64,000 nucleotides of DNA from Christensenellales bacterium. GTDB taxonomy: Bacteria; Bacillota; Clostridia; Christensenellales; UBA1431. The notes under the pieces were generated by a model that was given only the letters and a program-made list of their open reading frames with translations, searched no databases and was not told the DNA's origin. This document shows, piece after piece, positions 1-64,000 of this stretch. The stretch is from NCBI GenBank assembly GCA_040772545.1, contig JAXGXY010000004.1, positions 25,613 to 89,612 of the forward strand. Direction: 5' to 3'. Each line of letters begins with the position of its first letter. Positions within the stretch are counted from its first letter, which is position 1. The translations under genes and the position numbers were made by a program.

Positions 1-1
1 T

Positions 2-778
2 ATCCGCTCGAACCCGGCGCAGCCGCGGCGGACGTTCAGCGATCAATCCATCGAGGAGCTGGCGCTTTCCATACGCAGTTACGGGCTGTTACAGCCGGTC
101 TCCGTGCGCATGTGCGGCCAAAACGACTACGAACTCATCGCCGGGGAGCGCAGGCTAAGGGCCGTAAAGAGGCTCGGGGAGAAAAAAATCAGCGCCATCG
201 TATTTCCGGCACAAGAGAAAGAGAGCGCGATCCTCGCCCTGGTCGAGAACCTGCAGCGCGAGGACCTGAACTATTTCGACGAGGCCCAGGCCTATTACGA
301 GATCCTGCGCGAACACGGAATGACGCAGGAGGAATTGGCGCGCTGCCTGTGCAAGAACCAGTCGACCGTGGCCAACAAGCTGCGCCTTTTGCGCGTGGGA
401 AGGCCGGTGCGCGAGGTTGCGGAGAAAAACGGGCTTACCGAGAGGCACGTGCGGGCGCTGCTGCGGCTTGCCGACGAAAAGACCCAGCTTTTGATCGCGC
501 AAAAAGCCGCCGCGCAGACGCTTTCCGTGAAGCAAACGGAAGCGCTGGTCGAACGCGCCGTGGAAGAGGTGACCCGCGGGAAAAAACCCAATGTGCGCCT
601 TATTCACAGGGACTACCGCCTGTTTGTCAATTCGATAAGGAGCACCGTGAAACAGCTGAACACGCAGGGGCTGAACGTGGATTTTACGACGAAGGATTTG
701 GGGGAATCCATTGAGATAAAGGTTGTCGTTTCAAAATCATTGAAAGGAGAGAGTGTGAGAGGTAGGGGGATCCGCTAA
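2..778 (+). CDS. ParB/Noc-family DNA-binding protein (ParB paralog upstream of soj); 5' end runs off the window
   Basis: Frame 2 is open from nt 2. The translation IRSNPAQPRRTF..ELALSIRSYGLLQPVSVR, ELIAGERRLRA and VENLQREDL are ParB N-terminal box motifs. These are followed by an HTH (QEELARCLCKNQSTVANKLRLL). The position directly upstream of soj-parB mirrors noc-soj-spo0J. Track ORF 104..778 is only the internal-Met version. Confidence 0.85.
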   Translation: MRSNPAQPRRTFSDQSIEELALSIRSYGLLQPVSVRMCGQNDYELIAGERRLRAVKRLGEKKISAIVFPAQEKESAILALVENLQREDLNYFDEAQAYYEILREHGMTQEELARCLCKNQSTVANKLRLLRVGRPVREVAEKNGLTERHVRALLRLADEKTQLLIAQKAAAQTLSVKQTEALVERAVEEVTRGKKPNVRLIHRDYRLFVNSIRSTVKQLNTQGLNVDFTTKDLGESIEIKVVVSKSLKGESVRGRGIR

Positions 779-814
779 GATCGGTTCCGCGAAAATTTCA
801 TATCGGGCCTGCCG

Positions 815-862
815 GGAGCCTGTCCACTTCCATGCGAATGGACAGGCTCCGTCTTTGCGTTT
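815..862 (+). terminator. Rho-independent terminator after the ParB paralog
   Basis: GGAGCCTGTCCA (815-826) pairs perfectly with TGGACAGGCTCC (839-850) across a 12-nt loop. A T-rich tail gtctttgcgttt follows. Confidence 0.6.
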
Positions 863-944
863 AGGCCTCGTCCGACAGCCAAAAAAGCGGGCGCGCCCGT
901 CCGCCGCGCGGAGACGTTTTGCCGACGGCCGATGGCTTTTTGCC

Positions 945-973
945 TTGTTGCCGTGCGATTTATATTCTATAAT
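945..973 (+). promoter_or_regulatory. Candidate sigma-A promoter for soj-parB
   Basis: TTGTTG (945-950), a 17-nt spacer, then a perfect TATAAT (968-973), about 50 nt upstream of the soj start. Confidence 0.4.
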
Positions 974-1022
974 AAGTGTGCGGAATAAAAAACCGCCGAA
1001 GTTTGCATTGGAGTGAACGCCG

Positions 1023-1799
1023 TTGTCCAAAGTGATGGCCGTAGCCAACCAAAAAGGCGGTGTGGGGAAGACGACGACCACCGTAAACTGCAGCGCCGCC
1101 CTTGCTCTGCGGGGGAAACGCGTGCTGGTGGTGGACGTCGACCCGCAGGGAAACTCCACGAGCGGACTGGGGCTGAACAGGGACGACGGGCAACTCTCGG
1201 TCTACGACGTGCTGGTGAACGGCGCCCCGATCGAAGACGCGGTATTGCCCACGCAGGTGGAGGGACTTTTCGCCGTCCCTTCGGCGGTGAAGCTAGCGGG
1301 CGCCGAAGTGGAAATGGTTTCGATGGAACGGCGCGAGTACATCGTCAAGAACGCGCTGAGGAAAATCCGCGGCGGGTACGACTTCATCTTCATGGACTGT
1401 CCCCCTTCGCTGGGGCTGTTGACGGTCAACGCCCTGACCGCGGCCGATACGGTGCTGGTCCCCATCCAGTGCGAATACTATGCGCTCGAGGGCGTCACGC
1501 AGCTCATCAACACGATACGCCTGGTAAAAAAGCGGCTCAACCCCGGCCTGGAAATAGAAGGCGTCCTGCTCACGATGTTTGACCCGAGGACGCGGCTGTC
1601 GCTGCAGGTGGTGGACGAGGTGAAGGCGTATTTCAAGCATAAGGTCTTCAGTTCGCTCGTCCCGCGCAATGTGCGGCTGGGGGAAGCGCCCAGCTTCGGG
1701 ATGCCCATCATGCTCTACGATTCCCAGTGCGCCGGGGCGCGCGCGTACGAGTATCTGGCCGAAGAGATCATAGAAAAGAACGAGGAGGCGGCGGTATGA
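1023..1799 (+). CDS. soj: Chromosome partitioning ATPase Soj/ParA
   Basis: Deviant Walker A motif MAVANQKGGVGKTTTTVN, plus VLVVDVDPQGNST and ParA-type C-terminal motifs. The TTG start gives an N-terminal length like Bacillus Soj. GGAG lies 9 nt upstream. Confidence 0.95.
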   Translation: MSKVMAVANQKGGVGKTTTTVNCSAALALRGKRVLVVDVDPQGNSTSGLGLNRDDGQLSVYDVLVNGAPIEDAVLPTQVEGLFAVPSAVKLAGAEVEMVSMERREYIVKNALRKIRGGYDFIFMDCPPSLGLLTVNALTAADTVLVPIQCEYYALEGVTQLINTIRLVKKRLNPGLEIEGVLLTMFDPRTRLSLQVVDEVKAYFKHKVFSSLVPRNVRLGEAPSFGMPIMLYDSQCAGARAYEYLAEEIIEKNEEAAV

Positions 1800-2680
1800 G
1801 CGCAAAGCAGCAGCGGCGGCTAGGAAAGGGGCTCCAGGCGCTTATAGGGTCCGAAGAACCCGTATGGGACGAGCGGCAGCCCGGCGAAAAGGGCGTGCGC
1901 CTCATCGACGTCCTGCGCATCGATCCCAACCCCAAGCAGGCGCGCAAACGCTTCGACAAGGAGGCGCTCGAAGGCCTCGCGCAATCCATAGCGATCCACG
2001 GCGTGATCCAGCCGCTGATCGTCGGGGAACAGGGGGAAAGGTACCGCCTGATCGCGGGCGAACGCCGGTGGCGGGCCGCCAAAATGGCGGGCCTGGACAG
2101 GGTGCCCGCCATCGTGACCGACATGGAGGACCGCGCGCAGGTGGAGGTATCGCTGGTGGAGAACCTTCAGCGCGAGGACCTCAACCCGCTCGAAGAGGCG
2201 GCGGGCATCAGATTCCTGATAGAAGAATACGGCCTGACGCAGGAGTCCGCGGCCGAGCGCGTCGGGAAGAGCCGCAGCGCCATAGCGAACGCGCTGAGGC
2301 TTTTGACGCTGCCTTCGCCCGTACAGGACCTGATCTGGACGGGGGAGTTAAGCGCAGGCCACGCGCGCGCCCTGGTCGGGATCGAAGACCAGGATCTTCA
2401 GCAGCGCATGGCAAAAAAGGCGGTCGAAGACGGGCTGTCGGTGCGCGAGATGGAAGCGCTTAAAAGAGACGTGCAGCCCGCGAGGCGCAGGAAGGCCGGC
2501 GATGAGGCGATCCCGCTGGAACTCTTCGAGATGCAGGAGTGCCTGCAAAAAGCGACAGGGATGCGCGTGCGGATCGTGGGAAGCACAAACAGGGGCAGGA
2601 TCACGATAGAATACTACAACAGGGAAGAGATCGAACGGCTCTACGCGATCTTGCAGGACAAAGACGAATGTTTCACGTGA
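1796..2680 (+). CDS. parB: Chromosome partitioning protein ParB/Spo0J
   Basis: MSAKQQRRLGKGLQALI..IDPNPKQARKRFD..LIAGERRWRAAK..VENLQREDLNPLEEA, HTH and C-terminal dimerisation region. The ATG at 1796 overlaps the soj stop (ATGA). The track start at 1727 is an unlikely extension. Confidence 0.95.
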   Translation: MSAKQQRRLGKGLQALIGSEEPVWDERQPGEKGVRLIDVLRIDPNPKQARKRFDKEALEGLAQSIAIHGVIQPLIVGEQGERYRLIAGERRWRAAKMAGLDRVPAIVTDMEDRAQVEVSLVENLQREDLNPLEEAAGIRFLIEEYGLTQESAAERVGKSRSAIANALRLLTLPSPVQDLIWTGELSAGHARALVGIEDQDLQQRMAKKAVEDGLSVREMEALKRDVQPARRRKAGDEAIPLELFEMQECLQKATGMRVRIVGSTNRGRITIEYYNREEIERLYAILQDKDECFT

Positions 2681-2684
2681 AACG
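2669..2684. promoter_or_regulatory. parS: parS centromere site (15/16 match to TGTTTCACGTGAAACA), overlapping the parB stop codon
   Basis: tGTTTCACGTGAAACg. The 14-bp palindromic core is perfect. The parB TGA (2678-2680) lies inside it. Bacillus also carries a parS inside spo0J. Confidence 0.85.
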
Positions 2685-2686
2685 CG

Positions 2687-3110
2687 CCGGAGCAAACTCC
2701 GCACCATCGTCGGAGCAAACTCCGCACCGCTCACCTTCGCGCAAGCGCAAAGGCTCGCTCGCTCCGTTGCTCCTCCTCTTCCCCGCAAAGCTGCGCTTTG
2801 CGGGGAGTTGTTCGGGCGGAGCTTCGTAGGATTGTCCGGGCGAGGCATCGCGGCAAGTTGCTTGGGTGGGGCTTTGCGGGGGTTGTTCGGGATGGGCTTC
2901 GCTCGTCGGAGCAAACTCCGCACCGCTCACCTTCTCGCAAGCGCAAAGGTTCGCTCGCTCCGTTGCTCCTCCTCTTCCCCGCAAAGCTATGCTTTGCGGG
3001 GAGTTGTTCGAGCGGAGCTTCGTAGGATTGTCCGGGCGAGGCATCGAAGCAAGTTGCTTGGGCGGGGCTTCACGGGAGATGTTTAAGCAGGGCTTCGAGT
3101 GATGGTTCGG
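2687..3110 (-). repeat. Type I hairpin-cassette repeats, two tandem ~196-bp units
   Basis: CGGAGCAAACTCCG hairpins occur at 2688, 2711 and 2907. CCCCGCAAAGC-nnn-GCTTTGCGGGG hairpins occur at 2781-2805 and 2977-3001, giving a 196-bp period. The sequence is the reverse complement of modules in 8994-10161. Confidence 0.9.
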
Positions 3111-3328
3111 ACGGGGCATTGGGGAATTCCTTAGGGAAAGCCTTCGCGAGCGCAGCGCGTTACCTCATCTTCCTGCACAGCGCCGCTATGCTGGGGTTTC
3201 GGCGCGAAGGGCTCTGTAGTATTATTTAAGCGGGGCTGCGAAGGGGTTTGGAAGGCGTAAACAGACACCGCGCAACCCACACTGCACGCGGTTATATGCG
3301 GCGCAAGAGAAGAAACCCGTAAACGGAT

Positions 3329-3358
3329 AGAAGGGCGCGAACCGCGCCCTCTTCTTTT
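3329..3358 (+). terminator. Orphan rho-independent terminator with no CDS directly upstream
   Basis: GAAGGGCGCG-aac-CGCGCCCT(C)TTC GC-rich stem followed by CTTCTTTT. The nearest upstream plus-strand CDS (parB) ends about 650 nt earlier. Confidence 0.5.
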
Positions 3359-3436
3359 ACTTGCCGTCTTAAGCGGTTGATTGTTTCCCCGGGAAGAAGT
3401 TCTCGAGAGTATACGAACGCGTTATTCTGGCACCCG

Positions 3437-3452
3437 CGTTTCACGTGAAACA
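3437..3452. promoter_or_regulatory. parS: Second parS site (15/16), 3 nt beyond the cvpA stop
   Basis: cGTTTCACGTGAAACa. It has the same perfect 14-bp core as 2670-2683. Confidence 0.8.
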
Positions 3453-3453
3453 G

Positions 3454-4155
3454 TCAGAGTACCCCTCCGATCAGGGATAACAGGAAGTTGGAGTTGTAGA
3501 AGAACGGCGCGAGCAAAGACCCGTCGATGTACTGGGCGATGGACTCGCCGGGCAGCACGGTGATGATGATAGGCGCGAGCATGAAGACGGCGAAAACGAT
3601 CAGCACGCCGCGTACGAGCCCGAGCGCGCCGCCGAGCAGCGAATTGAACTGCTTGAGCACGGGCAGGCGCGTGACGTAGTTGGTCGCGTTAATGACGACG
3701 GAGAGGATCAGCCGGAACAACAGGAAAAGGACGACGAAGCTGATGATGCCCAGCAGCACGTTGACGATCGTGACGTTGAAATAGTCGCCGAGCGTGGTCG
3801 CGTTCTGCGAAGCGAGCGCCTGGTTGGCGAGGTTGCTTTGCAGCGCCGATTCGAAGGGCGGCGGCAGGTTCGCGTTGTTCACGACGGTGTCGATCTGTTC
3901 GGGCGTGAGCTTGCTGACCAACTGGGACGCGAGGTCCACGTTGTAGATATGCTCGCTGCCCTCGGCGTATACCGATAAAGAGCTCAGGACGGTGGAGCCG
4001 AGGAAACGTGCGAGCACGGGATGAAGGATGTAGGCCAAAAAGGCCGAAACGAAAAACGAAACGAATCTGAGCAAGGTTATCGTGAACCCGCGCACAGCGC
4101 CCGAAAAAACGGAGAACGCGATGATGGCGATGATGATTATATCCAGCAAATTCAT
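3454..4155 (-). CDS. cvpA: CvpA-family membrane protein
   Basis: The N-terminus MNLLDIIIIAIIAFSVFSGAVRGFTITLLRF is typical of colicin V production protein family members. There are multiple TM segments. Confidence 0.75.
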   Translation of the reverse strand: MNLLDIIIIAIIAFSVFSGAVRGFTITLLRFVSFFVSAFLAYILHPVLARFLGSTVLSSLSVYAEGSEHIYNVDLASQLVSKLTPEQIDTVVNNANLPPPFESALQSNLANQALASQNATTLGDYFNVTIVNVLLGIISFVVLFLLFRLILSVVINATNYVTRLPVLKQFNSLLGGALGLVRGVLIVFAVFMLAPIIITVLPGESIAQYIDGSLLAPFFYNSNFLLSLIGGVL

Positions 4156-4190
4156 CTGATACGAATACCTCCTGTAGCGGGTATGACGCG

Positions 4191-5306
4191 CTAGGGCAGG
4201 GAGACGAGGTAGCAGTCCTGCCCTGAAAAGGCCAGCACCCTGGAGCCGCAGACGGGGCCGACCCGGTCGATCGTGATGCCGAGCGGATAGGATTCGTCCT
4301 GCCGGCCTTCTAAATTATATACATAGACGGTCCCGGGCGTAAAGCAGTAAATCCTGTCGTTTCCCAGAAGCACATGGAAGCATTCGGGAGGCAGATACAA
4401 CAGGGATTCGCTCATTCCGTAGGAAATCAGGCGCGCCATCGGGTATTCGAACGCGTTGACGCCCTCTTTCAGCGGCGGGGTCAGCACGATGAGGGGTTTG
4501 CCGCTCGCGCCCATTTTCACGTCGTGGATGTTCCACCCGTACACCAGCTGCGAGGAGGCCAGGGCGCCCTTGTAGTCGTAGCACATCACGTGGGTGGACC
4601 CGAGGGCGTAGACATCGTCCGGCGTGAAGAGCGCGCCCTTGACCAGATGCGTGTCCACGGTGATGAGCCCGCTTATCGTGCTGCCGCCCGTATAGGTGGA
4701 GATGCGCGAAACGGGCGTGCCGGCCGAAGTGTCCAGCGTAAGGATCCAGATCATCTTCAGCGTGTCGTCCACGCCGAAAGCCACGGCGTGCTGCGCCCCC
4801 ATGTCGATGGTGTTTACGTCGGCGCCGGATGCGTCGATCACGGTCATGTCGGAGCCCTGCGGCGTCCTGCGGCAGACGCACACCAGCGTTTCCGAACAGG
4901 ACACGGCGCTTATGGTGCCCAAAAACTCCCTTTGAAAAAGGGCCTTGCCCTTCATATCGTATACTTTGAGCATGGACGGCGTATATGCGGCCGCCAGCGA
5001 AGGAGAAAGCGCTAGCTTCACGTCGTCTCCCGCGAAGTCCGCATACCACAGCTCGTCGCCGGAGGCGTTGAGCACGTGCACGGCCCCGTCTTTATGGTAT
5101 GCGATCCCGGTATCGCACACGGCGAAACTGTCGCTGGCCGAAAACGGCAGGGCCACGTTGGATTCCGCCAGGTTTGGCTTTCGCGGGAGGAATAAAAACA
5201 GTCCGCCCGCGACCGCGAGAAGCGCGCAAAGGCCGAGAATCAAATATTTAAGCCGCGGTTTCGGCTTTCGTTTCCTCGCAGCCCTCCGGGTCCGCTCCTG
5301 AACCAT
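4191..5306 (-). CDS. Membrane-anchored hypothetical protein with a beta-rich extracytoplasmic domain (possibly DUF5711-like; family not certain)
   Basis: Basic N-terminus (RRAARKRKPKPR) followed by one TM helix (YLILGLCALLAVAGGLFLF). Codon position 3 is GC-rich. It lies 35 nt upstream of cvpA on the same strand. Confidence 0.6.
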   Translation of the reverse strand: MVQERTRRAARKRKPKPRLKYLILGLCALLAVAGGLFLFLPRKPNLAESNVALPFSASDSFAVCDTGIAYHKDGAVHVLNASGDELWYADFAGDDVKLALSPSLAAAYTPSMLKVYDMKGKALFQREFLGTISAVSCSETLVCVCRRTPQGSDMTVIDASGADVNTIDMGAQHAVAFGVDDTLKMIWILTLDTSAGTPVSRISTYTGGSTISGLITVDTHLVKGALFTPDDVYALGSTHVMCYDYKGALASSQLVYGWNIHDVKMGASGKPLIVLTPPLKEGVNAFEYPMARLISYGMSESLLYLPPECFHVLLGNDRIYCFTPGTVYVYNLEGRQDESYPLGITIDRVGPVCGSRVLAFSGQDCYLVSLP

Positions 5307-5427
5307 AAGCTCTCAAACCTCCGTTTTTGCCGTACCGCACACCGCAGCTTGCCGGGCCTGCCTCCCGCAAACCGTCATCGGTCCGCCTGTGTCTATTATA
5401 GTACCAACCGCGTGGTTTCACCAGCTT

Positions 5428-6312
5428 CTATTGGCCGGCGGGCGCGAGGACCGTCACCGCGGAAGGGAGCACCTGTATCGTGAGCGCGGTTTCGACGGAC
5501 ATCTCCCCGTCGGCGTTGGCAAACGCGGGAGCCTCGGCCCGTATCGTCAGGCGGGTGCACGTGTAATGCGACAGCCCGCGCACGTTCTTTTTCAGGTGGG
5601 TGCCCCTGATATAGCTGGGCAGCAGGGAAAGCACCCGAAGGCGCGAGAACCGCTCGGCCAGCACCACGTCCAGCAGCCCGTCGTCCAGGCGCGCGGGGGG
5701 TGCGACGTGAAAGCCGCCGCCGTAATAGCGGCCGTTGCATACGGCGATGAGCAGGATCTCGTGGCGCGTAAACGAACCGTCTTCGTGTTCTAATTCGATG
5801 TTCACGAGCTTAAGCTTGAACAGCGTGATGATCGTCGCTATGAAGTAGGCCGGGAGCCCGCGCAGCAGTGGAATCCTTCGCGCCGTGTTCACGACCTGCG
5901 CGTCGAAGCCGAGGTTGGCCACGTTGAGGAACATGCGGCGGTTGATCTTCCCCGCGTCGATGGTGCGCCGGTTTCCTTCGAGGATGATCTTGAGCGCCTT
6001 GAGCGGGTCCTTGGGGATGCCGAGGGATTTTATGAAATCGTTGCCCGTCCCCGCGGGGATCACGCCGATGACGGCGTTCGAACCGTGCACGCCCTCCAGC
6101 AACTCCCTGAGCGTGCCGTCCCCTCCCACAGAGACGATTGCGTCGTAACCCCGCGCGCTGGCCCTGCGCGCGATGTTGACCGTATGCCCGGGGCGCATGG
6201 AGAACGCGGTGTCGTATTCGACGCCCTGTACGTTGAGATGCGCGCACAGCTTGTCCATGACGCGTACGGACCTGCCGTGGCCCGCGACGGGATTGATGAT
6301 GAAAAACAGCAT
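5428..6312 (-). CDS. Diacylglycerol/lipid kinase family protein (YegS/BmrU-like)
   Basis: MLFFIINPVAGHGRS, VSVGGDGTLRELLEG and IPAGTGNDF are DAGK catalytic-domain motifs. Confidence 0.85.
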   Translation of the reverse strand: MLFFIINPVAGHGRSVRVMDKLCAHLNVQGVEYDTAFSMRPGHTVNIARRASARGYDAIVSVGGDGTLRELLEGVHGSNAVIGVIPAGTGNDFIKSLGIPKDPLKALKIILEGNRRTIDAGKINRRMFLNVANLGFDAQVVNTARRIPLLRGLPAYFIATIITLFKLKLVNIELEHEDGSFTRHEILLIAVCNGRYYGGGFHVAPPARLDDGLLDVVLAERFSRLRVLSLLPSYIRGTHLKKNVRGLSHYTCTRLTIRAEAPAFANADGEMSVETALTIQVLPSAVTVLAPAGQ

Positions 6313-6450
6313 ACGGTCCTTCCCCCGATTGTACCAGATTAGGCCGTTACCCCGGCCTGCCGGCCATGCGCTTCCGTGAAGAGGCGCCGCCGACCTGAAC
6401 TATATGTACAATATGATACGGAACAAAAAGAGGTTTGTACAGCCGTTTTA

Positions 6451-6480
6451 TGTACATTTTTACCAAAAAAGAGGTATAAT
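6451..6480 (+). promoter_or_regulatory. Candidate promoter upstream of dapF
   Basis: Perfect TATAAT at 6475-6480. TGTACA at 6451-6456 is a weak -35 with an 18-nt spacer. This would give a ~190-nt leader. Confidence 0.3.
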
Positions 6481-6674
6481 CAGGATACTCCATCCGGGTT
6501 AAGGAGGTTTTGCTGCGGCCTCCGACCGAAGGCGTCCGGCCCCGGCAGACGGCTTATCCGCCGCCGGCAAACGCCGCAAGGACGCGAAAAAGCGGTTAGC
6601 CGTCCGTTTCGGGGCCGTAAACCGCTATCAGGGTATAATCAAGCCAATCCATACGGAAAATGAGGTGTAGAGGA

Positions 6675-7511
6675 ATGATTCCTTTTACGAAGATGCACGG
6701 CCTGGGGAACGACTTCGTCCTCGTCGAGAGCCGCCACCTGGAAGGCATGGACGTTGCGGAAGCGGCCAGGCGCATGTGCGAGAGGCATACGGGTATCGGC
6801 GCGGACGGCCTGCTGATCGTCACGCCGTCCAAAAGGGCGGACATCGGGATGCGGATCATCAACAGGGACGGGACGGAGGCCGAGATGTGCGGCAACGGCA
6901 TCCGCTGCCTGGCGCGCTACGCCTACGACTGCGACCTCGTGAAGGAAGAGTGCTTCTGTGTGGAAACGCTCGCGGGGATCCTCCGGCCGAGGCTCGGGTT
7001 CGGAAGGGACGGCGAGGTGCTCTGTGTGGAGGTGGACATGGGCGCCCCGGTCCTCGAGCGCGCCATGATACCGATGACGGGGCCGAAAGGCCGCGTGCTC
7101 GACGAACCGCTGGACACTAATATGGGGGCGGTCCGCCTGAGCATGGTGCGCATGGGCGTTCCGCACGCGGTCGTTTTCGTGGACGACATCGGCGACGTCG
7201 GCGTCGAGGCGCTCGGGAGGGCGGTGGAGACGCACCCGGCGTTCCCGGAAAGGACCAACGTCAATTTCGTCGAGGTCCTCGGCGAAGGCGAGATCGCGGT
7301 GCGCACGTGGGAACGCGGCGCAGGCGCCACCCTCGCGTGCGGCACCGGCGTCTGCGCGAGCGCCGTGGCCGCGAACCTTCTGGGGCGCACAGAGAAAAGG
7401 GTCAGGGTCCGGCTCGAGCTGGGCACGCTCGAAATCACCCTAGCAAAAGACGGGCGCGTGCTGATGAAGGGACCGGCCCAGTACGTGTTCGAAGGGGAGT
7501 ACCAGCTTTGA
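6675..7511 (+). CDS. dapF: Diaminopimelate epimerase
   Basis: MIPFTKMHGLGNDFVLVE, catalytic CGNGIRCLARY and a second Cys in ACGTGVCA. AGAGGA RBS precedes the ATG at 6675. The track start at 6660 is less likely. Confidence 0.93.
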   Translation: MIPFTKMHGLGNDFVLVESRHLEGMDVAEAARRMCERHTGIGADGLLIVTPSKRADIGMRIINRDGTEAEMCGNGIRCLARYAYDCDLVKEECFCVETLAGILRPRLGFGRDGEVLCVEVDMGAPVLERAMIPMTGPKGRVLDEPLDTNMGAVRLSMVRMGVPHAVVFVDDIGDVGVEALGRAVETHPAFPERTNVNFVEVLGEGEIAVRTWERGAGATLACGTGVCASAVAANLLGRTEKRVRVRLELGTLEITLAKDGRVLMKGPAQYVFEGEYQL

Positions 7512-8938
7512 TACGGCTTCCGGATTGGACCATCCCGGTCACCGACGCCTTCGCGCGCGCGGGCGTGGACCTTTACGTCGTGGGCGGCGGTGTGCGAAAC
7601 CCGCTCCTCGGCCTTGGCACCTCGGAGCTCGACATGTGCTCGGGGCTGATGCCCGACGGGCTGACGGAGCTTTTAAGGGACGTACAGGGCGTGCGCGCGA
7701 CGGTGATAAGCCGCGAACTCGGCACGGTCCGCATAGACGTAGAGGGCGCAAAAGGCCGATTCATAGAGCATACGGTACTCAGGACGGAAAACTACGGCGG
7801 GGGCGGGCACCACCGCCCAAATAGGGTAAAAACGGGGGTTTCGATCGAAGAAGACGCCGGCAGGCGCGATTTCACCGTCAACGCGGTCTATTACGACGTG
7901 GCGCGCAAAAAGGTCCTCGACCCCGTGGGCGGCCTCAAAGACATCGAAAACAGGCGGATACGGACCGTGCGGGAAGACACGCTGTTTGATGACGCGCTGC
8001 GCATCCTCAGGATGGTGCGCTTCGCCTGCGAACTCGGCTTCACGATAGAGGAAGCGACGTTTAAGGCCGCGGCCCGAAACGTCGACATGCTCCGCGACAT
8101 AGCGCCCGAGCGCAGGGCGGAGGAGCTCTCCAAAATCCTTTTGAGCGACGCGAAGTACGCCCCGCCCGAACAAGCGGACGGGGCGGCCTGCCTGCGCGGG
8201 CTGGAGCTTCTCAGGGACCTGGGCGCGCTTGAGTTTTTGCTGCCCCACCTCGAGGGGGGACGGGGGTTTTCGCAACCGAACGAATACCACCAGTACGACG
8301 TCCTATACCACAACTTCTATACCTGCCGCCACATGCCCCCGGTGCTCCACCTGCGCCTCGCCGGACTGCTGCACGACGTGGGCAAGCCTGAGGCCTATGA
8401 GCAGGACGGCAATTTCTACGAGCACGCCCGTGTCGGCTCGGCGCTTGCCGCCGGGATGCTGGGCCAGGACGGCCTGCGCTTCAAGAAGGCGCTCGTCGAA
8501 AGGGTATGCCTGCTGATAGAAGAACATATGTTCGACCTTGACGGCAGTGCGAAGGAGACCACGGTGCGGCTGCGTTTCGCGACGCTTGGCCTTCCGGTCG
8601 CGTGCGAACTCCTGTGGCTGCGCCGCGCGGACATACTGGGCTCGCGCGAGGGGAACAGCGCCGAGTTCTTCATCCGCAAATGGGGGAGCGTGCTGCTGGC
8701 GCTGCAAAGGGACGGGACGCCGCCTTCACCGGACGCGCTCGAGATAGGCGGCGAGGACATCATGCGGGTCTGCGGCCTCGGCCCCGGCGAACGGGTCGGC
8801 CTGATAAAAGAAAGGCTCTGGCGGCACTGCGTGTACGACCCGCGCCAGAACACGCGCGAGCGGCTCCTTCGGCGGGCCGTGAGCCTGAACCGTGAACTGC
8901 CGCCCGGCATGACGAAGAAAGCCAAAAAGAAGCGATAA
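7508..8938 (+). CDS. cca: CCA-adding enzyme / poly(A) polymerase-family tRNA nucleotidyltransferase with HD domain
   Basis: VVGGGVRNPLLG, RRDFTVNAVYYD and LLHDVGKP (HD) motifs. The TTG at 7508 overlaps the dapF stop. The track ORF start at 7307 lies inside dapF. Confidence 0.85.
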   Translation: MIRLPDWTIPVTDAFARAGVDLYVVGGGVRNPLLGLGTSELDMCSGLMPDGLTELLRDVQGVRATVISRELGTVRIDVEGAKGRFIEHTVLRTENYGGGGHHRPNRVKTGVSIEEDAGRRDFTVNAVYYDVARKKVLDPVGGLKDIENRRIRTVREDTLFDDALRILRMVRFACELGFTIEEATFKAAARNVDMLRDIAPERRAEELSKILLSDAKYAPPEQADGAACLRGLELLRDLGALEFLLPHLEGGRGFSQPNEYHQYDVLYHNFYTCRHMPPVLHLRLAGLLHDVGKPEAYEQDGNFYEHARVGSALAAGMLGQDGLRFKKALVERVCLLIEEHMFDLDGSAKETTVRLRFATLGLPVACELLWLRRADILGSREGNSAEFFIRKWGSVLLALQRDGTPPSPDALEIGGEDIMRVCGLGPGERVGLIKERLWRHCVYDPRQNTRERLLRRAVSLNRELPPGMTKKAKKKR

Positions 8939-8993
8939 TCGGGGCAACAAACCTCGTTTGCGTTTTGCAGGCCGCCGACAAACACGTCATTGG

Positions 8994-10161
8994 TCGACCT
9001 GTTTTCTATGTGGCGGCAGTATTTGCCGCGCACTCCATGGCAAAGTCCATCCCGAACAACTCCCGCAAAGCCTCGCCCGGACAATCCTACGAAGCCCCGC
9101 CTAAAACAAAACCTACGAAGCCCCGCCCGAACAACTTCCGACGAAGCCTATCCTGAAAAATCCCTGCAAAGCCCTACCAGAATGAACCCCCGCAAAGCGC
9201 AGCTTTGCGGGGAAGAGGAGGAGCAACGGAGCGGTGCGAAGAATCCCCGGAGAGCGCGGAGCGCAAAGGGGATTATGAGCGGAGCGAAGTTTGCTCCGAC
9301 GAGGGAGCGGTGCGAAGAATCCCCGGAGCGCGGAGCGCAAAGGGGATTATGAGCGGAGCGAAGTTTGCTCCGACGAGGGAGCGATGCGAAGAATCCCCGG
9401 AGCGCGGAGCGCAAAGGGGATTTTGAGCGGAGCGAAGTTTGCTCCGACGATGGTGCGAAGTTTGCTCCGACGAGCGAAGCCCAGCCAGAGCAATGCCCGC
9501 AAAGCCCCGCTTGGACAAACCTACGAAGCCCTGCCTAAAACAAAACCTACGAAGTCCCGCCCGAACAACTTCCCGCGAAGCCTATCCTGAAAAATCTCTG
9601 CAAAGCCCTACCAGAATGAATCCCCGCAAAGCGTAGCTTTGCGGGGAAGAGGAGGAGCAACGGAGCGGTGCGAAGAATCCTCGGAGCGCGGAGCGCAAAG
9701 GGGATTATGAGCGGAGCGAAGTTTGCTCCGACGATGGTGCGAAGTTTGCTCCGACGAGCGAAGCCCAGCCAGAGCAATGCCCGCAAAGCCCCGCTTTGAC
9801 AATCCTACGAAGTCCCGCCCGAACAACTTCCCGCGAAGCCTATCCTGAAAAATCTCTGCAAAGCCCTACCAGAATGAATCCCCGCAGAGCGCAGCTTTGC
9901 GGGGAAGAGGAGGAGCAACGGAGCGGTGCGAAGAATCCCCGGAGCGCGAAGCGCAAAGGGGATTATGAGCGGAGCGAAGTTTGCTCCGACGAGGGAGCGG
10001 TGCGAAGAATCCCCGGAGCGCGAAGCGCAAAGGGGATTATGAGCGGAGCGAAGTTTGCTCCGACGAGGGAGCAGTGCGAAGAATCCCCGGAGCGCGAAGC
10101 GCAAAGGGGATTATGAGTGGAGCGAAGTTTACTCCGACGATGGTGCGAAGTTTGCCCGACG
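8994..10161 (+). repeat. Type I hairpin-cassette repeat array (nested tandem repeats)
   Basis: There are three super-units, each with a CCCCGCAAAGC-nnn-GCTTTGCGGGG hairpin (9188-9212, 9622-9646, 9880-9904). These are followed by 3, 1 and 3 copies of a 74-bp unit, starting at 9236/9312/9386, 9669, and 9928/10002/10076. Boundaries are approximate. Confidence 0.9.
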
Positions 10162-10180
10162 CATTGGATAATGCTATAAT
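10152..10180 (+). promoter_or_regulatory. Candidate sigma-A promoter of the SBP gene; its -35 lies in the repeat terminus
   Basis: TTGCCC (10152-10157), 17-nt spacer, perfect TATAAT (10175-10180). GGAGGA RBS and the ATG at 10202 follow. Confidence 0.5.
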
Positions 10181-10201
10181 TTCCTAAACACGGAGGAAAC
10201 C

Positions 10202-11026
10202 ATGGTCGATCTGAAAAACATCGATTTTGTGAGACTATTCAAAACCGGCGGGAAAATACTCATCGCGGCAGTCGTGCTCGTGGTGCTGCTGCTGCTTTTC
10301 GGCGGGCCGGCGGAAGACGCCGGGGCTTCGCGCTTCGAACAGCTCCTGGGGCGCGGCGTGCTCCGGGCTGGCGTGAGCGAGGACATGCCCAAACTGGGCC
10401 TCTATACGAACGGCAGCGTACAGGGCCTGGAAGCGGACCTGGCCAGACATATCGCAAAGGACATCTTCGGCGAGGGAAGCGAACCGATGCTTTTGCCTTA
10501 CAACGAGCAGACGCGGCAGTACGCGCTGGATAACGGGGAGGCCGACCTGCTGATCTGCAGGCTGTCCAAAGCCGATGTCCCCGAGGACACGTACATCTTT
10601 TCGGACCCCTATTTCATCGACGCGGTAAGTTTCATGGCCAGGGACGGGGATACGATGACTCTCGAGGACCTCAACGGGAAAAAAGTCGCCTGTATCTACA
10701 ACGCCAGCGCGCAGGACGAGTTCGTCAGCGAGGTGAAAAAACGCGGGCTGACGCTGCAGGTGGTCGAATACGCGTCCTACCCCGAAGCGGTGGAGGCGCT
10801 GCAAAAAGGCGCCGTCGACGCCTTTGCCGAGCATACCCTCGTGCTCAGCAAATACCTAAAATCCGGGTACACGATGTCCGCCGATCGTTTCGCGCCGCAG
10901 GAACTCTGCGTGGCGGCCCTGCCCGGGGACGAGGAACTGATGCAGTGCGTGCAGGAAACGCTGCGTGCCCTGGAGCAGAGCGGACAGATGGGGGCGCTGA
11001 GGAAGAAATGGGGCCTGCTCGGCTGA
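10202..11026 (+). CDS. Family-3 solute-binding protein (amino-acid-type SBP), membrane-anchored
   Basis: N-terminal TM helix (ILIAAVVLVVLLLLF) followed by an SBP_bac_3-like body (GVLRAGVSEDMPKLG..GLEADLARHIAKDI..GEADLLI..DPYF). No permease or ATPase gene is adjacent. Confidence 0.75.
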   Translation: MVDLKNIDFVRLFKTGGKILIAAVVLVVLLLLFGGPAEDAGASRFEQLLGRGVLRAGVSEDMPKLGLYTNGSVQGLEADLARHIAKDIFGEGSEPMLLPYNEQTRQYALDNGEADLLICRLSKADVPEDTYIFSDPYFIDAVSFMARDGDTMTLEDLNGKKVACIYNASAQDEFVSEVKKRGLTLQVVEYASYPEAVEALQKGAVDAFAEHTLVLSKYLKSGYTMSADRFAPQELCVAALPGDEELMQCVQETLRALEQSGQMGALRKKWGLLG

Positions 11027-11074
11027 CGGTGAAAGCGCCATACTTTGGGAACACTTGGGGTGCAGGAGGAGAAC

Positions 11075-11986
11075 ATGTGCGCAAAGCTGAACCTAGCTTC
11101 AAGCGGCCGGTTCGAGGGAGAGGAAGGCTATACTGACGGCCCCGTGGAGGACGAACTCCTCTCGAGGCTGAGGGCGGGCGAAACGCCGGAGCGAATCATA
11201 GCCGGAGACGACCGTTTCCCCGTGCTCTACCATCTTTCCGAGGAACGCCACAACCTGCTCGGCTGGTTTCCCTTCGAAGAGGATGCCGCGCTGCTCGAGA
11301 TCGGCGCGGGGCCGGGCGCGCTCACCGGGCTGTTCGCCGCGCGCGTCAAAAGGGTGGTGGCGGTGGAACTATCGCGCCGGCGTGCCGATATCAACCTCGC
11401 GCGCAACGGCCGGTTCGACAACCTCGAGATCGTCGTCGGGGACTTTTGCGGGATCGACTGGGAAGAACGCTTCGACTACGTCACCCTCGTCGGCGTGCTC
11501 GAATACGCCGGGAGGTTCGGCGCGGGCGGCGCGGACCCCTACACCGGCTTTCTGCGCTGCGTGCGCGAGCGGCTCCTGCCGGGGGGCAGGCTGGTTTTGG
11601 CCATCGAAAACAGGTTCGGGCTCAAATACTGGGCGGGCGCGAACGAAGACCACCTTGGCGTGCCGTTCGCCGGGCTGGAAGGGTACAAGGACAACGTGGG
11701 CGTGCGCACGTTCTCGCGCGCGGAGCTACAGTCCCTGCTTACCGGCGCGGGTTTTACCGAGGCGCGGTTCTATCTCACGCTCCCCGACTACAAATTCCCC
11801 AGCGAGATCATCGCCGAGGACGCGGCGGACCTGCACGCGCTCGCGCGCGCCGTCCCCTACGGGATGGGGGAATACGCGCACCGTCTCTTCGACGAGGGCA
11901 GGGTGCAGCAGGACCTCGCGCGGCAGGGACTCCTGCCCGGGTACGCGAACGGGTTCCTCGTCGTCGCGAGCGGAGGTGAGGGGTAA
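11075..11986 (+). CDS. Class I SAM-dependent methyltransferase
   Basis: Motif I LLEIGAGPGALTG, VVAVELS and LEIVVGDF. GGAGGAG RBS lies before the ATG at 11075. The stop abuts the next ATG (taaATG). Confidence 0.85.
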   Translation: MCAKLNLASSGRFEGEEGYTDGPVEDELLSRLRAGETPERIIAGDDRFPVLYHLSEERHNLLGWFPFEEDAALLEIGAGPGALTGLFAARVKRVVAVELSRRRADINLARNGRFDNLEIVVGDFCGIDWEERFDYVTLVGVLEYAGRFGAGGADPYTGFLRCVRERLLPGGRLVLAIENRFGLKYWAGANEDHLGVPFAGLEGYKDNVGVRTFSRAELQSLLTGAGFTEARFYLTLPDYKFPSEIIAEDAADLHALARAVPYGMGEYAHRLFDEGRVQQDLARQGLLPGYANGFLVVASGGEG

Positions 11987-14900
11987 ATGCGGGTCCTCTA
12001 TGTTAAGTATTCGACCCTCAGGAAGAGGGAATACCGCATCTGCACGCAGATCGTGGAGCGGGACGGCGCGCGGTTGGTGCGCAAGGTGCCCGCCGTGCCT
12101 GAAGCCCTTGCCCACGTGGAGGCGATGGCGCACAACGCGCGGCGCATGCGCGAGCGGACCGTGGGGCTGACGGTCCCGCCCTGCACGGTGGAGGGCGGCG
12201 CGTTCGAGACGCCCTATGTCGAAGGCGCGGCGCTGGATTGCCTGATTACGGAAGCGGCAAAAACGGGCGGCGCGGGCGGCGTTTGCCGTATCCTGGACGA
12301 TTACCGGGAACTGGTAAGGGCCCAGCCGCGGGTCGAAACCGACCCCGGCGCCTGCCCCGGCTTTGCCCGGTGGTTCGGCGAAAGCGTGGGCAGGGCCGAC
12401 TGCCTCGCGCTGGGGATGGTCGACCTCGTGACCGAGAACATCGTGTGCACGCCCGAAGGAAGCTTCGCCGCCATCGATTACGAATGGCTCTGCGACTGCC
12501 CCGTGCCCGTCGATTACGTCTTCCACCGCGCCGTGCGCCTGCTGTACCTGCACCACCGGGACGTATTAGAGCCCGTGATGACTCCGGGCGAAATGCTCGC
12601 GAGGCTCGGCGTAAGCCCCGCTTCCTCCGCCGCGTTCGAAGCCTGGGACAACAGGATGGACGAGCGCATCCAGGGGGACCCGCGCCTGCTCCCCGTCCCG
12701 CCCCAGTACCTGCGCGACAAGTCCCGGCCCTTCGGCGGGGCGGGCAGGCTCTACTACGACACGGGGGAAGGGTACAGCGAAAACAGGAGCATAGACGCCG
12801 AAGGACCCCTTTACCGGTTCGAACTCCCGCCCGGCACGCGGGTGAGGGGCCTCAGGTTCGACCCCTGCGAGGGCGCGTACTGCGCCGCCGTGATCCGCGA
12901 GGCCTGGGCAGAAACCGACGGCGGGCGCGTCCGCCTGCGGTGCGTCGGCGGGAACGCCGCGCTGAAGGAAGGGGACGCGTACGTCTTTGCGACCAGGGAC
13001 CCGCAACTGCTGTTTAATGCGCCCGCCGGCGCCGTTTTCGCGGTCGGTATCGCGGCGGACGTGCGGCGGCCGGAAGCGGACGAGCTAGAACGGGCGCTGA
13101 AAGCGCAGCAGGAAGAGGCGCAGGCGATAGAGGCTGGTCATGGCCGAAACCGGCCGGCGGCGGAAAAGGGGAACCGGGAGCCCGGCGGGGCGCTCCTTCG
13201 GCCGGCGGCGCGCATCGAGGCGCTGGGCCATGGCCGGTATCGCGCGACGGCCCCCGACCCGCAGTTTTGCATCGGGCGCGGGTACGAGCCGGGCATCCTG
13301 CGCGTGGACTGGGCGGGGGACGCGGACTTCATCCTGCCGCTGAGGCTCTACTACGATACGGGCGAAGGGTTTACGGAAAACGGCTTCTTTAACGTCGGCG
13401 CGCTGGGCGCGGAAGCCAAAAGCGGGCATTGCTACCTCCGCCTCGAAAAAAGGGCGTCGCAGCTCCGCCTAGACCCCGGGGAAGGAACGGGCGATTTTAT
13501 TCTGACCGCTTTTTCGGTGACGCGCCCCGCCCCGCGGAGGCTGAAGCGCGACGCAATAAATGCGTACGCCGAGATGCAGGGCGTTCCTTTAAACAAAGCC
13601 CGCAAAGCGTATTCAAAAGACCCGCGCGCGGCGCTGCAGACGCTCATTGACCAGGGGTGCCCGGAGGTTTACGACCCGGAAAGAGCGTACCGCAGCTGGA
13701 TGCGGTACGTGGAAGGCGAAGCGGCGCCGGCGGGCGCGGAAGGGTCCGTGCGCATCTCGGTCGTGGTGCCGGTGTACGAGACCGGCGAGGCCATGCTCCG
13801 GGAGATGATCGGGTCCGTGCGCGCGCAGAGCCACGGGAACTGGCAGCTCTGCATCGCCGACGGCGGCAGCCGTTCGCCCCACGTGCGAAGGGTCCTCGAG
13901 GAAGCCATGCGGTCCGACGCGCGCGTACGCGTCGCGTTCCTCCCCGAAAACCGGGGCATCGCGGGCAACAGCAACGCGGCGCTGGCCCTGGCCGAAGGCG
14001 AATACGTCGCGCTGCTGGACCACGACGACGTCCTCGTGCCATTCGCCCTTTCCGAGGCGGCCCGCGCGATCGCCGGGCACGACCCCGACATGCTGTATTC
14101 GGACGAGGACAAGCTCACGGCCGACGGGAAGAGGCGGTTCATGCCCCACTTCAAACCGGACTGGGACGCCGAGCTTCTGCGCTCGTGCAACTATGTCGCG
14201 CACCTCCTCGTGGCCAGGCGCGCGCTGGTGGAGGCGGTCGGCGGTTTCCGCGAGGGTTTCGACGGGAGCCAGGACCACGACCTGATCCTCAGGCTCAGCG
14301 AAAAGGCTAATAAGATCGTGCACATCCCCAAAGTGCTCTACCACTGGCGGAGCCACGCGAAATCAACGGCCCTGCATGCTGGCGCGAAGGACTATGCGGC
14401 CGAAGCGAGGCGAAGGGCGGTCGGCGAGCACTGCGCGCGCGCCGGTGTCCCCGCGCGGGTGGAAACAGACGGGCGCTACGGCATCCTGCGCGTCCGTTAT
14501 GAGATCAGGCACCGGCCTTTCGTTTCCGTGGTCATAATTGGCGGTGAGGACGGAGACCTGACGCGCCTGAGCGCGGAGGCCGCCGCGCGCGCCGCAGGCT
14601 GGGACGATTACGAGATCGTCGTGCTTTCACGCCGGACAGGCCTGCCCGCCGGCGACGGGCGCGCGCGCTTCGTGGAATGCGCGGGCCGGGGCCGCAAAGC
14701 CGTGCTTTACGCAGGGGCCGAAGCGGCGAAGGGGAACGTGCTCGTGCTGATGGAGGCCGGCGTCGCGCCGGTTTCCGAAGGCTGGATCGGCGCGCTGTAC
14801 GAGCTTGGTCAGCGGGAGGACGCGGGCGCGGTAGGGTGCCTTCTGCGCTACCCGAACGGGGCCCTGCTGCACGCGGGCGTCGTGCCGGGGTTCATAGGCG

Positions 14901-15247
14901 AAAGCGGGTACGTGGGGGACAGGCGCCCCGCGGACGACCCGGGGTACATGGCGCGCGTCCTCTGCGCGCGCGAGACTGCGGCGGTTTCCGCTGCGTGCGT
15001 GATGGTCGGGAAAAGGACGCTGCTTTATGCCCTTCGCGAAACGGAGGGCGACGACCCGGGCGACGTGGCGCTCTTTGCGGCGGTACGCAGATCGGGCAGA
15101 CGCGTCTATTACACGCCGCACGCCCAATGCGTTTGGCACGGCGTGACGGCGCTCCCCGTACAGGGACCGGCGGACGTCGTCGATGACCCGTTTTACAGCC
15201 CGCATTTTACCCGCAGCGTCGAACCCTACAGGATCAGGGAAGAGTAG
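11987..15247 (+). CDS. Multidomain glycosyltransferase: kinase-like N-terminal domain, two copies of an internal repeat, then a GT2 domain plus a second GT-like domain
   Basis: GT2 signature ISVVVPVYETGEAML..IADGGS..NRGIAGNSNAALALAEGEYVALLDHDD. The N-terminus has an APH/kinase-like IDYEW motif. LYYDTGEG(Y/F)(S/T)EN...LR(F/L)DP.EG is repeated at nt ~12749 and ~13346. Confidence 0.85.
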   Translation: MRVLYVKYSTLRKREYRICTQIVERDGARLVRKVPAVPEALAHVEAMAHNARRMRERTVGLTVPPCTVEGGAFETPYVEGAALDCLITEAAKTGGAGGVCRILDDYRELVRAQPRVETDPGACPGFARWFGESVGRADCLALGMVDLVTENIVCTPEGSFAAIDYEWLCDCPVPVDYVFHRAVRLLYLHHRDVLEPVMTPGEMLARLGVSPASSAAFEAWDNRMDERIQGDPRLLPVPPQYLRDKSRPFGGAGRLYYDTGEGYSENRSIDAEGPLYRFELPPGTRVRGLRFDPCEGAYCAAVIREAWAETDGGRVRLRCVGGNAALKEGDAYVFATRDPQLLFNAPAGAVFAVGIAADVRRPEADELERALKAQQEEAQAIEAGHGRNRPAAEKGNREPGGALLRPAARIEALGHGRYRATAPDPQFCIGRGYEPGILRVDWAGDADFILPLRLYYDTGEGFTENGFFNVGALGAEAKSGHCYLRLEKRASQLRLDPGEGTGDFILTAFSVTRPAPRRLKRDAINAYAEMQGVPLNKARKAYSKDPRAALQTLIDQGCPEVYDPERAYRSWMRYVEGEAAPAGAEGSVRISVVVPVYETGEAMLREMIGSVRAQSHGNWQLCIADGGSRSPHVRRVLEEAMRSDARVRVAFLPENRGIAGNSNAALALAEGEYVALLDHDDVLVPFALSEAARAIAGHDPDMLYSDEDKLTADGKRRFMPHFKPDWDAELLRSCNYVAHLLVARRALVEAVGGFREGFDGSQDHDLILRLSEKANKIVHIPKVLYHWRSHAKSTALHAGAKDYAAEARRRAVGEHCARAGVPARVETDGRYGILRVRYEIRHRPFVSVVIIGGEDGDLTRLSAEAAARAAGWDDYEIVVLSRRTGLPAGDGRARFVECAGRGRKAVLYAGAEAAKGNVLVLMEAGVAPVSEGWIGALYELGQREDAGAVGCLLRYPNGALLHAGVVPGFIGESGYVGDRRPADDPGYMARVLCARETAAVSAACVMVGKRTLLYALRETEGDDPGDVALFAAVRRSGRRVYYTPHAQCVWHGVTALPVQGPADVVDDPFYSPHFTRSVEPYRIREE

Positions 15248-15273
15248 CCGCATGGCATCTCGTTGTCATCGAA

Positions 15274-15611
15274 AAACTCCCGGCTGTGCCGCGGGTTTCA
15301 AAAAAGCTTAAATGCAGGGGGTGTGGGGGATAATCCCCCACTTCCAATCCGATCTGACGACTCGCCGGAGCAAAATTTGCACCGCTCATCTTCGCGCGGA
15401 GCGCAAAGGCTCGCTCGCTGCGCTCCACCCCAAGCGGCAAGCCGCGAGGGGACCCCGGTTGCTCCTCCACTTCCCCACAAAGCTCCGCTTTGAGGGGGCC
15501 CCGGAGGCAGAAAAATGCCACATGGAGCGGCATTAAACCACAAAGGAAACCGTCGACAAGCCTCGAAGGGATTTGTCGAGGGCCAGAAACCCCCGGCTGT
15601 GCCGGGGGTTT
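15274..15611. repeat. Composite repeat: type II element (15299-15586) interrupted by a type I segment (~15362-15508), bracketed by a duplicated 25-bp hairpin
   Basis: AAACTCCCGGCTGTGCCGCGGGTTT (15274-15298) versus AAACCCCCGGCTGTGCCGGGGGTTT (15587-15611) match at 23/25. The inner ends align with the reverse complement of 62264-62425. The middle carries the CGGAGCAAA.. and CCCCACAAAGC..GCTTTGAGGGG modules. Confidence 0.85.
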
Positions 15612-15723
15612 ACGATTAATGGGGAATTGCTGTACCGGAAACAACGAAAACCAATAATGCCGCCGTAGCGGTAGTTCGCACAAGAGGAAGAACCGCCGCA
15701 GACATGCGCCGGATAAAGCCGCT

Positions 15724-16722
15724 TTATTCGACGGTCACGCCGAGATTCGGACGCGCGACGTTGATCCAGGTGTTGCCCGGTTGCAGCGGGACCTTCTTGC
15801 CGTCCGCATCGAAGAACACGGTGGGCGAACCGGCGCTCTCGCGCTCCCACGTTCCCTTAACGCACTTGCCGCCGCTGAGGATCCACGCCTCGCCCGAGCC
15901 GATCAGGCCGATGTTGATGTGTTTCTCGTCGATCATGCTGTGGTTCGCGAACTGCAAGACCACGTTCATGACCTGCACCTGCTCGCCGGTGTTGGCGTCG
16001 ATGAACGGCCGGGTGCCGTTGGAGCGCAGGTATGCGCCCAGCTCTTTGTCGTAGGTGTATATGGTCTTGTTCTCCGCGCCGTTGTAGGGGACGGTGAGCT
16101 TCAGGCCGCTGACGGCGTCCTCGCCCAGCCCTTTTTCGGAATAAAGGAAGGCGTGCGGGGCGGGTTCGTAGTCGTAGGCTTCCCGGTCTTTCCCGACGTC
16201 GGTATAGCAGTTGTGCGGGGCTTTTCTCGAATAATCCCGCCACGTGTATTCTCTGTCGGCGTCTATGTGCTTAATGCCCAGGGAACGGAACTTGACGTAC
16301 ACGTTGGACGCGTTGTTCCTCCCCTGCGGGCCGCCGATGTGCACGAAGAGGCCGTCGTACTCCTTGACGATGTCGAGGAAATAGACGCGCGCGCTGCGCA
16401 CGGGCCCTACCTTCTCGGGGAGCTTGTCGTTGAAGACCGCGATCAGGCGCGGGATACGGCCTTCCGCTTCCACTTCGTACACGATGTCCGCGTCCTGTAT
16501 CCCCGACTGCGGCCTTGCCGCCAAAACGTTGTCGATGGAAACGATCACGGGGAGGTAGGCATCGTTGCCGGGCAGCCCTGTCGTATAGGAAACCGGGCCG
16601 GGCGTCGGCGTGGGGGCAGGCGTTGCTAAGGGAGAGGGGCTGGGCTCGGGCTGGGGTGCGCACCCGAGCAGCAAAGCGGGTATGAGCAACACAAAGACAA
16701 GGAGGGGGAAGAACCTTTTCAT
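15724..16722 (-). CDS. DUF3048-domain lipoprotein (YerB-like)
   Basis: Signal peptide plus lipobox MKRFFPLLVFVLLIPALLLGC, a Pro-rich linker, then LPVIVSIDNVLAARPQSGIQDADIVYEVEAEG, which is typical of DUF3048. The alternative upstream ATG is at 16761. Confidence 0.8.
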   Translation of the reverse strand: MKRFFPLLVFVLLIPALLLGCAPQPEPSPSPLATPAPTPTPGPVSYTTGLPGNDAYLPVIVSIDNVLAARPQSGIQDADIVYEVEAEGRIPRLIAVFNDKLPEKVGPVRSARVYFLDIVKEYDGLFVHIGGPQGRNNASNVYVKFRSLGIKHIDADREYTWRDYSRKAPHNCYTDVGKDREAYDYEPAPHAFLYSEKGLGEDAVSGLKLTVPYNGAENKTIYTYDKELGAYLRSNGTRPFIDANTGEQVQVMNVVLQFANHSMIDEKHINIGLIGSGEAWILSGGKCVKGTWERESAGSPTVFFDADGKKVPLQPGNTWINVARPNLGVTVE

Positions 16723-16766
16723 AAGGACTACCTGCTTTCCATATGAGATTGTGAAGAGCATCTATA

Positions 16767-17417
16767 TTAATATGCGCCTTTTCTGGTGTAAGTTACCCAG
16801 ATGGTTTTCACGAATATCTTTATGTCGAGCCACATCGTAATATGGTCAACATAGTGGAGATCTTTTTCCATGCGGCCGTTGAGGGAGAGGTCGTTCCTGC
16901 CGTTTATCTGTGCATAGCCGGTCAGCCCGGGCCGTATCAGCAGGCGCCGCAGGTGTTCGGGGCGGAGCTGCCCGATCTCGGTCTCGACGAAAGGGCGCGG
17001 CCCGATAAAGCTCATTTCCCCCCGGATGATGTTCCAAAACTGCGGAAGCTCGTCCAGGCTAAAGCGGCGCAAAAACGCGCCGACCCGGGTGACGCGCGGG
17101 TCGTTCTCGCGCTGCAGGAAGGGGGAGGAATCGTCCGGCGGGAGCTGGTCGATCATGGCCTCGGCGTCCTTGAGCATGGTCCGGAACTTGTACATCTTGA
17201 AAGGCCGCATGTTCTTGCCGATACGCGACTGGCTGAATATGACGGGGCCCGGAGTGTCCCTCTTGATGGCAATCGCTATGAAGGGGAGAAGTATCACCAA
17301 CAGGACCAAGCCGAGAAAAGAAACGCAGATATCGACCAGACGCTTAAGGACTGGGAAATATATTCCAAAGCGCGGTTTTGTAAATTGCGGCATTTTCAAA
17401 TCGGTCTGCGTCATCAT
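16767..17417 (-). CDS. Polyprenyl-phosphate sugar phosphotransferase (bacterial sugar transferase family, EpsL/WbaP C-terminal type)
   Basis: PGPVIFSQSRIGKNMRPFKMYKFRTM, DELPQFWNIIRGEMSFIGPRP and one N-terminal TM helix. Confidence 0.9.
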   Translation of the reverse strand: MMTQTDLKMPQFTKPRFGIYFPVLKRLVDICVSFLGLVLLVILLPFIAIAIKRDTPGPVIFSQSRIGKNMRPFKMYKFRTMLKDAEAMIDQLPPDDSSPFLQRENDPRVTRVGAFLRRFSLDELPQFWNIIRGEMSFIGPRPFVETEIGQLRPEHLRRLLIRPGLTGYAQINGRNDLSLNGRMEKDLHYVDHITMWLDIKIFVKTIWVTYTRKGAY

Positions 17418-17476
17418 TCTCCAAACCCGGCGGATAAAGCGCTTGCCGCCCGAAACCCCGTGCGCATATCAAAAAA

Positions 17477-17505
17477 ATTATATAGTTTTTTCATGGTATT
17501 GTCAA
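17477..17505 (-). promoter_or_regulatory. Consensus sigma-A promoter for the sugar transferase/DUF3048 operon
   Basis: On the minus strand: TTGACA (17505-17500), a 17-nt spacer, then TATAAT (17482-17477). Both hexamers are perfect. Confidence 0.7.
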
Positions 17506-17973
17506 TTTTAGCACGGTTTTGTAAAAACTTACGGCGGCGGTTAACGCCTCAATTTTCAAACCCGATGAAACGGCGCATCGCAGAATTAAACGCGAAACCA
17601 TAACGGGGGGAAGGGACGCCGATACACGCATGCTTCCGGGCTCGTTTGAACATAACCCTCTTATACGGAAGCGTTCCCCGATTCCTGAGGCTCCATGACA
17701 GTCGGAACAGGATTCGAAAGCCGACCGTTATCCATCCTGTTATCGCGGCCGACCCGCTGTCACCGATCGCGCTGTGCCGCTAAGCGCCGGCGCCGCTTAA
17801 TATCGCCAGAATAAGCTCCATATGTAAATTATTTCAAGGGGCGTTCGTGGAGCGAACCGAATGTATAAGCCGTCCGGTATGCATCTTTTTTTACAAGTTA
17901 CCGGTCCTTGGCAATCGCGCGTTTTGCGCCCGCAGCGCGGGGAAAATCCTTGCCCCCGAACGCCCGTTTATAC

Positions 17974-18002
17974 TTGACACCTTGGAACCAGAGGGTTATA
18001 AT
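17974..18002 (+). promoter_or_regulatory. Consensus sigma-A promoter for hppA
   Basis: TTGACA (17974-17979), exactly 17 nt, then TATAAT (17997-18002). This predicts a ~190-nt leader before the ATG at 18198. Confidence 0.7.
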
Positions 18003-18197
18003 GTCAGACGATTGCGAGACAGTTTAGAGAGTTCCAGACATAAAACTTCATACATCATGTTTTTGCATACGACGTCAGTTTGCGAGCTACCGGCAAAAAC
18101 CGAATACGCAACGCCAAAATTGCGGATCATGGAACAGACCGCCCGTTTGGTTTATTTTATGCGGATGTTCTAAGTTATTTATAGGTGGAGTGGTTTT

Positions 18198-20174
18198 ATG
18201 GACATTCAAACGGTAAGCTACATTCTCATAGCGGTAGCGGCCGTAACGCTGTTGGTGGTTCTCGTATTCTACCTTGCTATCCGAAAGCTAAAGGTTGAAA
18301 ACAAGCGCATGGTAGAAATTTCGGGGTATATCCACGATGGAGCCATGGCTTACCTCAAACGCCAGTATAAAGTGCTGGCGGTTTTTGCGGCCGTGATGTT
18401 CGGGGTGCTGACCTTCCTTCCGGGCCTGGGCCTCAATACGGCCATATGCTTCCTGCTGGGCGGGTGCTTCTCGGTCGCGGCAGGTCACATAGGGATGATG
18501 GGAGCGACCAAGGCGAACGTGCGCACGGCGGCGGCGGCGCAGCGGAGCATGCAGGAGGCGCTGAGCGTGGCGTTCACGGGCGGGTCGCTCCTCGGCCTGA
18601 GCGTCGTGGGCCTGGGCGCGCTGGGCCTCGCGGTGCTGTACCTCGTATTCTGCGACGCGAACATCATAACGGGCTTCAGCCTGGGCGCGAGTTCCATCGC
18701 CCTGTTCTGCAGGGTGGGCGGCGGCATCTACACGAAAGCGGCGGACGTGGGCGCAGACCTGGTGGGCAAGGTGGAGGCGGGAATCCCCGAGGACGACCCG
18801 CGGAACCCCGCCGTCATAGCCGACAACGTGGGCGACAACGTAGGGGACGTCGCCGGCATGGGCGCGGACCTGTTCGAGTCCTACGTGGGCGCGATCCTTT
18901 CCGCCCTGCTGCTGGGCGTATTGGCGGCGTCCGAAAACGGCGCGGTCTATACGCTGCTGGTGGTGGCCGCCGGCATCGTCGCCTCGCTTGTCGCGGTGCT
19001 GACGGTACGCTCGCTGAAGTCGAAGAAAGGGGCGCACGCCACGCTGCGCATCGGGACCTACCTGTCCTCAGCCCTGGCGGTCGCGGCGGCGGGGGTATTC
19101 TCGCATCTGATATTCAACAGCCTGGATTATTTCTGGCCTGTCGTCGGCGGCGTCGTGGCGGGCATGGTGATCGGCCAGGTGACGGAATACTATACGTCCA
19201 GCGAGCACAAACCAGTCAGGACGATCAGCGAGCAGTCCGAGACGGGGGCTGCGACCACGATATTGAGCGGATTCTCGGTCGGCCTCATGTCGACGGTGAT
19301 CCCGATCCTCATCATCGCGGGCGCGCTGTACCTCGCTTTTTCCACCGGCGGCCTCTTCGGCGTGGCGCTGGCGGCGGTGGGCATGCTCTCCACGGTAGGC
19401 CTCACGGTGGCGGTGGACGCGTACGGTCCGATCGCCGACAACGCGGGCGGCATCGCCGAGATGTCCAACCTTCCGCCCGAAGTGCGCAAGGTGACCGACC
19501 ACCTCGATTCGGTAGGGAACACGACCGCGGCCATCGCCAAGGGTTTTTCCATAGGCTCGGCCGCGCTCACGGCGCTGGCCCTGTTCACGTCCTACGCGAG
19601 CACGGCGGGCCTGGACACAGTCAACATCCTCGTCCCCAACGTGATGATAGGCGTGCTGGTGGGCGGCATGCTCGCGTTCTGGTTCAGCGCGCTGACCATC
19701 AACGCGGTGAGCCGCGCGGCCAACAAGATGATCGAGGAGGTGCGCAGGCAGTTCCGGGAGACGAAGGGGCTCATGGAGGGCCTCGCGACCCCCGACTATA
19801 CGCGCTGCGTCGATATTTCCACGTCGGCCGCCCTCCGGGAAATGGTCGTCCCCGGCCTGCTGGCCATCGTGGCGCCCATCCTCACCGGGATCGTGCTCGG
19901 GCCGCAGGCCATAGCGGGGCTGCTGGTCGGCGCGACGGTCACGGGCGTGCTGATGGCGGTGATGATGGCCAACGCGGGCGGCGCGTGGGACAACGCGAAG
20001 AAGTACATCGAATCGGGGACGCACGGCGGAAAGGGCAGCGACGCGCACAAGGCGAGCGTCATTGGCGACACGGTAGGCGACCCGTTCAAGGACACGGCCG
20101 GCCCGTCCATGAACATCCTCATCAAGCTGATGAGCATCGTTGCCCTGGTGTTCGCCCCGCTGTTTATCCAATAG
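18198..20174 (+). CDS. hppA: Membrane-integral ion-translocating pyrophosphatase
   Basis: 658 aa and polytopic. Motifs [40 protein letters not shown] and [14 protein letters not shown] are diagnostic of H+/Na+-PPases. Confidence 0.95.
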
Positions 20175-20208
20175 GCAACGAAATACCGCGGCGAAGGGGG
20201 CTGCTTGC

Positions 20209-20436
20209 TTGAAGATCACGAATATTAAGAACCCGTCCAAATTCTTCGACAGGGTATCAAGGTGCAAGGGCAGCGTCGAGCTCGTAACGTCGGAGGGCGA
20301 CCGCCTGAACCTGAAATCCACGCTATGCCAGTACCTGGCCCTGACGCAGATGTTCGACGAAGCGAAGCTGGATATGGAGCTCGTGCTCTCCGAGCCCGCC
20401 GAAATGGAGATGTTGCAGGCCTATATCGTCGGCTAG
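20209..20436 (+). CDS. Small hypothetical protein (75 aa)
   Basis: TTG at 20209 is preceded by GAAGGGGG 8 nt upstream. The track ORF from 20140 overlaps the hppA 3' end. Family not recognised. Confidence 0.45.
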
Positions 20437-20481
20437 GTCAGGCGCAGATCCGGGATCCGCTGCGACTGCAGGCCTGCGGCG

Positions 20482-20544
20482 GGGCGGCGCGCATTGGCAG
20501 GGACACGCAGGTTGTCCCTGCCAATGCGCGCCGCCCTTCATTTT
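20482..20544 (+). terminator. Very long perfect hairpin / terminator
   Basis: GGGCGGCGCGCATTGGCAGGGACA (20482-20505) pairs perfectly over 24 bp with 20513-20536 across a 7-nt loop. The tail is ttcattttg. Confidence 0.7.
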
Positions 20545-20659
20545 GCGCCGTAACGGGCGCTTTTTTTGACGACGCTATTAAAGTATAATGAAACGTGTAC
20601 AGTCTTCGGCGGGGCAGACCCCCTGTACGACGGAAACGAAGGACGCATAAGGAGGAACC

Positions 20660-23600
20660 ATGCTCACGTACATACTCGGACGGGCGCCTGCGGAAAACCG
20701 CCGCCTGCTTTGCGAGAGGCTGGGGCGGGCCCACGACGACGGCTGCCCTTGCTTCATGATCGTGCCTGAACAGTACACGCTCCAGGCCGAGCGCGACATC
20801 ATCGGCGCCCTGGGCCTCGACGGGCTTCTTAGCATCGAGGTGCTCAGTTTTTCCAGGCTGGCGCACCGTGTGTTCTCGCTCTCGGGCGGGCCGAAAAGGC
20901 CGGTGATCGACGCAAAGGGCCGCGCGATGCTGGTGCGCCGCGCGCTCTTCGAACTGGGGAAAGAAAACGCGTTCTGCGCGCGTTCGGCCGACCGCCCCGG
21001 TTTTTCAACCGAACTGACCAATACGATATCGGAACTCAAGGCCTACGGCGTCACCCCCGAAATGCTGCGGCAGGCCGCCGGGGCCGCCGGCCACGGAAAA
21101 AGCGAGCGCCTGACGGGGATACTGTCGGTCTACGAGAAGGTGGAGCAGGCCATGCGCGGCCAGTTCAGCGACGGCGAGGACCTGCTGGACCTGCTCGCGC
21201 AAAAGCTCCCGCAGACCGCCCTGTTCCGGGAGGCCCGGGTGTTCATAGACGGGTTCGAGTCGCTGTCGCTCAAATGGACCCTGGTCATCCGGCAGCTGCT
21301 CGTCACCTGCAAAGGCGTCGACATCACGTTCTGCATGCCCGCACGCCGCGAAGCGGACGCGTGGATCTTCGAAAGCGAGACGCTCGCGCTCGACGCCGTC
21401 TTGGCCCAGGCGCGCGACATCGGCTGCGGGATCGAGACGATCCGCCCCGGAAAAACGCTCCGGCGCCCGGCTGCGCTCGCGCATCTGGAGCGGAATCTGT
21501 TCGCGCCGGGCGCGCGTTCGTATGCGGGCGACATGCGCGGGCTCGAGATCGCGCGGGCGGCCGGGAAGGAGCAGGAGGCCGACGCCGTCGCGGCGCGCAT
21601 GGTGCGCCTGCACCGGGAGAATAGCTGCGCCTGGCGGGACATGGCCGTGATCGTGCCCGACCTCGCTTCGGACGGGCCGGTGTTCAGGCGTGTGTTCCGA
21701 AACTACAACATCCCGTGCTTCATCGACGAGAAACGGCCGCTTTCGGGGCATCCGCTGGTGCGTCTCGTCGTGCACGCGCTGCGGGCGGCGGAGGCCAACT
21801 ACCCGCAAAAGGACATGGCCGCGCTGATGAAGACCGGCCTCGCGGGCGTCACCCTCGAAGAAACCCACGCGCTGGAAAACTACATGATCGCGCACGGCGT
21901 CAGAGGGAACGCGTATCGTCGCCCCTTCCAACGCGGCTCCGAGGAAGAGGCCGCCGCGGCCGAGCCTCTCAGATTGAAGCTGATGGGTCCCCTTCTCGAG
22001 TTAGAGCAGTCGGTAAAAAAGGACCGCAGGGTCCTTGCGCAGGCGCGGGCCGTGCTCGCGTACCTGGAGCATACGGGCGCAAAAGAGGCGCTGGAGGCCG
22101 TGCACGCGCGGCTCGAACTGGCCGGCGACGCGGCGGCGCTGGAGGCCAGCGCGCAAGCGGAGGACACGCTCAGGGCGGTGCTGGAGCAGGCTGTCGCGCT
22201 GATGGGGGACGTCGCGGCGGCGCGCGGCGAATTCGTCCGGATGCTGCAGAGCGCCCTGCGGCAGGAAGACACTGGCATCATCCCCACCGGTTCCGACGAA
22301 GCGCTGGTCGGGACGTGGGAGCGCACGCGGCTGCCGGCCCTTCGCGCGCTGTTCGTGACCGGGTGCGCGGACGGCGCGTTCCCGCCGCTGCCCGAGCAGA
22401 GCCCCCTGCTCGGCGATCCGGAGAAGGACGCCCTCCTTAAATGCGGCATGAAGACCGGCCCGGACGCGGGGCTCCTGTGGGCGATCGCGCAGCTTCGGGT
22501 CTTCAAGGCGGTCGGCGCGCCGGACACGCTCCTGCACGTGAGCACGGCCGCCGAGGACAGGCGCGGCGCGGCGCTGCAGGACGCGCTGCTTTTCAAGAAG
22601 CTGCTCGCGATGTTCCCCGAAGCGAAGGTGTCCGGGTCCAGCCTGGATACGGAGGAGGCCGGCATCACCAACACGCGCTCGGCGGTATCCGGCCTCGCCC
22701 TGAGGATGGGGAAAGGGAGCCCGCTTAACGAAGAATGGCGCGCGGCGTTTCGGCTCCTTATGGCCGACTTAAACTGGAAGGACCGTGTGGAAAGGCTCGC
22801 AGGCGCCGCCAATCGCGCGCTGCCGCCGCCGCGCCTGCCTTCGGGCAAAACGCTGCTGCCCCGGCGGGTCAGTGTTTCGCGGCTGGAAACGTACGCCGCC
22901 TGCCCGTTCAAGTATTTCGTGCGCTACGCCCTCGCGCCCGTCGAGCGCGAACGGCCCGAATGGACGCCGCTGCACGCCGGCGCGTTCGCGCACGAGGCGA
23001 TGGAGCTGTTCGCAAGGCGGCTGATGCGATCCGGGAAGGACGTCGCGGCGCTGGCCGACGCAGAGATCGAGGCGGCGATCGGCGATGTTTTGCGGCAGGT
23101 CACCGAGCGCGCGGTCGGCTCCCTGCCGGAAGGCGACGCAAAGCCCCGGTACTGGGCCGGGCGGCTGGGCCGGACCGTGCGTTTTTGCGCGTGGCTGCTG
23201 GTAGAACAGCTCCGCGCGAGCGACTTCGTTTTAGAGGACGTGGAACTCGAGCTGCCGGAGGGCGCCTGCATCGAGGCGGCGGGCGCGCGCGTGCCGCTCA
23301 TCGGGCGGATCGACCGCGTGGACGTCCTGCGGTGCGGCGGCAAAACGGTACTCAGGCTGGTCGACTACAAGTCGTCCGGCAGACGCCTTGACTATCACGA
23401 GGTCTACCACGGCCTGAGCCTCCAGCTCCCGCTCTACGCGCACGCGCTTTTACAAAACGGGGCGAAGAGGGGCGAGGACGTGGAGATCGGCGGCATGATG
23501 TTCTTTGCCCTGGACGTCCCGGTGCCGGAGTCGCAGGCGCGCGATGAAGCCGGGGCGAACGCCGAGATCAAAAGAGCGCTGCGATTAAAAGGGAAGGTGC

Positions 23601-23965
23601 ATGCGGACATGGACATACTCACCAGCATGGACCGTACGCTCCTGCCGGGGGCGAGCGCGGCTCATATCCCGGCAAGGCGCAAAAGAGACGGCGCGCTCGT
23701 CAAATCCGGCGACGCGCTGGACGCGGCGGGCATGCGTCTTTTAATCGGGCGCGCCGCCAAGATGGCGGCGCGGATCGTCTCGGACCTGAAAGAGGGCGTC
23801 ATAGCGCCGCGGCCTGTGCAGATCAGAAACGAAAAGCACTGCGGCCTGTGCGAGTACAGGTCCGTATGCCGGTTCGACGAGGCTTTCCCGGGGGCAAGGC
23901 CGCGCCGGGTCGCGACGATGACGAAGGACGAGTTCTTCGCGCGGCTGGCGGGAGAGGAGGGCTGA
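20660..23965 (+). CDS. addB: Helicase-exonuclease AddAB, subunit AddB
   Basis: 1101 aa. It lies immediately upstream of addA. The C-terminus has a PD-(D/E)XK nuclease with an Fe-S Cys cluster (..AACPFKYF.., HCGLCEYRSVCRF). Confidence 0.9.
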   Translation: MLTYILGRAPAENRRLLCERLGRAHDDGCPCFMIVPEQYTLQAERDIIGALGLDGLLSIEVLSFSRLAHRVFSLSGGPKRPVIDAKGRAMLVRRALFELGKENAFCARSADRPGFSTELTNTISELKAYGVTPEMLRQAAGAAGHGKSERLTGILSVYEKVEQAMRGQFSDGEDLLDLLAQKLPQTALFREARVFIDGFESLSLKWTLVIRQLLVTCKGVDITFCMPARREADAWIFESETLALDAVLAQARDIGCGIETIRPGKTLRRPAALAHLERNLFAPGARSYAGDMRGLEIARAAGKEQEADAVAARMVRLHRENSCAWRDMAVIVPDLASDGPVFRRVFRNYNIPCFIDEKRPLSGHPLVRLVVHALRAAEANYPQKDMAALMKTGLAGVTLEETHALENYMIAHGVRGNAYRRPFQRGSEEEAAAAEPLRLKLMGPLLELEQSVKKDRRVLAQARAVLAYLEHTGAKEALEAVHARLELAGDAAALEASAQAEDTLRAVLEQAVALMGDVAAARGEFVRMLQSALRQEDTGIIPTGSDEALVGTWERTRLPALRALFVTGCADGAFPPLPEQSPLLGDPEKDALLKCGMKTGPDAGLLWAIAQLRVFKAVGAPDTLLHVSTAAEDRRGAALQDALLFKKLLAMFPEAKVSGSSLDTEEAGITNTRSAVSGLALRMGKGSPLNEEWRAAFRLLMADLNWKDRVERLAGAANRALPPPRLPSGKTLLPRRVSVSRLETYAACPFKYFVRYALAPVERERPEWTPLHAGAFAHEAMELFARRLMRSGKDVAALADAEIEAAIGDVLRQVTERAVGSLPEGDAKPRYWAGRLGRTVRFCAWLLVEQLRASDFVLEDVELELPEGACIEAAGARVPLIGRIDRVDVLRCGGKTVLRLVDYKSSGRRLDYHEVYHGLSLQLPLYAHALLQNGAKRGEDVEIGGMMFFALDVPVPESQARDEAGANAEIKRALRLKGKVHADMDILTSMDRTLLPGASAAHIPARRKRDGALVKSGDALDAAGMRLLIGRAAKMAARIVSDLKEGVIAPRPVQIRNEKHCGLCEYRSVCRFDEAFPGARPRRVATMTKDEFFARLAGEEG

Positions 23966-23968
23966 GCG

Positions 23969-26900
23969 ATGGCGAGGGAATGGTCGGACAGTCAGCGCGA
24001 GGCCGTTGAGGGTGCGCGCGGGACCAACCTGCTGCTCTCGGCGGCGGCGGGGTCGGGCAAGACGTCGGTGCTGGCCGGGCGCATCGCCGCGCTCGTCAAA
24101 GAAGGCGCGGACATCTCGAACATGCTGGTGGTCACCTTCACCAACGCGGCGGTCGCCGACATGCGCGAACGCATCGTCTCCGAACTCGCCGGGCTCGCAA
24201 AAAACGGCGGGGACGCGGAAAAGGAAAGGCTCTACAGGCAGTCGGCCGCCGCCGAGCGCGCGGACATCAGCACGATCCACGCGTTCTGCCTGGGCGTGCT
24301 CCGCCGCCATTTCCAGGCCGTGGGCCTCGACCCGTCGTTTCGGACGGCGAGCGAAGCCGAGGCGGGGGTGATCGCGGCCGAGGCGCTGGACGCGGTCTTT
24401 ACGGAGAAATACGCCGCGCCCGACGACGGGTTCCGGCTGCTACTGGAGGCGTACGGCCGCAAGGACGACGCCACGCTCCAAAACTGCGTGCTCGCGCTCC
24501 ACCGCCAGCTTTCCGCCCTCCCCGACCGCGAGGCTTATAAAACCCTGTCTCTCGCTAAGTACGACGCCGGGGCGGCCGGCGGCCTCCCGATGGTTTGCCG
24601 GATGCTCGAGGACATCGGGGAGTGCCTTGGGATGTGCCAAAGCAGCCTGTTGGAGGCGGCGAGCATCTGCGGGGACGGATTCCCCGCGACGAGGGCGCAC
24701 CTGCTGCTGGAGGCGGAAGCGGCCGGCGGGCTGATCGAGGCATCAAAAGTATCGCCGGAGGCGTTCGCCGCCGCCGCGAAGGCGCATTCCCTCCCGAGGT
24801 TGCCGCAGGAAAGGCAGGAACCGCAGGAAAGGCGCGCGCGTGCGCTCGCGCTGCGCGAGGCCGCGAAGAAAAGGATCCGGGAGATACTCGACGAGCCGTG
24901 GCTGCGGGACGTCCCCGCGTCGTATGCGGACCTTCCGCTCTGCCGCGCGCAGGCGGCGGCCCTCTTCGACCTCGCGGAAGCGTTCGACGCGGTGTTTTCG
25001 GAGATGAAGCGGGCAAAGAACGTGATCGATTACGCGGACATGGAGCGGATGGCCTACCGTGCGCTGCTCGATCCCGCCATAGCCGCGGAATACCGCGCGC
25101 GTTACGACCACGTCTTCATCGACGAGTACCAGGACACCAGCTTTTTGCAGGAAGCCGTGCTCTCTTGCGTCTGCCGGGAGGACAACTTCTTCGCCGTGGG
25201 CGACGTGAAGCAGAGCATCTACCGTTTCCGGCAGGCGCAGCCCGACCTGTTCATGCGGCGTTACGGGGAGTACGGGCGGGGGCGCGGCGGCAGGCGCATC
25301 GACCTGAACAGGAACTACAGGAGCGGCAGGGCCGTGGTCGAAACGGTCAACGCCGTGTTCGGGCCGATCATGACGCGCGAGGCGGGCGGCGTGGACTACG
25401 GCGAGAACGAGCGCCTGACCGGATGGCGCGACGTCGACGGCGCCTGCGAACTCCTCGTAGTGTGCAACGCCGATCCTGCCGACCCGGCAGACCCCGTCGC
25501 CAAGGTGTCCAACGCCGAGCGCGAGGCCAGGGCAGCCGCAAACAGGCTCATCGCCCTCAAGGCGGGAGGCTCCTACCGCTGGCGCGACATGGTGGTGCTG
25601 ATGCGCAGCGCGCAGACCAACGCGCAGGTGTTCGCCAAGGTGTTCGCGGAAGCGGGGATCCCCTGCTACGCCCAGGCTTCCGAGGCGCACATCGAGACGG
25701 TGGAGGTCGAACTGTTCCTCAACCTGCTGCGCCTGATCGACAACCCGCTCCAGGACCTGCCGCTCCTGAGCGTGCTGCTCGGCCCCGTGTGCGACCTGCG
25801 CTTGGAGCAGCTCCTCGATGTGCGAAAAAGCTTCCCCGGCCTGCCTTTCCACGAGGCGGCGCGAAGGTACGCGTCGGAGGAGGGCGACTATACGGCGCGG
25901 GACCTGGCCGGGTTTTTCGACAGGCTGGAGGAATGGACATTCAACGCGTGCGTGCATACGGTCGACGAACTGATCGAAGACCTGCTGGACAGGACCGGTA
26001 TCCTCGACGCCGTGACCGCCCTGCCCGGCGGGAACGTGCGCCGCAAGAACCTCGAGATGCTTTTGAGCCACGCGCAGGACTTCGCCGCCACCGGGGAAGG
26101 GCTGAGCGGGTTTTTAGGTTTCCTCGACCACGTGCGCGCGTCGGGCGGCAGGGGCGATTCCGCGCACGCGCTGGGCGAGAACGACGACGTCGTGCGCATC
26201 ATGACCGTGCACAGGAGCAAGGGGCTGGAGTTCCCCGTCGTGGTGCTGTCAGGTATGGGCAACAGGTTCAACGTCCGGGACAAGGCGCAGGACGTCGTCT
26301 TCCACGACAGGCTGGGGCTGGGGGTTAGGACCTTCGACCCCGTGCTGAAAACGCGCCGGGCCAATCCGGTGCGCGCGGCCATCGCCCACGCGCAGGCCCG
26401 GGAAGCCCTCAGCGAGGAGATGCGCATACTCTACGTCGGGATGACGCGCGCAAAGGACGTTCTCATCATGACGGGCACCGCCACAGGCCTCGAAAACCGC
26501 CTGACGGCGCTGGCGAACCCCGGCGACGCCGCCGTTTTCGGCGCCGTATGCCCGCTCGATTTCGTGTGCTGCGCCCTGCAGCGCCGGGGCGCGCTCGGAG
26601 ATTTTGCTCTTCGGCCCGGCGAGACGCTGTCCGTGACTGTCGGGCGCACGTCGCTCACGGTCAGGGCGGTGCAACCGGCGCCGGCATCGCCCGCGGACGA
26701 GGCCGCCCCGGCCGGGTGGCGGCAGGCGCTTACGGAGCCCGTCCGCCCGGACGTCCTCGAACGCGTCCGGGCGTCGATGGAGTTTTACCGCCTCGAACCG
26801 CCCGCGCGCGTCCCCGCCAAGCTCCCGGTGAGCAGGCTGCATCCCGTGGCGCCGAAGGCGCCCGCCGCCCGGCCGGTACGGGGCGCCGCGCCGACGCGGG

Positions 26901-27409
26901 CGGCCGAGGAAGGAACGGCCATGCACATCGTGATGCAGCACGTCAACCTGCGGGCCGTGCGCGGTGAGGAGAGCGTTCTGCGCCAGATCGAGGGCATGGT
27001 GGCGCTCGGGCTCCTGAGCGAAGAACAGGCCGGAATGGTGGACGCGGGCGCGGTGGCCGCTTTCGCCTCGGGGGAGCTGGGGACGCGCATGAAACGGGCC
27101 GCTACGTTGCGGCGCGAATGGCCGTTCACGCTGCGAATCGGCGCAAAAGAAGCGATCGACGGCGCGCCGCCCGGCGTGACCGTGCTGGTGCAGGGCGTGA
27201 TGGACGCCTGTTTCGAGGAGGACGGCGCGTGGGTGCTGGTCGACTTCAAGACGGACCGCGTGGCCGGGGAGCCGCTTGAACTCGCGGCGAAAAGGCACGC
27301 GGGCCAGCTCGGTTTCTATGCGCACGCGCTCAAAACGCTCACGGATATGCCGGTGAAGGAGCAGTGGGTGTACCTGTTCCGCGCCAACCGGGGCGTGCGC
27401 ATCGGATAA
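23969..27409 (+). CDS. addA: Helicase-exonuclease AddAB, subunit AddA (UvrD-type helicase plus nuclease)
   Basis: Walker A LLSAAAGSGKTSVL, VDEYQDTS-like FIDEYQDTSFLQ, VGDVKQSIYRFR, MTVHRSKGLEFPVV, and a C-terminal RecB-type nuclease (VQGVMDACF..VLVDFKTD). Confidence 0.95.
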   Translation: MAREWSDSQREAVEGARGTNLLLSAAAGSGKTSVLAGRIAALVKEGADISNMLVVTFTNAAVADMRERIVSELAGLAKNGGDAEKERLYRQSAAAERADISTIHAFCLGVLRRHFQAVGLDPSFRTASEAEAGVIAAEALDAVFTEKYAAPDDGFRLLLEAYGRKDDATLQNCVLALHRQLSALPDREAYKTLSLAKYDAGAAGGLPMVCRMLEDIGECLGMCQSSLLEAASICGDGFPATRAHLLLEAEAAGGLIEASKVSPEAFAAAAKAHSLPRLPQERQEPQERRARALALREAAKKRIREILDEPWLRDVPASYADLPLCRAQAAALFDLAEAFDAVFSEMKRAKNVIDYADMERMAYRALLDPAIAAEYRARYDHVFIDEYQDTSFLQEAVLSCVCREDNFFAVGDVKQSIYRFRQAQPDLFMRRYGEYGRGRGGRRIDLNRNYRSGRAVVETVNAVFGPIMTREAGGVDYGENERLTGWRDVDGACELLVVCNADPADPADPVAKVSNAEREARAAANRLIALKAGGSYRWRDMVVLMRSAQTNAQVFAKVFAEAGIPCYAQASEAHIETVEVELFLNLLRLIDNPLQDLPLLSVLLGPVCDLRLEQLLDVRKSFPGLPFHEAARRYASEEGDYTARDLAGFFDRLEEWTFNACVHTVDELIEDLLDRTGILDAVTALPGGNVRRKNLEMLLSHAQDFAATGEGLSGFLGFLDHVRASGGRGDSAHALGENDDVVRIMTVHRSKGLEFPVVVLSGMGNRFNVRDKAQDVVFHDRLGLGVRTFDPVLKTRRANPVRAAIAHAQAREALSEEMRILYVGMTRAKDVLIMTGTATGLENRLTALANPGDAAVFGAVCPLDFVCCALQRRGALGDFALRPGETLSVTVGRTSLTVRAVQPAPASPADEAAPAGWRQALTEPVRPDVLERVRASMEFYRLEPPARVPAKLPVSRLHPVAPKAPAARPVRGAAPTRAAEEGTAMHIVMQHVNLRAVRGEESVLRQIEGMVALGLLSEEQAGMVDAGAVAAFASGELGTRMKRAATLRREWPFTLRIGAKEAIDGAPPGVTVLVQGVMDACFEEDGAWVLVDFKTDRVAGEPLELAAKRHAGQLGFYAHALKTLTDMPVKEQWVYLFRANRGVRIG

Positions 27410-27491
27410 CGGGGAAAATGGATGTTTGGCGCGCCCGTTTTCTGCGTATTAATCATACGTCGGACAGAAAAAATATTTTAGGAAGTTGGCC

Positions 27492-28880
27492 ATGAAAAGA
27501 ACACTCGCCCTGATCCTCGCGCTGTGCCTCGCCCTGTTAACGGCAGGCTGCGAAAGACCGTCGGCACCGGAAAAAAAGCCGACCGTCCCGCCCGCGCAGA
27601 GCCGGTCCGACGAGTACAGGCTCGTCACTTCCGGCTGCGTGCTGCCCAAAATGGCGGCGTGCGTCGTTCTCGTCGATTTCGCGGACATCGCGTGTTCCAC
27701 CGAAGAAGCACAGTGGGCCGACAGGTTCTTCGGGCACAGGGACAGCCTGAGGGCGTTTTATCTGTCCGCTTCGAAAAAACGGCTCGACATCGTGCCCGCC
27801 GCGGAAACTTACGGGAAAAACGACGGCGTGGTGCGCATCACGCTCGCGGAAAACCATCCGTCCGGCGTGCACCTTGACGATGACGACTTCACGCACAGCC
27901 TGGTGAACCGGGCCCTGCGAAAGGCCGACCCGTATCTCGATTTTTCCGCATACGACCGGAACGGAGACGGGGCGCTCTGGTCGACGGAGTTCACGCCCTT
28001 CATCGTCCTTGCCGGGTACGAGCAGGACTTCGAAGAGTACGCAAACGACCCTTCGGTGGGCGCGCACATGCATTTCACCGACGATGACGGTTCCTCGCTG
28101 GTCCTCGACGGTGTCTCGAACGACGTCTATATCATGATCGGCGAACTCGTCTACGACTACGTGAAAAAGGAGAATATGCTCAACACCGTGGAGATCATCG
28201 CGCACGAGACCGGGCATGCGCTGGGCCTGCCCGACCTGTACGACACCGACGACAGCAGCCTGGGCGTGGGCATCCATTCGACGATGGGGGGCTGCATCTA
28301 CAAGGACCGCAGCGGGAAGATGAACGAGAATCCCGTGGAACTCGATTCCTGGTCCAAGCTGTTCCTGGGGTTCTTAAAGCCGCAGGTGGTGACCAAGGCC
28401 GGGGAATACATCCTCTACGACGACTATACGGGCCTTGGGAACATCCTGCTCATCCCCACGCAGGACCCCGACGAGTTCTTCCTGCTGGAGAACAGGCAGC
28501 TCGTGCATTATGACGCGGTACTTTCAGACTACATGGGCCGCGGCGGCATATCGATATGGCACGTAAACAGCCGGCACATCGACCCGAACGTCTATAACGT
28601 GGACGGGTTCGTGAACGTCAGCGCGGTCAACGATAACGAAGCCAGAAAAGGCGTGGACCTCGAGGAGGCCAACGAAGCGGTGCTGGGCTACGCGCAGCTG
28701 GACCGGCACGAGGAAGAATACTTTAACGACTACGACCATTACTTCTCGGCAGCGGGAAACGACACCTTCGGCCCCAATACCCAGCCTTCGTCGGCGCTGA
28801 CGGACGGCAGGGCGACGGGCATCACCATCCGCGTGCTCTCCGACGGCCTCGCGTCGAAGGTCGAGATCGATTTTGAGTAG
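27492..28880 (+). CDS. M6-family (immune inhibitor A-like) zinc metalloprotease lipoprotein
   Basis: Lipobox MKRTLALILALCLALLTAGC. The zinc motif IAHETGHALGLPDLYD matches M6 HExxHxxGxPDxY. AGGAAG RBS lies before the ATG at 27492. Confidence 0.8.
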   Translation: MKRTLALILALCLALLTAGCERPSAPEKKPTVPPAQSRSDEYRLVTSGCVLPKMAACVVLVDFADIACSTEEAQWADRFFGHRDSLRAFYLSASKKRLDIVPAAETYGKNDGVVRITLAENHPSGVHLDDDDFTHSLVNRALRKADPYLDFSAYDRNGDGALWSTEFTPFIVLAGYEQDFEEYANDPSVGAHMHFTDDDGSSLVLDGVSNDVYIMIGELVYDYVKKENMLNTVEIIAHETGHALGLPDLYDTDDSSLGVGIHSTMGGCIYKDRSGKMNENPVELDSWSKLFLGFLKPQVVTKAGEYILYDDYTGLGNILLIPTQDPDEFFLLENRQLVHYDAVLSDYMGRGGISIWHVNSRHIDPNVYNVDGFVNVSAVNDNEARKGVDLEEANEAVLGYAQLDRHEEEYFNDYDHYFSAAGNDTFGPNTQPSSALTDGRATGITIRVLSDGLASKVEIDFE

Positions 28881-28920
28881 CGCCCTATTATGATGGAAAG
28901 TTCTCTAAATAGAAAAGCAC

Positions 28921-28940
28921 GAGAGGGCGACAGCCCTCTC
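28921..28940. terminator. Hairpin between convergent genes, with a T-run only on the minus strand
   Basis: GAGAGGGC-gaca-GCCCTCTC. It is preceded by aaatagaaaag, which reads as a T-rich tail on the minus strand downstream of the DUF4177 gene. Confidence 0.5.
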
Positions 28941-29016
28941 CCGTATCCAAGCCCTTCCGCGCCGGTATCGTCTTTGTGTGTTCCGATATACGGACAATAG
29001 TTTGCTTGCTGAGGGC

Positions 29017-29214
29017 TTATCGTATTTTACGTTTGAATATCGAGATGATCCACCTCGTGCTGCCGTAGCTTTGAGCGGCGGCAACGGTGCTTACCAATTC
29101 CCAGCCCTGCAATCCATATTCATTCAATTCATTTTGAAATGTGCCACGATCAACCTTCCCACCCAACACTCCTTTGGCGTCTGTAAACAGTGTTCTGTAT
29201 TCATACTTCTCCAT
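29017..29214 (-). CDS. DUF4177-domain small protein
   Basis: MEKYEYRTLFTDAKGVLGGKVD...LNEYGLQGWELVS matches the DUF4177 pattern. The local sequence is clearly more AT-rich than its surroundings. Confidence 0.65.
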   Translation of the reverse strand: MEKYEYRTLFTDAKGVLGGKVDRGTFQNELNEYGLQGWELVSTVAAAQSYGSTRWIISIFKRKIR

Positions 29215-29440
29215 AATGACACCCCCGCAGAATCATCCGATTTTGCTTAGTGAAAGTTTAATAAAAAAACCTGTATTTCAGTAAGCCCTAAACGAACTTC
29301 CATTTGTCTCTTGCAAGCACATCAAAATGAAAGGTGTTCTGCAATAATTCCCAGTGACGGCACATCCTTGCGGGCGCCTTTAATCATTTCAGGGCGGTTG
29401 CCTGTCTGATGAAGCCGGGGCGAACCAACTCTCGCGCCCG

Positions 29441-31219
29441 CTATTCCAATACCGCGCGGATGCGGCGCACGCCCGCAGAGGAACTTTCTTCCTTCTTGAT
29501 CCTGAACCTCCCGAGCGCGCCTGTGCGCTCCACATGCGGCCCGCCGCAGATTTCCCGAGACAAGTCGCCGACCGAGTACACCTTGACGACGTTGTCGTAA
29601 CGCGCGTCGAAAACGCCCGTCGCCCCGCTGGCGCGCGCCTCTTCCACCGGCATCTCCTCGCAGTTGACCTCATGGTCGGCCGCGATGGCCTCGTTGACCA
29701 GCGCCTCCACCTTTGACAGCTCCTCCTTCGTCAGCTTCCTGGGGAAGGAAAAGTCGAAGCGCAGGCGTTCGGCGGTGATGTTGCTCCCCTTCTGGGAGAC
29801 CTCGTCCCCCAGTACCCGGCGAAGCGAGGCGAGCAGGAGATGCGTGGCCGTGTGCAGGCGCGTGGTCATTTCGGAGGCGTCCGCGAGCCCGCCCTTGAAG
29901 CGCTGGGACGCGCCGGCCTGCGAAACCTGCCGGTGCTTTTCGAAGCTCTCGTCGAAACCGGACCTGTCCACCGTAAGGTTGCGTTCGGCCGCGAGCTCGA
30001 CGGTCAGTTCGATGGGGAAGCCGTAGGTGTCGTAGAGCCGGAAGGCGTCGGGGCCTTCTATCACGCTGCCGCGGAGGCGCGAGACGAGCTTGTCGAATTC
30101 CCTGAGCCCGTGCGTGATCGTGTTCGCGAACCGGTCCTCCTCGAGGGTCAGCTCCCGCATGACGGCCTCGCGGTTCTCATTTAGCTCCGGATAAACGCCG
30201 CCGTACTGGTCCACGACCGCGGCGGCCACGTGGATGAGCCCGCCTTTTTCGATACCCAGCTGCATGCCGAAGCGGACGGAGCGCCGTATCAGGCGCCGGA
30301 GTACGTAGCCCTGGTCGACGTTTGAAGGGGTGACGCCGCGCTGGTCGCCCAGTATGAACGTCGCGCAGCGGATGTGGTCGGCGACGATGCGCATCGCGCG
30401 CGTCGTGCCTTCGTCCTGCCCGTAGCGTTTCGCGCAGAGTTCGCCGATCACGCGCATGATCCCGGTGAAGACGTCGGTCTCGTATACGGAAGCCTTCCCC
30501 TGCAGGATGCAGGCCGTGCGGTCGAGGCCCATGCCGGTGTCCACGTTTTTCTGCCGCAGCATCTCGTACTTCCCGTCCGCGGTCTTGTTGTATTCCATGA
30601 ATACGTCGTTCCAGATCTCGAGGTACTTCCCGCAGCCGCAGGCCGGGTTGCACCGCGGGGAACAGGGGGGCTTGCCGGTGTCGATGAACATTTCGGTATC
30701 CGGCCCGCACGGGCCCGTCCGGCCGGCGGGGCCCCACCAGTTGTACTTTTTCGGGAGGTAGAAGATGTGGTCATCCCTTACGCCCATCGCCTTCCAGTGC
30801 CCCGCGGACTCCTCGTCGCGCGGGGCGTCGGCGTCGCCCTCGAACACGGTGAAGAAGAGCTTTTCCGGGTCGAGTGCGAGCCATTTGGGCGAGGTAAGGA
30901 ACTCGTAGCTCCAGGCGATGGCCTCTTTCTTGAAATAGTCGCCCAGCGACCAATTCCCGAGCATCTCGAAGAACGTGCAGTGCGACGCGTCGCCCACCGA
31001 ATCGATGTCGCCGGTGCGCACGCATTTCTGCACGTCGGCCAGGCGTTTGCCCTCCGGATGGGACTGCCCCATCAGGTAGGGGACCAGCGGGTGCATCCCC
31101 GCCGTGGTGAAGAGCACGGTCGGGTCGTTTTCGGGAATGAGCGAGGCGCTCGGGATGATGGCGTGCCCGCGCTCCCTGAAAAAGGTCAGGTACATATCTC
31201 GAAGTTCGTCTGCTCTCAT
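29441..31219 (-). CDS. alaS: Alanine--tRNA ligase, short form (592 aa) ending after the editing domain, with no C-Ala domain
   Basis: FFRERGHAIIPSASLIPENDPTVLFTTAGMHP, HCTFFEMLGNWSLGDYFK, EIWNDVFMEYN, editing-domain HTATHLL and CGGPHV, and a final GVRRIRAVLE. GGAG RBS lies before the ATG at 31219. The track start at 31303 is unlikely. Confidence 0.85.
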   Translation of the reverse strand: MRADELRDMYLTFFRERGHAIIPSASLIPENDPTVLFTTAGMHPLVPYLMGQSHPEGKRLADVQKCVRTGDIDSVGDASHCTFFEMLGNWSLGDYFKKEAIAWSYEFLTSPKWLALDPEKLFFTVFEGDADAPRDEESAGHWKAMGVRDDHIFYLPKKYNWWGPAGRTGPCGPDTEMFIDTGKPPCSPRCNPACGCGKYLEIWNDVFMEYNKTADGKYEMLRQKNVDTGMGLDRTACILQGKASVYETDVFTGIMRVIGELCAKRYGQDEGTTRAMRIVADHIRCATFILGDQRGVTPSNVDQGYVLRRLIRRSVRFGMQLGIEKGGLIHVAAAVVDQYGGVYPELNENREAVMRELTLEEDRFANTITHGLREFDKLVSRLRGSVIEGPDAFRLYDTYGFPIELTVELAAERNLTVDRSGFDESFEKHRQVSQAGASQRFKGGLADASEMTTRLHTATHLLLASLRRVLGDEVSQKGSNITAERLRFDFSFPRKLTKEELSKVEALVNEAIAADHEVNCEEMPVEEARASGATGVFDARYDNVVKVYSVGDLSREICGGPHVERTGALGRFRIKKEESSSAGVRRIRAVLE

Positions 31220-31340
31220 GCAAAATCTCCTTACAGCGTAAAATGAAAACCCCCGTGGCACACGCAAAGGCCTGCCTGTGTCCGGCGGGTGATAAATTCG
31301 CACGTATTAATAATAAAGCATACAAACGGGCGGTTGTCAA

Positions 31341-31412
31341 CGTCGGAGCAAACTCCCCGTTGCATAATCGCCTTTGCGCTTGCGCAAAGGCGAGCGGGTG
31401 CGGAGTTTGCGC
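31341..31412 (+). repeat. Solo type I module (long imperfect hairpin)
   Basis: CGGAGCAAACTCC...CGCCTTTGCGC-tt-GCGCAAAGGCG...GCGGAGTTTGC. It matches the reverse complement of 2711-2760. Confidence 0.75.
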
Positions 31413-31420
31413 AGGCGGGG

Positions 31421-32815
31421 TCAGGTGCAGAGCGTGACGATGGCGTCCGCGATCATGCGCGCGTTGAAACCCAGCATTTCCAGCGGGACGTACTCGTTTG
31501 CCTGGTGCGCCAGATGATCGGCCGTCTCCATGTTCGGCCCGAAGGACACGGCGTTCTTTACGGAACGGGCGTAGGTCGCGCCGCCGATAGAGCGGCAGTA
31601 TGCCTTCGCGCCGGTCTGGCGCGCATAGACCATCAAAAGCTTCTGCACGAGTTCCGAGTCTTCGCTCACGAAATGCGGAGGGAGGCTGTGGCGGATGCCG
31701 ACTTCGAATCCCGGAAGCTCCATAGCCGCCGCGATGCGCGAAAGGATGTCCTCGCTGCCAAAAGAGATGGGGTAACGAATGTCCCACTGCATGGACATCT
31801 CGCGTTGGTCCATTTCCAGCACGCCGACGTTGACGGTGAGCGCGCCCGACACCTCGTCGCGGAGGTCGAGGCCGATGGACTGCCCGCCGAGTTCCCCGGC
31901 CACCCTGCGGGCGAGGAAGGCGATCGCGTTGGCCGGGCCGCCGGGCTGCAGGCCCAGGCCGTAGAGCGCCGACGCGAGCAGGCATATCGCGTTTTTGCCG
32001 AGTTCGGGCGTCGAGCCGTGCGCGCTCACGCCCCTGCACACGAGGCGGGCGCGGCCGTCGGGAAGCACCGCGCATTCGACGCCCTCCGGGAGCGCGGGAA
32101 CGAGGGAATCGGCCGTCAGCGCGGCGCCGTCGCCGCCGGAAACCACGGCTTCGGCGTGGTCGGGCACCATGTTCACGCGGGATCCGCCCCTGAACGAAAG
32201 CACTTTCAGGCCGTCTTCGCCGGGCTTCGCCGAAAACTTCTTCGAAATATCCAGGTGCAGCACGCCCTTCTCGGCGTTGATGACCGGATACTCGCAATCG
32301 GGCGAGAAGGCGAGGTCGGGCATCGGACGGTGGCGCTTGTAGTAGTCCATATCCGCCCAGCCGCTCTCTTCGTCGCACCCGGCCATGAAGCGGACGCGGC
32401 GTTTGAGGCCGATGCCCCGTTCCTTCACCGCCGCGAGGGCATAGAGCGCGCTTATCACCGCGCCCTTGTCGTCGGTCGTGCCGCGCCCGTACATGCGCCC
32501 GCCTTCGATATGGGCCGAGAACGGGCCGAAACCCCATCCGCCGCCGGCGGGCACGACGTCCAGATGCGTCATGATCCCGAGCGTCTCTTCGCCTTCGCCG
32601 TAATCGACCAGCGCCATGTGCCCGTCCAGGTTTTCCGGCTGGAAGCCGAGCGCTCTGCCCAGGGCGAGCGTGTACTCGAGCGCCTCGTTCACGGGCTTTC
32701 CGTACGGCATGCCCGGCAGAGGCGGTTCCTTGACGCTGGGTATCCTGACGAGGCCGGCGAGCGCGCCGATCATTTCCTCATTTTTTTCATCTATATAATC
32801 GTTGATGCGTTTCAT
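31421..32815 (-). CDS. pepV: M20-family dipeptidase (PepV/Sapep-like)
   Basis: MKRINDYIDEKNEEMIGALAGLVRIPSV, GIMTHLDVVPAG and GRGTTDDKG are M20 motifs. The track start at 32872 is a likely over-extension. Confidence 0.85.
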   Translation of the reverse strand: MKRINDYIDEKNEEMIGALAGLVRIPSVKEPPLPGMPYGKPVNEALEYTLALGRALGFQPENLDGHMALVDYGEGEETLGIMTHLDVVPAGGGWGFGPFSAHIEGGRMYGRGTTDDKGAVISALYALAAVKERGIGLKRRVRFMAGCDEESGWADMDYYKRHRPMPDLAFSPDCEYPVINAEKGVLHLDISKKFSAKPGEDGLKVLSFRGGSRVNMVPDHAEAVVSGGDGAALTADSLVPALPEGVECAVLPDGRARLVCRGVSAHGSTPELGKNAICLLASALYGLGLQPGGPANAIAFLARRVAGELGGQSIGLDLRDEVSGALTVNVGVLEMDQREMSMQWDIRYPISFGSEDILSRIAAAMELPGFEVGIRHSLPPHFVSEDSELVQKLLMVYARQTGAKAYCRSIGGATYARSVKNAVSFGPNMETADHLAHQANEYVPLEMLGFNARMIADAIVTLCT

Positions 32816-33077
32816 CCTCCAAGAAGACCTCCTTAAGAATTTCAGTATAGCCTTAACCCGGACCGCTGTCAAACTCCCGCAGATCAGGTTCGCGGGCCAC
32901 AGGTGCCGCCGGCCTCGAGGAAGGCGCGGGCGGCGCCGGGGGAAACGGCGGCGCCAATAGGGGGTCGGAAATGCTGTTAACCGGTATATGATTCGAGGAA
33001 GGATTTTGTGCCCCCGGCGGGGAATATATCGAAAGACTGATATATTCTTTGAAAACTCTGGATTCCCGGGGGAAAAG

Positions 33078-33797
33078 ATGCACGAAGGACATAGAAAACG
33101 GCATAAGGAAAGGTATTTGAAGGAAGGGCTGGAAGGTTTCGGGGACCACGAAGTCCTCGAACTGCTCCTGTTCTACTGTATACCCCGCAGAGACACGAAC
33201 ACGGTCGCGCATAAACTGCTGGACCGCTTCGGTTCGCTTAACGCCGTGCTCGACGCCGACCCCGCCGACCTGCAGGCCGTAGAGGGCATCGGCGAACACA
33301 GCGCCGTGCTGATCTCCCTTATCCCCCACATCGCGAGGCGGTACGAACTTGCGGCGATCGGGGAGCGGCCGCTGCTGGACAGCACCGCCAAGGCAGGGGC
33401 CTACGCCATGGCGCTGTTGAAGGGCGTGCCGGTCGAACGGTTCTACCTCATCTGCCTGGATTCGCAGTGCCGCGTGACCTACGCCGCGCTGCTGCAGGAG
33501 GGCACGATCAACCAGGCCGCGGTCTACCCGCGGATGGTGGTGGAGGCCGCGCTCCGGCACAGGGCCAACAGCCTTATCCTCGCGCACAACCACCCGGGCG
33601 GCGTGCTGAAGCCGTCCAATGCGGACATCCGCGTGACGCGGGCGGTGATGGACGCCGTCAAGCCGCTGGGCATCGACGTGCTGGACCATATCATCGTTTC
33701 GAGCAGGGGATATTTCAGCTTCGTGGCCGAGCGCAGCATGACCGGGATGGACGTGAAACAGGCGCATGCGGGGTACGCCGCCGAGCCCGAAAAATGA
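33078..33797 (+). CDS. radC: RadC-family JAB-domain protein
   Basis: GHRKRHKERYLKEGLEGFGDHEVLELLLFY, HhH (LQAVEGIGE) and the JAMM motif ILAHNHPGG. Confidence 0.9.
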   Translation: MHEGHRKRHKERYLKEGLEGFGDHEVLELLLFYCIPRRDTNTVAHKLLDRFGSLNAVLDADPADLQAVEGIGEHSAVLISLIPHIARRYELAAIGERPLLDSTAKAGAYAMALLKGVPVERFYLICLDSQCRVTYAALLQEGTINQAAVYPRMVVEAALRHRANSLILAHNHPGGVLKPSNADIRVTRAVMDAVKPLGIDVLDHIIVSSRGYFSFVAERSMTGMDVKQAHAGYAAEPEK

Positions 33798-33841
33798 CGA
33801 CCGAACTCCGAGCGTGAGCCGGACGGGGCGGTTCAGACCGC

Positions 33842-33872
33842 AAAACAAAACTCCCTGGCGGTGTGCCGGGAG
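33842..33872 (-). terminator. Terminator of the dnaD-like/dnaC-like operon
   Basis: On the minus strand: CTCCCGGC-acacc-GCC(A)GGGAG followed by TTTTGTTTT. Confidence 0.55.
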
Positions 33873-33890
33873 CCTGAAACGGGTGTTTTG

Positions 33891-34844
33891 TCAGTATTTG
33901 CGGATGTCGCAGCCCCTGAGGTGGAAACGGCGCGTGTGCGCGGCGTCGAGCAGGCGGGAGACCATGCGCTCGCCGTAGCGTTCCTGTATCTCGTGAGGGA
34001 ACAGGTTGGTGGCCACGATGGTGTGCTTCGCCCTCAGGAGCCGCTCGTTGAACAGGGAAACGAAGTATTCCACGGTCACGTTGTTGTACAGGGGCTCGCT
34101 CCCCAGGTCGTCGCAGACCAGCAGGTCGGCGCCATACAGGGGAGAGAGGTCGGTCCCCGCGCCGAGATGCTTTTGCAGGCAGAATTCCCCGAGCGAAAAC
34201 GCGGTGAAGCGCAATACGTTAAATGACCTGTTCAAAAGACAGCCCGTGATGCAGTTGAGCAGGTACGTCTTGCCTAGCCCGGTGTTTCCGTAAAACAGCA
34301 GGTTGGGCTTTTCGTTTTCGGGAAACTCCTTCGCATATTCGAGGCAGATGTCCCGAAGCTGGCGCATGTACTCGCGCTGCGGCGTTTTCGACCCCGGCGG
34401 GATCTCGTTGGGGAACACGCCGAGGTCGAAGTTTTCGAAGCTCTGATTCTTCAATATCTCCTTATCGTTGGGCGCGTACCGCTCCTCGTTCAGGCGGCGG
34501 ACGAAACAGGCGCAGCGCGTCTTGACAGGGTTTCCCACGAAGCCGGTGTCCCGGCAGTCCGGGCAGCGGTAGGCCATCTCGAGGTAATCTTTCGGAAGGC
34601 CGGCGCTTTCGAGCAGCCCGGCGCGTTTTATGTAAAGCTCCTTTAATGCGTCCCCGGTCGCCTGCGCGTCGTCCGCGCCCGGACCGAAAAGGAGGCGCAG
34701 CCGCTCGTTTTCGAGTTCGGCAAGCGCCGGGCAGAGAGAAACGGCGTGGGAAAAACGCTTTTCCTGGGCCAGGCGGTTGCGCCTCTGCCGGGCCTCGAAG
34801 TCCGCGATCACCCGTACAAGCGCCGCATCGGCCATTGTCAACAC
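33891..34844 (-). CDS. DnaC/DnaI-like AAA+ helicase loader
   Basis: Walker A LLFYGNTGLGKTYL, Walker B DLLVCDDLGSE and an N-terminal Cys cluster (CPDCRDTGF..CAC). Confidence 0.8.
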   Translation of the reverse strand: MLTMADAALVRVIADFEARQRRNRLAQEKRFSHAVSLCPALAELENERLRLLFGPGADDAQATGDALKELYIKRAGLLESAGLPKDYLEMAYRCPDCRDTGFVGNPVKTRCACFVRRLNEERYAPNDKEILKNQSFENFDLGVFPNEIPPGSKTPQREYMRQLRDICLEYAKEFPENEKPNLLFYGNTGLGKTYLLNCITGCLLNRSFNVLRFTAFSLGEFCLQKHLGAGTDLSPLYGADLLVCDDLGSEPLYNNVTVEYFVSLFNERLLRAKHTIVATNLFPHEIQERYGERMVSRLLDAAHTRRFHLRGCDIRKY

Positions 34845-34854
34845 TCCTTTTTTA

Positions 34855-36351
34855 TTAGGACGCGCTCAGGTCGTCGAAATCCCTGTCCAGGCCGTTCTGT
34901 TCCGGGGGACGCTGGTCATAGTTCAGGCCGTCCAGCTTCTTGCGGGAGGCGCCAGACTGTCTGTTGGCCGTGTGGGTCCTGCGCTCCGCCCTGGCCTGTT
35001 CGAGCGTGAGCACGCCTTTTTTATGGTAATTGGACAGGAGCTTTTGCAGGAACTGCCAGGGCTGGTTGGCGCCGGCCGAGAGCTCTGCGGCGAAGAGCAG
35101 AAGGCCTTCCTCCATGCCCCACGTGTCGCGCCATTTCGTGTAGGCGGCGCGGTCGCTCTGGCCGGGGGAACGAACGATCCCGGCGCGCCGGAAAACTTCG
35201 CCGAGCGCGCCGTCCAGCGCCCGTTCACATTCGAGCATCTCTTCGGCTTCGGAACAGGAATGGATGTTGCTGTTGTGCCAGCCTTCGAGCAGGCTGTTGA
35301 CGGCGGCGAAGGTGGCCCGCCCGTTTTCCGAGGCCCGGGTACAGGCGGCGAGTACGGTTTCGTGGTCCATGCCCCATTCGCGGGTCCAGCGCGCGTACTG
35401 TATGTTCTGCGCCTGAGTGGGCGAGACGCTCTTTTGGCCGAGGGCCAGCAGCACTTCGCGAAGCTTCGCACCAATCGTATCGCGCGCGGAGAAATGCGCC
35501 TCGATGTCGGCCGCTTTTACGAAGCCCTGTTCATAGAGCGAAGCGAGCACGCGATGGACGTAGGCGAGGTTCGGCTTCTGTATCTTGGTCGTTTCACGGC
35601 AGGCGAGCAGGATCGCGTCCAGCGTGAACCCCCATTCCTCCGTCCATTTGTTGAAAAGCCTGTTTTCGTCGACGGTGGGCGTGCGGAACACGCCTATGTG
35701 GGAGAGGACCTTCTGCGTCTGCGTGCTTTCGGAAGCGTGGCGGGCGATGCGCCGTTCCGCGTCCTCCAGCGTGCGCACCCCGTCGTTTGCCCAGCTGAGC
35801 GCCACCTTGTTCATGTAGGCAAGGCTCACCTGCCGGCCCTTGCGCTCGACGCAGTGGGAGACCATGTGCAGCACGGCCTCGGGTTCCATCCCCAGCACCT
35901 CGATCCAGTCGTAGATCTTCTGGAGGTCCTGCGTGTGCAGCAGCCGCCCGCCGAGCACGGACTGCAGGGAAATGTTGAAATCTGAGTACCGGGCCAGCTC
36001 CGGCGGGGTCTCGTAGTTGTTCTGGTACAGCCGGTTTTTGACGTTATAGAATTCGACGGTGAAAGGGTCCTGGGAGACGATGCGCACCAGTCCGTCCCGC
36101 GCCCAATAGGAAAACGCGTTGTACACCGTCTCGGTCTCGAGGCCGAGCGCGAGGGCGAAGGCTTCCGACGTCGGCTCCGCCGCGCCGGGGTGCAGGCACT
36201 GGTACAGTCCGTAGACGTATACTTTCACGAAATCCCCGGGGGCTTTGGTCAGGAATTCCTGGATGAACAAGTTTTCGAGCGGCGTGACGTCAAAGAGTAT
36301 GGCGCTGTCCGACAGTTTGCAAAAAGCCATGGCTTCTCTCCCGCATGACAT
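34855..36351 (-). CDS. DnaD/DnaB-like replication initiation/restart protein with several DnaD C-terminal repeats
   Basis: A repeated W..WG......I..A motif (YTKWRDTWGMEEGLLLFA, YARWTREWGMDHETVLAA, FNKWTEEWGFTLDAILLA). The alternative start at 36330 has a GGGAGAG RBS. Confidence 0.75.
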   Translation of the reverse strand: MSCGREAMAFCKLSDSAILFDVTPLENLFIQEFLTKAPGDFVKVYVYGLYQCLHPGAAEPTSEAFALALGLETETVYNAFSYWARDGLVRIVSQDPFTVEFYNVKNRLYQNNYETPPELARYSDFNISLQSVLGGRLLHTQDLQKIYDWIEVLGMEPEAVLHMVSHCVERKGRQVSLAYMNKVALSWANDGVRTLEDAERRIARHASESTQTQKVLSHIGVFRTPTVDENRLFNKWTEEWGFTLDAILLACRETTKIQKPNLAYVHRVLASLYEQGFVKAADIEAHFSARDTIGAKLREVLLALGQKSVSPTQAQNIQYARWTREWGMDHETVLAACTRASENGRATFAAVNSLLEGWHNSNIHSCSEAEEMLECERALDGALGEVFRRAGIVRSPGQSDRAAYTKWRDTWGMEEGLLLFAAELSAGANQPWQFLQKLLSNYHKKGVLTLEQARAERRTHTANRQSGASRKKLDGLNYDQRPPEQNGLDRDFDDLSAS

Positions 36352-36502
36352 TGACTCCGTGTGTGTATCCTATCATAGCATAAGCCCGCCTTGGGATGCG
36401 AAACCGGGATGGGGCGAAAAAGAGGATTCTCGTACAAAAATCGCCCGATCGGGCCCCTGTGCGGTAGTTTGGGACGAATCGGGCGAAAACGCTGAAACGG
36501 GG

Positions 36503-37126
36503 TTACCATGCAGCCGCGTCTGCGGCGGGGATCATGCCGGAATGGTTGAGCAGGGCGAAAAGGTACGGTTTTTCCTTGTCAAAACCCGTGAAAAGCCGGA
36601 GTTCCTCGCGATGGCGCACAATGATACCTTTTTTGCGCAGAAGCAACTCGATATGGCCGCTGTTTTCCGCGGCGAACTCGCGCACGTAGACCACCGGCAG
36701 CGCGAGCGCCAGATACTCCCCGGCTTCGGGGTTTTCCTCGTGCAGCGAGGAGATGTCGCGGTAGATGTCCAGCGCGGCGAAAGTCATTTCGGGGAAGATG
36801 TTCACGGTTTCGATCTGATGGTGCTCGCCGCTGTCCGAAGCGGACGTCCCGGCCAGGTAGAGTTCCAGCCCGTCTTCGGAAACGAAGACGCTGAACACGA
36901 CGCCTTCTACGTGTTTGGGAATGGGCGCCTCCTCGAATACGGAGCGGAGCCAGTGCACGAACTGCGCGTAGGACTCCAAAAATTCTTCGTGTTCGAACAA
37001 AGGCGTATCGGCGATGGAAAACCTTGCCTCCAGCTGCCTGTTGAGTAACGCCCACCCGTCCTCGAGACGGGGCAGGGCCGAAATGAGTTCGTCCATGCAT
37101 AAACCGACAGCATCGGGGTCGCTCAT
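36503..37126 (-). CDS. Acidic hypothetical protein (207 aa)
   Basis: The single long ORF has GC-rich third positions. No motif recognised. Confidence 0.55.
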   Translation of the reverse strand: MSDPDAVGLCMDELISALPRLEDGWALLNRQLEARFSIADTPLFEHEEFLESYAQFVHWLRSVFEEAPIPKHVEGVVFSVFVSEDGLELYLAGTSASDSGEHHQIETVNIFPEMTFAALDIYRDISSLHEENPEAGEYLALALPVVYVREFAAENSGHIELLLRKKGIIVRHREELRLFTGFDKEKPYLFALLNHSGMIPAADAAAW

Positions 37127-37410
37127 GGTGTGTTTCCTTTCAATGAATTGTGATTTGAACCAGAATATATCTATTCTTTAACGGCTTTGAAATATCCTTT
37201 TTATTATAACATATTTTTTAAAGGGGTTTCCTTTCTTTTTGCTGAATATTGGTGGAATAATGGTGGAAGACCGGTTAAAATGGCCTCGGGCTTTGCCCGG
37301 AGGGAGGAGCCCTGCCGCGATCCCTTCGATCGCGGTTCGTTTGTGGGGAACGCCGGGGCGTATTGGCCCGGAAGGGCTAAGCGAGACGGCGTTTCTGTTT
37401 GGAGGTGCGC

Positions 37411-38886
37411 ATGCAGGAAAAGATGCCCGTGGTGGACATGCTCGAAAGATGGGCCGGACGAAGCCGCCACCGGCTGCATATGCCCGGCCACAAGGGCGGC
37501 AGGGGCCTTGATAACGCGCCCGGTTTCGACGCGCTTCGTTTCGATGCGACCGAGCTTGCCGACACCGACGACCTGTTCGCGCCGGCCGGCGCGCTGAAAG
37601 AGGCGATGGAGCTGGCCGCGGCGGGGTTTTTCGCGGTCTGGACGCGGTTTCTGACCGCGGGGGCTACGGCCGGCGTCCTCGCGATGCTGCTCTCGCTCGA
37701 ACCGGGGGCGGACGTCGTTGTGGGGCGCGACTGCCACCGGTCGGTGGCGGCGGGGGTCGAACTCGCGGGCCTCAGGCCGGTATTCGTCTATCCTGAGACG
37801 CTAGAAGACGGCCTGCCCGGGTGCGTGCGCCCGGACCGCGTCGAGGACGCGCTGAAAAAGCGGCGCGCAGGCGCGGTGGTTGTCACGTACCCGAACTATT
37901 ACGGCCTGTGCCCGGACCTCGGCGCTATCCGCGCGGCGGCCGACCGCCACGGCGCGCTGCTGCTGGTCGACGGCGCGCACGGCACGCATTTCGCGAGCGG
38001 CGCGCCCGCGCTGCCGCCGTATGCGGGGCGGTTCGCAGACGTTTGGGTGGACGGAGCGCACAAGACGATTGGCGCGATGGGGCAGGGCGCTTTCATGCAT
38101 ATGGGCGCGCGCGCCAGCGACAAGGGGATGGCGCGGGAAACGCTCGAACGCGCGCTCGCGCTGGTGCACACGTCGAGCCCGTCCTACCCGGTGCTCGCCT
38201 CGCTGGACGCGGCGCGGCAGCGGCTCTTCACGAAAGGAGCCGAGTGGCAGGACTTCGCGCTCTCGTGCCAGGAAGCGTTGCGGTCCATCGACGCGCTGCC
38301 CGGCCTCGCCTGCCCCGGCCTTAGCGCAACCGGACGGGCGGGTGTCGCCGCTTACGATCCCACGCGGCTGGTGGCTGACGTGCGCGGGCGGGGCTTGACT
38401 GGCTATGCGGCTGCGCCTATACTAAAATCAGCGGGCATAGAGGTCGAAATGTGCGACGGCGCTCGCGTCGTCGGGATAGCGGCCCCGTGGGACCCCGGCG
38501 CTTTGACGGCTTTGCGCGGCGCGCTGGCCGCGCTAAAAGGGGCCGGGCGCGGCGAATGCCCCCCCGAACCGGCGCTGCCGCCGTTTCGGGCACAGGCGAT
38601 GCGTCCCCCGTCGCGCCGCGTGGAACTCGTGGAGGTCGCCGGCGCGAAGGGCCGTGTGGCCGCGGCCGCCGTCGGCGCGTACCCGCCTGGCATCCCGGCG
38701 CTCTGGCCGGGCGAGGCGGTAAACGCGGATGCGGTGCGGTATCTAAAGGGAGTCCTGAACTCGGGCGGCAGGCTTTTCGGCCTGCAGGACGGCAAACTGC
38801 CCGTATTCGGCGGTCAGGCTCAGGAACGTGGGGGCGGCGGGGAAACCCAGAAAAAGGGCCGCCTTTTTGTTAAGGGAGAAAGATGA
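37411..38886 (+). CDS. Orn/Lys/Arg decarboxylase-family PLP enzyme (YaaO-like)
   Basis: HMPGHKGG motif, PLP-Lys context (DGAHKT), and position immediately upstream of tmk as in Bacillus yaaO. GGAGG lies 5 nt before the ATG at 37411. Confidence 0.8.
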   Translation: MQEKMPVVDMLERWAGRSRHRLHMPGHKGGRGLDNAPGFDALRFDATELADTDDLFAPAGALKEAMELAAAGFFAVWTRFLTAGATAGVLAMLLSLEPGADVVVGRDCHRSVAAGVELAGLRPVFVYPETLEDGLPGCVRPDRVEDALKKRRAGAVVVTYPNYYGLCPDLGAIRAAADRHGALLLVDGAHGTHFASGAPALPPYAGRFADVWVDGAHKTIGAMGQGAFMHMGARASDKGMARETLERALALVHTSSPSYPVLASLDAARQRLFTKGAEWQDFALSCQEALRSIDALPGLACPGLSATGRAGVAAYDPTRLVADVRGRGLTGYAAAPILKSAGIEVEMCDGARVVGIAAPWDPGALTALRGALAALKGAGRGECPPEPALPPFRAQAMRPPSRRVELVEVAGAKGRVAAAAVGAYPPGIPALWPGEAVNADAVRYLKGVLNSGGRLFGLQDGKLPVFGGQAQERGGGGETQKKGRLFVKGER

Positions 38887-39521
38887 GAGGACTGTTTATC
38901 ACATTCGAAGGTCCGGACGGCGGCGGAAAGAGCACGCAGATACGGCTGCTGAACGAGTGGCTCACGGCCTGCGGGCACGAAGTGCTGGTGACGCGGGAGC
39001 CCGGCGGCTGCAAGGTCGCCGAGGAGATCAGGGGGCTTATCCTTGATATCCGCCACACGAGCATGACCCCTGTTACGGAGGCGCTCCTCTACGCCGCGGC
39101 GCGCGCGCAGCACGTGGAGGAAGTCATCGCGCCGGCGCTCGAAGCGGGGAAGACCGTGATTTGCGACAGGTTCCTGGACTCGTCGCTGGCGTACCAGGGT
39201 GCAGGTCGGAAGCTGGGCTTTACGACGGTGGCGGACATGAACCGCCACGCGACGCACGGCCTCGTTCCTGAGATCACCTTCCTTTGCCGGATCAACACGG
39301 AACTCTCGCGCCTGCGGGTGTGGGGGCGATCCGTCCCCGACCGGCTGGAAAGCGAGAAAACGGATTTCCAGGACCGCGTGCTCAGGGGGTTCGACGAACT
39401 TGCGAGGCGTTACCCGGAGCGCATAAAGGAAATCGACGCGGGGCGGGACATACAGGTGGTCTACGACGAGATCATCGGACACGTGCGCGCGCTGCTCGAA
39501 CGGAGGGAGCACGGGGCGTGA
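38883..39521 (+). CDS. tmk: Thymidylate kinase
   Basis: FITFEGPDGGGKSTQ P-loop and DRFLDSSLAYQG. ATGA overlap with the upstream stop. Confidence 0.95.
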   Translation: MRGLFITFEGPDGGGKSTQIRLLNEWLTACGHEVLVTREPGGCKVAEEIRGLILDIRHTSMTPVTEALLYAAARAQHVEEVIAPALEAGKTVICDRFLDSSLAYQGAGRKLGFTTVADMNRHATHGLVPEITFLCRINTELSRLRVWGRSVPDRLESEKTDFQDRVLRGFDELARRYPERIKEIDAGRDIQVVYDEIIGHVRALLERREHGA

Positions 39522-40501
39522 GCATACCGCAACAGACCCTGTTCGTTTCCGTACTGAGCGGACGCGTCCCGCACGCCGTGCTCATCACGGGCGAGAGGGG
39601 CGCGGGCAAACGGAATACGGCCGAGCGCCTCGCCGGGATGCTGCTGTGCACGGGGCACCCGAAACCCTGCGGCGCCTGCCGCGGCTGCAGGCTGCGGGAA
39701 ACCGGGTCGCACCCCGACCTCCTGCGCGTTTCGGAGCAGAAGGGCACGATAAAAATCGAGACCGTGCGCGATCTTATCGAAGAGCTTTCGAAAAAGCCCT
39801 ACGGCGAAGGACACCGCGCCGTCCTCATCGAGAACGCGCAGGCGATGACCGTGCAGGCGCAGAACTGCCTGTTAAAAACGCTGGAGGACCCGCCCGACGG
39901 GACCGTGTTCGTGCTGACCTGCCGCAGCGAGCGGGAACTGCTTCCCACCGTCGTTTCGCGGTGCCGGGTCGTGAGGATCACGGGCGAGGGCGAGGCTGCG
40001 GCGCGCGTGCGCCTGGAAAAGGAGTTGGGGACCGACGCCCGCGAGGCCGCCCTCTTTGCGCGGCTGGGCGAGGGCTATTTCGAAAGGGCGCGGGAATGGG
40101 CGTTAGAAAAAGGGCCGATGGAACTGCGGCACGGGCTGTGGTCCGTGCTGATGAGGCTGTCCGAACCGGGAGCGGATCCCCTCGCCGGTTACGCGCTTTG
40201 CAAGGACCGCGCAGAGGAAGCTGGCCTTATCCTTTCGGTCTTATCCGGGATATTGGCCGAGGTCCTGCTATACAAACAGGGAGGCGGGGCAATCAGCCCG
40301 GACCACGCCCGGGACACGGCGGCCCTTTCGAAGAAGTTTTCGGGCCCCGGCTTGCAGCGGTGCCTGGAGTGCGCCGCGAGAGCGGGCGCGCTGATCGAGG
40401 TCAACGCGCACCGGCAGATGCTCATAGAGGACCTGCTGCTCAAAATAAAGGACGCAATGGAGGATTCACTATATGACCAAAGTGATCGGCGTGCGCTTTA
40501 A
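39518..40501 (+). CDS. holB: DNA polymerase III delta-prime subunit
   Basis: PHAVLITGERGAGKRNTA, a Zn-module-like CGACRGC, and the tmk-holB order. The GTG start overlaps the tmk stop (GTGA). Confidence 0.85.
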   Translation: MSIPQQTLFVSVLSGRVPHAVLITGERGAGKRNTAERLAGMLLCTGHPKPCGACRGCRLRETGSHPDLLRVSEQKGTIKIETVRDLIEELSKKPYGEGHRAVLIENAQAMTVQAQNCLLKTLEDPPDGTVFVLTCRSERELLPTVVSRCRVVRITGEGEAAARVRLEKELGTDAREAALFARLGEGYFERAREWALEKGPMELRHGLWSVLMRLSEPGADPLAGYALCKDRAEEAGLILSVLSGILAEVLLYKQGGGAISPDHARDTAALSKKFSGPGLQRCLECAARAGALIEVNAHRQMLIEDLLLKIKDAMEDSLYDQSDRRAL

Positions 40502-41378
40502 GTGCGCCGGGAAGATATATTATTTCGATCCCGGAGGATGGGACGCCCACAGCGGGGACAACGTGATCGTGGAGACGGTGCGCGGCGTCGAATACGGCGA
40601 AGTGGTGCTGGGCCCCCGCGAAGTGGACGAAGAAGAGCTTAGCACGCCCCTGAAAAGCGTCATCCGCGTAGCTACCCCCGAAGACGGGAAGGTGATGGAA
40701 GCAAACGCCGCGAAGGCGAAGGAAGCGTTCGCGATCTGCGAGGCCAAAATAGCGAAGCACCAGCTCGAGATGAAGCTGGTGGACGTCGAGTATACTTTCG
40801 ACAACAACAAGATCATCTTCTATTTCACCGCGGACGGGCGCGTGGACTTCCGCGAGCTGGTGAAGGACCTCGCTTCCGTGTTCCGCGTGCGGATCGAACT
40901 GAGGCAGATCGGCGTCAGGGACGAGGCCAAGATGCTCGGCGGCCTGGGGGGCTGCGGGCGCCCGAACTGCTGCAGCCAGTTCCTCGGCGAGTTCCAGCCG
41001 GTCTCGATCAAGATGGCGAAGGAGCAGAACCTTTCTTTAAGCCCCACCAAAATTTCCGGCCTCTGCGGGCGGCTCATGTGCTGCCTGAAATACGAGCAGG
41101 AATACTACGAACGCATGTCCAGGTGCATGGTGCGCGCGGGCAAGCCGGTCACGACGCCCGACGGCCCGGGCGTCGTCGTGGACAACAACGCGCTCACCGA
41201 AACCGCCACCGTGCGCGTGGAACTGTCGGACGGCTCGTACGACATGCGCAGTTACCATTATTCCGCCGTGACCCCGCGGAACCGGCACGGCGACGGCGCC
41301 CCGCAGAAGACCCGTACGGGCAAGGACGTTACCGGGAAGGAAGAGGCGGCGGCAGGTCTCGAAGATGATGAAACGTAA
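40473..41378 (+). CDS. ricT: PSP1-domain protein RicT/YaaT (stage 0 sporulation protein)
   Basis: VIGVRFKCAGKIYYFDP, VETVRGVEYG, C-terminal CCSQFLGEF...LCGRLMCCLKYE, and holB-yaaT synteny. Confidence 0.9.
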   Translation: MTKVIGVRFKCAGKIYYFDPGGWDAHSGDNVIVETVRGVEYGEVVLGPREVDEEELSTPLKSVIRVATPEDGKVMEANAAKAKEAFAICEAKIAKHQLEMKLVDVEYTFDNNKIIFYFTADGRVDFRELVKDLASVFRVRIELRQIGVRDEAKMLGGLGGCGRPNCCSQFLGEFQPVSIKMAKEQNLSLSPTKISGLCGRLMCCLKYEQEYYERMSRCMVRAGKPVTTPDGPGVVVDNNALTETATVRVELSDGSYDMRSYHYSAVTPRNRHGDGAPQKTRTGKDVTGKEEAAAGLEDDET

Positions 41379-41404
41379 CGATTCCAAGCCGCGCTGAATA
41401 TTCG

Positions 41405-41455
41405 CGGGGGCCGCCGAAAATCGTTTCAGGATTATCGGCGGCCCCCGTGCTTTGG
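41405..41455 (+). terminator. Terminator after ricT
   Basis: CGGGGGCCGCCG (41405-41416) pairs perfectly with CGGCGGCCCCCG (41436-41447). The tail is tgctttgg. Confidence 0.55.
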
Positions 41456-41475
41456 TCAAGGTCCGGGTTTTAGTG

Positions 41476-42282
41476 TCAAATCCTCTCGTTCAACCACTCG
41501 GTGATGTCCCCGAGGATCATGTCTTTACAGGGTTCATTCAGGATTTCGTGCCACAGGCCGGAGTAAATGAACAGCGACTTATCCTCCGAACCAATTTCAC
41601 CGAAGAAATCGCGCGAATCCTTTTCGGACACGATCATGTCGCTTGCGCCGTGCATGACGATGACGGGGTCCGTGAACAGCGCCGCGTTTTCCTTCATCCA
41701 TGCGTGGCCTTTCTTTACAGCATAAAAAAGGCCCAACGTGACTTTGGGTTGGGTATAGGGGTCGTTCTTGTAGGCTTCCACCACGGCCCGGTCTGAGCAA
41801 ACGGCGTCGGCCAGCGTATTATCGGTTTCGATATTCGGATCGAGGCCGTCCGGGATGCCAATAAGAGCTTCTTTATTGTCCCTTGTCCACGCCCCCGTCG
41901 TTACGAAGCCTTTCACGAGGCCGGGCCATTTCGTGCCGAAGTACGCGGCGGCATAGCCGCCCAAGCTGTGGCCGAGAACGAATACCGGCAAGCCGGGGTT
42001 TTCTTTTAGGGCGAGGTCGACGAACACCTTCGCGTCCTTTATGATCTCTTCCTCGTGGCTATAATATGTCCTCGGACCGCCTGAGCGTCCGTGTCCCCTG
42101 AGATCGAACCGATACGTCCCGAAGCCCTGTCTGTTGAGATAGCCGGCGACATAATCGTACCTTCCTTGGTGTTCGCACAAACCGTGGATCATGACGATGG
42201 CCGCCCTCGGAGTGTCCAAGACATTCACCTTTCCGTACAGTTCAACGCCATCGAACGCCTTTTTCGTAATCTCTCGTTCCAT
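41476..42282 (-). CDS. Alpha/beta hydrolase (lysophospholipase/monoacylglycerol lipase-like)
   Basis: Nucleophile elbow GHSLGG, HG oxyanion (MIHGLCEH) and a C-terminal His region (GLWHEILNE). Confidence 0.8.
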   Translation of the reverse strand: MEREITKKAFDGVELYGKVNVLDTPRAAIVMIHGLCEHQGRYDYVAGYLNRQGFGTYRFDLRGHGRSGGPRTYYSHEEEIIKDAKVFVDLALKENPGLPVFVLGHSLGGYAAAYFGTKWPGLVKGFVTTGAWTRDNKEALIGIPDGLDPNIETDNTLADAVCSDRAVVEAYKNDPYTQPKVTLGLFYAVKKGHAWMKENAALFTDPVIVMHGASDMIVSEKDSRDFFGEIGSEDKSLFIYSGLWHEILNEPCKDMILGDITEWLNERI

Positions 42283-42562
42283 TTAAGGCCCTCCTTCAAT
42301 CCGGCATGCCCGTTCAGAAAAAACCGTGTATCCCGAGGCTTTTTCGCGCCATAGCATTCCCCCTTTTCGACAATAACCGTTATGGTTTGCGAACTCCTGG
42401 TAAGAAGCGGCGGTATCCTCCGCTTGAAACGGACGATATTGGCAAAGGCCGCAGAGAATTTTTAAGGCAAATACAAAGAGCCCATACGCTTTTTTGAAGC
42501 GTACGGACTTCTCTTCTCTCCGGTCCATATTATCTAAAATTCATTTTATTACAGCCGAATGA

Positions 42563-42877
<315 letters not shown>

Positions 42878-43224
42878 GGCGAGGGTTAGAGCCCCCATTC
42901 CGGCTTCCCGCAACGCCGATGAGCCATTTTTAAGGGGCGGTATACGTGATCCTGTGCGGCGCGCACGGACGGCGGGCCGCCCCTTCTGGCGCCAGCGACA
43001 GCCGGCCGGAGCGGCGTTGTCAGGCGCCCAACGATTTTGGTTGAAAAAGGCAGGCTTCGGTGCCGGCGACCCGGGAGGCAGGTTTCTCCTGTGTTTTTGG
43101 TATTAGCTGGATTTTCATCCAATATGTTACAAAAATATTTCCATATAATTACGTTTAAATTAACAATATATAGTCTATTATATTTACTGTAACTTTTTAC
43201 GGGATAAGTCTGCCCAGTAGACGG

Positions 43225-46077
43225 ATGGCGAACACAACGGGGGGGAGCGGCGTGAAGAAACGGGTAGCGACGGTTTTACTCGCATTGCTGGTGATGCTCA
43301 GCGGTTGGACCTTATTGGATCCACAGACGGCATACGCGGCGTTCAATGGAATTATCAAGGTCCGCATATCGCCTTCCAATCACTCGTCCGACATCCGGGT
43401 CATACCCCACGGGAAGTATTTCATCGCCCAGGCGAAAAGCGTACAACTCCTCGACGTCGAGTACAAGGTCCACCGTTCGGGCAGCAACGTGCAGCTCAAG
43501 CACGGCGGCACGGTGCTCTATTCCGGGCCGAAGCTTACTATCACGCGCGCCGCCGGGAACACGGAGGAAAACTTCATCGTGTTTCCCTACAGCCCGACGC
43601 ATAAGACGCGCACGAACTACTACGGGAACATCGAGTTTTCGGTGAATTCGGGCCTGTGCGCGGTGAACCACGTCTACGTCGAAGACTACGTGATGGGCGT
43701 GGCCCCCTACGAGATGAGCCCGAGCTGGCCGGCGCAGGCGCTCAGGGCGCAGGCCGTCTGCGCGCGCAACTACGGCGTTCGGGCGGCGCTCGCGAGCCCC
43801 TCGGGGACCTGGCACCTCGGGGACACGGCAAGTTCGCAGGTCTACAAGGGCGTTCCGGGCGTGAGTTCGTCGGGGACCATCGACTACACCGCGTACAACA
43901 AAGTCAAGAGCGCCGTCGAGGGCACGTCCCGCAAGGTGATGAAGTACGACGGCGCCGTGTTTTCCGCGTACTACTCCGCCTGGAACGGCGGGGAGACGCT
44001 GAACGTACGCGGCTGGACGGGGAACACGTCGTCAGCCTACGGTTATACCGTCGTCAAATCCGACGTGTACGACGACAAGCGCTGCAAGGACGCCTACTGG
44101 ATCACGCGGACCATCAACACATCGCTTTATTCACCGACCGGCAACGACATCAACATGGCCGTGCAGAACATGCTCGTCAAAAAATACAGGGAGCAATACG
44201 GCGTTACGGCTGCCGATGTATACGTCGTGAGCACGACGGGGATCAAAGGGCAGAAGCCGTCCGGCGTGTCCGAAGTTTCGCTCGTCTACGAAAATTTCTA
44301 CTGCGATGTGAGGTTCAATACGGAGTCGGCCACCAAAAAGGTCACGTTCACGGACACTGACCTCAAGCAGGCCCTCGGCATCAGTTCCTCATACATTGCG
44401 TTCAGGATCGAGAATAATTCGGACGGCACGACGACGCTGTACAACGTGCGCTACGGCCACGGGGTGGGGATGAGCCAGCGCGGCGCGCAGCAGATGGCCA
44501 ACGAGGGCATGGGCCACACGGACATCCTGCGCTTCTACTACAACGGGATCACGTTCAGCACGCTTCCCGTTTCTCCGCCTTCGCTGCCGGCCATGCCGGA
44601 CCAGGGGTCGGAAACGGATAAGGAGTACGTCGGGAAAGTTATCAACTGCACCAGCTACGTAAACGTGCGCTCGGGCCCGGGCACCTCCTCGGCGCTGGTC
44701 GGCACGGCCCCGAAAAACGCCATATACCCCGTAAAAAAGGCGTATTATACGAGCGACTGGCATCAGATCGATTACAACGGCAAGACGGCGTACATCCACA
44801 GGGACTATCTCGCGCTGACGCCCGTGCAGCAGGACACGACGGCCAAGGCGGTAGGCAAGGCGACGCGCAGTTCGTACGTGTACGCATCGGCCACCACGAC
44901 GTCCAGCAAGCTGCTGGCGCTGGGAACGGGGAACCTCATGGACATCCTGGACGTTTCCGGCAACTTCTATAAAGTCGTTGCGGCGGGCAAGACGGGTTAT
45001 GTTCCGATTGCCCACGTGACCATCGTATCGGGCAGCGTAGCGGCGCCGACGCCGAAACCGACGCTGAAACCGACGCCGAAGCCGACGCCGAAACCCACGC
45101 CGAAGCCCACGCCGAAGCCCACGCCGAAGCCCACCGCGGCGTCGAAGGCGGTAGCCAAAGCCACGCGCTTCACGTACGTGTACAAGTCCTCCACGACCTC
45201 GTCGGCAAAGCTCCTCCAGCTCGGCCCCGGGAACCTGATGGACGTGCTGGGCACGGCGGGCAAACTCTATAAAGTGGTTGCGGCGGGAAAAACGGGGTAC
45301 GTGCCCATTTCCCACGTGTCGATCGTGTCGGGCAGCATATCGACGCCGAAGCCTACGCCCAAACCGACGCCGAAGCCTACGCCTAAGCCCACCCAGGCGT
45401 CGAAGGCAGTCGCCAAAGCCACGCGCTTCACGTACGTGTACAAGTCCGCTTCGACCTCGTCGACGAAGGTCCTTCAGCTCGGCACCGGAAACCTGATGGA
45501 CGTGCTGGGCACGTCGGGCAGCTACTATAAAGTGGTTGCGGCGGGGAAGACGGGGTACGTTCCGAAATCCCACTTGTCGATCGTATCGGGCAGCATATCG
45601 ACGCCTAAGCCTACGCCAAAACCGACGCCGAAACCCGCCGACACAAAAACAATAGGGAAAGTGGTCAACTGCAACAGCTACGTGAATGTGCGCTCGGGTC
45701 CCGGCACGTCGAAGGCGCTGGTCGGCACGGCCCCGAAGGGCGCGGAATATCCCGTGAAAAAGGCGTTCTATACGAGCAGCTGGCATCAGATCGAATACAA
45801 GGGCAAGACGGCATACATCCACAAGGACTATCTCAAGATTACGACAGCGCCGAAGCCGAAGCCTACCGCGGCGTCCAAAGCCGTGGCCAAAGCCACGCGC
45901 TTCACGTACGTGTACAAGTCCTCCACGACCTCGTCGTCGAAGCTGCTGAAGCTCGGCCCGGGGAACCTGATGGACGTGCTGGGCACGGCGGGCAAACTCT
46001 ATAAAGTGGTTGCGGCAGGCAAGACGGGGTACGTGCCCGTTTCCCACGTGTCGATCGTGTCGGGCAGCGTCAGCTAA
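43225..46077 (+). CDS. Secreted SpoIID/LytB-domain protein with six SH3b-like repeats and (K/T)P linkers
   Basis: Signal-like N-terminus, SpoIID motifs (YVEDYVMGVAPYEM, ALRAQAVCARNYG, YGHGVGMSQRGAQQMA), two NCxSYVNVRSGPGTS SH3b domains, four KATRFTYVYKS...GKTGYVP repeats, and KPTPKPTP linkers. Confidence 0.85.
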   Translation: MANTTGGSGVKKRVATVLLALLVMLSGWTLLDPQTAYAAFNGIIKVRISPSNHSSDIRVIPHGKYFIAQAKSVQLLDVEYKVHRSGSNVQLKHGGTVLYSGPKLTITRAAGNTEENFIVFPYSPTHKTRTNYYGNIEFSVNSGLCAVNHVYVEDYVMGVAPYEMSPSWPAQALRAQAVCARNYGVRAALASPSGTWHLGDTASSQVYKGVPGVSSSGTIDYTAYNKVKSAVEGTSRKVMKYDGAVFSAYYSAWNGGETLNVRGWTGNTSSAYGYTVVKSDVYDDKRCKDAYWITRTINTSLYSPTGNDINMAVQNMLVKKYREQYGVTAADVYVVSTTGIKGQKPSGVSEVSLVYENFYCDVRFNTESATKKVTFTDTDLKQALGISSSYIAFRIENNSDGTTTLYNVRYGHGVGMSQRGAQQMANEGMGHTDILRFYYNGITFSTLPVSPPSLPAMPDQGSETDKEYVGKVINCTSYVNVRSGPGTSSALVGTAPKNAIYPVKKAYYTSDWHQIDYNGKTAYIHRDYLALTPVQQDTTAKAVGKATRSSYVYASATTTSSKLLALGTGNLMDILDVSGNFYKVVAAGKTGYVPIAHVTIVSGSVAAPTPKPTLKPTPKPTPKPTPKPTPKPTPKPTAASKAVAKATRFTYVYKSSTTSSAKLLQLGPGNLMDVLGTAGKLYKVVAAGKTGYVPISHVSIVSGSISTPKPTPKPTPKPTPKPTQASKAVAKATRFTYVYKSASTSSTKVLQLGTGNLMDVLGTSGSYYKVVAAGKTGYVPKSHLSIVSGSISTPKPTPKPTPKPADTKTIGKVVNCNSYVNVRSGPGTSKALVGTAPKGAEYPVKKAFYTSSWHQIEYKGKTAYIHKDYLKITTAPKPKPTAASKAVAKATRFTYVYKSSTTSSSKLLKLGPGNLMDVLGTAGKLYKVVAAGKTGYVPVSHVSIVSGSVS
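44632..46074 (+). repeat. Intragenic domain repeats (near-identical at DNA level)
   Basis: 45139-45335 and 45868-46062 are almost identical nucleotide stretches. The CCGAARCCSACG (KPTP) micro-repeat spans 45049-45132 and recurs at ~45346-45390 and ~45603-45635. Confidence 0.85.
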
Positions 46078-46235
46078 ACCGTGTTGATCCAGTCGAACCG
46101 TCCGAGAAAAGCCTTAGCCGCGTACGCGCCTTTGCCGGCGGGACGACAAAGGACGTCGCCGGGCAATCGGGCAAGACGGCACGCCGGAGGATAAAAAGGC
46201 TCCTGCAACGCGCCGGGTTCTGCCTGGGATTAAAG

Positions 46236-46267
46236 CAAAAAAAAACGGCCACGGGCCGTTTTTTTAT
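46236..46267. terminator. Bidirectional terminator
   Basis: A9 - AACGGCC-acg-GGCCGTT - T7, between the convergent SpoIID-like gene and rsmI. Confidence 0.7.
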
Positions 46268-46313
46268 GTCCGACTGCGGCCGAACGGGGGTACGGGCCCT
46301 TCCCGCCGCGGCT

Positions 46314-47147
46314 TCATTCGTCTTCGAGTTCCAAAAGGCGCCGGTAGAGCGCCCTGCGACTGAGCCCCAGCTCGGCGGCCGCCCGCCGGGCCGCGGAAGG
46401 CTTGTCCGTCCCGCTGTTAAGCAGTTCCGTAAGGAGGGCATCGCGCGTTTCGGCGTCGGCCTGCACGGCGGCGGGCTTCGCTTTCTCGATAACCAGCACG
46501 TACTCCCCGCGCGGGTCCTTTTCTTCGTAGATGCCGGCGAGTTCTTCCGCCGTGCAAAGCAGCGTCTCTTCGTGAAGCTTGGTCAGTTCCCGGCAGCAGC
46601 AGACGCGCCTTTCCGGGTCGGCGTCCGCGATCAAACGAAGCGTATCCTTCAGGCGGTGCGGGCTCTCGTAGAGCACACAGGTCACGGGCTGGTCCATCAG
46701 ACGGCGCACGCGCTCCCCGCGCTTCGCCTTCCCGCGGGGCAAAAAGCCCTCGAACAGGAAACGCGACGCGTCCATCCCCGAAAGGGTGAGCGCGCAGAGC
46801 ACCGCGCTCGGGCCGGGGAGCGAGACCACTTCGACCCCTTCGCGCCGGGCCGCCGCGACCAGATCGGCGCCCGGGTCGGAGATGCAGGGCGTGCCCGCGT
46901 CGCTCACGTACGCCACGGTCTCGCCCGCCCTGATCCGGCGGATGATGGCGCCGATGCCCTCGGCGGCCGAATGCGCGTGGAAGCTGACCAGCGGCTTTTT
47001 CAGCCCGAGGTGGTTTAGAAGCTGCAGGGTGCGGCGCGTGTCCTCGGCCGCGACGGCGTCGGCCGAAGCGAGGGCCTCCCGCGCACGAAGCGTGATGTCG
47101 CCCAGGTTGCCTATGGGGGTGGAAACGAGCATCAGCTTTCCCGGCAC
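46314..47147 (-). CDS. rsmI: 16S rRNA (cytidine1402-2'-O)-methyltransferase
   Basis: LVSTPIGNLGDITLRAREAL, EDTRRT and the tetrapyrrole-methylase fold pattern. Confidence 0.9.
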   Translation of the reverse strand: MPGKLMLVSTPIGNLGDITLRAREALASADAVAAEDTRRTLQLLNHLGLKKPLVSFHAHSAAEGIGAIIRRIRAGETVAYVSDAGTPCISDPGADLVAAARREGVEVVSLPGPSAVLCALTLSGMDASRFLFEGFLPRGKAKRGERVRRLMDQPVTCVLYESPHRLKDTLRLIADADPERRVCCCRELTKLHEETLLCTAEELAGIYEEKDPRGEYVLVIEKAKPAAVQADAETRDALLTELLNSGTDKPSAARRAAAELGLSRRALYRRLLELEDE

Positions 47148-47150
47148 GTC

Positions 47151-47918
47151 TCAGGCCTCCCTGCCGCGGTAGATCCGCATCATTTCTTCCGTATGTTTCC
47201 CGCTTTCGCCGAAGGCATACAGCGGCGGCTCGAAGTACACGCCCGGGCCGCCCAGCTTGACGGCCTCGATCATCACGATCGAGGGCGGCGAACCGGGGCG
47301 AGGGTGCACCATGCGCATGCGTTTGGGTTCGAGCCGGCTAGCGCACAGCGCGTGCACCGCCTCAGCCATGCGCGGCGCCGGGAAGATCACGGCCAGCGCG
47401 CCGCGGTTTTTGAGCAGCAAAAAAGCGCTTTCGCAGACGTCTTTTATCGTGCAGCCCTCTTCCTCCCGCGCCATGCGCCTGCCGGGATGCGGGCTCGAAG
47501 GGCCGGCGCCGCGCCTGCGGTAGGGCGGGTTGCACAGCGCGTAATCGAACGCGCCGTGGCCCAGGACATCGGGGGCGTCCTTGAGGTCGAGCGTAAGCAC
47601 TTCTATCCTGTCCTCCATGCCGGCAAGGAGGACGCTGCGACGCGCCATGTCCGCCATGTCCTCGCGGATCTCGACGCCCGTGACCTGCTCCGGTTCCCTG
47701 CGAGTGCACAGCAGCAGAGGGATCACCCCGGTGCCCGTGCCGAGGTCGACCGCCTTGCAGCCGGGCCGTATGCGCGCGAAATCGGCGAGCATCACGGCGT
47801 CGGTGCCGAAGCAGAAGTCCCCCGGCTTCTGCAGTATGCGGAACCCCAGCAGTTCCAGGTCGTCGAGGCGTTCGCCCGGTCCGACCAGGGCCTGGGCGCG
47901 CATATCGAACGCGCGCAT
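47151..47918 (-). CDS. tRNA (adenine-N6)-methyltransferase-like SAM MTase (YabB/TrmN6-like)
   Basis: DLGTGTGVIPLLL (motif I) and CNPPY (N6-MTase motif IV). It lies 3 nt upstream of rsmI, as with Bacillus yabB-yabC. The start is uncertain (47918, 47903 or track 47999). Confidence 0.8.
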   Translation of the reverse strand: MRAFDMRAQALVGPGERLDDLELLGFRILQKPGDFCFGTDAVMLADFARIRPGCKAVDLGTGTGVIPLLLCTRREPEQVTGVEIREDMADMARRSVLLAGMEDRIEVLTLDLKDAPDVLGHGAFDYALCNPPYRRRGAGPSSPHPGRRMAREEEGCTIKDVCESAFLLLKNRGALAVIFPAPRMAEAVHALCASRLEPKRMRMVHPRPGSPPSIVMIEAVKLGGPGVYFEPPLYAFGESGKHTEEMMRIYRGREA

Positions 47919-47988
47919 ACCTACCACTTCCTTGTCTGCGTCTGCCTGTAGTAAACGTATTATACCATAATTTATGAAGCGGGCACCC

Positions 47989-48276
47989 GGTGCTAGCACC
48001 CGGCCAGACTATAAAACAAGCCGCGCCGCCGGGGTCGAGCGTTGTTTTGTCAAATAGAAGCTTTACCCGGAAGATTTCCACAGCGCTTTACCCAGGCAAA
48101 TCCTTCAAAACCTTGCACGAATGAATCCCACAGGGCCTCACCTGAACAAACCGCACAAAGCGAAGCTTTGGGCGGAAGAGGAGGAGCAACGGAGCGGTGC
48201 GAGGAACCCCCGACGCGCGCAGCGCATAGGGGGTTACGGGCGAAGCGGAGTTTGCTCCGACGTGGGTGCTAGCACC
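47989..48276 (+). repeat. Type I repeat element (48001-48264) bracketed by a duplicated 12-bp palindrome
   Basis: GGTGCTAGCACC occurs at 47989-48000 and again at 48265-48276. The interior carries a degenerate H1 hairpin (48151-48175), AAGAGGAGGAGCAACGGAGCG and the terminal CGGAGTTTGCTCCG (48246-48259). Confidence 0.85.
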
Positions 48277-48310
48277 ATGCATGTGCGCATAACAATATAC
48301 GAAAAAAGGG

Positions 48311-48892
48311 GTGGGAGCCATGCGCATGATCTGGGGCCTGATGATCCTCGCCGGCATCGCGGGCGGCATCATCGGCGGTTCGGGCGACAAGCTCCTCGAC
48401 GCCGCCCTGTCGGCCTGCGGCGACGCCGTCACGATCAGCATCACGCTCGTCGCCGCGTACGCCCTGTGGATGGGGATCATGAACATCGCGAAGGAAGCGG
48501 GCATGGTCTCCGCCCTCGCGCGCGCGCTGAGGCCCGTGACGCGGCGGCTGTTCAAGGGCGTGCCGGAGGGCGCGCCGGCGCACGAATACATTTCGCTGAA
48601 CCTCTCGGCGAACGTCCTCGGGCTGGGGAACGCGGCCACGCCCTACGGCATCAGGGCGATGGAGGAACTGCAAAGATACAACCGGAAGCCGCGCTTTGCC
48701 ACCAACGCGATGTGCATGCTGCTCATCGTCAACGCGTCCTCGGTGCAGGTCTTGCCCACCACGGTGATGGCATTGCGCGCGTCGGCGGGAAGTGCGGAGC
48801 CCGCCGCCATCGCGCTCCCGGCGCTGCTCGCGACCGCCGTAAACACCGTTTTCGCCGTCGCCCTCGCAAAACTGGCGGAGCGTTATCTGTGA
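48311..48892 (+). CDS. spmA: Spore maturation protein A (nucleoside-recognition/Gate domain)
   Basis: MRMIWGLMILAGIAGGII..., polytopic, paired with spmB. Confidence 0.85.
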   Translation: MGAMRMIWGLMILAGIAGGIIGGSGDKLLDAALSACGDAVTISITLVAAYALWMGIMNIAKEAGMVSALARALRPVTRRLFKGVPEGAPAHEYISLNLSANVLGLGNAATPYGIRAMEELQRYNRKPRFATNAMCMLLIVNASSVQVLPTTVMALRASAGSAEPAAIALPALLATAVNTVFAVALAKLAERYL

Positions 48893-49416
48893 TGGATGCG
48901 GTGTTCGTCTTTTCCCTGCTGCCGGTCGCGTTCATCTTCGCGGTCGTCGCGGCGGGGCTTATAAAAAAAGTGGACGTCTACACGGCGTTCGTCGAGGGCG
49001 CGAGGCAGGGCCTGAAAACAGTGGTCAAGGTCCTGCCCTACCTGGTCGCGATGCTGATGGCGATCGCGCTATTCAGGGCCGGAGGCATCCTTCCGCTCGT
49101 GGAGACGGTGTTCAGGCCAGTTTTGAAAGCCGTGGGCGCGCCCGAGGAAGTCGGGCCGCTGTTTTTCATAAGGCCGTTTTCGGGCAGCGCCGCGCTGTCC
49201 ATGCTCGCCGATATCTATGCGCGCGCGGGCCCCGACAGCTTTGCAGGGCAGGTCGCGTCCGTGATGATGGGATCGACGGAGACGGTGTTCTATACGGCGG
49301 CGGTCTATTTTGCGGCGGCCAGGGTCGAGAGGACGCGGCACACCATCCCCGTCGCGCTGCTGGCGTCGGTGGTCGGCCTCATCGCTTCCGTATGGTTTTG
49401 CAGGTGGCTTTTGTAA
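48892..49416 (+). CDS. spmB: Spore maturation protein B
   Basis: MDAVFVFSLLPVAFIF...; its ATG overlaps the spmA stop (TGATG). The track ORF 48121..49416 is an artificial 5' extension in the same frame. Confidence 0.85.
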   Translation: MDAVFVFSLLPVAFIFAVVAAGLIKKVDVYTAFVEGARQGLKTVVKVLPYLVAMLMAIALFRAGGILPLVETVFRPVLKAVGAPEEVGPLFFIRPFSGSAALSMLADIYARAGPDSFAGQVASVMMGSTETVFYTAAVYFAAARVERTRHTIPVALLASVVGLIASVWFCRWLL

Positions 49417-49419
49417 ACG

Positions 49420-49448
49420 TTGTTATGCTATGGCGAAAGTGATATAAT
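49420..49448 (+). promoter_or_regulatory. Candidate sigma-A promoter upstream of comB
   Basis: TTGTTA (49420-49425), 17 nt, then perfect TATAAT (49443-49448). Confidence 0.4.
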
Positions 49449-49568
49449 ATTCGGTGCGAATCAAGAAGCAGGCGTGCGGGCCCCTTTTTTGGACAATCCT
49501 CCGGGTAAGGGGAAGGGTTTAATCCTTAACATATCTGCAAGGCCAAGACTGACAAAGGAGTTAAACCG

Positions 49569-50282
49569 ATGATAATTGAAGTATTCGGCGCATACCACCA
49601 TTTAGCCAGTAAGGACATACGCAACACGCAGTCGGTGGTTATCGACACGCTACGCGCGACCTCGGTGATGATAACGGCGCTCAAGAACGGCTGCCGGCAG
49701 GTCGTTCCCGCTATCGAGATCGAAGATGCGATGCGCCGAAAACGGACGATGTCCGAACAGAACGTGTTGCTGGGCGGCGAACGGGATGCCCTGAAGATAC
49801 CGGGATTCGACCTGGGCAACTCGCCGAAGGAGTATAAAAGGGAAACGGTAGAGGGCAAGGTGCTCGTGTTGACCACGACCAACGGCACGGCGGCGCTGCA
49901 CAAGGCCAGCGGTGCCAAGCGCGTACTCGTCGGCGGGATGATCAACGCCTCCGCAGTGGCAAAGAAACTGGCGCGGGATCCCGGACCCACGTATATCATC
50001 TGCGCCGGCACGCACGGCAAATTCTCGCTCGACGACATATACACGGCGGGCTGCATCCTATCGCGGCTCCGCGAGCTGGTGCCCGCCCTGGAGATCGACG
50101 ACCTGGGCTTCGCCAGCGAGATGATGTATCATAGATACCGGAACAACTGGCGCGACCTCGTGAGCAACGCGTCCCATTACAGCGTGCTGGTCAAATCCGG
50201 ATTTGTGGGCGATATAGACTACTGCATGCAGGAGGACACGGCGGACATCGTCCCCGAATGGACGGACGGCATCGTCATGTAG
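49569..50282 (+). CDS. comB: 2-phosphosulfolactate phosphatase family protein
   Basis: VVIDTLRATSVMITAL, TTTNGTAAL, and overall length and pattern of the ComB family. Confidence 0.8.
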   Translation: MIIEVFGAYHHLASKDIRNTQSVVIDTLRATSVMITALKNGCRQVVPAIEIEDAMRRKRTMSEQNVLLGGERDALKIPGFDLGNSPKEYKRETVEGKVLVLTTTNGTAALHKASGAKRVLVGGMINASAVAKKLARDPGPTYIICAGTHGKFSLDDIYTAGCILSRLRELVPALEIDDLGFASEMMYHRYRNNWRDLVSNASHYSVLVKSGFVGDIDYCMQEDTADIVPEWTDGIVM

Positions 50283-50305
50283 CGCCGGCGGCCGTTTAGC
50301 CAAAA

Positions 50306-50340
50306 ACGGGGGATTATGCTTGAATCCCCGTTTTCTTTAT
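50306..50340 (+). terminator. Terminator after comB
   Basis: ACGGGGGATT-atgcttg-AATCCCCCGT followed by TTTTCTTT. Confidence 0.7.
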
Positions 50341-50422
50341 TATCCGTTCGGAAGAATTTGGTGTTTTCAACACGTATTGCGCAGACTATAGCCTAAGAAC
50401 CGCAAGGAAAGGAAACAGGGAT

Positions 50423-52378
50423 ATGTCCACACCGACGTACTACATCACCACCCCGATCTATTACCCCAGCGACAAGCTGCACATCGGGCACAGCTATACC
50501 ACCGTCGCGGCGGACGCGATGGCGCGGTACAAGCGCCTGAAGGGATACGACGTGATGTTCCTCACCGGCACCGACGAGCACGGCCAGAAAATCGAGCGCG
50601 TCGCCAGGGAGAACGGGATGGAGCCGCAGGCCTATGTGGACGGGATCGTGGCCGGCATCCGCGAGCTGTGGGCGCTGATGGACATCTCGCACGACGATTT
50701 CATACGCACGAGCCAGCCGCGGCACGTAAAGACGGTCCAGAGGATATTCAAGCGCCTGTACGACCAGGGGGACATCTATAAATCCGCGTACAGCGGCTGG
50801 TACTGCACGCCCTGCGAATCGTTCTGGCTGGAGCGCCAGCTGAAGGACGGGTGTTGTCCCGACTGCGGGCGCCAGGTGGAGATCGTTTCGGAGGAGAGCT
50901 ATTTTTTCAGGCTGAGCAAGTACGCGCCCAGGCTTATCGAGCACATTGAGACGCATCCGGAGTTCATCCAGCCCGCCTCGCGAAAAAACGAGATGATGGG
51001 TAACTTCCTGCTGCCCGGCCTCGAGGACCTGGCGGTGTCGCGCACCGGGTTTACATGGGGCGTCCCCGTGGAATTCGACCCCGGGCACGTGGTCTACGTG
51101 TGGCTGGACGCGCTTTCGAACTACATCTCGGCGCTCGGCTACGAGTCGGAAGACCCGTCGCGTTTCGACCGTTACTGGCCGGCAGACGTGCACCTGGTCG
51201 GCAAGGAGATCGTGCGGTTCCATACGATCATCTGGCCGATCATGCTCATGGCGCTGGGACTGCCCCTGCCCAAGCAGGTTTTCGGCCACGGCTGGCTGAT
51301 CCTCGAAGGCGGGAAGATGTCCAAGTCCAAAGGCAACGTAATAGACCCCAAGGTGCTCTGCGAGAGCTATGGCGTGGACGCGATACGGTATTTCCTCCTG
51401 CGCGAGGTGCCGTTCGGGAGCGACGGCGTGTTCTCGAACGACGCGCTGAGGATCCGCACCAACGCGGACCTCGCCAACGATCTGGGGAACCTTTTGTCGC
51501 GTACCGTCGCGATGGTCGAGAAATACTTCGGCGGCGTTCTGCCAGCGCCTTCGCAGCCTGTTGCCGCGGAGGACGACGCGCTCGTACAAACGGCCGCAAG
51601 CCTGCATCTCAGGGTGGACGAGCAGATGGACAGGCTCAACATCCCCGAAGCGCTCGCCGAGATCTGGACGCTGGTCGGGGCGTGCAACAAGTACATCGAC
51701 GTGACGATGCCCTGGATCCTCGCGCGGGACGAGGCCAACAAGGCGCGGCTGGGCACGGTGCTCTACAACCTTGCCGAGTGCCTGCGCATCGTTTCGGTCC
51801 TGATCTCCCCGTTCTTGACGCGCACCTGCACAGCGATGCAGGAGCAGCTGGGCGTGCACGGGGAAGCTCAAACAGGCTATTTGAGCGCCACGCGCTTCGG
51901 CGTGATCAGCCCGGGCACGAAGGTCCGAAAAGGCAGGCCCCTGTTCTCGCGCATCGAAACGGAAAAAGCGCCAAGCCCCGACAACCCGGGCAAAGCGGGT
52001 AAAAAGGCCGCGAAACAGGCCGAAAAGCAGGACGGGAAGGGCAAAACCGGCGAGATAAGCATCGGGGAGTTTTCGCGCGTGCAGCTCAGGACCGCGACGG
52101 TGACGGCCTGCGAAGCCGTGGAAGGGTCTGATAAACTGCTCAGGCTCGCCGTGTCGATGGGTGGCGAGGAACGGACCATCGTATCGGGCATAGCCAAGTG
52201 GTACAGACCGGAGGAGGTCGTCGGGAAAACGGTCGTCGTCGCGGCGAATCTGAAGAAGGCCAGGCTCAGGGGCATCGTTTCGGAGGGCATGGTGTTGAGC
52301 GCCGAGGACGCGAACGGAGACCTGGCGCTGGTCACGATCGACCGCCCCCTGAGCGGCGACGGGTGTTCGATCTCATGA
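50423..52378 (+). CDS. metG: Methionine--tRNA ligase (with C-terminal tRNA-binding domain)
   Basis: HIGH-type PIYYPSDKLHIGHSYT, Zn knuckle CTPCESF..CPDCG, KMSKS, and a C-terminal EMAP/Trbp111-like domain. Confidence 0.95.
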   Translation: MSTPTYYITTPIYYPSDKLHIGHSYTTVAADAMARYKRLKGYDVMFLTGTDEHGQKIERVARENGMEPQAYVDGIVAGIRELWALMDISHDDFIRTSQPRHVKTVQRIFKRLYDQGDIYKSAYSGWYCTPCESFWLERQLKDGCCPDCGRQVEIVSEESYFFRLSKYAPRLIEHIETHPEFIQPASRKNEMMGNFLLPGLEDLAVSRTGFTWGVPVEFDPGHVVYVWLDALSNYISALGYESEDPSRFDRYWPADVHLVGKEIVRFHTIIWPIMLMALGLPLPKQVFGHGWLILEGGKMSKSKGNVIDPKVLCESYGVDAIRYFLLREVPFGSDGVFSNDALRIRTNADLANDLGNLLSRTVAMVEKYFGGVLPAPSQPVAAEDDALVQTAASLHLRVDEQMDRLNIPEALAEIWTLVGACNKYIDVTMPWILARDEANKARLGTVLYNLAECLRIVSVLISPFLTRTCTAMQEQLGVHGEAQTGYLSATRFGVISPGTKVRKGRPLFSRIETEKAPSPDNPGKAGKKAAKQAEKQDGKGKTGEISIGEFSRVQLRTATVTACEAVEGSDKLLRLAVSMGGEERTIVSGIAKWYRPEEVVGKTVVVAANLKKARLRGIVSEGMVLSAEDANGDLALVTIDRPLSGDGCSIS

Positions 52379-53172
52379 AGGCGAGGTATTTCGATTCGCA
52401 CGCGCATCTCACCGACGAGAACGCCGCCAAACTGGAGGCGGTGCTATCGGCCTGCGACGACGCCGGCGTGCGCCATATCCTGGACGTGGGGAGCAACCTT
52501 GCCGACAGCGCCCTGTGCGTCGCGCACGCGAAGGCGCAGGGCTGCATACACGCTGCCGCCGGGGTGCATCCGCACGCAGCGACGGACATTCCGCCCGGCG
52601 AGGGCATGGAGCGCCTGCGCGCGATGGTGTCAGGAGGCGGCGTGACGGCGATCGGCGAAACCGGGCTCGACTACCACTACGACCGCGACTGGCGAGACGC
52701 GCAGCTCGAATGGTTCGAGGCGCAGCTCGGCCTGGCCGCCGAAACAGGGCTCCCGGTCGTGGTGCACGACCGCGAGGCGCACGGGGACGTCCTCGACGTC
52801 CTCAGGAGGCACAGGGGCAGGGTGACGGGCGTGCTCCACTGCTTTTCGGGGTCCTACGAAATGGCGATGGAATGCATTAAACTGGGCTTTTACATCTCGT
52901 TCTCGGGCAGCGTGACGTTCAAGAACGCCCGGCGGCTCCAGGAGACGGCATCCAGGCTGCCGCTTAGCCGGCTGCTGATCGAGACCGATTCGCCCTACCT
53001 GACGCCAGAGCCGATGCGCGGCCGCCGCCCCAATCAACCCGCGTACGTGGTGCACGTGGCCGAGGCCATCGCGCGGCTGCAGGGTACGGACGTCATAAAT
53101 GTGGCCGAAACGACATTTGGAAATGCGTGCGCCCTCTTCGGCATACGGGAAAAGGACGGGGAAAACACATGA
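52375..53172 (+). CDS. tatD: TatD-family metal-dependent hydrolase/DNase (YabD-like)
   Basis: FDSHAHL, GETGLDYHY, HDREAH and ETDSPYL. ATGA overlap with metG. Confidence 0.92.
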   Translation: MKARYFDSHAHLTDENAAKLEAVLSACDDAGVRHILDVGSNLADSALCVAHAKAQGCIHAAAGVHPHAATDIPPGEGMERLRAMVSGGGVTAIGETGLDYHYDRDWRDAQLEWFEAQLGLAAETGLPVVVHDREAHGDVLDVLRRHRGRVTGVLHCFSGSYEMAMECIKLGFYISFSGSVTFKNARRLQETASRLPLSRLLIETDSPYLTPEPMRGRRPNQPAYVVHVAEAIARLQGTDVINVAETTFGNACALFGIREKDGENT

Positions 53173-53789
53173 GCGGGCACAAGGACATATACGCCTACGA
53201 TTATTTCGGGCAAGGCACATATATCAACCTGACCAACCGCTGCACCAACCGCTGCACGTTCTGCATCCGGTCGACCGAGGAAGGCGTCGGCGGGCACGAT
53301 CTCTGGCTCAGGCACGAGCCGGACGCCGGGGAGGTGCTCGAGCAGCTCTGGGCCCTGCCGCCCTCGGACGAAGTGGTCTTCTGCGGCTACGGCGAGCCGA
53401 CCGTCCGCCTCGGCGTGCTGCTCGAGGTGGCGCGCGCGGTCAAGGCGAAGGGGAAGCGCGTGCGCCTGAACACGAACGGCCACGGGAACCTGATCCACAA
53501 ACGCAACATCGCGCCCGAGCTGAAGGGCCTGGTGGACACGGTATCCATCAGCCTCAACGCCCCGGACGCAGAAAGCTACGACGCGCTCTGCCGGCCGCAG
53601 GTGGACGGCGCCTTCGAGGCCGTGCTCGACTTTGCGCGGGCCTGCGCGGGCGTGATCCCCAGGGTCGTGCTTACGGTGATGGACATCATAGGGGAAGAGG
53701 CGATCGAGAAATGCCGCGCGCTCGCCGAGGAATCGGGAGCCGAGCTGCGCGTACGCCAACTCGTCGGCGAGCCCGCCGAAAACGGTTAA
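53169..53789 (+). CDS. TatD-associated radical SAM protein
   Basis: CTNRCTFC (CX3CX2C), then FCGYGEP. ATGA overlap with tatD. The track start at 53127 is an extension. Confidence 0.8.
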   Translation: MSGHKDIYAYDYFGQGTYINLTNRCTNRCTFCIRSTEEGVGGHDLWLRHEPDAGEVLEQLWALPPSDEVVFCGYGEPTVRLGVLLEVARAVKAKGKRVRLNTNGHGNLIHKRNIAPELKGLVDTVSISLNAPDAESYDALCRPQVDGAFEAVLDFARACAGVIPRVVLTVMDIIGEEAIEKCRALAEESGAELRVRQLVGEPAENG

Positions 53790-53820
53790 AAATCTATAAT
53801 GATTCTGAATAATTCGGACA

Positions 53821-53855
53821 GCCCGTGTGGGGATTCCTGCGCGGGCATTTTTTTA
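53821..53855 (+). terminator. Terminator of the metG-tatD-rSAM operon
   Basis: GCCCGTGT...GCGCGGGC stem (two G-U pairs) followed by T7. Confidence 0.6.
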
Positions 53856-54017
53856 TTCTCCGTTGTGAAAGCAGCAGCGTGCCGGCGCATATACGGTTAT
53901 TGTTGCGCCAAGGTTTCGAAAAAAAGACAGGAGAAGTTTAATGTCGTCAAGGTGGGGGAACAAATGTGAAAAGGATGCATATGTTGTGCAATGTGGGAGC
54001 GGAAGTGGAGGCAAGGT

Positions 54018-54046
54018 TTGACAAAGTAAGAAATCTGTAATAAACT
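54018..54046 (+). promoter_or_regulatory. Candidate sigma-A promoter of the yabE-like gene
   Basis: TTGACA (54018-54023), 17 nt, then TAAACT (54041-54046). AAGGAGGA RBS lies before the ATG at 54096. Confidence 0.45.
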
Positions 54047-54095
54047 TGTAAAACACCTGAGGGCCGCTCGGAACGGCCTGACAAGGAGGAACAAG

Positions 54096-55544
54096 ATGAG
54101 ACGTCATCGCAGGTCGGGTTGGGGAGATATCAGAGTCGACTCGGCAAGCTATATGAACGGCGTTTTGTATTCGAAGCGTAAGACCGGCAGTGTCCATGCG
54201 CCAAAGACGAAGAAAGCGCTGGGGAATGCCTTTTCGCGGCTGAAGGCCGTTTTTAGGCTATTGCTCCTGCCGCTGGGCCTTTTGGGGCAGTTGATACAGA
54301 GCCTGATCAACAGCAAGGCGGCTCGCAAGAAGATGCCGTCGCGGGTCCGGCTGGCGACCAAGGAACTGAAGAAACCCACCAGACTCAGGCAGGCCGAACA
54401 CATCACCGTCCAGATGGACCTGGGCAGACCGGCCACGGTGCGGGCGGTCGCGGCGATCGCGGGGGAGCGCCCGCGCCGCCGTGGAGTCCTGTTCGGCGCG
54501 GCCTGTTTCGTACTGTGCGTGCTGTCGGCGGCGGTCGCGCCCGCGCTTGCGGCTCCGCCGGAAGGATCGACGATCTTCACTTTCTGCGACAACGGCCGCG
54601 TCATCAACGCCGTTTCCAGCGCGGGCACCGTACAGGACTTCCTCAAGGAAAACGGCGTGGAACTGTCTGTCGGGGACGAGATGAACGTCAAAAAAGACGC
54701 CCCGCTGCTAGAGGGCATGGTTGTTTCGATCGACAGGGCGATTCCCGTCACGGTAGTGAGCGGGGGCCGGAGGCTGGCGGCGGGCATACGGTCGGGCACG
54801 GTGGCCGATGCGCTAAAATCGGCCGGCGTCAGGCCTGACGAAAACGACCGCGTTTCCCCGTCGCTGGATACGAAGGTGCGCGCGGGGATGACCATCAACC
54901 ATACGGTCGTCGAGGTGGCCTATATTTCCCGTACGGAGCTTGTGCCCTACAAGACGGTGTACAAACGAACATCCTCGCTGAGCAAAGGAAAAGAAAAGAT
55001 CGAAAAGTACGGCGTCAACGGCAAGGTAAGCCATAAGATAAGGATAAACTACGAGGACGGCAAGGAGGTTTCCCGCTACGAGATCGATTCGAGCGTCGTA
55101 AGAAACCCCTCCGACGAGGTGGTGCTGATAGGCACCAAGGTGGCGTCCGTTGCCACGTCCGGCGGTTCGGGTTCGTCCGGATCGTCCAGCAGTTCGGGTT
55201 CGACCGGATCGTCTTCCTCGGGCTCTTCGGGGAGCGGGGCGGTCTCGGGCGTCCTTTCCCCCAGCAAGATCCGCACGACGAAGCGCATGAGCGCGACGGC
55301 CTATACGTTCACGGGGCACAGGACCGCGACCGGCACGTATCCGCGCCGCGGCACCGTGGCGGTGAATCCGTCCGTGATCCCGTACGGCACCAGGCTCTAT
55401 ATCGAAGGCTACGGCTACGGCGTCGCCGAAGACACCGGCTCGTTCATCTACTCCCACTCCAACAGGATCGACCTGTTCATGGAATCCCTCGGCCAGTGCT
55501 ACAGCTGGGGCTGCCGGACGGTAAATGTCTATATCCTCAAATGA
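54096..55544 (+). CDS. YabE-like cell-wall protein (DUF348 repeats, G5 domain, Ser/Gly linker, C-terminal 3D/RlpA-like domain)
   Basis: TM anchor, DUF348-like (VQDFLKENGVELSVGDEMN; VADALKSAGVRPDEND), G5-like (KIEKYGVNGKVSHK), 3D domain (ATAYTF..GTVAVNPSVIPYGTRLYIEGYGYGVAEDTG). metG-tatD-yabE-ksgA synteny. Confidence 0.85.
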   Translation: MRRHRRSGWGDIRVDSASYMNGVLYSKRKTGSVHAPKTKKALGNAFSRLKAVFRLLLLPLGLLGQLIQSLINSKAARKKMPSRVRLATKELKKPTRLRQAEHITVQMDLGRPATVRAVAAIAGERPRRRGVLFGAACFVLCVLSAAVAPALAAPPEGSTIFTFCDNGRVINAVSSAGTVQDFLKENGVELSVGDEMNVKKDAPLLEGMVVSIDRAIPVTVVSGGRRLAAGIRSGTVADALKSAGVRPDENDRVSPSLDTKVRAGMTINHTVVEVAYISRTELVPYKTVYKRTSSLSKGKEKIEKYGVNGKVSHKIRINYEDGKEVSRYEIDSSVVRNPSDEVVLIGTKVASVATSGGSGSSGSSSSSGSTGSSSSGSSGSGAVSGVLSPSKIRTTKRMSATAYTFTGHRTATGTYPRRGTVAVNPSVIPYGTRLYIEGYGYGVAEDTGSFIYSHSNRIDLFMESLGQCYSWGCRTVNVYILK

Positions 55545-55596
55545 AATCCGGCTCAGACGGTGGCCTTGGGGCCTACAGTCTGGCCAACGAAAAAAA

Positions 55597-55621
55597 AACG
55601 GCGCGAAATGCGCCGTTTTTC
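55597..55621 (+). terminator. Terminator after the yabE-like gene
   Basis: AACGGCGC-gaaat-GCGCCGTT followed by TTTT, preceded by A9. Confidence 0.7.
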
Positions 55622-55739
55622 CGACGATACGCTGTGTTGGCCTCCGGCGCCATTGTACGGAAGACGGAGGCCGCGGCGCCCAACCACGGGGCATCTGCCG
55701 GCGCCGTGCGTTAACCAAGATGCAGGGAGAGACGTTATC

Positions 55740-56612
55740 ATGCGGGAATTCACCGGGTCCCTGACCTCGCCCGCCGTGCTGGCCGGGCTGTTTCGCGAAT
55801 TCGGGGTCGTCCCCCTCAAGAAGCTGGGCCAGAATTATCTGGTGGACGCCAACGTCCTTTCGAGGATAGCGTCGGCCGCAGACCTCGGCGAAGAATCCTT
55901 CTGCCTGGAGATCGGGCCCGGCGCGGGCGCGCTCACGGCCCAACTCGCGCTAAGGGCCGCCAGGGTGGTGGCGGTGGAAGTGGACAGGGGGCTGATCCCG
56001 CTGCTACGGTTCACCCTCCAGGCCTTCGACAACGTGCGCATCGTGCACGGCGACATCCTCAGGCAGGACCTGCACGCGCTCGCCGACGAGCATTTTGGCG
56101 GCGCGCCGTTCGCGGTCGCGGCGAACCTGCCCTACAACATCACGACGCCGGCCATAATGCTGCTGCTCGAAAGCGGGCTGCCGGTGACGCATATGGTGCT
56201 TCTCGTCCAGCGGGAAGCGGGCGAAAGGCTGAACGCCAAGCCGGGCACGAAGGAGTACGGGGCGCTGTCCGTCGTGGCGCAGTGGGCTTATACGGCGCAA
56301 ACCCTGTTCGCCGTGAGCCCGAACTGCTTCATGCCAAAGCCCGGGGTGGAGTCGGTGGTCGTGCGGCTGCAGGCGAGAGAGCGCCCCGTGGCCGACGTGG
56401 ACGACCGGCGGGCGTTTTTCGGCATGGTCCGCGCGCTGTTTGCGATGCGCAGGAAGACGGTCTTGAACAACCTGCTCGCATACCGCAGGGATATGGGGAG
56501 GGAAGCGGCGCTTTTTGCCCTCGAAACCGCGGGCATCCGCCCCGGCGCCCGGACCGAAACCCTCCCGATCGCCGCGCTTGCGGAGCTTTACGCCGTAGTG
56601 CACGGGAAATGA
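55740..56612 (+). CDS. rsmA: 16S rRNA (adenine1518/1519-N6)-dimethyltransferase
   Basis: KKLGQNYLVD, LEIGPGAGALT, ANLPYNITTP. GGGAGAG RBS lies before the ATG at 55740. The track start at 55560 is an extension. Confidence 0.93.
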   Translation: MREFTGSLTSPAVLAGLFREFGVVPLKKLGQNYLVDANVLSRIASAADLGEESFCLEIGPGAGALTAQLALRAARVVAVEVDRGLIPLLRFTLQAFDNVRIVHGDILRQDLHALADEHFGGAPFAVAANLPYNITTPAIMLLLESGLPVTHMVLLVQREAGERLNAKPGTKEYGALSVVAQWAYTAQTLFAVSPNCFMPKPGVESVVVRLQARERPVADVDDRRAFFGMVRALFAMRRKTVLNNLLAYRRDMGREAALFALETAGIRPGARTETLPIAALAELYAVVHGK

Positions 56613-56677
56613 AGGGAAATCGCAAACAAACGCTCGCAGCGGACGGTTGAGGGCATTTAACGCAATAGAAGCAAAAA

Positions 56678-56708
56678 CCCCGGCAGGCAGACGCCGCCGG
56701 GGTTTTTT
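56678..56708 (+). terminator. Terminator after rsmA
   Basis: CCCCGGC...GCCGGGG stem followed by T6. Confidence 0.65.
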
Positions 56709-56791
56709 GTGTGGGCTTCGGGCCTTTTTGTTCGTTTTAGGAGAACAACCCGGCGGCGTGCATATACTGACAGGGGGAACGCAATATTCGT

Positions 56792-58162
56792 TTGGGAGGC
56801 GTTGGTACATTGCAGATATTCAAGAAAATGCTCATGTTACATACGAAAGGAGGCAAAATCGCCGGATGGTGCGGCCTGAACGACGGTCCCAACGGGGTCG
56901 CGGTCCTTGTTGAAGTGCACGGGGCGCCACAGGGACGGCTGGAGGCGGTCCTTTTCACGAAAACCGGCGAACACGCGCTCGGAACGATGGAAGCGGCCGG
57001 CCGAAGCGCCAAGGGGAACTGGCGATACACCGGGAAGACCGGGGAAATCGAGGGGATCAGGATCGCGGATCCGGCCGCGCAGTATGTGGCTAGGGGCGGC
57101 ATGGCACCGGCACGTGCGAGGCCGGCCGCAAAGGCGGATGAGGGCGCCCCGAAGGAACCAAAGGCCGTCCCGATCCCCGTCGTGCCCGAACCCGCCGAGA
57201 AGCGGTTAGTGACCAAAACCGAAACAACGCCGGCGCGTGAAGTCATCGCCCGCGAAGCCCGGGCCCCCTCGCCGGAAGACCGGGCGCCCGTGCCGCCTGC
57301 GGCAGCCGCTTTGCCGGAACCGATCGCCCTGCCGGAAACGGCCCCGGCCGAAGCGGCGCTGCCCCCGGCCTCGACAGTACCGTCCGAAGCGGCACTGCCG
57401 TCCGCCGCGCCGGAGCCGCTGGCGGTATACGATGAAAACAACGTCGATAGCGCTTTTTTGGCGCGGACCGAAATGCGGCTGTATGACGGAGGCCGCGGAA
57501 GCGGACGGCAGTCGCGCCCCGCGGAAAAAACGTCCCCGTCCGCGGCCGTAACTGGCGGAAAAACGAATGCGCGCGGGACCGAAAGCGCTAAGCGGCCGCC
57601 CCGGGCCGCCAACGCCGCAGCCCCGTCCTGGACAGACGCGCCGCTCCCCCTGATGGAAATTCCTGATGGACTTGAAGCGGAGCCGGAAGCGGCGGCCGCT
57701 CACGAAACGGACGGGGAAGCGGGGGAAAGGGACGCGCGCATAAAAACGCTGCTCGAGAGCGCTATGGAGCCCGCCGGGGAAGAGGCGCCGCCTGAGTTGC
57801 CCAACGATAAGGAAGCGCCGGAACCGAAAAAAAAGGCCCCCGACCTTATCGAGGTGCTTTCGTTATCGGACGTTCCCCGTTCCGGTGCGGAAGAAAGCGC
57901 GCTGGGCGAGGGCAGCGGCAAAGAGGGCGTGCTGGGCAAAGGCGCATGGTGGCGCGTGGAGCAGCCGGGGGTCGACGGCTGGCATTATCTGGCCGGCGAG
58001 CTGACGGCCAAGAACGGGGCCCGCGTGCGCGCGATCGCGCTCGAGGCGGAATGCGACCGGCTTCCGGAACATCTCAGGGGCTGGGCGCAGAAGGTCGACG
58101 ATTATTTCGTGGTCCTCATCGACGCGAAAACGGGCGCGGTCCTGCCTGACGACGCGTGCTAA
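56792..58162 (+). CDS. Hypothetical bipartite protein with a long Pro/Ala/Glu-rich linker
   Basis: GC-rich third codon positions persist throughout, unlike the antisense 56737..57612 shadow. The N-terminal ~110 aa and C-terminal ~90 aa look globular. The start is uncertain (TTG 56792, ATG 56828/56834). Confidence 0.6.
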   Translation: MGGVGTLQIFKKMLMLHTKGGKIAGWCGLNDGPNGVAVLVEVHGAPQGRLEAVLFTKTGEHALGTMEAAGRSAKGNWRYTGKTGEIEGIRIADPAAQYVARGGMAPARARPAAKADEGAPKEPKAVPIPVVPEPAEKRLVTKTETTPAREVIAREARAPSPEDRAPVPPAAAALPEPIALPETAPAEAALPPASTVPSEAALPSAAPEPLAVYDENNVDSAFLARTEMRLYDGGRGSGRQSRPAEKTSPSAAVTGGKTNARGTESAKRPPRAANAAAPSWTDAPLPLMEIPDGLEAEPEAAAAHETDGEAGERDARIKTLLESAMEPAGEEAPPELPNDKEAPEPKKKAPDLIEVLSLSDVPRSGAEESALGEGSGKEGVLGKGAWWRVEQPGVDGWHYLAGELTAKNGARVRAIALEAECDRLPEHLRGWAQKVDDYFVVLIDAKTGAVLPDDAC

Positions 58163-60864
58163 CGCGAAAGGCCGGCGCGGGGCGTGAGGGGGGTGCCCGT
58201 TCCCCGGTCGAAGCAGGCTTCCAGTATGGCGCGGCCCACGGGCGCGGCGTACGTTCCCTGCCCGCCCTGCGCGATGACGACGGCTACGGCGATCTGCGGG
58301 TCGTCGGCGGGTGCGTAGCCGACGAACCAAGCGCAGGCGTCCTTGCCGCTCATCTGGGCGCTGCCGGTCTTTCCCGCAACCGACAGAGCACAATTCCTGA
58401 ATGCCGAGGAGGCGGTGCCATAAGACACCGCTTTTTCCATGCCCGCGCGTATCGTTGCCAGCACGGACTGCCGCACGCCGAGGGAACCGGTGTTAGCGGG
58501 GGCCGGCGCCGCCGGCATGTCGCCGGCCGTGCCCGCGAAGAGCCGCGGGACGACGCGTGTGCCGCCGTTGGCGATCTGGGCCGTGTAGGACGCCATCTGT
58601 ATCAGGGTCGTCGTGTGTCCGCCCTGGCCGATGGCCGAGCTCAATACGTTGGCCGGCCGGTAGCGGTATGCCTGAATAAGGTCGTTCAGCCCGCGCTGCA
58701 ACGTTTTGTCGGTTACGTTCAAAGCTTTGAGCTTTTTTACGACCTGGGTAAAAGACGTATATCCGGCCATTTCCCTGGAAGCGCGGCGAAGCGAAGCGTC
58801 GTCCAGCATGGGGAGCGCGCTCTTTAGGCGGCTGTAGATCCTCTTTTCCAGGCTGGCAACGTAGTAGCCGGCGGAGTCCACGCTGCCCGCGGCTTCGCTG
58901 GGCAGGTCGATGCCGGTCTTTTGCCCCATGCCGTATTTGCGCGCGTATTTTTCTATGGCGTCCGCGCCCAGCCGGTCGCCGAGCGCGTAGAAGTAATAGT
59001 TGCAAGAGACGGCAAGCGCTTCTTCCATGTCCACTTTTCCGTGCGTCCCTCCTCCGCTCGTGTAAAGCCAACAGGCCGGCGCGTTTACTTGCGAGTATTT
59101 CGTGTAGCGCCCCTGGTCTTCGATTTGTTCGCCAGCTTTTATGGCGCCTTCCGCGAGCCCGGCCGTCGCCACCACCATCTTGAAGGTAGAGCCGGGCGGG
59201 AGGGCGGTGCTCACGGCGTTGTTTACGAGCGGCCGGGAAAGGGTCGGGTCGGTGGACTCAAAAAGGGTGCCGTCCTCGAAATAGCGCGGGGAAAGGGCTT
59301 CCCATGCGGCGCGGCTGATCGTCCCCGCCGCGAAAAGGTTCGGGTCGTAATTGGGCAGGCTGGCCATGCATATGACTTCCCCGGTATGGACGTTTATCGC
59401 CACGGCGGCGCCGACGTTTGCCCATCTGTACGCCTGCCCCAGCCGCCCGCTCTGTATGTCCTTCATCGTCTGCGCGAGCGATTCCTCGGCGACGCGCTGC
59501 ACGTCCGAATCGATAGTGAGGATGATGTCCTGTCCGGCCTCCCCGTAGGACAACCGCCGTTCGTTGACCGGCCGTCCCCATGCGTCCACATCCACGCAGA
59601 TGACGGACGGCACGCCACGCAGGAACGCTTCGTACTGTTTTTCGAGGCCGTCGCGGCCGACGAGATCGGCGTTGAGGTCGTATCCCAGGGCTTTGTAGGC
59701 TTCAGCATGTTCCGCGGTAATGCGTCCGATATGGCCGAGGACCGGCGAAAGGAGGGTGCCTTGGGGATACTCGCGCACCCAACCCTGTTCGATCCGGATG
59801 CCGGGCAGGCCTTCTTTGAACCGCTCCACGGCCGCTATGGCCGTATCGGAAACGTCGGTCGCCAGCGTTATCGAATGGTTGGCCGGCGTGCCGAGGCGGG
59901 ACGCTTCGAGACGCACGGCGGCCACCGCCAGCGCGCCCCGGGTGCCTGTGTTTTCCGGTATGCCGTAGCGTTTAACCAGCGCCGCGAGGCAGTCCCTGGC
60001 CGTGGCCGCCGCGTGCAGGCCCAAGTCGTTTCGGAGCCGTTTGATCTCCGGCGTTTCCCAGGCCGCCTTGCCCGTTAAGGCGTCCCAGACCATGGGGAGA
60101 CAGGCACTGCCCGGACCGCAGGCGACGGGATGTTTTTTTTCGATCATGTTATAAAGCCCGAGCGCGTCCCGGGCGTCCAGGGTTTCCGCCGTATCGGGGT
60201 TGAGGACGATGTCGTAGTTCCCGGGAAGATCGCCGGGTTCGAGCCGGAGACGGGAAAACTGCCTGCTGCCCGCCTGGAGCGAACGGACGTCGTCGGCGGT
60301 CGCCTCGTTGACGAGCACGGTCTTCGGGTCGCGCGCCGCAAGCAGCACGGCGGCCGCCGACAGCGCCTCCTGCGGCGTGAAGGAAGCGGGGACGTCCAGC
60401 TTCTTGCGCAGGATCCCCAACGCGTCCGACGCGCTTTGGCCGGGCGATATCCCCAGCGCGGTCTGAAAGTCGCTGAGTTCCTGCGTATCAAAGGCCACGT
60501 CCTGGCCGTCGCTTGCCGCAGGTGCCAGCGGCAGCGTGCACGAGAGCGTTTCGCCCGCGGAAACGAGCAGCGTGCAGGCGTCGAGGATGGTCCCGTTCAG
60601 GTTTTCCCGCGGCAATTCGGACGGATGGAGGCGGATCTCGGGAACGCCGGCGCTTCGTGCGAGCACCCGCCCGTAACGGTCCAGTATGTTCCCGCGGGGG
60701 GCGGCGTTATAAACGAGGCGGCCGGATTGGGAAAGCGCGATCTCCGTGAGTTCGGCGCCTTCCACGCACTGAAGGTGGAAAAGACGCAGCGAAAGGATTC
60801 CGAACAGGACCGCGCAGATCATGAATTGCAGGCGTTTGCGTCGCCAGTTTTTTCTCCGTGGCAT
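58159..60864 (-). CDS. Class B penicillin-binding protein (PBP2/SpoVD-like transpeptidase) with an enlarged N-terminal module
   Basis: TM anchor, RGNILDRYGRVLA, REYPQG..LGHIG, the SxxK motif STFK, the SxN motif SCN, and KTGSAQ. GGAGGG RBS lies before the ATG at 60864. The track start at 61098 is an extension. Confidence 0.88.
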   Translation of the reverse strand: MPRRKNWRRKRLQFMICAVLFGILSLRLFHLQCVEGAELTEIALSQSGRLVYNAAPRGNILDRYGRVLARSAGVPEIRLHPSELPRENLNGTILDACTLLVSAGETLSCTLPLAPAASDGQDVAFDTQELSDFQTALGISPGQSASDALGILRKKLDVPASFTPQEALSAAAVLLAARDPKTVLVNEATADDVRSLQAGSRQFSRLRLEPGDLPGNYDIVLNPDTAETLDARDALGLYNMIEKKHPVACGPGSACLPMVWDALTGKAAWETPEIKRLRNDLGLHAAATARDCLAALVKRYGIPENTGTRGALAVAAVRLEASRLGTPANHSITLATDVSDTAIAAVERFKEGLPGIRIEQGWVREYPQGTLLSPVLGHIGRITAEHAEAYKALGYDLNADLVGRDGLEKQYEAFLRGVPSVICVDVDAWGRPVNERRLSYGEAGQDIILTIDSDVQRVAEESLAQTMKDIQSGRLGQAYRWANVGAAVAINVHTGEVICMASLPNYDPNLFAAGTISRAAWEALSPRYFEDGTLFESTDPTLSRPLVNNAVSTALPPGSTFKMVVATAGLAEGAIKAGEQIEDQGRYTKYSQVNAPACWLYTSGGGTHGKVDMEEALAVSCNYYFYALGDRLGADAIEKYARKYGMGQKTGIDLPSEAAGSVDSAGYYVASLEKRIYSRLKSALPMLDDASLRRASREMAGYTSFTQVVKKLKALNVTDKTLQRGLNDLIQAYRYRPANVLSSAIGQGGHTTTLIQMASYTAQIANGGTRVVPRLFAGTAGDMPAAPAPANTGSLGVRQSVLATIRAGMEKAVSYGTASSAFRNCALSVAGKTGSAQMSGKDACAWFVGYAPADDPQIAVAVVIAQGGQGTYAAPVGRAILEACFDRGTGTPLTPRAGLSR

Positions 60865-61115
60865 CCCTGTCCCTCCGTGAGCGCAGTTTGTCTTCAGTAT
60901 TCCCCGTATCGTATGAATATAAGCGGGTTGGCCGAAGACAAAGCGCAGTGTTTTGGCTGTTTTTTGACGCGCGCCACGGAAGCTTACAGTCATCGAAATG
61001 GCCGGTTTTAAGGAGGATGAAGGCGGTATCCCGTACCCTTTTACGGGGAAATAAAGACAAATTTGCGAAAGTTTGTCGCCGTTCCAATTTTTATGCACTC
61101 ATTCATAAATGCGAA

Positions 61116-61122
61116 TGTCGAA
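61116..61122 (+). promoter_or_regulatory. Consensus Spo0A box (TGTCGAA) upstream of spo0A
   Basis: An exact 7-mer in aatGCGAATGTCGAAtc, ~310 nt upstream of the spo0A start in an AT-rich intergenic region. Spo0A autoregulation through 0A boxes is known in Bacillus. Confidence 0.4.
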
Positions 61123-61433
61123 TCACGCGATATTTCAAATAAATTGAAGAAACGGCGATTCCGCACAGCAAAATCGTCAAGGATTGGGTGAAATCAATAG
61201 AAAATGGGAAGTAGTGGCATCAAATGTGATAATGTATCAATATTTTTTGCCATTAACGCAGGTTTTGACATTGGAAAAGTTACCCGTTATTTCATAAAAT
61301 ATAAACAGCCAGCAAGGTATATTTTTCAAAAGGTCATACGACGTAATGTGATAAATAAACTTCGATATAATGGTAGCTTTTGGGTCCGGAGCGGCACTAA
61401 AGGGGAAGAGCATTATATTTGGGGGGTTGTATC

Positions 61434-62219
61434 ATGGGAAACAGGGTGAAAGTACTCATCGCAGACGACAATTCTCATCAGCTGGCGCAGTGCATGACCT
61501 ACCTCAAGGAGCAACAAGATGTAGAAGTCGTGGGCGTGGCTTCCGACGGGGTTGCCGCGTGGGATGCGTTGGAGAACAATGCCGTAGATGTGTTGATAAT
61601 GGACCTGATCTTACCTAAGCTGGACGGGTTTGGCGTGCTGGAAAGGCTGATTACCAGGACGGACATGCCCAAACCCGACGTCATGGTCCTCTCCGCCTTG
61701 TCGCAGGAGAGCGTTATTCGCCGCGCGTGCGAAATGGGCGTAAAATACTATATGATTAAGCCGTTTGACATCGAAACGCTCTATCACCGGATCATAGACC
61801 TGCACAACGGGCAGACGCCCATTCGAAAGCCCCAGGTCATGGCAGAGCCCAGCCTGCGGTCGAAGCCTTGTTCCAGGGACGAGAAGATTACCGGCGTGTT
61901 CCTTACCATTGGCATCCCCGCCCACATCAAGGGCTACCACTACCTGCGCGAAGCCGTGAAGGCGGTGATGGACGACGGAGACATTATCAACCGGATCACG
62001 AAAGAGCTGTATCCGACGGTGGCAAAACGGTTCAGCGCGACGCCGAGCAAGGTCGAGCGCGCGATACGCCATGCGATAGAGGTGGCCTGGGCCCGAGGGC
62101 GTATCGAGAACATCAACGGAATTTTCGGATATAATATCTATAACAAACACGACAAACCGACCAACGGAGAATTCATCGCGTTGATCGCGGACAAGCTTAA
62201 ACTGGAGATGACGGCTTGA
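61434..62219 (+). CDS. spo0A: Sporulation master regulator Spo0A
   Basis: Receiver domain (KVLIADDN..DVLIMDLILPKLDG) plus the diagnostic Spo0A C-terminal region (GIPAHIKGYHYLREAV...ITKELYPTVAKRF.TPSKVERAIRHAIEVAW). Confidence 0.97.
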   Translation: MGNRVKVLIADDNSHQLAQCMTYLKEQQDVEVVGVASDGVAAWDALENNAVDVLIMDLILPKLDGFGVLERLITRTDMPKPDVMVLSALSQESVIRRACEMGVKYYMIKPFDIETLYHRIIDLHNGQTPIRKPQVMAEPSLRSKPCSRDEKITGVFLTIGIPAHIKGYHYLREAVKAVMDDGDIINRITKELYPTVAKRFSATPSKVERAIRHAIEVAWARGRIENINGIFGYNIYNKHDKPTNGEFIALIADKLKLEMTA

Positions 62220-62263
62220 ATTGGCAAAAACCGGGTCGCACCATCGTATGCTTCGGGCACGTT

Positions 62264-62425
62264 AGGCCGTCGACAAACCCTTCGGGATTTGTCGACGGTT
62301 TTCTGTGCGGTTAAAATGCCGCTATTAGGCGGCATTTTAACCGCCAATCTGATGCACATGTCGTCAGATTGGATTGAAAGCGGGGGATTGCATCCCCCAC
62401 ACCCCCCTGCTAGTAGGCTTTTTTG
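62264..62425. repeat. Type II hairpin-cassette element (four consecutive perfect hairpins); the first hairpin doubles as the spo0A terminator
   Basis: Stems at 62267-62277/62288-62298 (11 bp, then TTTT), 62307-62322/62329-62344 (16 bp), 62346-62352/62364-62370 (7 bp) and 62382-62388/62392-62398 (7 bp). The reverse complement aligns with 15299-15361 and ~15510-15586. Confidence 0.85.
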
Positions 62426-62433
62426 ACAAGCTG

Positions 62434-62462
62434 GGCGGCCGTCATTATAACGGCCGCCTTTT
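62434..62462 (+). terminator. Additional plus-strand terminator hairpin
   Basis: GGCGGCCGT-cattata-ACGGCCGCC followed by TTTT. Confidence 0.55.
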
Positions 62463-62480
62463 CGTATTCTCGTATTCCGT

Positions 62481-63866
62481 TTATTCCTGGATGCCGGGGA
62501 GGCTGGGGATCGTAGCGAAGCCCTGTTCGAGTTCCTCGTCGCTGGGCGCGAAATCGTCCATGCTGCCTTCGTGGTACTGCATGTACGCGCCGATGTCGAA
62601 GGTTCCGTTTCCGGTCAGCCCGAACATGATCGTCTTAGCTTCGCCCCGTTCCTTGCACTCGAGCGCCACGTCGATCGCTGTGCGTATCGCGTGCGCGGAC
62701 TCGGGGGCCGGCAAAATCGCCTCGTGCTTGGCGAACAGCGTTGCCGCCTCGAACACTTCGCGCTGGTAGACGGCGCGCGCTTCGTCGAGGAAGCCGTCGT
62801 TGTACAGCTTGCAAAGCATAGGGGACATGCCGTGGTACCTGAGGCCGCCCGCGTGGATGCTGGCGGGGGTAAAGCTGTTGCCCAGCGTGAACATTTTGGC
62901 AAGCGGCGTCACGTGGCCGACATCGCAGAAATCGTAGGCGAATCTGCCGCGCGTGAACGTCGGGCACGCCGCGGGCTCGACCGCGATGAAGTACGGGTTG
63001 CCCTTGCCGGTCAGCCGGTCCTGCATATAGCCCGCGATCAGGCCGCCGAGGTTGGAGCCGCCGCCCGCACAGCCGATGACGTAATCCGGATACTCATCCA
63101 CCATATCCAGCTGTTTCTTGGCTTCCAGTCCGATGATGGACTGGTGCAGCAGCACGTGGTTCAATACCGAGCCCAGGCCGTAGCGGGTGTTGGGGGTGCT
63201 GGTGGCCGTCTCGACGGCCTCGCTGATGGCCGTCCCCAGGCTGCCCGAATTCTCGGGATCGGCATTCAGCACCGCGCGGCCGCTGTCGGTGAGGTCGCTC
63301 GGGCTCGCGTACACGGTCGCGCCGTAGGTTTCCATAACGCCTTTCCGGTACGGCTTCTGCATGAAACTGCACTTGACCATGAAAACCGTCAGGTCCATAT
63401 CGAAATAGGCGCACGCCATCGCAAGGGCGGTGCCCCACTGGCCGGCGCCCGTTTCGGTGGTCATACGGTTGATGCCCTGCGCCTTGTTGTAGTAAGCCTG
63501 CGCGACGGCGGTGTTGAGCTTATGGCTTCCCGAAGTGTTGTTTCCCTCGTATTTGTAGTAGATGCGCGCCGGCGTGTCCAGCGCTTTTTCGAGGCTGTAG
63601 GCGCGTACCATCGGGGAAGGCCTGTACATCTTGAAATAATCGAGGACAGGGCCCGGGATATCGATGTAGCGCTCCAGGGTCCCTTCCTGCATGCAAAGCG
63701 CTTCTGCAAATATAGGCGTCAGGTCGTCGGGGCCGACGGGCTGCAGGGTGCCGGGGTGCAGATACGGGTCGTGGTCCTCCGGCATATCGGCCCGGATGTT
63801 GTACCACTGCGTCGGGATCTGGTCTTCCGTTAATACGATGCGGTTGGGAATCTTGGTTGATGCCAT
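62481..63866 (-). CDS. TrpB2-type tryptophan synthase beta-like PLP enzyme
   Basis: The N-terminal extension (PTQWYNIRADMPE) and YKYEGNNTSGSHKLNTA (PLP-Lys) are typical of TrpB2. No trpA or other trp genes are adjacent. GAGGAG RBS lies before the ATG at 63866. Confidence 0.85.
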   Translation of the reverse strand: MASTKIPNRIVLTEDQIPTQWYNIRADMPEDHDPYLHPGTLQPVGPDDLTPIFAEALCMQEGTLERYIDIPGPVLDYFKMYRPSPMVRAYSLEKALDTPARIYYKYEGNNTSGSHKLNTAVAQAYYNKAQGINRMTTETGAGQWGTALAMACAYFDMDLTVFMVKCSFMQKPYRKGVMETYGATVYASPSDLTDSGRAVLNADPENSGSLGTAISEAVETATSTPNTRYGLGSVLNHVLLHQSIIGLEAKKQLDMVDEYPDYVIGCAGGGSNLGGLIAGYMQDRLTGKGNPYFIAVEPAACPTFTRGRFAYDFCDVGHVTPLAKMFTLGNSFTPASIHAGGLRYHGMSPMLCKLYNDGFLDEARAVYQREVFEAATLFAKHEAILPAPESAHAIRTAIDVALECKERGEAKTIMFGLTGNGTFDIGAYMQYHEGSMDDFAPSDEELEQGFATIPSLPGIQE

Positions 63867-64000
63867 GACAAAAACTCCTCTCATCTCTTCAAATCTCGTC
63901 GTTTCTCACGATGCAGGCGATTTTCTGCACCTAATATAGCATATGAAAAAAAGGCGGCGATGTCAACCTGTATATTCAAACCAAAGAAGTATCCGTCCGA

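Follow-up and report, generated by a model that had tools for sequence, protein, structure and literature searches.

The junction between parB and cvpA in the DNA analysed here carries two parS sites, and the reading we favour, at a probability of roughly 85%, is that of an old and conserved two-site parS centromere whose spacer was later colonised by repeats. The window, meaning the whole analysed stretch of 64,000 nucleotides, begins within the origin-proximal partition locus (noc-like, soj, spo0J/parB) of an uncultured Christensenellales-related Clostridia lineage, and the pair lies directly downstream of these three genes. Comparison with related junctions indicates that the whole clade inherited the pair from its ancestor and that the DNA now separating the sites did not give rise to it. 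The repeats in the spacer, in turn, appear to have come in later; they belong to a dispersed family that is modular and rich in hairpins, in the manner of REP/BIME/BOX elements or MITEs. An earlier sequence-only reading had proposed that an insert split and duplicated a single perfect parS, with two functional sites 768 bp apart around a repeat-rich spacer as the fallback. Sequence and conservation support the fallback, while the duplication fails on the repeat-free relatives L012, L014-16, L017 and L019, all of which carry two sites. The idea that a mobile element split the centromere gives way to that of a conserved two-site parS centromere.

The genes of the locus are listed together with the sites and the spacer features in the table. 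Assignment of ParB is supported by matches to both of its domains (ParB_N at 5.7e-31, HTH_ParB at 7e-37) and by the motif LIAGERRWRA in its translation, which contains the GERRxR CTP-binding box. The paralogue upstream of soj is described as Noc-like, its score against the NCBIfam model nucleoid_noc being 281 bits, below the 315-bit cutoff. The position of cvpA is syntenic in relatives, and syntenic relatives have trmE, gidA and gidB upstream of the partition genes.

Table. Features of the partition locus, the parB-cvpA spacer and the dispersed repeats (positions in the window).
Feature	Position	Strand	Description
Noc-like ParB paralogue	1..778	+	5' end cut by window edge; Pfam ParB_N and HTH_ParB
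soj/parA partition ATPase	1023..1799	+	Pfam AAA_31, CbiA, ParA
parB/spo0J	1796..2680	+	ParB_N and HTH_ParB; TIGR00180 186 bits
parS-1, TGTTTCACGTGAAACG	2669-2684	.	15/16 to consensus, perfect 14-bp core
Two tandem copies of the 21-nt terminal hairpin module H1 (CGYCGGAGCAAACTCCGCACC)	2685..2728	+	
Two tandem 196-bp modular repeat units	2707-2901 and 2903-3097	+	91-95% identity between units
Lineage-specific spacer: degenerate subrepeats and unique DNA	3098..3331	+	aligns to L009, L018, L037
Intrinsic terminator for plus-strand parB operon transcription	3332..3360	+	8-bp stem, 7 G-C pairs, T tail
Right-hand spacer part	3361..3436	.	unrelated to sister-lineage DNA at the same place
parS-2, CGTTTCACGTGAAACA	3437-3452	.	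15/16 to consensus, perfect 14-bp core
cvpA, Colicin V production family membrane protein	3454-4155	-	Pfam Colicin_V 1e-21; convergent with parB
Repeat copies	9040-10160		three units, orientation opposite to spacer copies
Repeat copies	15361-15497; 31338-31417; 48141-48269		

Both sites fit the 16-bp consensus TGTTTCACGTGAAACA, or the B. subtilis-type form TGTTNCACGTGAAACA, a consensus quoted for B. subtilis and many other bacteria (PMC2346475, PMC7022226). The letters of the left site are tGTTTCACGTGAAACg and those of the right site cGTTTCACGTGAAACa. A scan of the window bears out the earlier call of two near-consensus sites sharing a perfect core: the 14-bp core GTTTCACGTGAAAC occurs exactly twice in 64 kb, at 2670-2683 and 3438-3451, and allowing up to two mismatches returns the same two matches only, against 0.20 expected from shuffled sequence. 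With up to three mismatches to the 16-mer, one further, poor match appears in the window at 61428. The left site does contain the parB stop codon, as had been noted (TGA, 2678-2680), and it encodes the last four codons of parB with the stop (TGT TTC ACG TGA). On the right, the distance to the cvpA stop codon (3454-3456) needs correcting from 3 nt to 1 nt for the 16-mer, or 2 nt for the core. The hairpin placed 4 nt into the left edge is present, CGGAG-CAAA-CTCCG starting at 2688, 4 nt after the left 16-mer.

Between the sites lie 752 bp (2685-3436) in two distinct parts, repeats up to 3097 and other DNA from 3098 onwards. The spacer had been described as a non-coding insert; non-coding it is, since the length differences among near-identical strains, 196 bp and about 66 bp, are not divisible by 3, but the repeats are confined to 2685-3097 and do not make up the whole. 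An extra H1 copy precedes the two 196-bp units, bringing the repeats to about 410 bp. Within each unit H1 comes first, then a GCGCAAGCGC-type hairpin, next a perfect CCCCGCAAAGC/GCTTTGCGGGG hairpin and finally four 24-26-bp subrepeats; the perfect 12-nt inverted arms lie at 2780-2806 and 2976-3002. For the first unit taken with the extra H1 (2685-2902), the predicted minimum free energy is -104.9 kcal/mol (z = -2.6). The DNA that follows, at 3098..3331, is conserved only in the same or sister species, and no second copy of 3098-3436 exists elsewhere in the window. The terminator hairpin itself occupies 3332-3350, ahead of its T tail, and the sister lineage L037 has a terminator at the same place, with a stem of GAGCGTG..CACGGCTC against GGGCGCG..CGCGCCC in the window and with the T run kept. 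Beyond it, at the equivalent of 3361..3436, L037 carries different DNA ending in an inverted H1 that abuts parS-2. Positions 2400-3700 were scanned for promoters without yielding a sigma-70-like one, which leaves a small gene of its own in the spacer unsupported, and the whole window gave no Rfam match at gathering thresholds. A permissive Rfam scan of 2600-3520 returned only a snoRNA match (E = 0.28), which was judged meaningless.

Relatives were found by ParB protein search and contig look-ups, and their junctions were scanned for the 16-mer. The species-representative genomes scanned with ParB held no close relative, the best match being 45% identical. Every relative whose contig spans the junction has two sites (the contigs of L013 and L020 stop before the position of the second). 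Some of these relatives lack the repeats. L012 (ParB 68% identical) has its sites 138 bp apart with only a terminator hairpin between them; the parB stop is 1 nt ahead of the first, and 6 nt separate the second from the cvpA stop. In L014-16 (66%) the distance is 528 bp and encloses a frameshifted glyoxalase pseudogene, and in L019 (66%) it is 512 bp and encloses an intact glyoxalase gene. In L017 (62%), where a glyoxalase gene stands ahead of cvpA, both sites fall between parB and that gene, 76 bp apart, and the DNA separating them is short, AT-rich and contains a hairpin. Among the relatives with repeats between the sites, the spacing is 832 bp in L010/L011 (ParB 76%), 653 bp in the sister lineage L037/L039 (97%), 572 bp in L009 (98%; one 196-bp unit) and 835 bp in L018 (99%; two units and about 66 bp of extra subrepeats). 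Both sites are kept from 62% to 99% ParB identity around spacers that are unrelated. The orthologous position of parS-1, overlapping the parB stop or 1-14 nt after it, is occupied in all 11 related lineages or strains examined, and L009, L010, L012, L014, L018, L019 and L039 have an ortholog of parS-2 at 1-6 nt from the cvpA stop.

The H1 module is absent from all loci at or below 73% ParB identity. In a neighbour-joining tree of ParB (one protein, no bootstrap, Christensenella minuta as the outgroup), the repeat-bearing clade (window, L009, L039 and L010) is nested inside repeat-free lineages with two parS sites. Because repeat-free relatives have two sites and the repeat clade nests among them, the two-site state predates the repeats. 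These junction comparisons demonstrate, at the level of sequence, the conservation of the pair, its age relative to the repeats and the dynamics of the repeats themselves. Christensenella minuta has no parS within 4 kb of its parB and so cannot date the pair. A metagenome scan for parS followed by CGGAGCAAAC within 30 nt gave 17 loci, of which only L037 belongs to this lineage; the others were set aside as chance matches in unrelated organisms. Among these, L023 and its relatives, from a high-GC gut organism, have three parS in 750 bp with a local 24-nt tandem repeat.

The overlap of parB with its site differs between the two groups of relatives. A C-terminal extension of ParB, ending in ..DECFT, is confined to the repeat-bearing clade, while in the repeat-free relatives ParB ends in ..FLQGEG or ..FLEGE just ahead of parS. 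The parB stop within parS is a derived state, in which the open reading frame of the repeat-bearing clade runs four codons into the site.

Outside the spacer, the repeat family is found at further positions in the window, making five intergenic loci in 64 kb, all between ORFs, with 16 H1-like matches. The number of modules varies from copy to copy (H1 one to four times, the 24-26-bp subrepeats four to seven times), and the two H1 ends of a 77-bp copy (31341-31417) form an imperfect inverted repeat around a palindrome at its centre. At the termini at 31341, 48262, 10160 and 15363 no target-site duplication is visible. The family differs between close genomes: the array region at 9-10 kb measures 1264 bp in the window versus 582 bp in the sister lineage at 95-96% identity, and the element at 15361-15497 is present in the window and absent from that lineage. 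A 122-nt repeat stretch is 90% identical between the window and L010, exceeding the 76% identity of their parB DNA, and the family is therefore taken to be actively spreading or homogenised. The repeats still gain and lose units, and spacer length therefore differs even between near-identical strains: among those with 98-99% identical ParB the sites stand 572, 768 or 835 bp apart, in steps of one 196-bp unit and about 66 bp of subrepeats. The single unit of L009 could reflect the collapse of a tandem repeat in short-read metagenome assembly.

Where the repeats meet the sites, H1 ends recur. At the left site of the window and at both sites of L010 and of L037/L039, 0-1 nt separate them from the inner edge of parS; the right flanks of the window, L009 and L018 have no H1 end. 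The left element of L010 belongs to a different subfamily, and at its right site stands an inverted element, 90% identical. Away from parS, the H1 end at 48262 is 2 nt from a perfect 12-bp palindrome, GGTGCTAGCACC. It is conceivable, though rather doubtful, that the repeat family inserts preferentially beside perfect palindromes or extrudable hairpins with the H1 end facing the palindrome, which would make the spacer a hot spot owing to parS, beyond being a tolerant convergent intergenic region. The recurrence beside parS in several lineages and at 48262 speaks for such targeting, as does the site at 15.3 kb that is empty in L039 and carries the hairpin CTGACG-acatgtg-CGTCAG. Of the six outer H1 termini in the window, two stand beside a perfect palindrome 12 bp or longer, more than chance would give: against a palindrome background of 0.0017 per position the probability is about 4e-5 in a simple binomial estimate, made post hoc on a very small sample; the other four, however, have no adjacent palindrome. 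Several of the parS junctions may moreover be orthologous and non-independent, selection to keep the central terminator intact would likewise steer tolerated insertions towards the margins of the spacer, and no transposase or recombinase domain was found by Pfam scan in 20 window ORFs beyond 27 kb, while the genes predicted in the opening 21 kb of the sister contigs included no transposase or recombinase either. If true, palindrome targeting would explain why elements of different subfamilies abut the inner edges of both parS sites in several lineages, and parS palindromes would be recognisable in vivo, perhaps extruded or single-stranded, to mobile-DNA or repeat-spreading machinery. Should the association between hairpin termini and palindromes hold genome-wide, it would offer a modest clue to the target choice of the family.

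Two further ideas about the insertions were considered. An IS200/IS605-like insertion 3' of a fixed target was rejected, as the flanks GAAACG, GAAACA, CACCCA, CCAATG, GTCAA and CGACT share no motif. Inversion of the spacer between the palindromic sites was considered for the inverted element of L010; the unique spacer of the window has no counterpart there.

How the pair itself arose is a separate matter. A much older duplication of one parS, preceding the clade and unrelated to the present repeats, for example by a short tandem duplication or insertion of a terminator, is on balance unlikely. It draws on distant Clostridia (L001, L002 and L006-L008), which show paired parS-like sites 36-66 bp apart, and on the shortest spacings within the clade, 76 and 138 bp. 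No signature of such an event remains, however, and selection for ParB binding would make for identical cores under any origin. This alternative concerns the origin of the pair only and leaves the working of the locus unchanged.

An origin from a single perfect parS hit by a repeat element, with the two sites as its halves and the 14-bp core as a target-site duplication, is highly improbable: the two identical cores, the H1 hairpin end 1 nt from the flank of the left core and the inverted H1 ends that abut both sites in L010 and L037/L039, with their look of terminal inverted repeats plus a duplication, would suit it, but three separate repeat-free lineages that are outgroups to the repeat clade keep two sites, those of L012, L014 and L019 stand at the same positions by both stops, a whole glyoxalase gene separates the L019 sites, the right site of L037/L039 is a full perfect 16-mer, and a duplication of 14-16 bp would be unusually long for a target-site duplication. 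The search among relatives for an empty junction with a single parS, which had been suggested as a check on this idea, found none; what it found was relatives without repeats that have two sites. The end letters of the sites had also been advanced in favour of a split, the left copy keeping the consensus T and the right copy the consensus A. This holds in the window (T...G and C...A) but is no general signature of a split site. L037/L039 have TGTTTCACGTGAAACG on the left (T...G) and the perfect TGTTTCACGTGAAACA on the right (T...A), L010 has CGTTTCACGTGAAACA (C...A) at both sites, and L012 has C...A and T...A. The G at position 16 of parS-1 is better explained by insertion of a repeat at the edge of the site than by a split site.

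The conserved two-site centromere might work as follows, by analogy with the ParB family. The pair would be kept by selection for ParB binding. ParB dimers would nucleate at each 16-bp palindrome and bind CTP through the GERRxR box, after which the CTP-bound ParB would close into clamps and slide onto the flanking DNA. Two sites 768 bp apart would then feed one partition complex near the origin, which would interact with Soj and probably load SMC near the origin. We infer the binding of ParB, the loading of clamps and whatever influence the repeats may have on loading, as well as the putative function of either site, the last from its sequence and conservation. As for the spacer, the ancestral form was probably short, about 60-120 bp with a transcription terminator inside; hairpin repeats would have invaded it later, in the lineage of the window. 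A convergent, terminator-containing spacer presumably tolerates insertions, and the various lineages have filled theirs with a gene, a pseudogene or repeats.

The junction appears to be a two-site centromere of the ordinary sort, set in a convergent intergenic region that is prone to repeats. For the annotation of this uncultured Clostridia clade the gain is that both centromere positions are fixed and that the 3' end of parB is seen to read into parS. Among the relatives, moreover, the distance between the two parS sites ranges naturally from 76 bp to 835 bp, and structured repeats are present in some junctions and missing from others; such a graded set would allow the influence of spacing or of hairpin-rich DNA on the loading and sliding of ParB to be examined.

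The features of this junction can be set beside several known systems. REP/BIME in enterobacteria and BOX in Streptococcus pneumoniae are modular intergenic hairpin repeats, and the family described here is like them in being dispersed, strictly intergenic, built of hairpin modules and variable in copy number between strains. The likeness is one of architecture only, with no Rfam similarity and no transposase in the scanned ORFs. With MITEs the family shares inverted H1 ends, seen in the copy at 31341-31417 and, facing outward, at both parS sites of L010 and L037/L039; it differs from them in that it has no visible target-site duplication, and the apparent duplication of parS pre-exists in repeat-free relatives. 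Among chromosomal ParABS centromeres the pair is conventional in its 16-bp palindrome, its origin-proximal position by soj-spo0J and its small number of sites. Mycobacteria have two perfect parS roughly 0.8-0.9 kb apart upstream of parB (PMC2346475), and two sites are tabulated for Hyphomonas neptunium and for chromosome I of Burkholderia cenocepacia (PMC7022226). In contrast to the known ParABS centromeres, both sites here lie downstream of parB and bracket the convergent parB/cvpA terminator region, one parS supplies the stop codon of parB, and the spacer is unusually plastic, its content changing with the lineage from a lone terminator to a gene, a pseudogene or repeat arrays.

In the clade that carries the hairpin repeats, ParB has a C-terminal extension, a few residues long (..DECFT, ..DERFT), and the parB stop codon is a TGA lying within parS (window 2669-2680; 3127-3138 in the repeat-bearing relative L010), whereas in the repeat-free relatives the stop is found upstream of the site. 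A glyoxalase-family gene occurs at this junction in the repeat-free relatives L019, L014 and L017, and since its position and state differ among them, the junction has been rearranged around the parS sites more than once.

Coordinates of features in the window and at the junction of its repeat-free relatives
Feature	Locus	Position	Description
Large array of the hairpin repeat family	window	9040-10160	three units; orientation opposite to the parB-cvpA spacer copies
Minimal 77-bp copy of the repeat family	window	31341-31417	imperfect inverted H1 ends flanking a perfect central palindrome
DnaI-like (weak Bac_DnaA ATPase match) and DnaB_2/DnaD-type replication-initiation genes	window	33891-36351	
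holB	window	39284-40501	
spo0A	window	61419-62219	
Small glyoxalase-family gene	L019	1675-2112	between the two parS sites
Glyoxalase-family frameshifted pseudogene	L014	4887-5399	between the two parS sites
Glyoxalase-family gene	L017	5003-5482	outside the parS pair, between parS-2 and cvpA

The units of the large array combine 26-bp subrepeats, a CCCCGCAAAGC hairpin, 74-bp sub-units (up to three) and copies of the 21-nt terminal hairpin module H1. The array fills the interval that separates a PolyA_pol/HD gene from an SBP_bac_3 gene, 1264 bp long in the window but only 582 bp in the sister lineage L039. Another element is polymorphic, being present in the window (15288-15512) and absent from L039 (15099-15153), where the empty site holds the hairpin CTGACG-acatgtg-CGTCAG. 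In the window, part of this hairpin appears in inverted form beside the H1 end, so that the boundaries are rearranged and a clean target duplication cannot be seen. The minimal copy, with its central palindrome CGCCTTTGCGC-TT-GCGCAAAGGCG, looks MITE-like, and no obvious target-site duplication was found at it. At window 48262-48276, in the DNA upstream of a gene with a Gate domain (SpmA-like), 2 nt separate an H1 terminus from the perfect 12-bp palindrome GGTGCTAGCACC; this observation gave rise to the palindrome-adjacency test.

The DnaI-like, DnaB_2/DnaD-type, holB and spo0A genes fit an origin-near stretch of the chromosome of a sporulating Firmicute. Within the long ORF at 43225-46077, tandem repeats of 12 bp (GCCCACGCCGAA), 36 bp and 258 bp (45045-45636) suggest a repetitive protein region, and a tRNA-Val (gac) predicted by ARAGORN at 12140-12222, within a 1086-aa glycosyltransferase ORF (11987-15247), is probably a false positive.

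Three parS sites occur in about 750 bp of L023 (4735-5495), an unrelated contig from a high-GC gut metagenome, one of them immediately preceding a local 24-nt tandem repeat starting GGAGCAAAC; the likeness of this repeat to H1 was judged to be chance. In Christensenella minuta (L044/L045), no parS-like site with up to 3 mismatches occurs in the 4 kb flanking parB on each side, nor does cvpA lie downstream of it; the paired-site junction is therefore a feature specific to the clade of the window rather than one of the order as a whole.

What the first reader, a model, noticed from the sequence alone, without database searches (positions are those of the whole stretch)
2687..3110. Type I modular hairpin-cassette repeat family at five or more intergenic loci in 64 kb
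The same short modules recur outside CDSs and in both orientations at 2687-3110, 8994-10161, ~15362-15508, 31341-31412 and 48001-48264. H1 is CCCCGCAAAGC-nnn-GCTTTGCGGGG (11-bp stem) followed by the purine tract AAGAGGAGGAGCAACGGAGCG. H2 is a 74-bp unit with AATCCCC-N17-GGGGATT and CGGAGC-GAAGTTT-GCTCCG stems. H3 is CGCCTTTGCGC-tt-GCGCAAAGGCG. A terminal CGGAGCAAACTCCG hairpin is often doubled with ACCATCGT between copies. One end of the element is well defined: the terminal hairpin sits 3-5 nt from flanking unique DNA at 2688, 48259 and 10158. No transposase, RAYT or integrase lies in the window. I do not recognise the sequence as BOX, RUP, ERIC, REP/BIME or Correia. It looks like a non-autonomous mobile or recombinogenic structured element family that has not been catalogued, as far as I can tell.
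Basis: seen in the sequence. Interest (0 to 1): 0.7.

Follow-up and report, generated by a model that had tools for sequence, protein, structure and literature searches.

The report
Uncatalogued two-hairpin mobile repeat of Clostridia
The repeats are real and are built on a conserved 100-115-nt two-hairpin element that I could not find in any library or paper searched; it is spread through Clostridia, their conjugative elements and prophages, inserts into new sites (even in-frame into genes), and lands with one end exactly against tRNA and rRNA gene ends.

Summary
The window holds six complete units, two degenerate copies and at least nine partial units at the five reported loci. It reads: variable hairpin H1, then RAGAGGAGGAGCAACGGAGCG, then a variable apical hairpin, then AGCGNAGUUUGC(GA/UC)CGACGA.

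The purine tract pairs with the 3' tail, through tandem G.A pairs or Watson-Crick pairs. A covariance model found 105 units in 80 sources, from gut, termite, sediment and digester metagenomes, MAGs and viral contigs. Covariation is strong, with 12 of 12 H1 pairs showing compensatory changes. Folding is strand-specific.

There is no Rfam 15, Pfam or literature match.

Mobility is supported. Two different relaxase genes carry in-frame 33-35-codon insertions that close homologues lack. A syntenic sister species has none. Conspecific strains differ in copy number. There are no terminal inverted repeats and no target duplications.

The tail lies 0-4 nt from tRNA, 5S and 23S gene ends. The insertion mechanism is unknown; I infer a single-stranded intermediate mobilised in trans.

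The parts
2686..2708 (-). Tail-only partial unit (rc: CGATGGTGCGGAGTTTGCTCCGG). Its end lies 2 nt from the parS site at 2669-2684.
2706..2806 (-).
   Evidence: CM R1 74.4 bits, E=1.2e-14; fold -57.5 kcal/mol, z=-5.7
2807..2901 (-). Leader repeats: degenerate ~26-nt units made of GAACAA plus the 5' arm of H1.
2902..3002 (-). Complete unit.
   Evidence: CM 72.9 bits, E=2.5e-14
3003..3285 (-). Degenerate ~26-nt leader repeats that fade into unique DNA. Present in strains L027 and L033 with different unit counts.
9040..9187 (+). Leader repeats, about 5 units of ~26 nt.
   Evidence: TRF period 26
9188..9303 (+).
   Evidence: CM 56 bits, E=1.3e-10; fold -57.8 kcal/mol, z=-5.9
9304..9451 (+). Two 74-nt 5'-truncated units. 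Each starts at the internal GGAGCG and ends at the tail CGACGAG or CGACGAT.
   Evidence: TRF period 74
9452..9474 (+). 23-nt tail-only unit, GGTGCGAAGTTTGCTCCGACGAG.
9475..9620 (+). Leader repeats.
9621..9735 (+). Complete unit.
   Evidence: CM 60.8 bits, E=1.1e-11
9736..9758 (+). 23-nt tail-only unit.
9759..9878 (+). Leader repeats.
9879..9993 (+). Complete unit.
   Evidence: CM 55.6 bits, E=1.5e-10
9994..10141 (+). Two 74-nt 5'-truncated units.
   Evidence: TRF
10142..10161 (+). Degenerate tail-only unit. The array ends here, 40 nt before the SBP_3 gene start at 10202.
15362..15508 (-). Diverged full copy. H1 has 2 mismatches, the tract reads AAGTGGAGGAGCAAC, and about 35 nt are inserted. 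Absent at this site in strains L027 and L033.
   Evidence: CM only 15.3 bits, E=0.1
31341..31417 (.). Fragment: an inverted tail (31341-31357) followed by a sense 3' half with a perfect 12-bp hairpin (31368-31393) and a tail-like GGAGTTTGCGCAGGCG.
   Evidence: CM 18.1 bits, E=0.026
48060..48150 (+). Degenerate leader-like sequence.
48151..48264 (+). Complete unit. The tail is followed directly by the palindrome GGTGCTAGCACC.
   Evidence: CM 46.1 bits, E=1.9e-8; fold z=-5.1

Best explanation
The window carries amplified, tandemly expanded copies of a widespread, previously undescribed, non-autonomous insertion element of about 100-115 nt.

**Anatomy of one unit on its purine-rich strand**

1. 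A short leader (GAACA or TTGGGG).
2. Hairpin H1, about 12 bp, free in sequence.
3. Hairpin 2, a long irregular hairpin. Its base is the conserved tract RAGAGGAGGAGCAAC paired with the 3' tail GUUUGC(GA/UC)CGACGA. That base has a G:C pair every third position with tandem G.A/A.G pairs between them, or Watson-Crick pairs in variants.
4. Above the base, a 3x3 purine loop (GGA/GNA) and a GC/GC helix.
5. On top, a variable apical hairpin.

**Shown**

- The fold, its covariation and its strand specificity.
- The element's spread across Clostridia, ICEs and prophages.
- Insertion polymorphism, including in-frame insertions in coding genes.
- The lack of terminal inverted repeats and target duplications.
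- The position of the tail 0-4 nt from mature ends of tRNA, 5S and 23S genes.

**Inferred**

- The element is copied or moved in trans through a single-stranded intermediate.
- The invariant base of hairpin 2 is the recognition site of the mobilising machinery.
- The arrays in this Christensenellales genome grew by repeated tail-anchored partial copying or slippage. Every 74-nt and 23-nt partial unit ends at the tail and starts at an internal GG(A/U)GCG.
- Where it is transcribed in sense, usually downstream of a co-oriented gene, it forms a very stable RNA structure. That structure may secondarily affect mRNA processing or stability.
For: **Unit and conservation.** The same architecture, with different hairpin sequences, appears in MAGs of Acutalibacteraceae, Eubacteriales, Bacillota and Anaerovoracaceae. 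It also appears in 12 IMG/VR contigs and at least 120 metagenome contigs.

**Covariance model.** Model R1 gave 105 hits at E<1e-4.

**Covariation.**
- H1 is 94.8% paired, and 12 of 12 pairs have double changes.
- The covariation score is 0.312, against 0.092 in shuffles (0 of 500 reach it) and at most 0.055 in slid controls.
- In the long-range helix, A:U changes to G:C 5 times and G:C to C:G 3 times.
- Two adjacent positions switch between Watson-Crick and G.A/A.G pairs about 50:50.
- L114 has a fully Watson-Crick helix.
- The Subdoligranulum plasmid variant has changes on both strands.

**Strand specificity.**
- H1 has 61 G.U pairs against 13 A.C pairs.
- The forward strand folds 6-15 kcal/mol better than the reverse.
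- The apical hairpin has a median energy of -17.3 kcal/mol, and 83% have z<-2.

**Mobility.**
- Relaxase P0034/P0036 carries a 35-aa insert absent from 7 homologues.
- The second relaxase, P0154 (482 aa), compares with more than 100 homologues of 447 aa.
- The sister species locus L025 is syntenic and has no unit, even with filters off.
- Strains L027, L028 and L033 differ in unit numbers at three loci.

**Tail adjacency.**
- 18 of 105 tails lie within -3 to +2 nt of a tRNA gene boundary. One head lies at 13 nt.
- 16 of 55 distinct tRNA genes have CCA followed by the reverse complement of the tail.
- The tail also abuts 23S and 5S 5' ends.

**Mobile-element context.** Neighbours include T4SS genes, relaxases, a methylase, phage capsid and terminase genes.

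**Partial units.** Orphan tails outnumber orphan cores 43 to 21, and most orphan cores are chance or variant hits.
Against: - No enzyme that could move the element was identified. None recurs next to it apart from ICE backbone genes.
- The two empty sites show small replacements (3 and 9 nt) rather than clean insertions. The donor and acceptor steps are therefore unknown.
- The strong sense bias next to protein genes would also fit a selected RNA function. Upstream genes are co-oriented 55 to 20, and tandem contexts are sense 20 to 4.
- The element's fixed position before 23S or 5S genes in several taxa would also fit an RNA function.
- Near-invariance of about 35 nt across hosts of 42-67% GC is more than most selfish repeats show.
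- The loci were fished with the conserved core itself. Invariance of the core is therefore partly ascertainment.
Confidence: 0.7

Rival explanations
1. It is a cis-acting structured RNA with a host function. It would act as an intercistronic or 3'-UTR processing, stability or insulator element, and as a flank that helps define the ends of tRNA, 5S and 23S precursors. It would be multi-copy because it is useful, and conserved because a universal partner binds the purine-rich helix. Candidate partners are an RNase, a ribosomal or L7Ae-like protein, the ribosome's anti-SD, or CsrA/Hfq-type proteins.
For: - Covariation and G.U asymmetry are typical of a functional RNA.
- The element is sense in 20 of 24 tandem gene contexts, and the upstream gene is co-oriented 55 to 20.
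- It sits 0-2 nt upstream of tRNA, 5S and 23S 5' ends.
- It sits directly upstream of ribosome-binding sites in phage operons.
- It is rich in GGA motifs and tandem G.A pairs, a common protein-binding feature (established knowledge).
Against: - Intact copies lie antisense to rRNA operons, as in L067 and L057.
- 14 of 18 tRNA-adjacent copies are in the orientation opposite to the tRNA.
- In-frame copies sit inside relaxase ORFs.
- The element is absent from a syntenic sister species.
- Array size differs between conspecific strains.
- It has no fixed gene association.
Confidence: 0.2
2. It is a single-stranded-DNA transposon remnant or hitch-hiker, mobilised by an HUH/Y1 enzyme. The enzyme would be an IS200/IS605 TnpA, a RAYT-like protein or a conjugative relaxase. 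It would recognise the hairpin foot and cut at the tail.
For: - No terminal inverted repeats and no target duplication.
- Subterminal hairpins at both ends.
- Folding of one strand only, with non-canonical pairs.
- Enrichment in ICEs and prophages, which pass through ssDNA stages.
- Two insertions lie inside relaxase genes.
Against: - No conserved 4-5-nt target lies 5' of the left end at the two empty sites.
- H1 and hairpin 2 are unlike each other.
- No Y1 transposase or RAYT was seen among the neighbours clustered or in the window.
- Both orientations occur within one replichore. GC skew is positive throughout, with 4 units on the + strand and 3 on the - strand.
- The oriT-side region of L156 shows no similarity to the element.
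Confidence: 0.25
3. It is an RNA-mediated, SINE-like retroposon. An element RNA whose 3' end is the tail would be copied by a reverse transcriptase. Priming by tRNA CCA-3'OH, or end-to-end template switching from the 5' ends of abundant stable RNAs, would create the observed junctions. 5'-truncated, tail-anchored copies would build the arrays.
For: - Junctions coincide with mature RNA termini: the tRNA CCA end, and the tRNA, 5S and 23S 5' ends. There are 0-4 extra nucleotides at the junction.
- The 23S 5' end is not a local DNA hairpin, so an RNA end fits better than a DNA structure.
- Partial units are tail-anchored and 5'-truncated.
- There is a sense bias in transcribed regions.
Against: - No RT gene was seen near any copy.
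- There is no A-rich tail and no target duplication.
- The insertions in relaxase ORFs and next to parS involve no stable RNA.
- Nearly all tRNA genes in these taxa encode CCA anyway (36 of 39), so CCA at the junction is not diagnostic.
- This kind of retroposition is unknown in bacteria (my own knowledge).
Confidence: 0.1
4. It is only local tandem duplication or slippage of a chance palindromic sequence, or a protein-coding repeat.
For: Tandem periods of 23, 26, 74 and 196 bp are present. Long stop-free frames run through the element.
Against: - The periods are not multiples of 3.
- The same unit recurs at five unlinked window loci and in more than 100 unrelated contigs.
- It occurs in rRNA spacers.
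- It matches no Pfam family.
Confidence: 0.02

Closest known systems
Rickettsia palindromic elements (RPE; Ogata et al. 2000, my own knowledge)
   Same: - Small (about 100-150 bp), non-autonomous and hairpin-forming.
- Insert in-frame into protein-coding genes and are translated.
- Also found in or near RNA genes.
- No transposase known.
   Different: - RPEs are confined to Rickettsia and relatives.
- They are not known from ICEs or phages.
- They have no invariant purine/tandem-G.A helix.
- They are not reported to abut tRNA or rRNA ends.
- Sequence relatedness could not be tested here.
REP/BIME and REPIN elements with RAYT transposases (my own knowledge)
   Same: - High-copy extragenic hairpins, usually downstream of genes.
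- Clustered in arrays and strain-variable.
- Co-transcribed with flanking genes.
- Moved in trans by a single-copy enzyme acting on a folded single strand.
   Different: - No GTAG/GNAG head was seen.
- The unit is a two-hairpin module of about 105 nt, not a palindrome of 20-40 nt.
- No RAYT was seen.
- The element occurs inside ORFs and in mobile elements, and across families.
BOX elements of Streptococcus pneumoniae (my own knowledge)
   Same: Modular A-B(n)-C build with a tandemly reiterated middle module. Intergenic, structured and strain-variable.
   Different: Here the reiterated modules are tail-anchored truncations of one conserved fold. The distribution goes far beyond one genus. The sequence is unrelated by eye; no model was available to test it.
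bcr1-type, ERIC, Correia/NEMIS and EFAR repeats (MITE-like repeats that fold as RNA; my own knowledge)
   Same: Dispersed small repeats transcribed with neighbouring genes. RNA folds are supported by compensatory changes. They can modulate mRNA fate.
   Different: Those repeats have terminal inverted repeats and target duplications (for example TA or TTTAT). This element has neither.
IS200/IS605-derived palindrome-associated elements (PATEs)
   Same: No terminal inverted repeats, no target duplication, subterminal hairpins, activity of a single strand.
   Different: No conserved target tetranucleotide, no similarity between the left and right hairpins, no parent IS found, and no replication-strand bias in the window.

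Membership tests
Any Rfam 15 family (including twister, hammerhead, pistol, hatchet, HEARO, IS605-orfB, Clostridiales-1, Mu-gpT-DE) | Covariance-model score at or above the family's gathering threshold | tested here: not met
   There were no hits on the element in the window, in 10 canonical loci or in 36 other loci. E-value scans gave only chance-level hits, for example Clostridiales-1 at 14 bits against 48 needed and ylbH at 19.6 against 50.
DDE-type MITE | Terminal inverted repeats | tested here: not met
   The left end is WWTTGGGGNN-H1 and the right end is GUUUGCGACGACG. They are not reverse complements of each other.
DDE-type MITE | Target-site duplication flanking the insert | tested here: not met
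   In two filled/empty comparisons, 3 nt and 9 nt of target were replaced and nothing was duplicated.
REP/REPIN (RAYT-dependent) | Conserved GTAG/GNAG tetranucleotide 5' of a palindrome of 20-40 nt | tested here: not met
   The unit consensus has no such head. The conserved parts are the purine tract and the tail.
REP/REPIN (RAYT-dependent) | A RAYT gene in the genome, flanked by the repeats | not testable with these tools
   No complete genome is held. None was seen among the 29 window ORFs scanned or in the neighbour clustering of 682 ORFs.
IS200/IS605-derived PATE | No TIR, no TSD, subterminal hairpins | tested here: met
IS200/IS605-derived PATE | Insertion 3' of a fixed 4-5-nt target, and orientation tied to the lagging-strand template | tested here: not met
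   The left flanks AAGGAC| and TGCCGG| differ. Both orientations occur in one replichore.
RPE-like in-frame palindromic insertion elements | In-frame insertion into conserved protein genes, absent from close homologues | tested here: met
   Two relaxase families show it at different sites.
RPE-like in-frame palindromic insertion elements | Sequence homology to the Rickettsia RPE families | not tested
   No RPE model or sequence was available in the tools.
SINE / non-LTR retroposon | 3'-anchored copies with variable 5' truncation | tested here: inconclusive
   Tail-anchored 74-nt and 23-nt units are present, and orphan tails outnumber orphan cores 43 to 21. Slippage can give the same pattern.
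SINE / non-LTR retroposon | Target-site duplication, A-rich tail, partner reverse transcriptase | tested here: not met
   There is no TSD and no A-tail. An RT partner could not be tested.
CRISPR array | Identical repeats separated by unique spacers of similar length | tested here: not met
   The units are contiguous head-to-tail with no spacers.

The most novel reading that the evidence does not exclude
The element is a bacterial SINE-like retroposon. Its transcript, ending at the conserved tail, would be copied by a reverse transcriptase. Copying would be primed by tRNA CCA ends, or would follow template switching from the 5' ends of tRNA, 5S and 23S RNA. The cDNA would then be patched into the chromosome, ICEs and phages. 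That would explain junctions at mature RNA termini, tail-anchored 5'-truncated copies, the sense bias, and the absence of TIRs and TSDs.
Probability: 0.1. Interest if true: 0.95.

Novelty: new variant of a known kind. Interest (0 to 1): 0.7.

Why it matters
- **Assembly and annotation.** This is a high-copy structured element that breaks short-read assemblies of gut and digester Clostridia; several contigs end in it. It also creates spurious ORFs, lengthens real proteins and reshapes rRNA spacers. A model for it improves annotation directly.
- **Horizontal spread.** It travels on ICEs and prophages, including next to a resistance gene on a Subdoligranulum plasmid.
- **RNA structure.** The invariant purine helix with tandem G.A pairs is a defined target for structural and protein-binding work.
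- **Insertion mechanism.** The rule that the tail sits on mature ends of tRNA and rRNA genes has no ready explanation. It makes an unknown insertion or copying mechanism experimentally approachable.

Tried and rejected
- **Rfam at both thresholds:** nothing.
- **Sequence strings and keywords in the paper library, and the supplements of a gut structured-RNA survey:** nothing. Only the first 200 of 408 supplement files were searched.
- **INPHARED phages:** two unannotated faecal phage contigs for the ICE-type unit, none for the window unit.
- **PLSDB plasmids:** one hit.
- **MAFFT plus RNAalifold on raw units:** failed to align the variable hairpins and found only the long-range pairs. N-padded seeds were gapped by MAFFT. 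I therefore used a same-geometry seed with a hand-written structure.
- **Exact-protein look-ups of window proteins:** failed. Cluster members gave the strain loci instead.
- **A generic test for a hairpin right after the tail:** no enrichment over controls, because the criterion was too loose.
- **CCA at junctions as a test of tRNA priming:** uninformative, because 36 of 39 other tRNA genes also encode CCA.
- **Ideas rejected on the sequence:**
  - attC site.
  - sigma-54 or sigma-70 promoter.
  - Frpo-like ssDNA promoter.
  - Intrinsic terminator, because there is no U-tract.
  - boxA/nut site; a separate boxA-like motif lies elsewhere in the L071 spacer.
  - Small-peptide gene.
  - oriT copy.
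Full report

Yes. The 22-nt purine tract occurs exactly six times in the window, against 0 expected. The H1 palindrome occurs six times. The tail hairpin motif occurs 15 times, against 0.99 expected. TRF reports periods of 196, 74, 26 and 23 bp at the stated places.

Self-BLAST confines this repeat DNA to 2684-3128, 9040-10165, 15298-15584, 31341-31410 and 48144-48269. All five loci are intergenic. They lie between housekeeping genes: parB/cvpA, cca/SBP_3, a GT2 gene/DUF3048, alaS/M20, and a methyltransferase/Gate-domain gene. None of the periods is a multiple of three.

**2. What the unit is.**

A scan of one genome per species with the purine tract returned 12 loci from five MAGs with GC content of 43-65%. 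In every locus the tract was preceded by a hairpin of different sequence. It was followed by another variable hairpin and then by GCGGAGTTTGCGACGACG. IMG/VR contigs showed the same layout.

It gave about 100 genuine units from human gut, termite gut, sediment and fermenters.

**3. Structure.**

I built a covariance model from 15 same-geometry units with a hand-written structure. It finds six full units in the window at 46-74 bits (E of 2e-8 or lower) and two weak ones. It finds 105 units in 80 sources.

*Hairpin H1.* On the resulting alignment H1 is 94.8% paired, and all 12 pairs carry compensatory double changes. The covariation score is 0.312. Shuffled controls give 0.092 (0 of 500 reach the observed value) and slid controls give at most 0.055.

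*Long-range helix.* The purine tract pairs with the tail.
- G:C pairs at every third position are nearly invariant.
- The positions between them are G.A/A.G in 93-104 of 105 units.
- Two further positions are either G:C plus A:U (the 'UCC' tails, as in the window) or G.A plus A.G (the 'GAC' tails), about 50:50.
- Compensatory changes occur: A:U to G:C five times and G:C to C:G three times.
- L114 has a fully Watson-Crick 13-bp version.
- A Subdoligranulum variabile plasmid copy changes both strands together: GGA to GCC with GAC to GGC, and A to G with U to C.

*Apical segment.* It has 101 distinct sequences, a median energy of -17.3 kcal/mol, and z<-2 in 83% of units.

*Strand specificity.* Only the purine-rich strand folds this way. 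H1 has 61 G.U pairs against 13 A.C pairs. The forward strand is 6-15 kcal/mol more stable than its complement.

**4. Not catalogued, as far as I could test.**

Rfam 15 gave no hit at gathering thresholds and only noise at E up to 10. The translated element matches no Pfam family. Nothing turned up in full-text searches or in the part of one large gut-RNA survey's supplements that was held.

**5. Evidence that it inserts.**

(a) In L072 the unit lies inside a MobA/VirD2 relaxase ORF, in frame. The 508-aa protein and a 72%-identical 509-aa relative carry 'GDPTKSQDFVGKGGATERVSFSPQGGNEQSAVCDDA'. Seven homologues of 471-478 aa lack it. At the DNA level:
- empty site: AAGGAC|GAG|GACGCATT
- filled site: AAGGAC|AAAATTGGGG...GTTTGCGAC|GACGCATT

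(b) In L112 a different relaxase family carries the same kind of insert at another site. It is 482 aa, against more than 100 homologues of 447 aa. At the DNA level:
- empty site: TGCCGG|GCCTCGGAT|CAGGAACG
- filled site: 9 nt replaced by 114 nt, a net gain of 35 codons

The model finds no unit at the empty sites. Neither site shows terminal inverted repeats or a target duplication.

(c) A sister species (72% amino-acid identity, same gene order) has no unit in 20.8 kb. The window has five in the homologous stretch.

(d) Conspecific Christensenellales strains differ in intergenic length at three loci:

| Intergenic region | Window | L027 | L033 |
|---|---|---|---|
| parB-cvpA | 774 bp | 659 bp | 682 bp |
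| cca-SBP | 1264 bp | 583 bp | 376 bp |
| GT2-DUF3048 | 477 bp | 318 bp | 174 bp |

The GT2-DUF3048 copy is absent in both other strains.

**6. Context.**

*Recurrent neighbours.* These are ICE and T4SS genes: a VirB4-like ATPase, NlpC/P60, an MT-A70 methylase, a CD1107-like protein, a relaxase, VirD4 and PrgI. Prophage head and terminase genes also recur. No transposase, integrase or RT recurs, and none was found among the 29 window ORFs scanned.

*Orientation next to protein genes.* With crude ORF calls, the upstream gene is co-oriented 55 to 20. Tandem contexts are sense 20 to 4.

*Orientation and replication.* GC skew is positive across the whole window, so it is one replichore. It nevertheless holds four units on the + strand and three on the - strand. 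Orientation is therefore not set by replication.

**7. The tail rule.**

- 18 of 105 units end within -3 to +2 nt of a tRNA gene boundary. Of these, 14 abut the CCA 3' end in opposite orientation and 4 abut the 5' end in the same orientation. Eleven tRNA identities are involved. The head is never adjacent; the single nearest case is at 13 nt.
- 16 of 55 distinct tRNA genes in the held loci have CCA followed within 0-4 nt by the reverse complement of the tail.
- The tail also abuts 23S 5' ends (L041, L071, L130, L150) and 5S 5' ends (L039, L101, L151).
- In the window lineage, intact copies lie antisense within 16S-23S spacers (L057, L067).
- In the window and its strains, tails abut the two parS palindromes.

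I have no established explanation for this rule.

**8. The window's arrays.**

Each macro-unit has three parts:
- Degenerate ~26-nt leader repeats, each made of GAACAA plus the 5' arm of H1.
- One complete unit.
- A run of partial units: 74-nt pieces starting at the internal GGAGCG, and 23-nt pieces starting at GGUGCG. Every piece ends at ...CGACGA(G/U).

Orphan tails outnumber orphan cores 43 to 21 in all held loci, and most orphan cores are chance or variant hits. In 'UCC' lineages the tail can also pair locally with the duplicated CGGAGC. Strain differences are whole modules. This fits slippage or repeated tail-anchored partial copying.

**9. Mechanism.**

*Best supported (0.7).* This is a non-autonomous insertion element that acts through one folded strand. 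The conserved base of hairpin 2 serves as the recognition site for an unidentified trans-acting machinery. RNA-level effects where it is transcribed are secondary.

*Rivals.*
- A selected cis-acting RNA (0.2). It is supported by the sense bias and the positions before rRNA and tRNA genes. It is opposed by antisense and in-ORF copies and by polymorphism.
- HUH/Y1 ssDNA mobilisation as the specific route (0.25). It fits the lack of TIRs and TSDs, the hairpins and the ssDNA-phase hosts. There is no fixed target and no enzyme was seen.
- RNA-mediated SINE-like copying (0.1). It fits junctions at mature RNA ends and 5'-truncated units. There is no RT, no TSD, and some insertion sites have no stable RNA nearby.

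These routes are sub-hypotheses of, or alternatives to, the main statement, and they are not mutually exclusive with it. The numbers therefore do not sum to one.

**10. Comparison and novelty.**

The element works most like Rickettsia RPEs (in-frame, palindromic, orphan of any transposase). It also resembles REP/REPIN, BOX and bcr1/ERIC-type structured repeats. It fails the defining features of DDE MITEs (TIR, TSD), REPs (GTAG head) and IS200/IS605 PATEs (fixed target). It matches no Rfam family.

I rate it a new variant of a known kind, namely small non-autonomous structured repeats. Four unusual traits stand out:
- Spread across families on ICEs and phages.
- An invariant tandem-G.A helix.
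- Insertion into relaxase genes.
- The tail-to-stable-RNA-end rule.

Caveats:
- All loci were fished with the conserved core.
- ORF calling was crude.
- No complete genome was available.
- E-values from the model are rough.

Noticed in passing
window 2669-2684 and 3437-3452: Two parS sites (TGTTTCACGTGAAAC) flank the parB-cvpA intergenic region. Element tails abut them in the window and, in strains L027 and L033, at the second site as well.
   Followed up: partly
window 29441-31303 (-): The alanyl-tRNA synthetase ORF is only 620 aa. It has the catalytic and SAD domains and no C-terminal DHHA1 part. I did not check whether this is a natural short form or a frameshift.
   Followed up: no
window 45045-45636: The 258-bp and 12-bp tandem repeats lie inside a SpoIID/SH3_3-repeat protein gene (43225-46077, + strand). 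They are coding domain repeats, unrelated to the finding.
   Followed up: partly
L137 674-772 and 779-1142: A unit lies convergent with, and 7 nt from, an OLE RNA (RF01071, 233 bits).
   Followed up: no
L001, L004, L006, L011 (Acutalibacteraceae MAG JAZQTF01): Other, different repeat families sit next to the element: GTCGCTCATGCCGCGACGGGCAC... and CCTTCCCCTTGAGGGGAAGGTGGGA hairpins. In this genome, tandem units join at GTTTGCGG|NAACAGGG, so that only the last unit keeps the full tail.
   Followed up: no
L020 2467-9557: A series of ORFs with LPD3 (polyvalent-protein) domains and an ADP-ribosyltransferase are separated by two units 4.7 kb apart.
   Followed up: partly
L159 20001-20102 (Subdoligranulum variabile plasmid OY725877.1): This is a variant unit in a cultured organism (81 bits), 1.8 kb from an aadE aminoglycoside-resistance gene. 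Its core differs from the consensus by paired changes on both strands.
   Followed up: partly
L030, L031, L032, L034, L007, L024: Short-read contigs end inside or right at the element, for example 70-92 bp upstream of the SBP gene. The repeat breaks assemblies, and copy numbers in MAGs are likely underestimated.
   Followed up: no
L107 1634-3277 (-): A fused N6_N4/MT-A70 DNA methylase ORF runs through a unit at its 3' end, with no stop codon before it. The unit therefore appears to add a C-terminal extension of about 60 aa. A second unit lies in the apparent 5' region.
   Followed up: partly

Follow-up and report, generated by a model that had tools for sequence, protein, structure and literature searches.

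A nested repeat array in a cca–SBP spacer as a probable cluster of a dispersed, structured insertion element

Much is known about structured extragenic repeats from Proteobacteria and pneumococci; for the uncultured Clostridia, dominant in guts and digesters, there is hardly any such work. The BOX elements of Streptococcus pneumoniae, a Firmicute, are intergenic repeats with the layout boxA-boxB(n)-boxC, and their copy number varies by strain. IS200/IS605 elements and their non-autonomous derivatives (PATEs) have neither terminal inverted repeats nor a clear target duplication; their structured ends lie on one strand and they follow a single-strand logic. NIME blocks are bounded by inverted dRS3 repeats, and Correia elements and MITEs have terminal inverted repeats together with a TA duplication. 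REPs and BIMEs are high-copy extragenic hairpin repeats, found as mosaic clusters with linker motifs; the CGTC class of REPs has no known dedicated transposase, and it was not reported from Firmicutes in the REP survey (PMC3733652; PMC2817692; PMC3333891).

The window (the whole 64-kb stretch of DNA that was analysed) holds, at positions 8994-10161, a nested direct array inside the 1263-bp spacer between cca and a solute-binding protein (SBP) gene. Its components are three full units of 115 nt, a further four H2-R copies of 74 nt, additional R copies (23 nt) and S leader repeats (26 nt). The host is a gut or digester bacterium. The features of the spacer and its flanks are as follows:

7508..8938, + strand: upstream gene, CCA-adding enzyme/poly(A) polymerase family (Pfam: PolyA_pol, RNA-binding and HD domains); start taken from the 476-aa gene call in identical contig L020, shifted +201
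8940..8966, + strand: weak terminator-like hairpin and T-rich tail directly past the cca stop codon (consensus scan only)
9040..9184, + strand: S leader 1, degenerate 25-26-nt sub-repeats (CCTACGAAGCCCCGCC..GAACAA); TRF period 26 at 9051-9174
9185..9301, + strand: full unit 1; H1 9188-9212, core K (GGAAGAGGAGGAGCAACGGAGCG) 9211-9233, H2 with a 2-bp insertion, R 9281-9301; cmsearch 133 bits, model positions 1-115
9304..9375, + strand: extra H2-R copy, R 9355-9375; cmsearch model positions 44-102
9378..9449, + strand: extra H2-R copy (cmsearch, R and H2 motif matches)
9452..9472, + strand: extra R copy (GGTGCGAAGTTTGCTCCGACG) closing super-unit 1 (R motif match)
9473..9618, + strand: S leader 2, 91% identical to leader 1
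9619..9733, + strand: full unit 2; H1 9622-9646, K 9645-9667, H2 9675-9706, R 9713-9733; cmsearch 141.5 bits
9736..9756, + strand: extra R copy closing super-unit 2 (R motif match)
9757..9876, + strand: S leader 3
9877..9991, + strand: full unit 3; H1 9880-9904, K 9903-9925, H2 9933-9964, R 9971-9991; cmsearch 141.9 bits
9994..10065, + strand: extra H2-R copy (cmsearch, R and H2 motif matches)
10068..10139, + strand: extra H2-R copy (cmsearch, R and H2 motif matches)
10142..10161, + strand: terminal degenerate R copy (GGTGCGAAGTTTGCCCGACG) (sequence and comparison with relatives)
10152..10180, + strand: predicted promoter-like site of the SBP gene, TTGCCC, 17 nt, TGcTATAAT (consensus scan, 10/12 matches, extended -10)
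10202..11026, + strand: downstream gene, family-3 solute-binding protein (Pfam: SBP_bac_3)

The original prediction had placed three H1 hairpins (CCCCGCAAAGCGCAGCTTTGCGGGG) at 9188, 9622 and 9880, followed by 3, 1 and 3 copies of H2 with a 74-bp period. Both the hairpins (0-1 mismatch) and the 3-1-3 pattern (sequence and covariance-model search) are borne out; the period holds for the other spacings, the first being 76, where the first copy carries a 2-bp insertion. The H2 core, GAATCCCC-N17-GGGGATT, gives six matches at ≤3 mismatches, and the seventh copy (first in order) is the one with the insertion. A closing sequence thought to be common to all super-units, GATGGTGCGAAGTTTGCTCCGACG, is exact for super-units 1 and 2, and the third copy (10139-10161) is one base short (GTTTGCCCGACG). 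The S sub-repeats, CCTACGAAG(C/T)CC(C/T)GCC, were found in all three leaders (9086 and 9112; 9520 and 9546; 9804), and TRF gives period 26; those of leader 1 are, as judged by eye, ~60% identical to the R repeat. The 21-nt R motif itself (GGAGCGAAGTTTGCTCCGACG) occurs nine times within the array, against zero expected from 100 shuffles. The H2-R copy at 9304..9375 corresponds to a 5'-shortened unit starting at GGAGCG of K. At the other end of the array, the -35 hexamer of the predicted SBP promoter falls within the last R copy, and the short-read contigs of relatives end inside the sequence of that copy.

The unit measures ~100-115 nt, its ends being fixed only to within a few bases. From 5' to 3', it runs from an A-rich or S-type leader through the H1 hairpin (11-12 bp with a C-GNA-G triloop), a single-stranded, Shine-Dalgarno (SD)-like purine core (AAGAGGA), P2 with its internal loops and the H2 tip to a closing ...CGACG. 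Helix P2 is formed by pairing of the core (GGAGCAAC) with the 3' R motif (GtTTGCTCC), the internal loops are conserved (GGA/GNA and GA-rich), and H2 is an exchangeable hairpin tip on a long irregular helix. The expectation of a chain of stable hairpins is supported: each unit folds at about -55 to -58 kcal/mol with z about -5.6 (full unit 2: -57.9 kcal/mol, z -5.7). Covariation, put forward originally as a check, backs the helices: in a structural alignment that was fitted to the covariance model, 31 of the 35 model pairs are changed on both sides, with 265 compensatory cells, and paired cells reach 94.6%, while shuffles give 81.5% and slid controls 34-49%. This model-based alignment replaced one from MAFFT and RNAalifold alone, which mis-registered the hairpins and gave a poor consensus. 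Moreover, the fold belongs to one strand, since G.U pairs outnumber A.C pairs (148 versus 28) and the complement strand folds 6-13 kcal/mol weaker. On that complement, H1 and its T-rich tail resemble an intrinsic terminator in a pattern scan. Nearly all of the unit loops are C-GNA-G triloops, a loop type of exceptional stability in DNA but ordinary in RNA.

Rfam gave zero matches at E ≤ 1 for 8900-10250, none to the unit at gathering score across the whole window, and none at E ≤ 0.1 for the phage, Acutalibacteraceae and Anaerovoracaceae variants of the unit; the scans of the window and of seven loci confirmed 5S rRNA, a 23S 3' end and tRNAs beside units. A literature search with the core sequence returned chance matches only. 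A CsrA sponge, suggested by the many GGA motifs, was discounted: the triplets in the loops range over GNA and ANA, without conservation of GGA; a K-turn was likewise set aside, the internal loops being symmetric.

Relatives of the cca–SBP locus, reached through members of the SBP protein cluster (which includes a representative with 100% identity), define at least three length alleles of the spacer: 1263 bp with three super-units, 582 bp with one super-unit and two H2 copies, and 375 bp with one super-unit and one H2 copy. The array length, therefore, does differ between lineages, as a comparison across metagenome assemblies had been proposed to reveal, and the locus is variable; however, the alleles do not establish rapid hypervariability, as they separate lineages that are ~3-5% diverged, and one layout is common to three assemblies with identities of 99% or more. 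The cca–SBP length differences are between-lineage variation. All of the compared data are short-read metagenome assemblies, several of which break inside the terminal R. Nonetheless, the layout is repeated in the independent JGI contig L020 (99.88% identical over 20.8 kb), with an identical 1263-bp spacer, and the (≥2)-1-3 arrangement is seen again in an NCBI MAG contig (L021; 99.1%) as far as the contig end, which answers the concern over an assembly artefact. L036 and L029 (98.4% identical) carry one and two full units, respectively, and L051 and L057 carry two and three.

The covariance model (R1) finds seven full and four partial units in the window, including further loci near 2.7, 15.4 and 48.1 kb:

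2669..2684, no strand: parS-like palindrome cGTTTCACGTGAAACa, directly touching the R end of the second array (sequence)
2685..3100, - strand: second array of two 196-bp super-units, full units 2708-2808 and 2904-3004 (repeat, motif and cmsearch matches)
15363..15500, - strand: divergent single unit between convergent genes (cmsearch 41.9 bits)
48148..48262, + strand: single unit with compensated H1 and H2 variants (cmsearch 130.6 bits)

The second array shares its H1-K with the cca–SBP array and differs in H2; it has an extra R at 2685-2705, and its junction with the parS-like palindrome recurs in L014, L024 and L052. The R end of the unit at 48.1 kb also touches a palindrome (GGTGCTAGCACC). 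The unit at 15.4 kb is missing from the corresponding site in L014 and L024 by alignment, where messy flanks leave no exact boundaries. GC skew is positive across the whole window, and two unit loci lie on each strand, which is a small sample.

Beyond the window, ~120 more units were found in Christensenellales-like metagenome contigs, Acutalibacteraceae and Anaerovoracaceae MAGs, phages and a conjugative element; the covariance model recognizes 98 units in 54 sources and, in addition, a single unit per locus in 22 IMG/VR loci. With differing H1 and H2, the exact 23-mer core is present in 37 metagenome loci and in MAGs of Acutalibacteraceae, Anaerovoracaceae and other Bacillota, copies having been gathered with the core as bait, which biases both its invariance and the taxonomic range. 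Its phage settings are head, connector, packaging and replication modules, and it also adjoins a type IV secretion system (T4SS) coupling-protein gene. A BLAST search of the unit against plasmids found nothing, and against phages it found one unannotated faecal phage scaffold, carrying a full unit. Between co-directional genes, 12 units are K-sense and three antisense, as counted from crude gene calls.

Units appear and disappear at defined sites. The spacer between the phage HNH and terS genes is empty in 44 loci and holds one unit, with GGG(G) flanks, in ~12 sequences of the viral scan. In this, the only clean empty/filled comparison, ~10 nt at the H1-side junction also differ, and, therefore, a simple cut-and-insert is not proven; the GGG(G) on both sides, like the W-GGG and W-GG flanks common elsewhere, is readable as a duplication or as target plus element end. 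An empty counterpart of the phage Ad1-Hc1 insertion site was searched for and none was found. A unit follows the CCA of tRNA-Asn in L049 and none does so in L033, the relative L012 has zero units in 20.8 kb, and unit-in-unit nested insertions occur. In part of the cases, the R end demonstrably sits against CCW (W = A or T) and structured DNA (tRNA CCA ends, palindromes and terminator feet): it meets a tRNA CCA end with zero gap in four or five instances, namely tRNA-Trp, tRNA-Met, tRNA-Asn (two loci, maybe one orthologous site) and tRNA-Ile (with a truncated unit), and it also touches parS, 5S and 23S boundaries and palindromes. In 55 of the 74 ends, CGACG is followed by A or T, with AGG seen 13 times and TGG seven times. 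As a perfect stem of ≥5 bp lies directly past the R end in just 7 of 74 cases (5% in controls), a weak signal, hairpin targeting is claimed only for the documented cases.

On balance, we favour reading the array as clustered copies of an insertion element that is dispersed, non-coding and non-autonomous; the family would be a new one of REP/BIME or BOX type, amplified locally by slippage or recombination. The units would move via a single-stranded intermediate of one particular strand, using an enzyme supplied in trans that is most likely of the HUH/Y1 kind, as for REP/RAYT and IS200/IS605-derived elements. Once settled, the direct repeats of 74 nt (H2-R), 23 nt (R) and 26 nt (S) would grow or shrink by replication slippage or unequal recombination, and H2 may be swapped between copies by gene conversion; we propose that such expansion, contraction and conversion gave rise to the nested 3-1-3 layout and the length alleles. 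The alleles agree with the slippage or unequal recombination originally suggested, but this need not be the sole route: because the array is a cluster of a dispersed, insertion-polymorphic family, insertion and gene conversion can shape it too. Effects on the host would be side effects. A transcript of the K strand would presumably gain a 5' hairpin and a strong SD-like site, and three mobile-element genes appear to use this site as their only ribosome-binding site; on the reverse strand, H1 and the T-rich tail may act as a terminator, which would explain the K-sense excess between co-directional genes.

The putative partner was sought around the units. The 115 ORFs that flank them show no recurrent transposase, reverse transcriptase or integrase, the only enriched families being TerS/HNH of one phage lineage and housekeeping families, and Y1_Tnp is absent from the 25 families listed of the 90 matched by these ORFs within 2.5 kb of units. 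Likewise, ~1 Mb of loci yielded no autonomous copy, in which K and R would enclose an ORF, only nested or truncated units. The strong conservation of the core and internal loops across orders could reflect an RNA function, and not only a recognition site. More speculatively, and with rather low confidence, the units might form a class of their own among the mobile elements of Clostridia and their phages, dependent on structure and separate from REP/RAYT, from IS200/IS605 derivatives and from MITEs. Such an element would insert 3' of CCA/CCT by folded DNA, including tRNA-gene ends, by way of some new enzyme, an RNA intermediate or a self-processing RNA; its two-faced expression module (5' hairpin and Shine-Dalgarno on one strand, terminator on the other) would have been taken up by phages and conjugative elements as ribosome-binding sites.

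Were the unit first and foremost a cis-acting RNA module with a function, which had spread for its usefulness, it might stabilize mRNA or recruit ribosomes, with P2 placing the SD by the start codon as a split ribosome-binding site; it might also take part in processing or insulation within operons, rRNA spacers and late operons of phages, and the RNA of a tandem array would then bind ribosomes or proteins at many sites. The core (AGAGGAGG) can indeed pair, as read from the sequence, with 8 nt of the 16S 3' end. At two loci, CGACG is followed at exactly 2 nt by start codons with no other SD, namely L007 (twice: phrog_24113 and, as a second gene, the major head gene) and L062 (the T4SS coupling protein), the fold is strand-specific and G.U-rich with conserved purine loops, the sense bias is 12 to 3, and a unit is kept at one phage site across diverged phages. 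Yet most copies have no start codon after the unit, and antisense copies are firm in a phage HNH-terS spacer and in the 23S-5S spacer of L041 (sense in its relatives L027 and L049). Presence/absence polymorphism without a conserved gene partner, the lack of a promoter or terminator of the unit's own in the K direction, and the predominance of triloops known for their stability in DNA also speak against this explanation, which we regard as unlikely. Spread through RNA, by a retro-mobile or self-processing RNA copied from its 3' end, would account for the nested 3'-co-terminal fragments (full unit, H2-R and R) and for the head-to-tail arrays. Partial units always share the 3' end and the same start in K (model positions 44-102), and conserved junction and internal-loop nucleotides with covarying helices, in a strand-specific fold, are as in small ribozymes. 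However, slippage between GGAGCG direct repeats explains the same partial units, the flanking ORFs include no reverse transcriptase, no variant matches a ribozyme or other family in Rfam, and antisense copies would not be transcribed in the right sense from host promoters; such a route is very improbable.

The perfect periodicity of the 74-nt and 23-nt repeats, and the length alleles between lineages, are what inert satellite DNA would show, arising by slippage at this spacer only, with neither mobility nor function. This is contradicted by the dispersed copies, at three other sites in the window and in unrelated taxa, phages and a conjugative element, and compensatory changes maintain the fold; we consider it scarcely credible. 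We give almost no credence to a repeat-protein gene, a CRISPR or integron-like array, or an assembly artefact, despite the regular repeats and the ORFs of up to 120 aa open on both strands. As had been supposed, the ORFs across the array are artefacts: they are overlapping frames of 50-120 aa that start with TTG, on either strand, a period of 74 nt is not divisible by 3, and one of the ORFs, as a query against 5.8 billion proteins, found only two similar predicted proteins; no protein family matches. The array is non-coding. In a CRISPR array, unique spacers would separate the repeats, but here the repeats abut and the S segments are themselves repeats; the motifs GAGCAAC and GTTTGCT do not fit the RYYYAAC/GTTRRRY of integron attC sites, and the units stand in tandem without cassette ORFs. 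The layout agrees in three independent assemblies.

The occurrence of one family across orders, phages and a conjugative element, with presence/absence at a phage site and insertions at tRNA 3' ends, offers a tractable case for studying how repeats without a transposase move and choose targets. In practical terms, the units break short-read assemblies at predictable places and yield strain-level length markers, they may supply nearby genes with a ribosome-binding site, a terminator or a -35 box, and the covariance model and consensus permit their annotation in place of spurious ORF calls.

Set against the known systems, the family resembles BOX in its Firmicute host, its intergenic, non-coding nature, its varying copy number and the potential to alter neighbour-gene expression. 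The modular plan is also alike, K-(H2-R)n with n = 1-3, in which K pairs with R as A does with C to give a long hairpin in the transcript. It differs from BOX in host range and unit composition, and no sequence similarity to BOX is apparent; the present family has an extra 5' hairpin (H1) and an SD-like invariant core, lacks terminal inverted repeats, and is found in several orders and phages, whereas BOX is confined to one genus. With NIME, Correia elements and MITEs it shares blocks split by a ~20-nt repeat, intergenic mosaics and putative effects on transcription termination and mRNA, but no TA duplication is seen, and inverted dRS3 bounds and terminal inverted repeats are absent: leader and H1 are not complementary to ...CGACG, and the K-R complementarity is internal. 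The likeness to SPRITE and other terminator-like repeats resides in H1 and the T-rich tail on the strand opposite K; only this end of the unit is terminator-like, and the remainder has no counterpart in SPRITE-type repeats.

The resemblance to IS200/IS605 elements and PATEs is that a single strand carries both subterminal structures, H1 towards its 5' end and P2/R towards its 3' end, without terminal inverted repeats or a clear target duplication; additionally, a bulged T is conserved in P2, and insertion is beside a short conserved flank. In contrast, H1 and R/P2 do not resemble one another in the way that the two end hairpins of an IS, left and right, do, no tnpA/tnpB partner or autonomous copy was found in the loci scanned, the units form tandem arrays, and the lagging-strand orientation bias is not seen in the window, because units lie on both strands under uniformly positive GC skew. 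Like REPs and BIMEs, the units are strand-specific imperfect palindromes in clustered mosaics. Moreover, the reverse complement of R starts CGTCGGAGCAAACTTCGCTCC, with the unpaired CGTC that, like GTAG, marks one end of a REP palindrome, so that the complement strand of the unit presents CGTC and a small palindrome (CGTC GGAGC AAACTTC GCTCC), often flanked by CCA or CCT. However, a unit of 100-115 nt with helices P1-P5 contrasts with the 20-40-bp palindrome of a REP, that size being approached only by the 21-23-nt R sub-repeat with its 5-bp stem; no RAYT was seen beside units, and the copies of each array are all direct on one strand, whereas those of BIMEs alternate.

On inspection of the sequence, the 1263-bp spacer between cca and the gene for the family-3 solute-binding protein (SBP) is filled by a direct, nested array of three super-units, each reading, 5' to 3', S leader, H1 hairpin, core K, 74-nt units and one further R motif. 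Its parts, and the other copies in the window, are as follows:

8938, end of the PolyA_pol/HD (cca) gene, upstream flank
S leader of each super-unit, degenerate 25-26-nt sub-repeats (TRF period 26)
9188, 9622 and 9880, H1 hairpins
core K, 23 nt, purine-rich, GGAAGAGGAGGAGCAACGGAGCG
74-nt unit, H2 hairpin plus the 21-nt R motif GGAGCGAAGTTTGCTCCGACG, in 3, 1 and 3 copies per super-unit
10202, start of the SBP_bac_3 gene, downstream flank
2685-3100, minus strand, second array of two 196-bp super-units with identical H1-K and different H2
15363-15500, minus strand, further unit
48148-48262, plus strand, further unit

None of the array motifs is expected from shuffled sequence; the nested 3-1-3 arrangement and the three H1 positions of the original prediction are present in the sequence. 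Two details need adjusting: the 74-bp spacing of H2 holds generally, but the first spacing is 76, the first H2 carrying a 2-bp insertion, and each super-unit has its closing R, but the last is one base short. The ORFs across the array overlap, start with TTG and lie on both strands, and one of them, compared with 5.8 billion proteins, resembles only two, both predicted; they are artefacts, as had been proposed, and the region is non-coding. A promoter-like site for the SBP gene (10152-10180: TTGCCC, 17 nt, TGcTATAAT) has its -35 hexamer within the last R copy. Elsewhere in the window, 258-bp tandem repeats at 44783-46072 are coding, representing three SH3_3 repeats of a 950-aa SpoIID-domain protein (gene 43225-46077, plus strand); a 552-aa ORF opposite this gene matches nothing in Pfam and is probably spurious. 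ARAGORN places a tRNA-Val at 12140-12222, within a 1086-aa glycosyltransferase ORF (11987-15247), which is probably a false positive, since the window contains no Rfam tRNA match at gathering score.

When folded individually, single units share one fold. P1, which is H1, comprises 11-12 bp and is followed by single-stranded AAGAGGA; in P2, GGAGCAAC of K pairs with GtTTGCTCC of R around a conserved bulged T; then come a conserved 3x3 internal loop (GGA opposite GNA), a GC/GC step, further GA-rich symmetric loops and the H2 hairpin. A covariance model (R1) was built on 11 gap-free units, and 98 hits were aligned. In this alignment, which is fitted to the model itself, standard pairs make up 94.6% of cells, versus 81.5% in column shuffles and 34-49% with slid partners, and 31 of the 35 pairs show changes on both sides, with 265 compensatory cells, as befits the chain of stable hairpins foreseen for a transcript. 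Moreover, compensations in H1 and H2 are visible in the unaligned sequences (CCATGCAAAGC/GCTTTGCATGG, CCCTGAAAAGC/GCTTTTCAGGG and CCCACGAAGTC/GACTTCGTGGG). Rfam holds no family matching any unit variant. The fold belongs to the K strand, because G.U cells outnumber A.C cells (148 versus 28) and the complementary strand, taken as RNA, folds more weakly by 6-13 kcal/mol. Nearly all hairpin loops are C-(G/A)NA-G triloops; single-stranded DNA minihairpins of the GC-GNA-GC type are exceptionally stable, which hints, without proving it, that ssDNA may be the relevant molecule.

The unit is dispersed well beyond this spacer. An exact match to the K 23-mer, for which we estimate some 0.02 chance matches in 596 Gb, occurs at 37 metagenomic loci and at 11 loci in GTDB species genomes; eight of the latter are in one Acutalibacteraceae MAG, the others being in a Bacillota MAG contig (in a phage head module), an Anaerovoracaceae MAG and a Limnocylindria MAG. 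An 18-mer of K finds 22 IMG/VR loci. K and the 3' motif AGCGnAGTTTGC(TC/GA)CGACG are retained at all loci, and H1 and H2 are quite different in sequence yet still pair; K served as the bait, which biases both its invariance and the taxonomic range, and copies found by the model only carry K variants (e.g. GGAAGAGAAGGAGCAACGAAGCG and GGAAGTGGAGGAGCAAC). The lineage of the window organism is uncultured, with source labels Christensenellales or Clostridiales. At the Limnocylindria locus, R1 does not confirm a full unit at E <= 1e-4; this Chloroflexota-labelled copy (L004, 1277-1400) has the exact 23-mer, H2 and an R-like end, is without H1 and lies directly after a terminator, and it could reflect transfer, mis-binning or a truncated unit. 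In the window, a weak hit at 31366-31417 (14.5 bits, E 0.17), remote from the other units, is probably due to chance. Other hairpin modules (ccttcccct-tga-ggggaagg, gtcgctcatgccgcgacgggcac and gatgaggtgtaa) recur beside units in the Acutalibacteraceae MAG (L002, L005, L010 and L001), which therefore carries mosaic arrays of several repeat families; L010 also has a deletion between two GCGGATGAG repeats.

One line of evidence for insertion comes from phages. In about 12 viral-scan sequences, one unit lies between an HNH endonuclease gene and terS, whereas a gapped pattern of both flanks finds the same spacer empty in 44 IMG/VR loci. The empty site reads ...tgtaaaaataaacaGGGGATATACCCCgtttg..., and the filled site ...tgtaattaattGGGG, the unit (CCCCCCGCAAAG...GCGACGACGA) and GGGATATACCCCgtttg...; the indel thus amounts to one unit of about 105 nt with GGG(G) on either side. 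The two sites also differ over about 10 nt at the junction next to H1, and we read these as the element's own leader, because an A/T-rich stretch and GGGG also precede H1 at internal junctions of tandem units. Across the 363 kb of empty-site loci, R1 hits were limited to two, both weak. In the prophage UViG 2784746797_000001, the HNH-terS site is empty (L128) and a unit lies instead between the head-tail adaptor and head-closure genes (L077). Additionally, the unit at 15.4 kb is missing from the related contigs L014 and L024; in L031, L034 and L037 a unit is nested within the 3' arm of another unit's H2; and a unit comes immediately after tRNA-Asn in L049 and L045, where L033 has a terminator. 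Some 90 nt away from the HNH-terS insertion site there is a divergent second family member, with core GAGAGGAGCAGCCCTGAAGCGG (L066, 968-1067; L106, 2619-2718; L110, 3008-3107); the copy in L066 and the main unit converge.

Related contigs, reached via proteins of the SBP's 90% cluster, reveal how the array itself varies.

The cca-SBP spacer in the window and related contigs
Window: 1263 bp; 3-1-3
L020 (99.88% identity to the window): 1263 bp; 3-1-3
L021 (99.1%): contig begins within the array; same layout as far as covered
L014, L015 and L016 (~95-96%): 582 bp; five S, one H1-K, two H2, four R
L024 (~97%): 375 bp; one S, one H1-K, one H2, two R

Of the suggested hypervariability, the change in copy number is borne out, with spacer lengths of 1263, 582 and 375 bp, but the differences documented here separate lineages and are not within a strain. 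In the more distant L012 (GCA_049324235.1; SBP 72% identical), an FGGY-family kinase gene lies between cca and SBP (7392-10000) and there are no units across 20.8 kb. Six Logan short-read contigs stop 70-108 nt upstream of the SBP start, within the terminal R. Copy number also changes at other fixed sites: L036 and L029, which are 98.4% identical, carry one and two full units, respectively, at the same place, and in L051 and L057 (84%) units flank the same iPGM gene on both sides, in 2 versus 3 copies.

In a number of cases the R end (...CGACG) abuts structured DNA. It meets the CCA end of a convergent tRNA with zero gap in L036 (tRNA-Trp), L038 (tRNA-Met), L045 and L049 (tRNA-Asn; possibly one orthologous site) and L041 (tRNA-Ile; unit truncated); it adjoins the 5' end of 5S rRNA in L049 and L027, the 3' flank of 23S in L041, and the palindrome GGTGCTAGCACC at 48.26 kb. 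A parS-like palindrome, cGTTTCACGTGAAACa (2669-2684), closely follows the second parB gene and is directly adjoined by the R end of the minus-strand array, a junction also seen in L014, L024 and L052. Of 74 ends, 55 have A or T directly after CGACG (AGG 13 times, TGG seven times), so that the other strand reads CC(A/T) followed by CGTC. This preference for CCW next to structured DNA is a pattern of the documented cases only, because a strict general test was weak (perfect stems of at least 5 bp at 7 of 74 R flanks, versus 5% in controls). Units occupy the 23S-5S spacer in L049 (1-620), L027 and L046 (1-700) and L041 (300-700); that of L049 stops 4 nt before mature 5S, and in the related rRNA operon of L041 the unit is reversed, against the 23S flank. 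The order rsmG(gidB)-parB-parA-parB at 1-3300, together with a GC skew that is positive throughout, suggests that the window begins near the replication origin and falls within a single replichore.

With genes called crudely, 12 of the units between co-directional genes are K-sense and three antisense; 10 further units lie between convergent and nine between divergent genes. An obligatory cis-RNA role is unlikely, because firm antisense copies exist, at the phage HNH-terS site and in the 23S-5S spacer of L041, where relatives have a sense unit. On the complementary strand, H1 and its T-rich tail fit the pattern of an intrinsic terminator, which would be selected against inside operons and so account for the K-sense bias. 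Read from the K strand, the unit supplies a 5' hairpin together with 8 nt complementary to the 3' end of the 16S rRNA. No SD other than that of the unit precedes two genes in L007 and one in L062, which begin exactly 2 nt past CGACG; there, helix P2 would bring the SD beside the start codon.

Taken together, the unit is a dispersed, strand-specifically structured, non-coding element subject to insertion polymorphism and local copy-number change. Units also exchange H2: the same H1-K is joined to different H2 in the window, and a single phage insertion, with one shared odd junction, comes with either of two H2 types. Mobilization would proceed in trans via a single-stranded intermediate, and the direct repeats of 74, 23 and 26 nt would let arrays lengthen or shorten through slippage or unequal recombination. 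The most plausible mobilizer would be an HUH/Y1 enzyme, on the model of REP/RAYT and IS200/IS605; counting against this route, there is no partner enzyme among the families listed for 115 ORFs flanking units, no autonomous copy was found in about 1 Mb of loci, and the window, with its uniformly positive GC skew, shows no replication-strand bias.

The array is more than a local satellite: the element family to which it belongs is undescribed and widely shared, its fold is well supported and its insertion polymorphism is documented. In architecture its closest counterpart is the pneumococcal BOX element, in which modules A and C of an A-B(n)-C build pair with each other. The unit has neither the terminal inverted repeats that define MITEs, nor the short palindrome and alternating orientation that define REPs; the lagging-strand bias of IS200/IS605 derivatives is not seen among the few loci in the window, and no cognate IS was found in about 1 Mb of loci. 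The reverse strand of the unit begins with CGTC, recalling the CGTC-tagged REPs, which are without known transposase and were unreported from Firmicutes in a survey (PMC3733652). We file the family as a new variant of structured extragenic mosaic repeat, a member of no named family, whose genomic behaviour most closely resembles that of REP/BIME mosaics.
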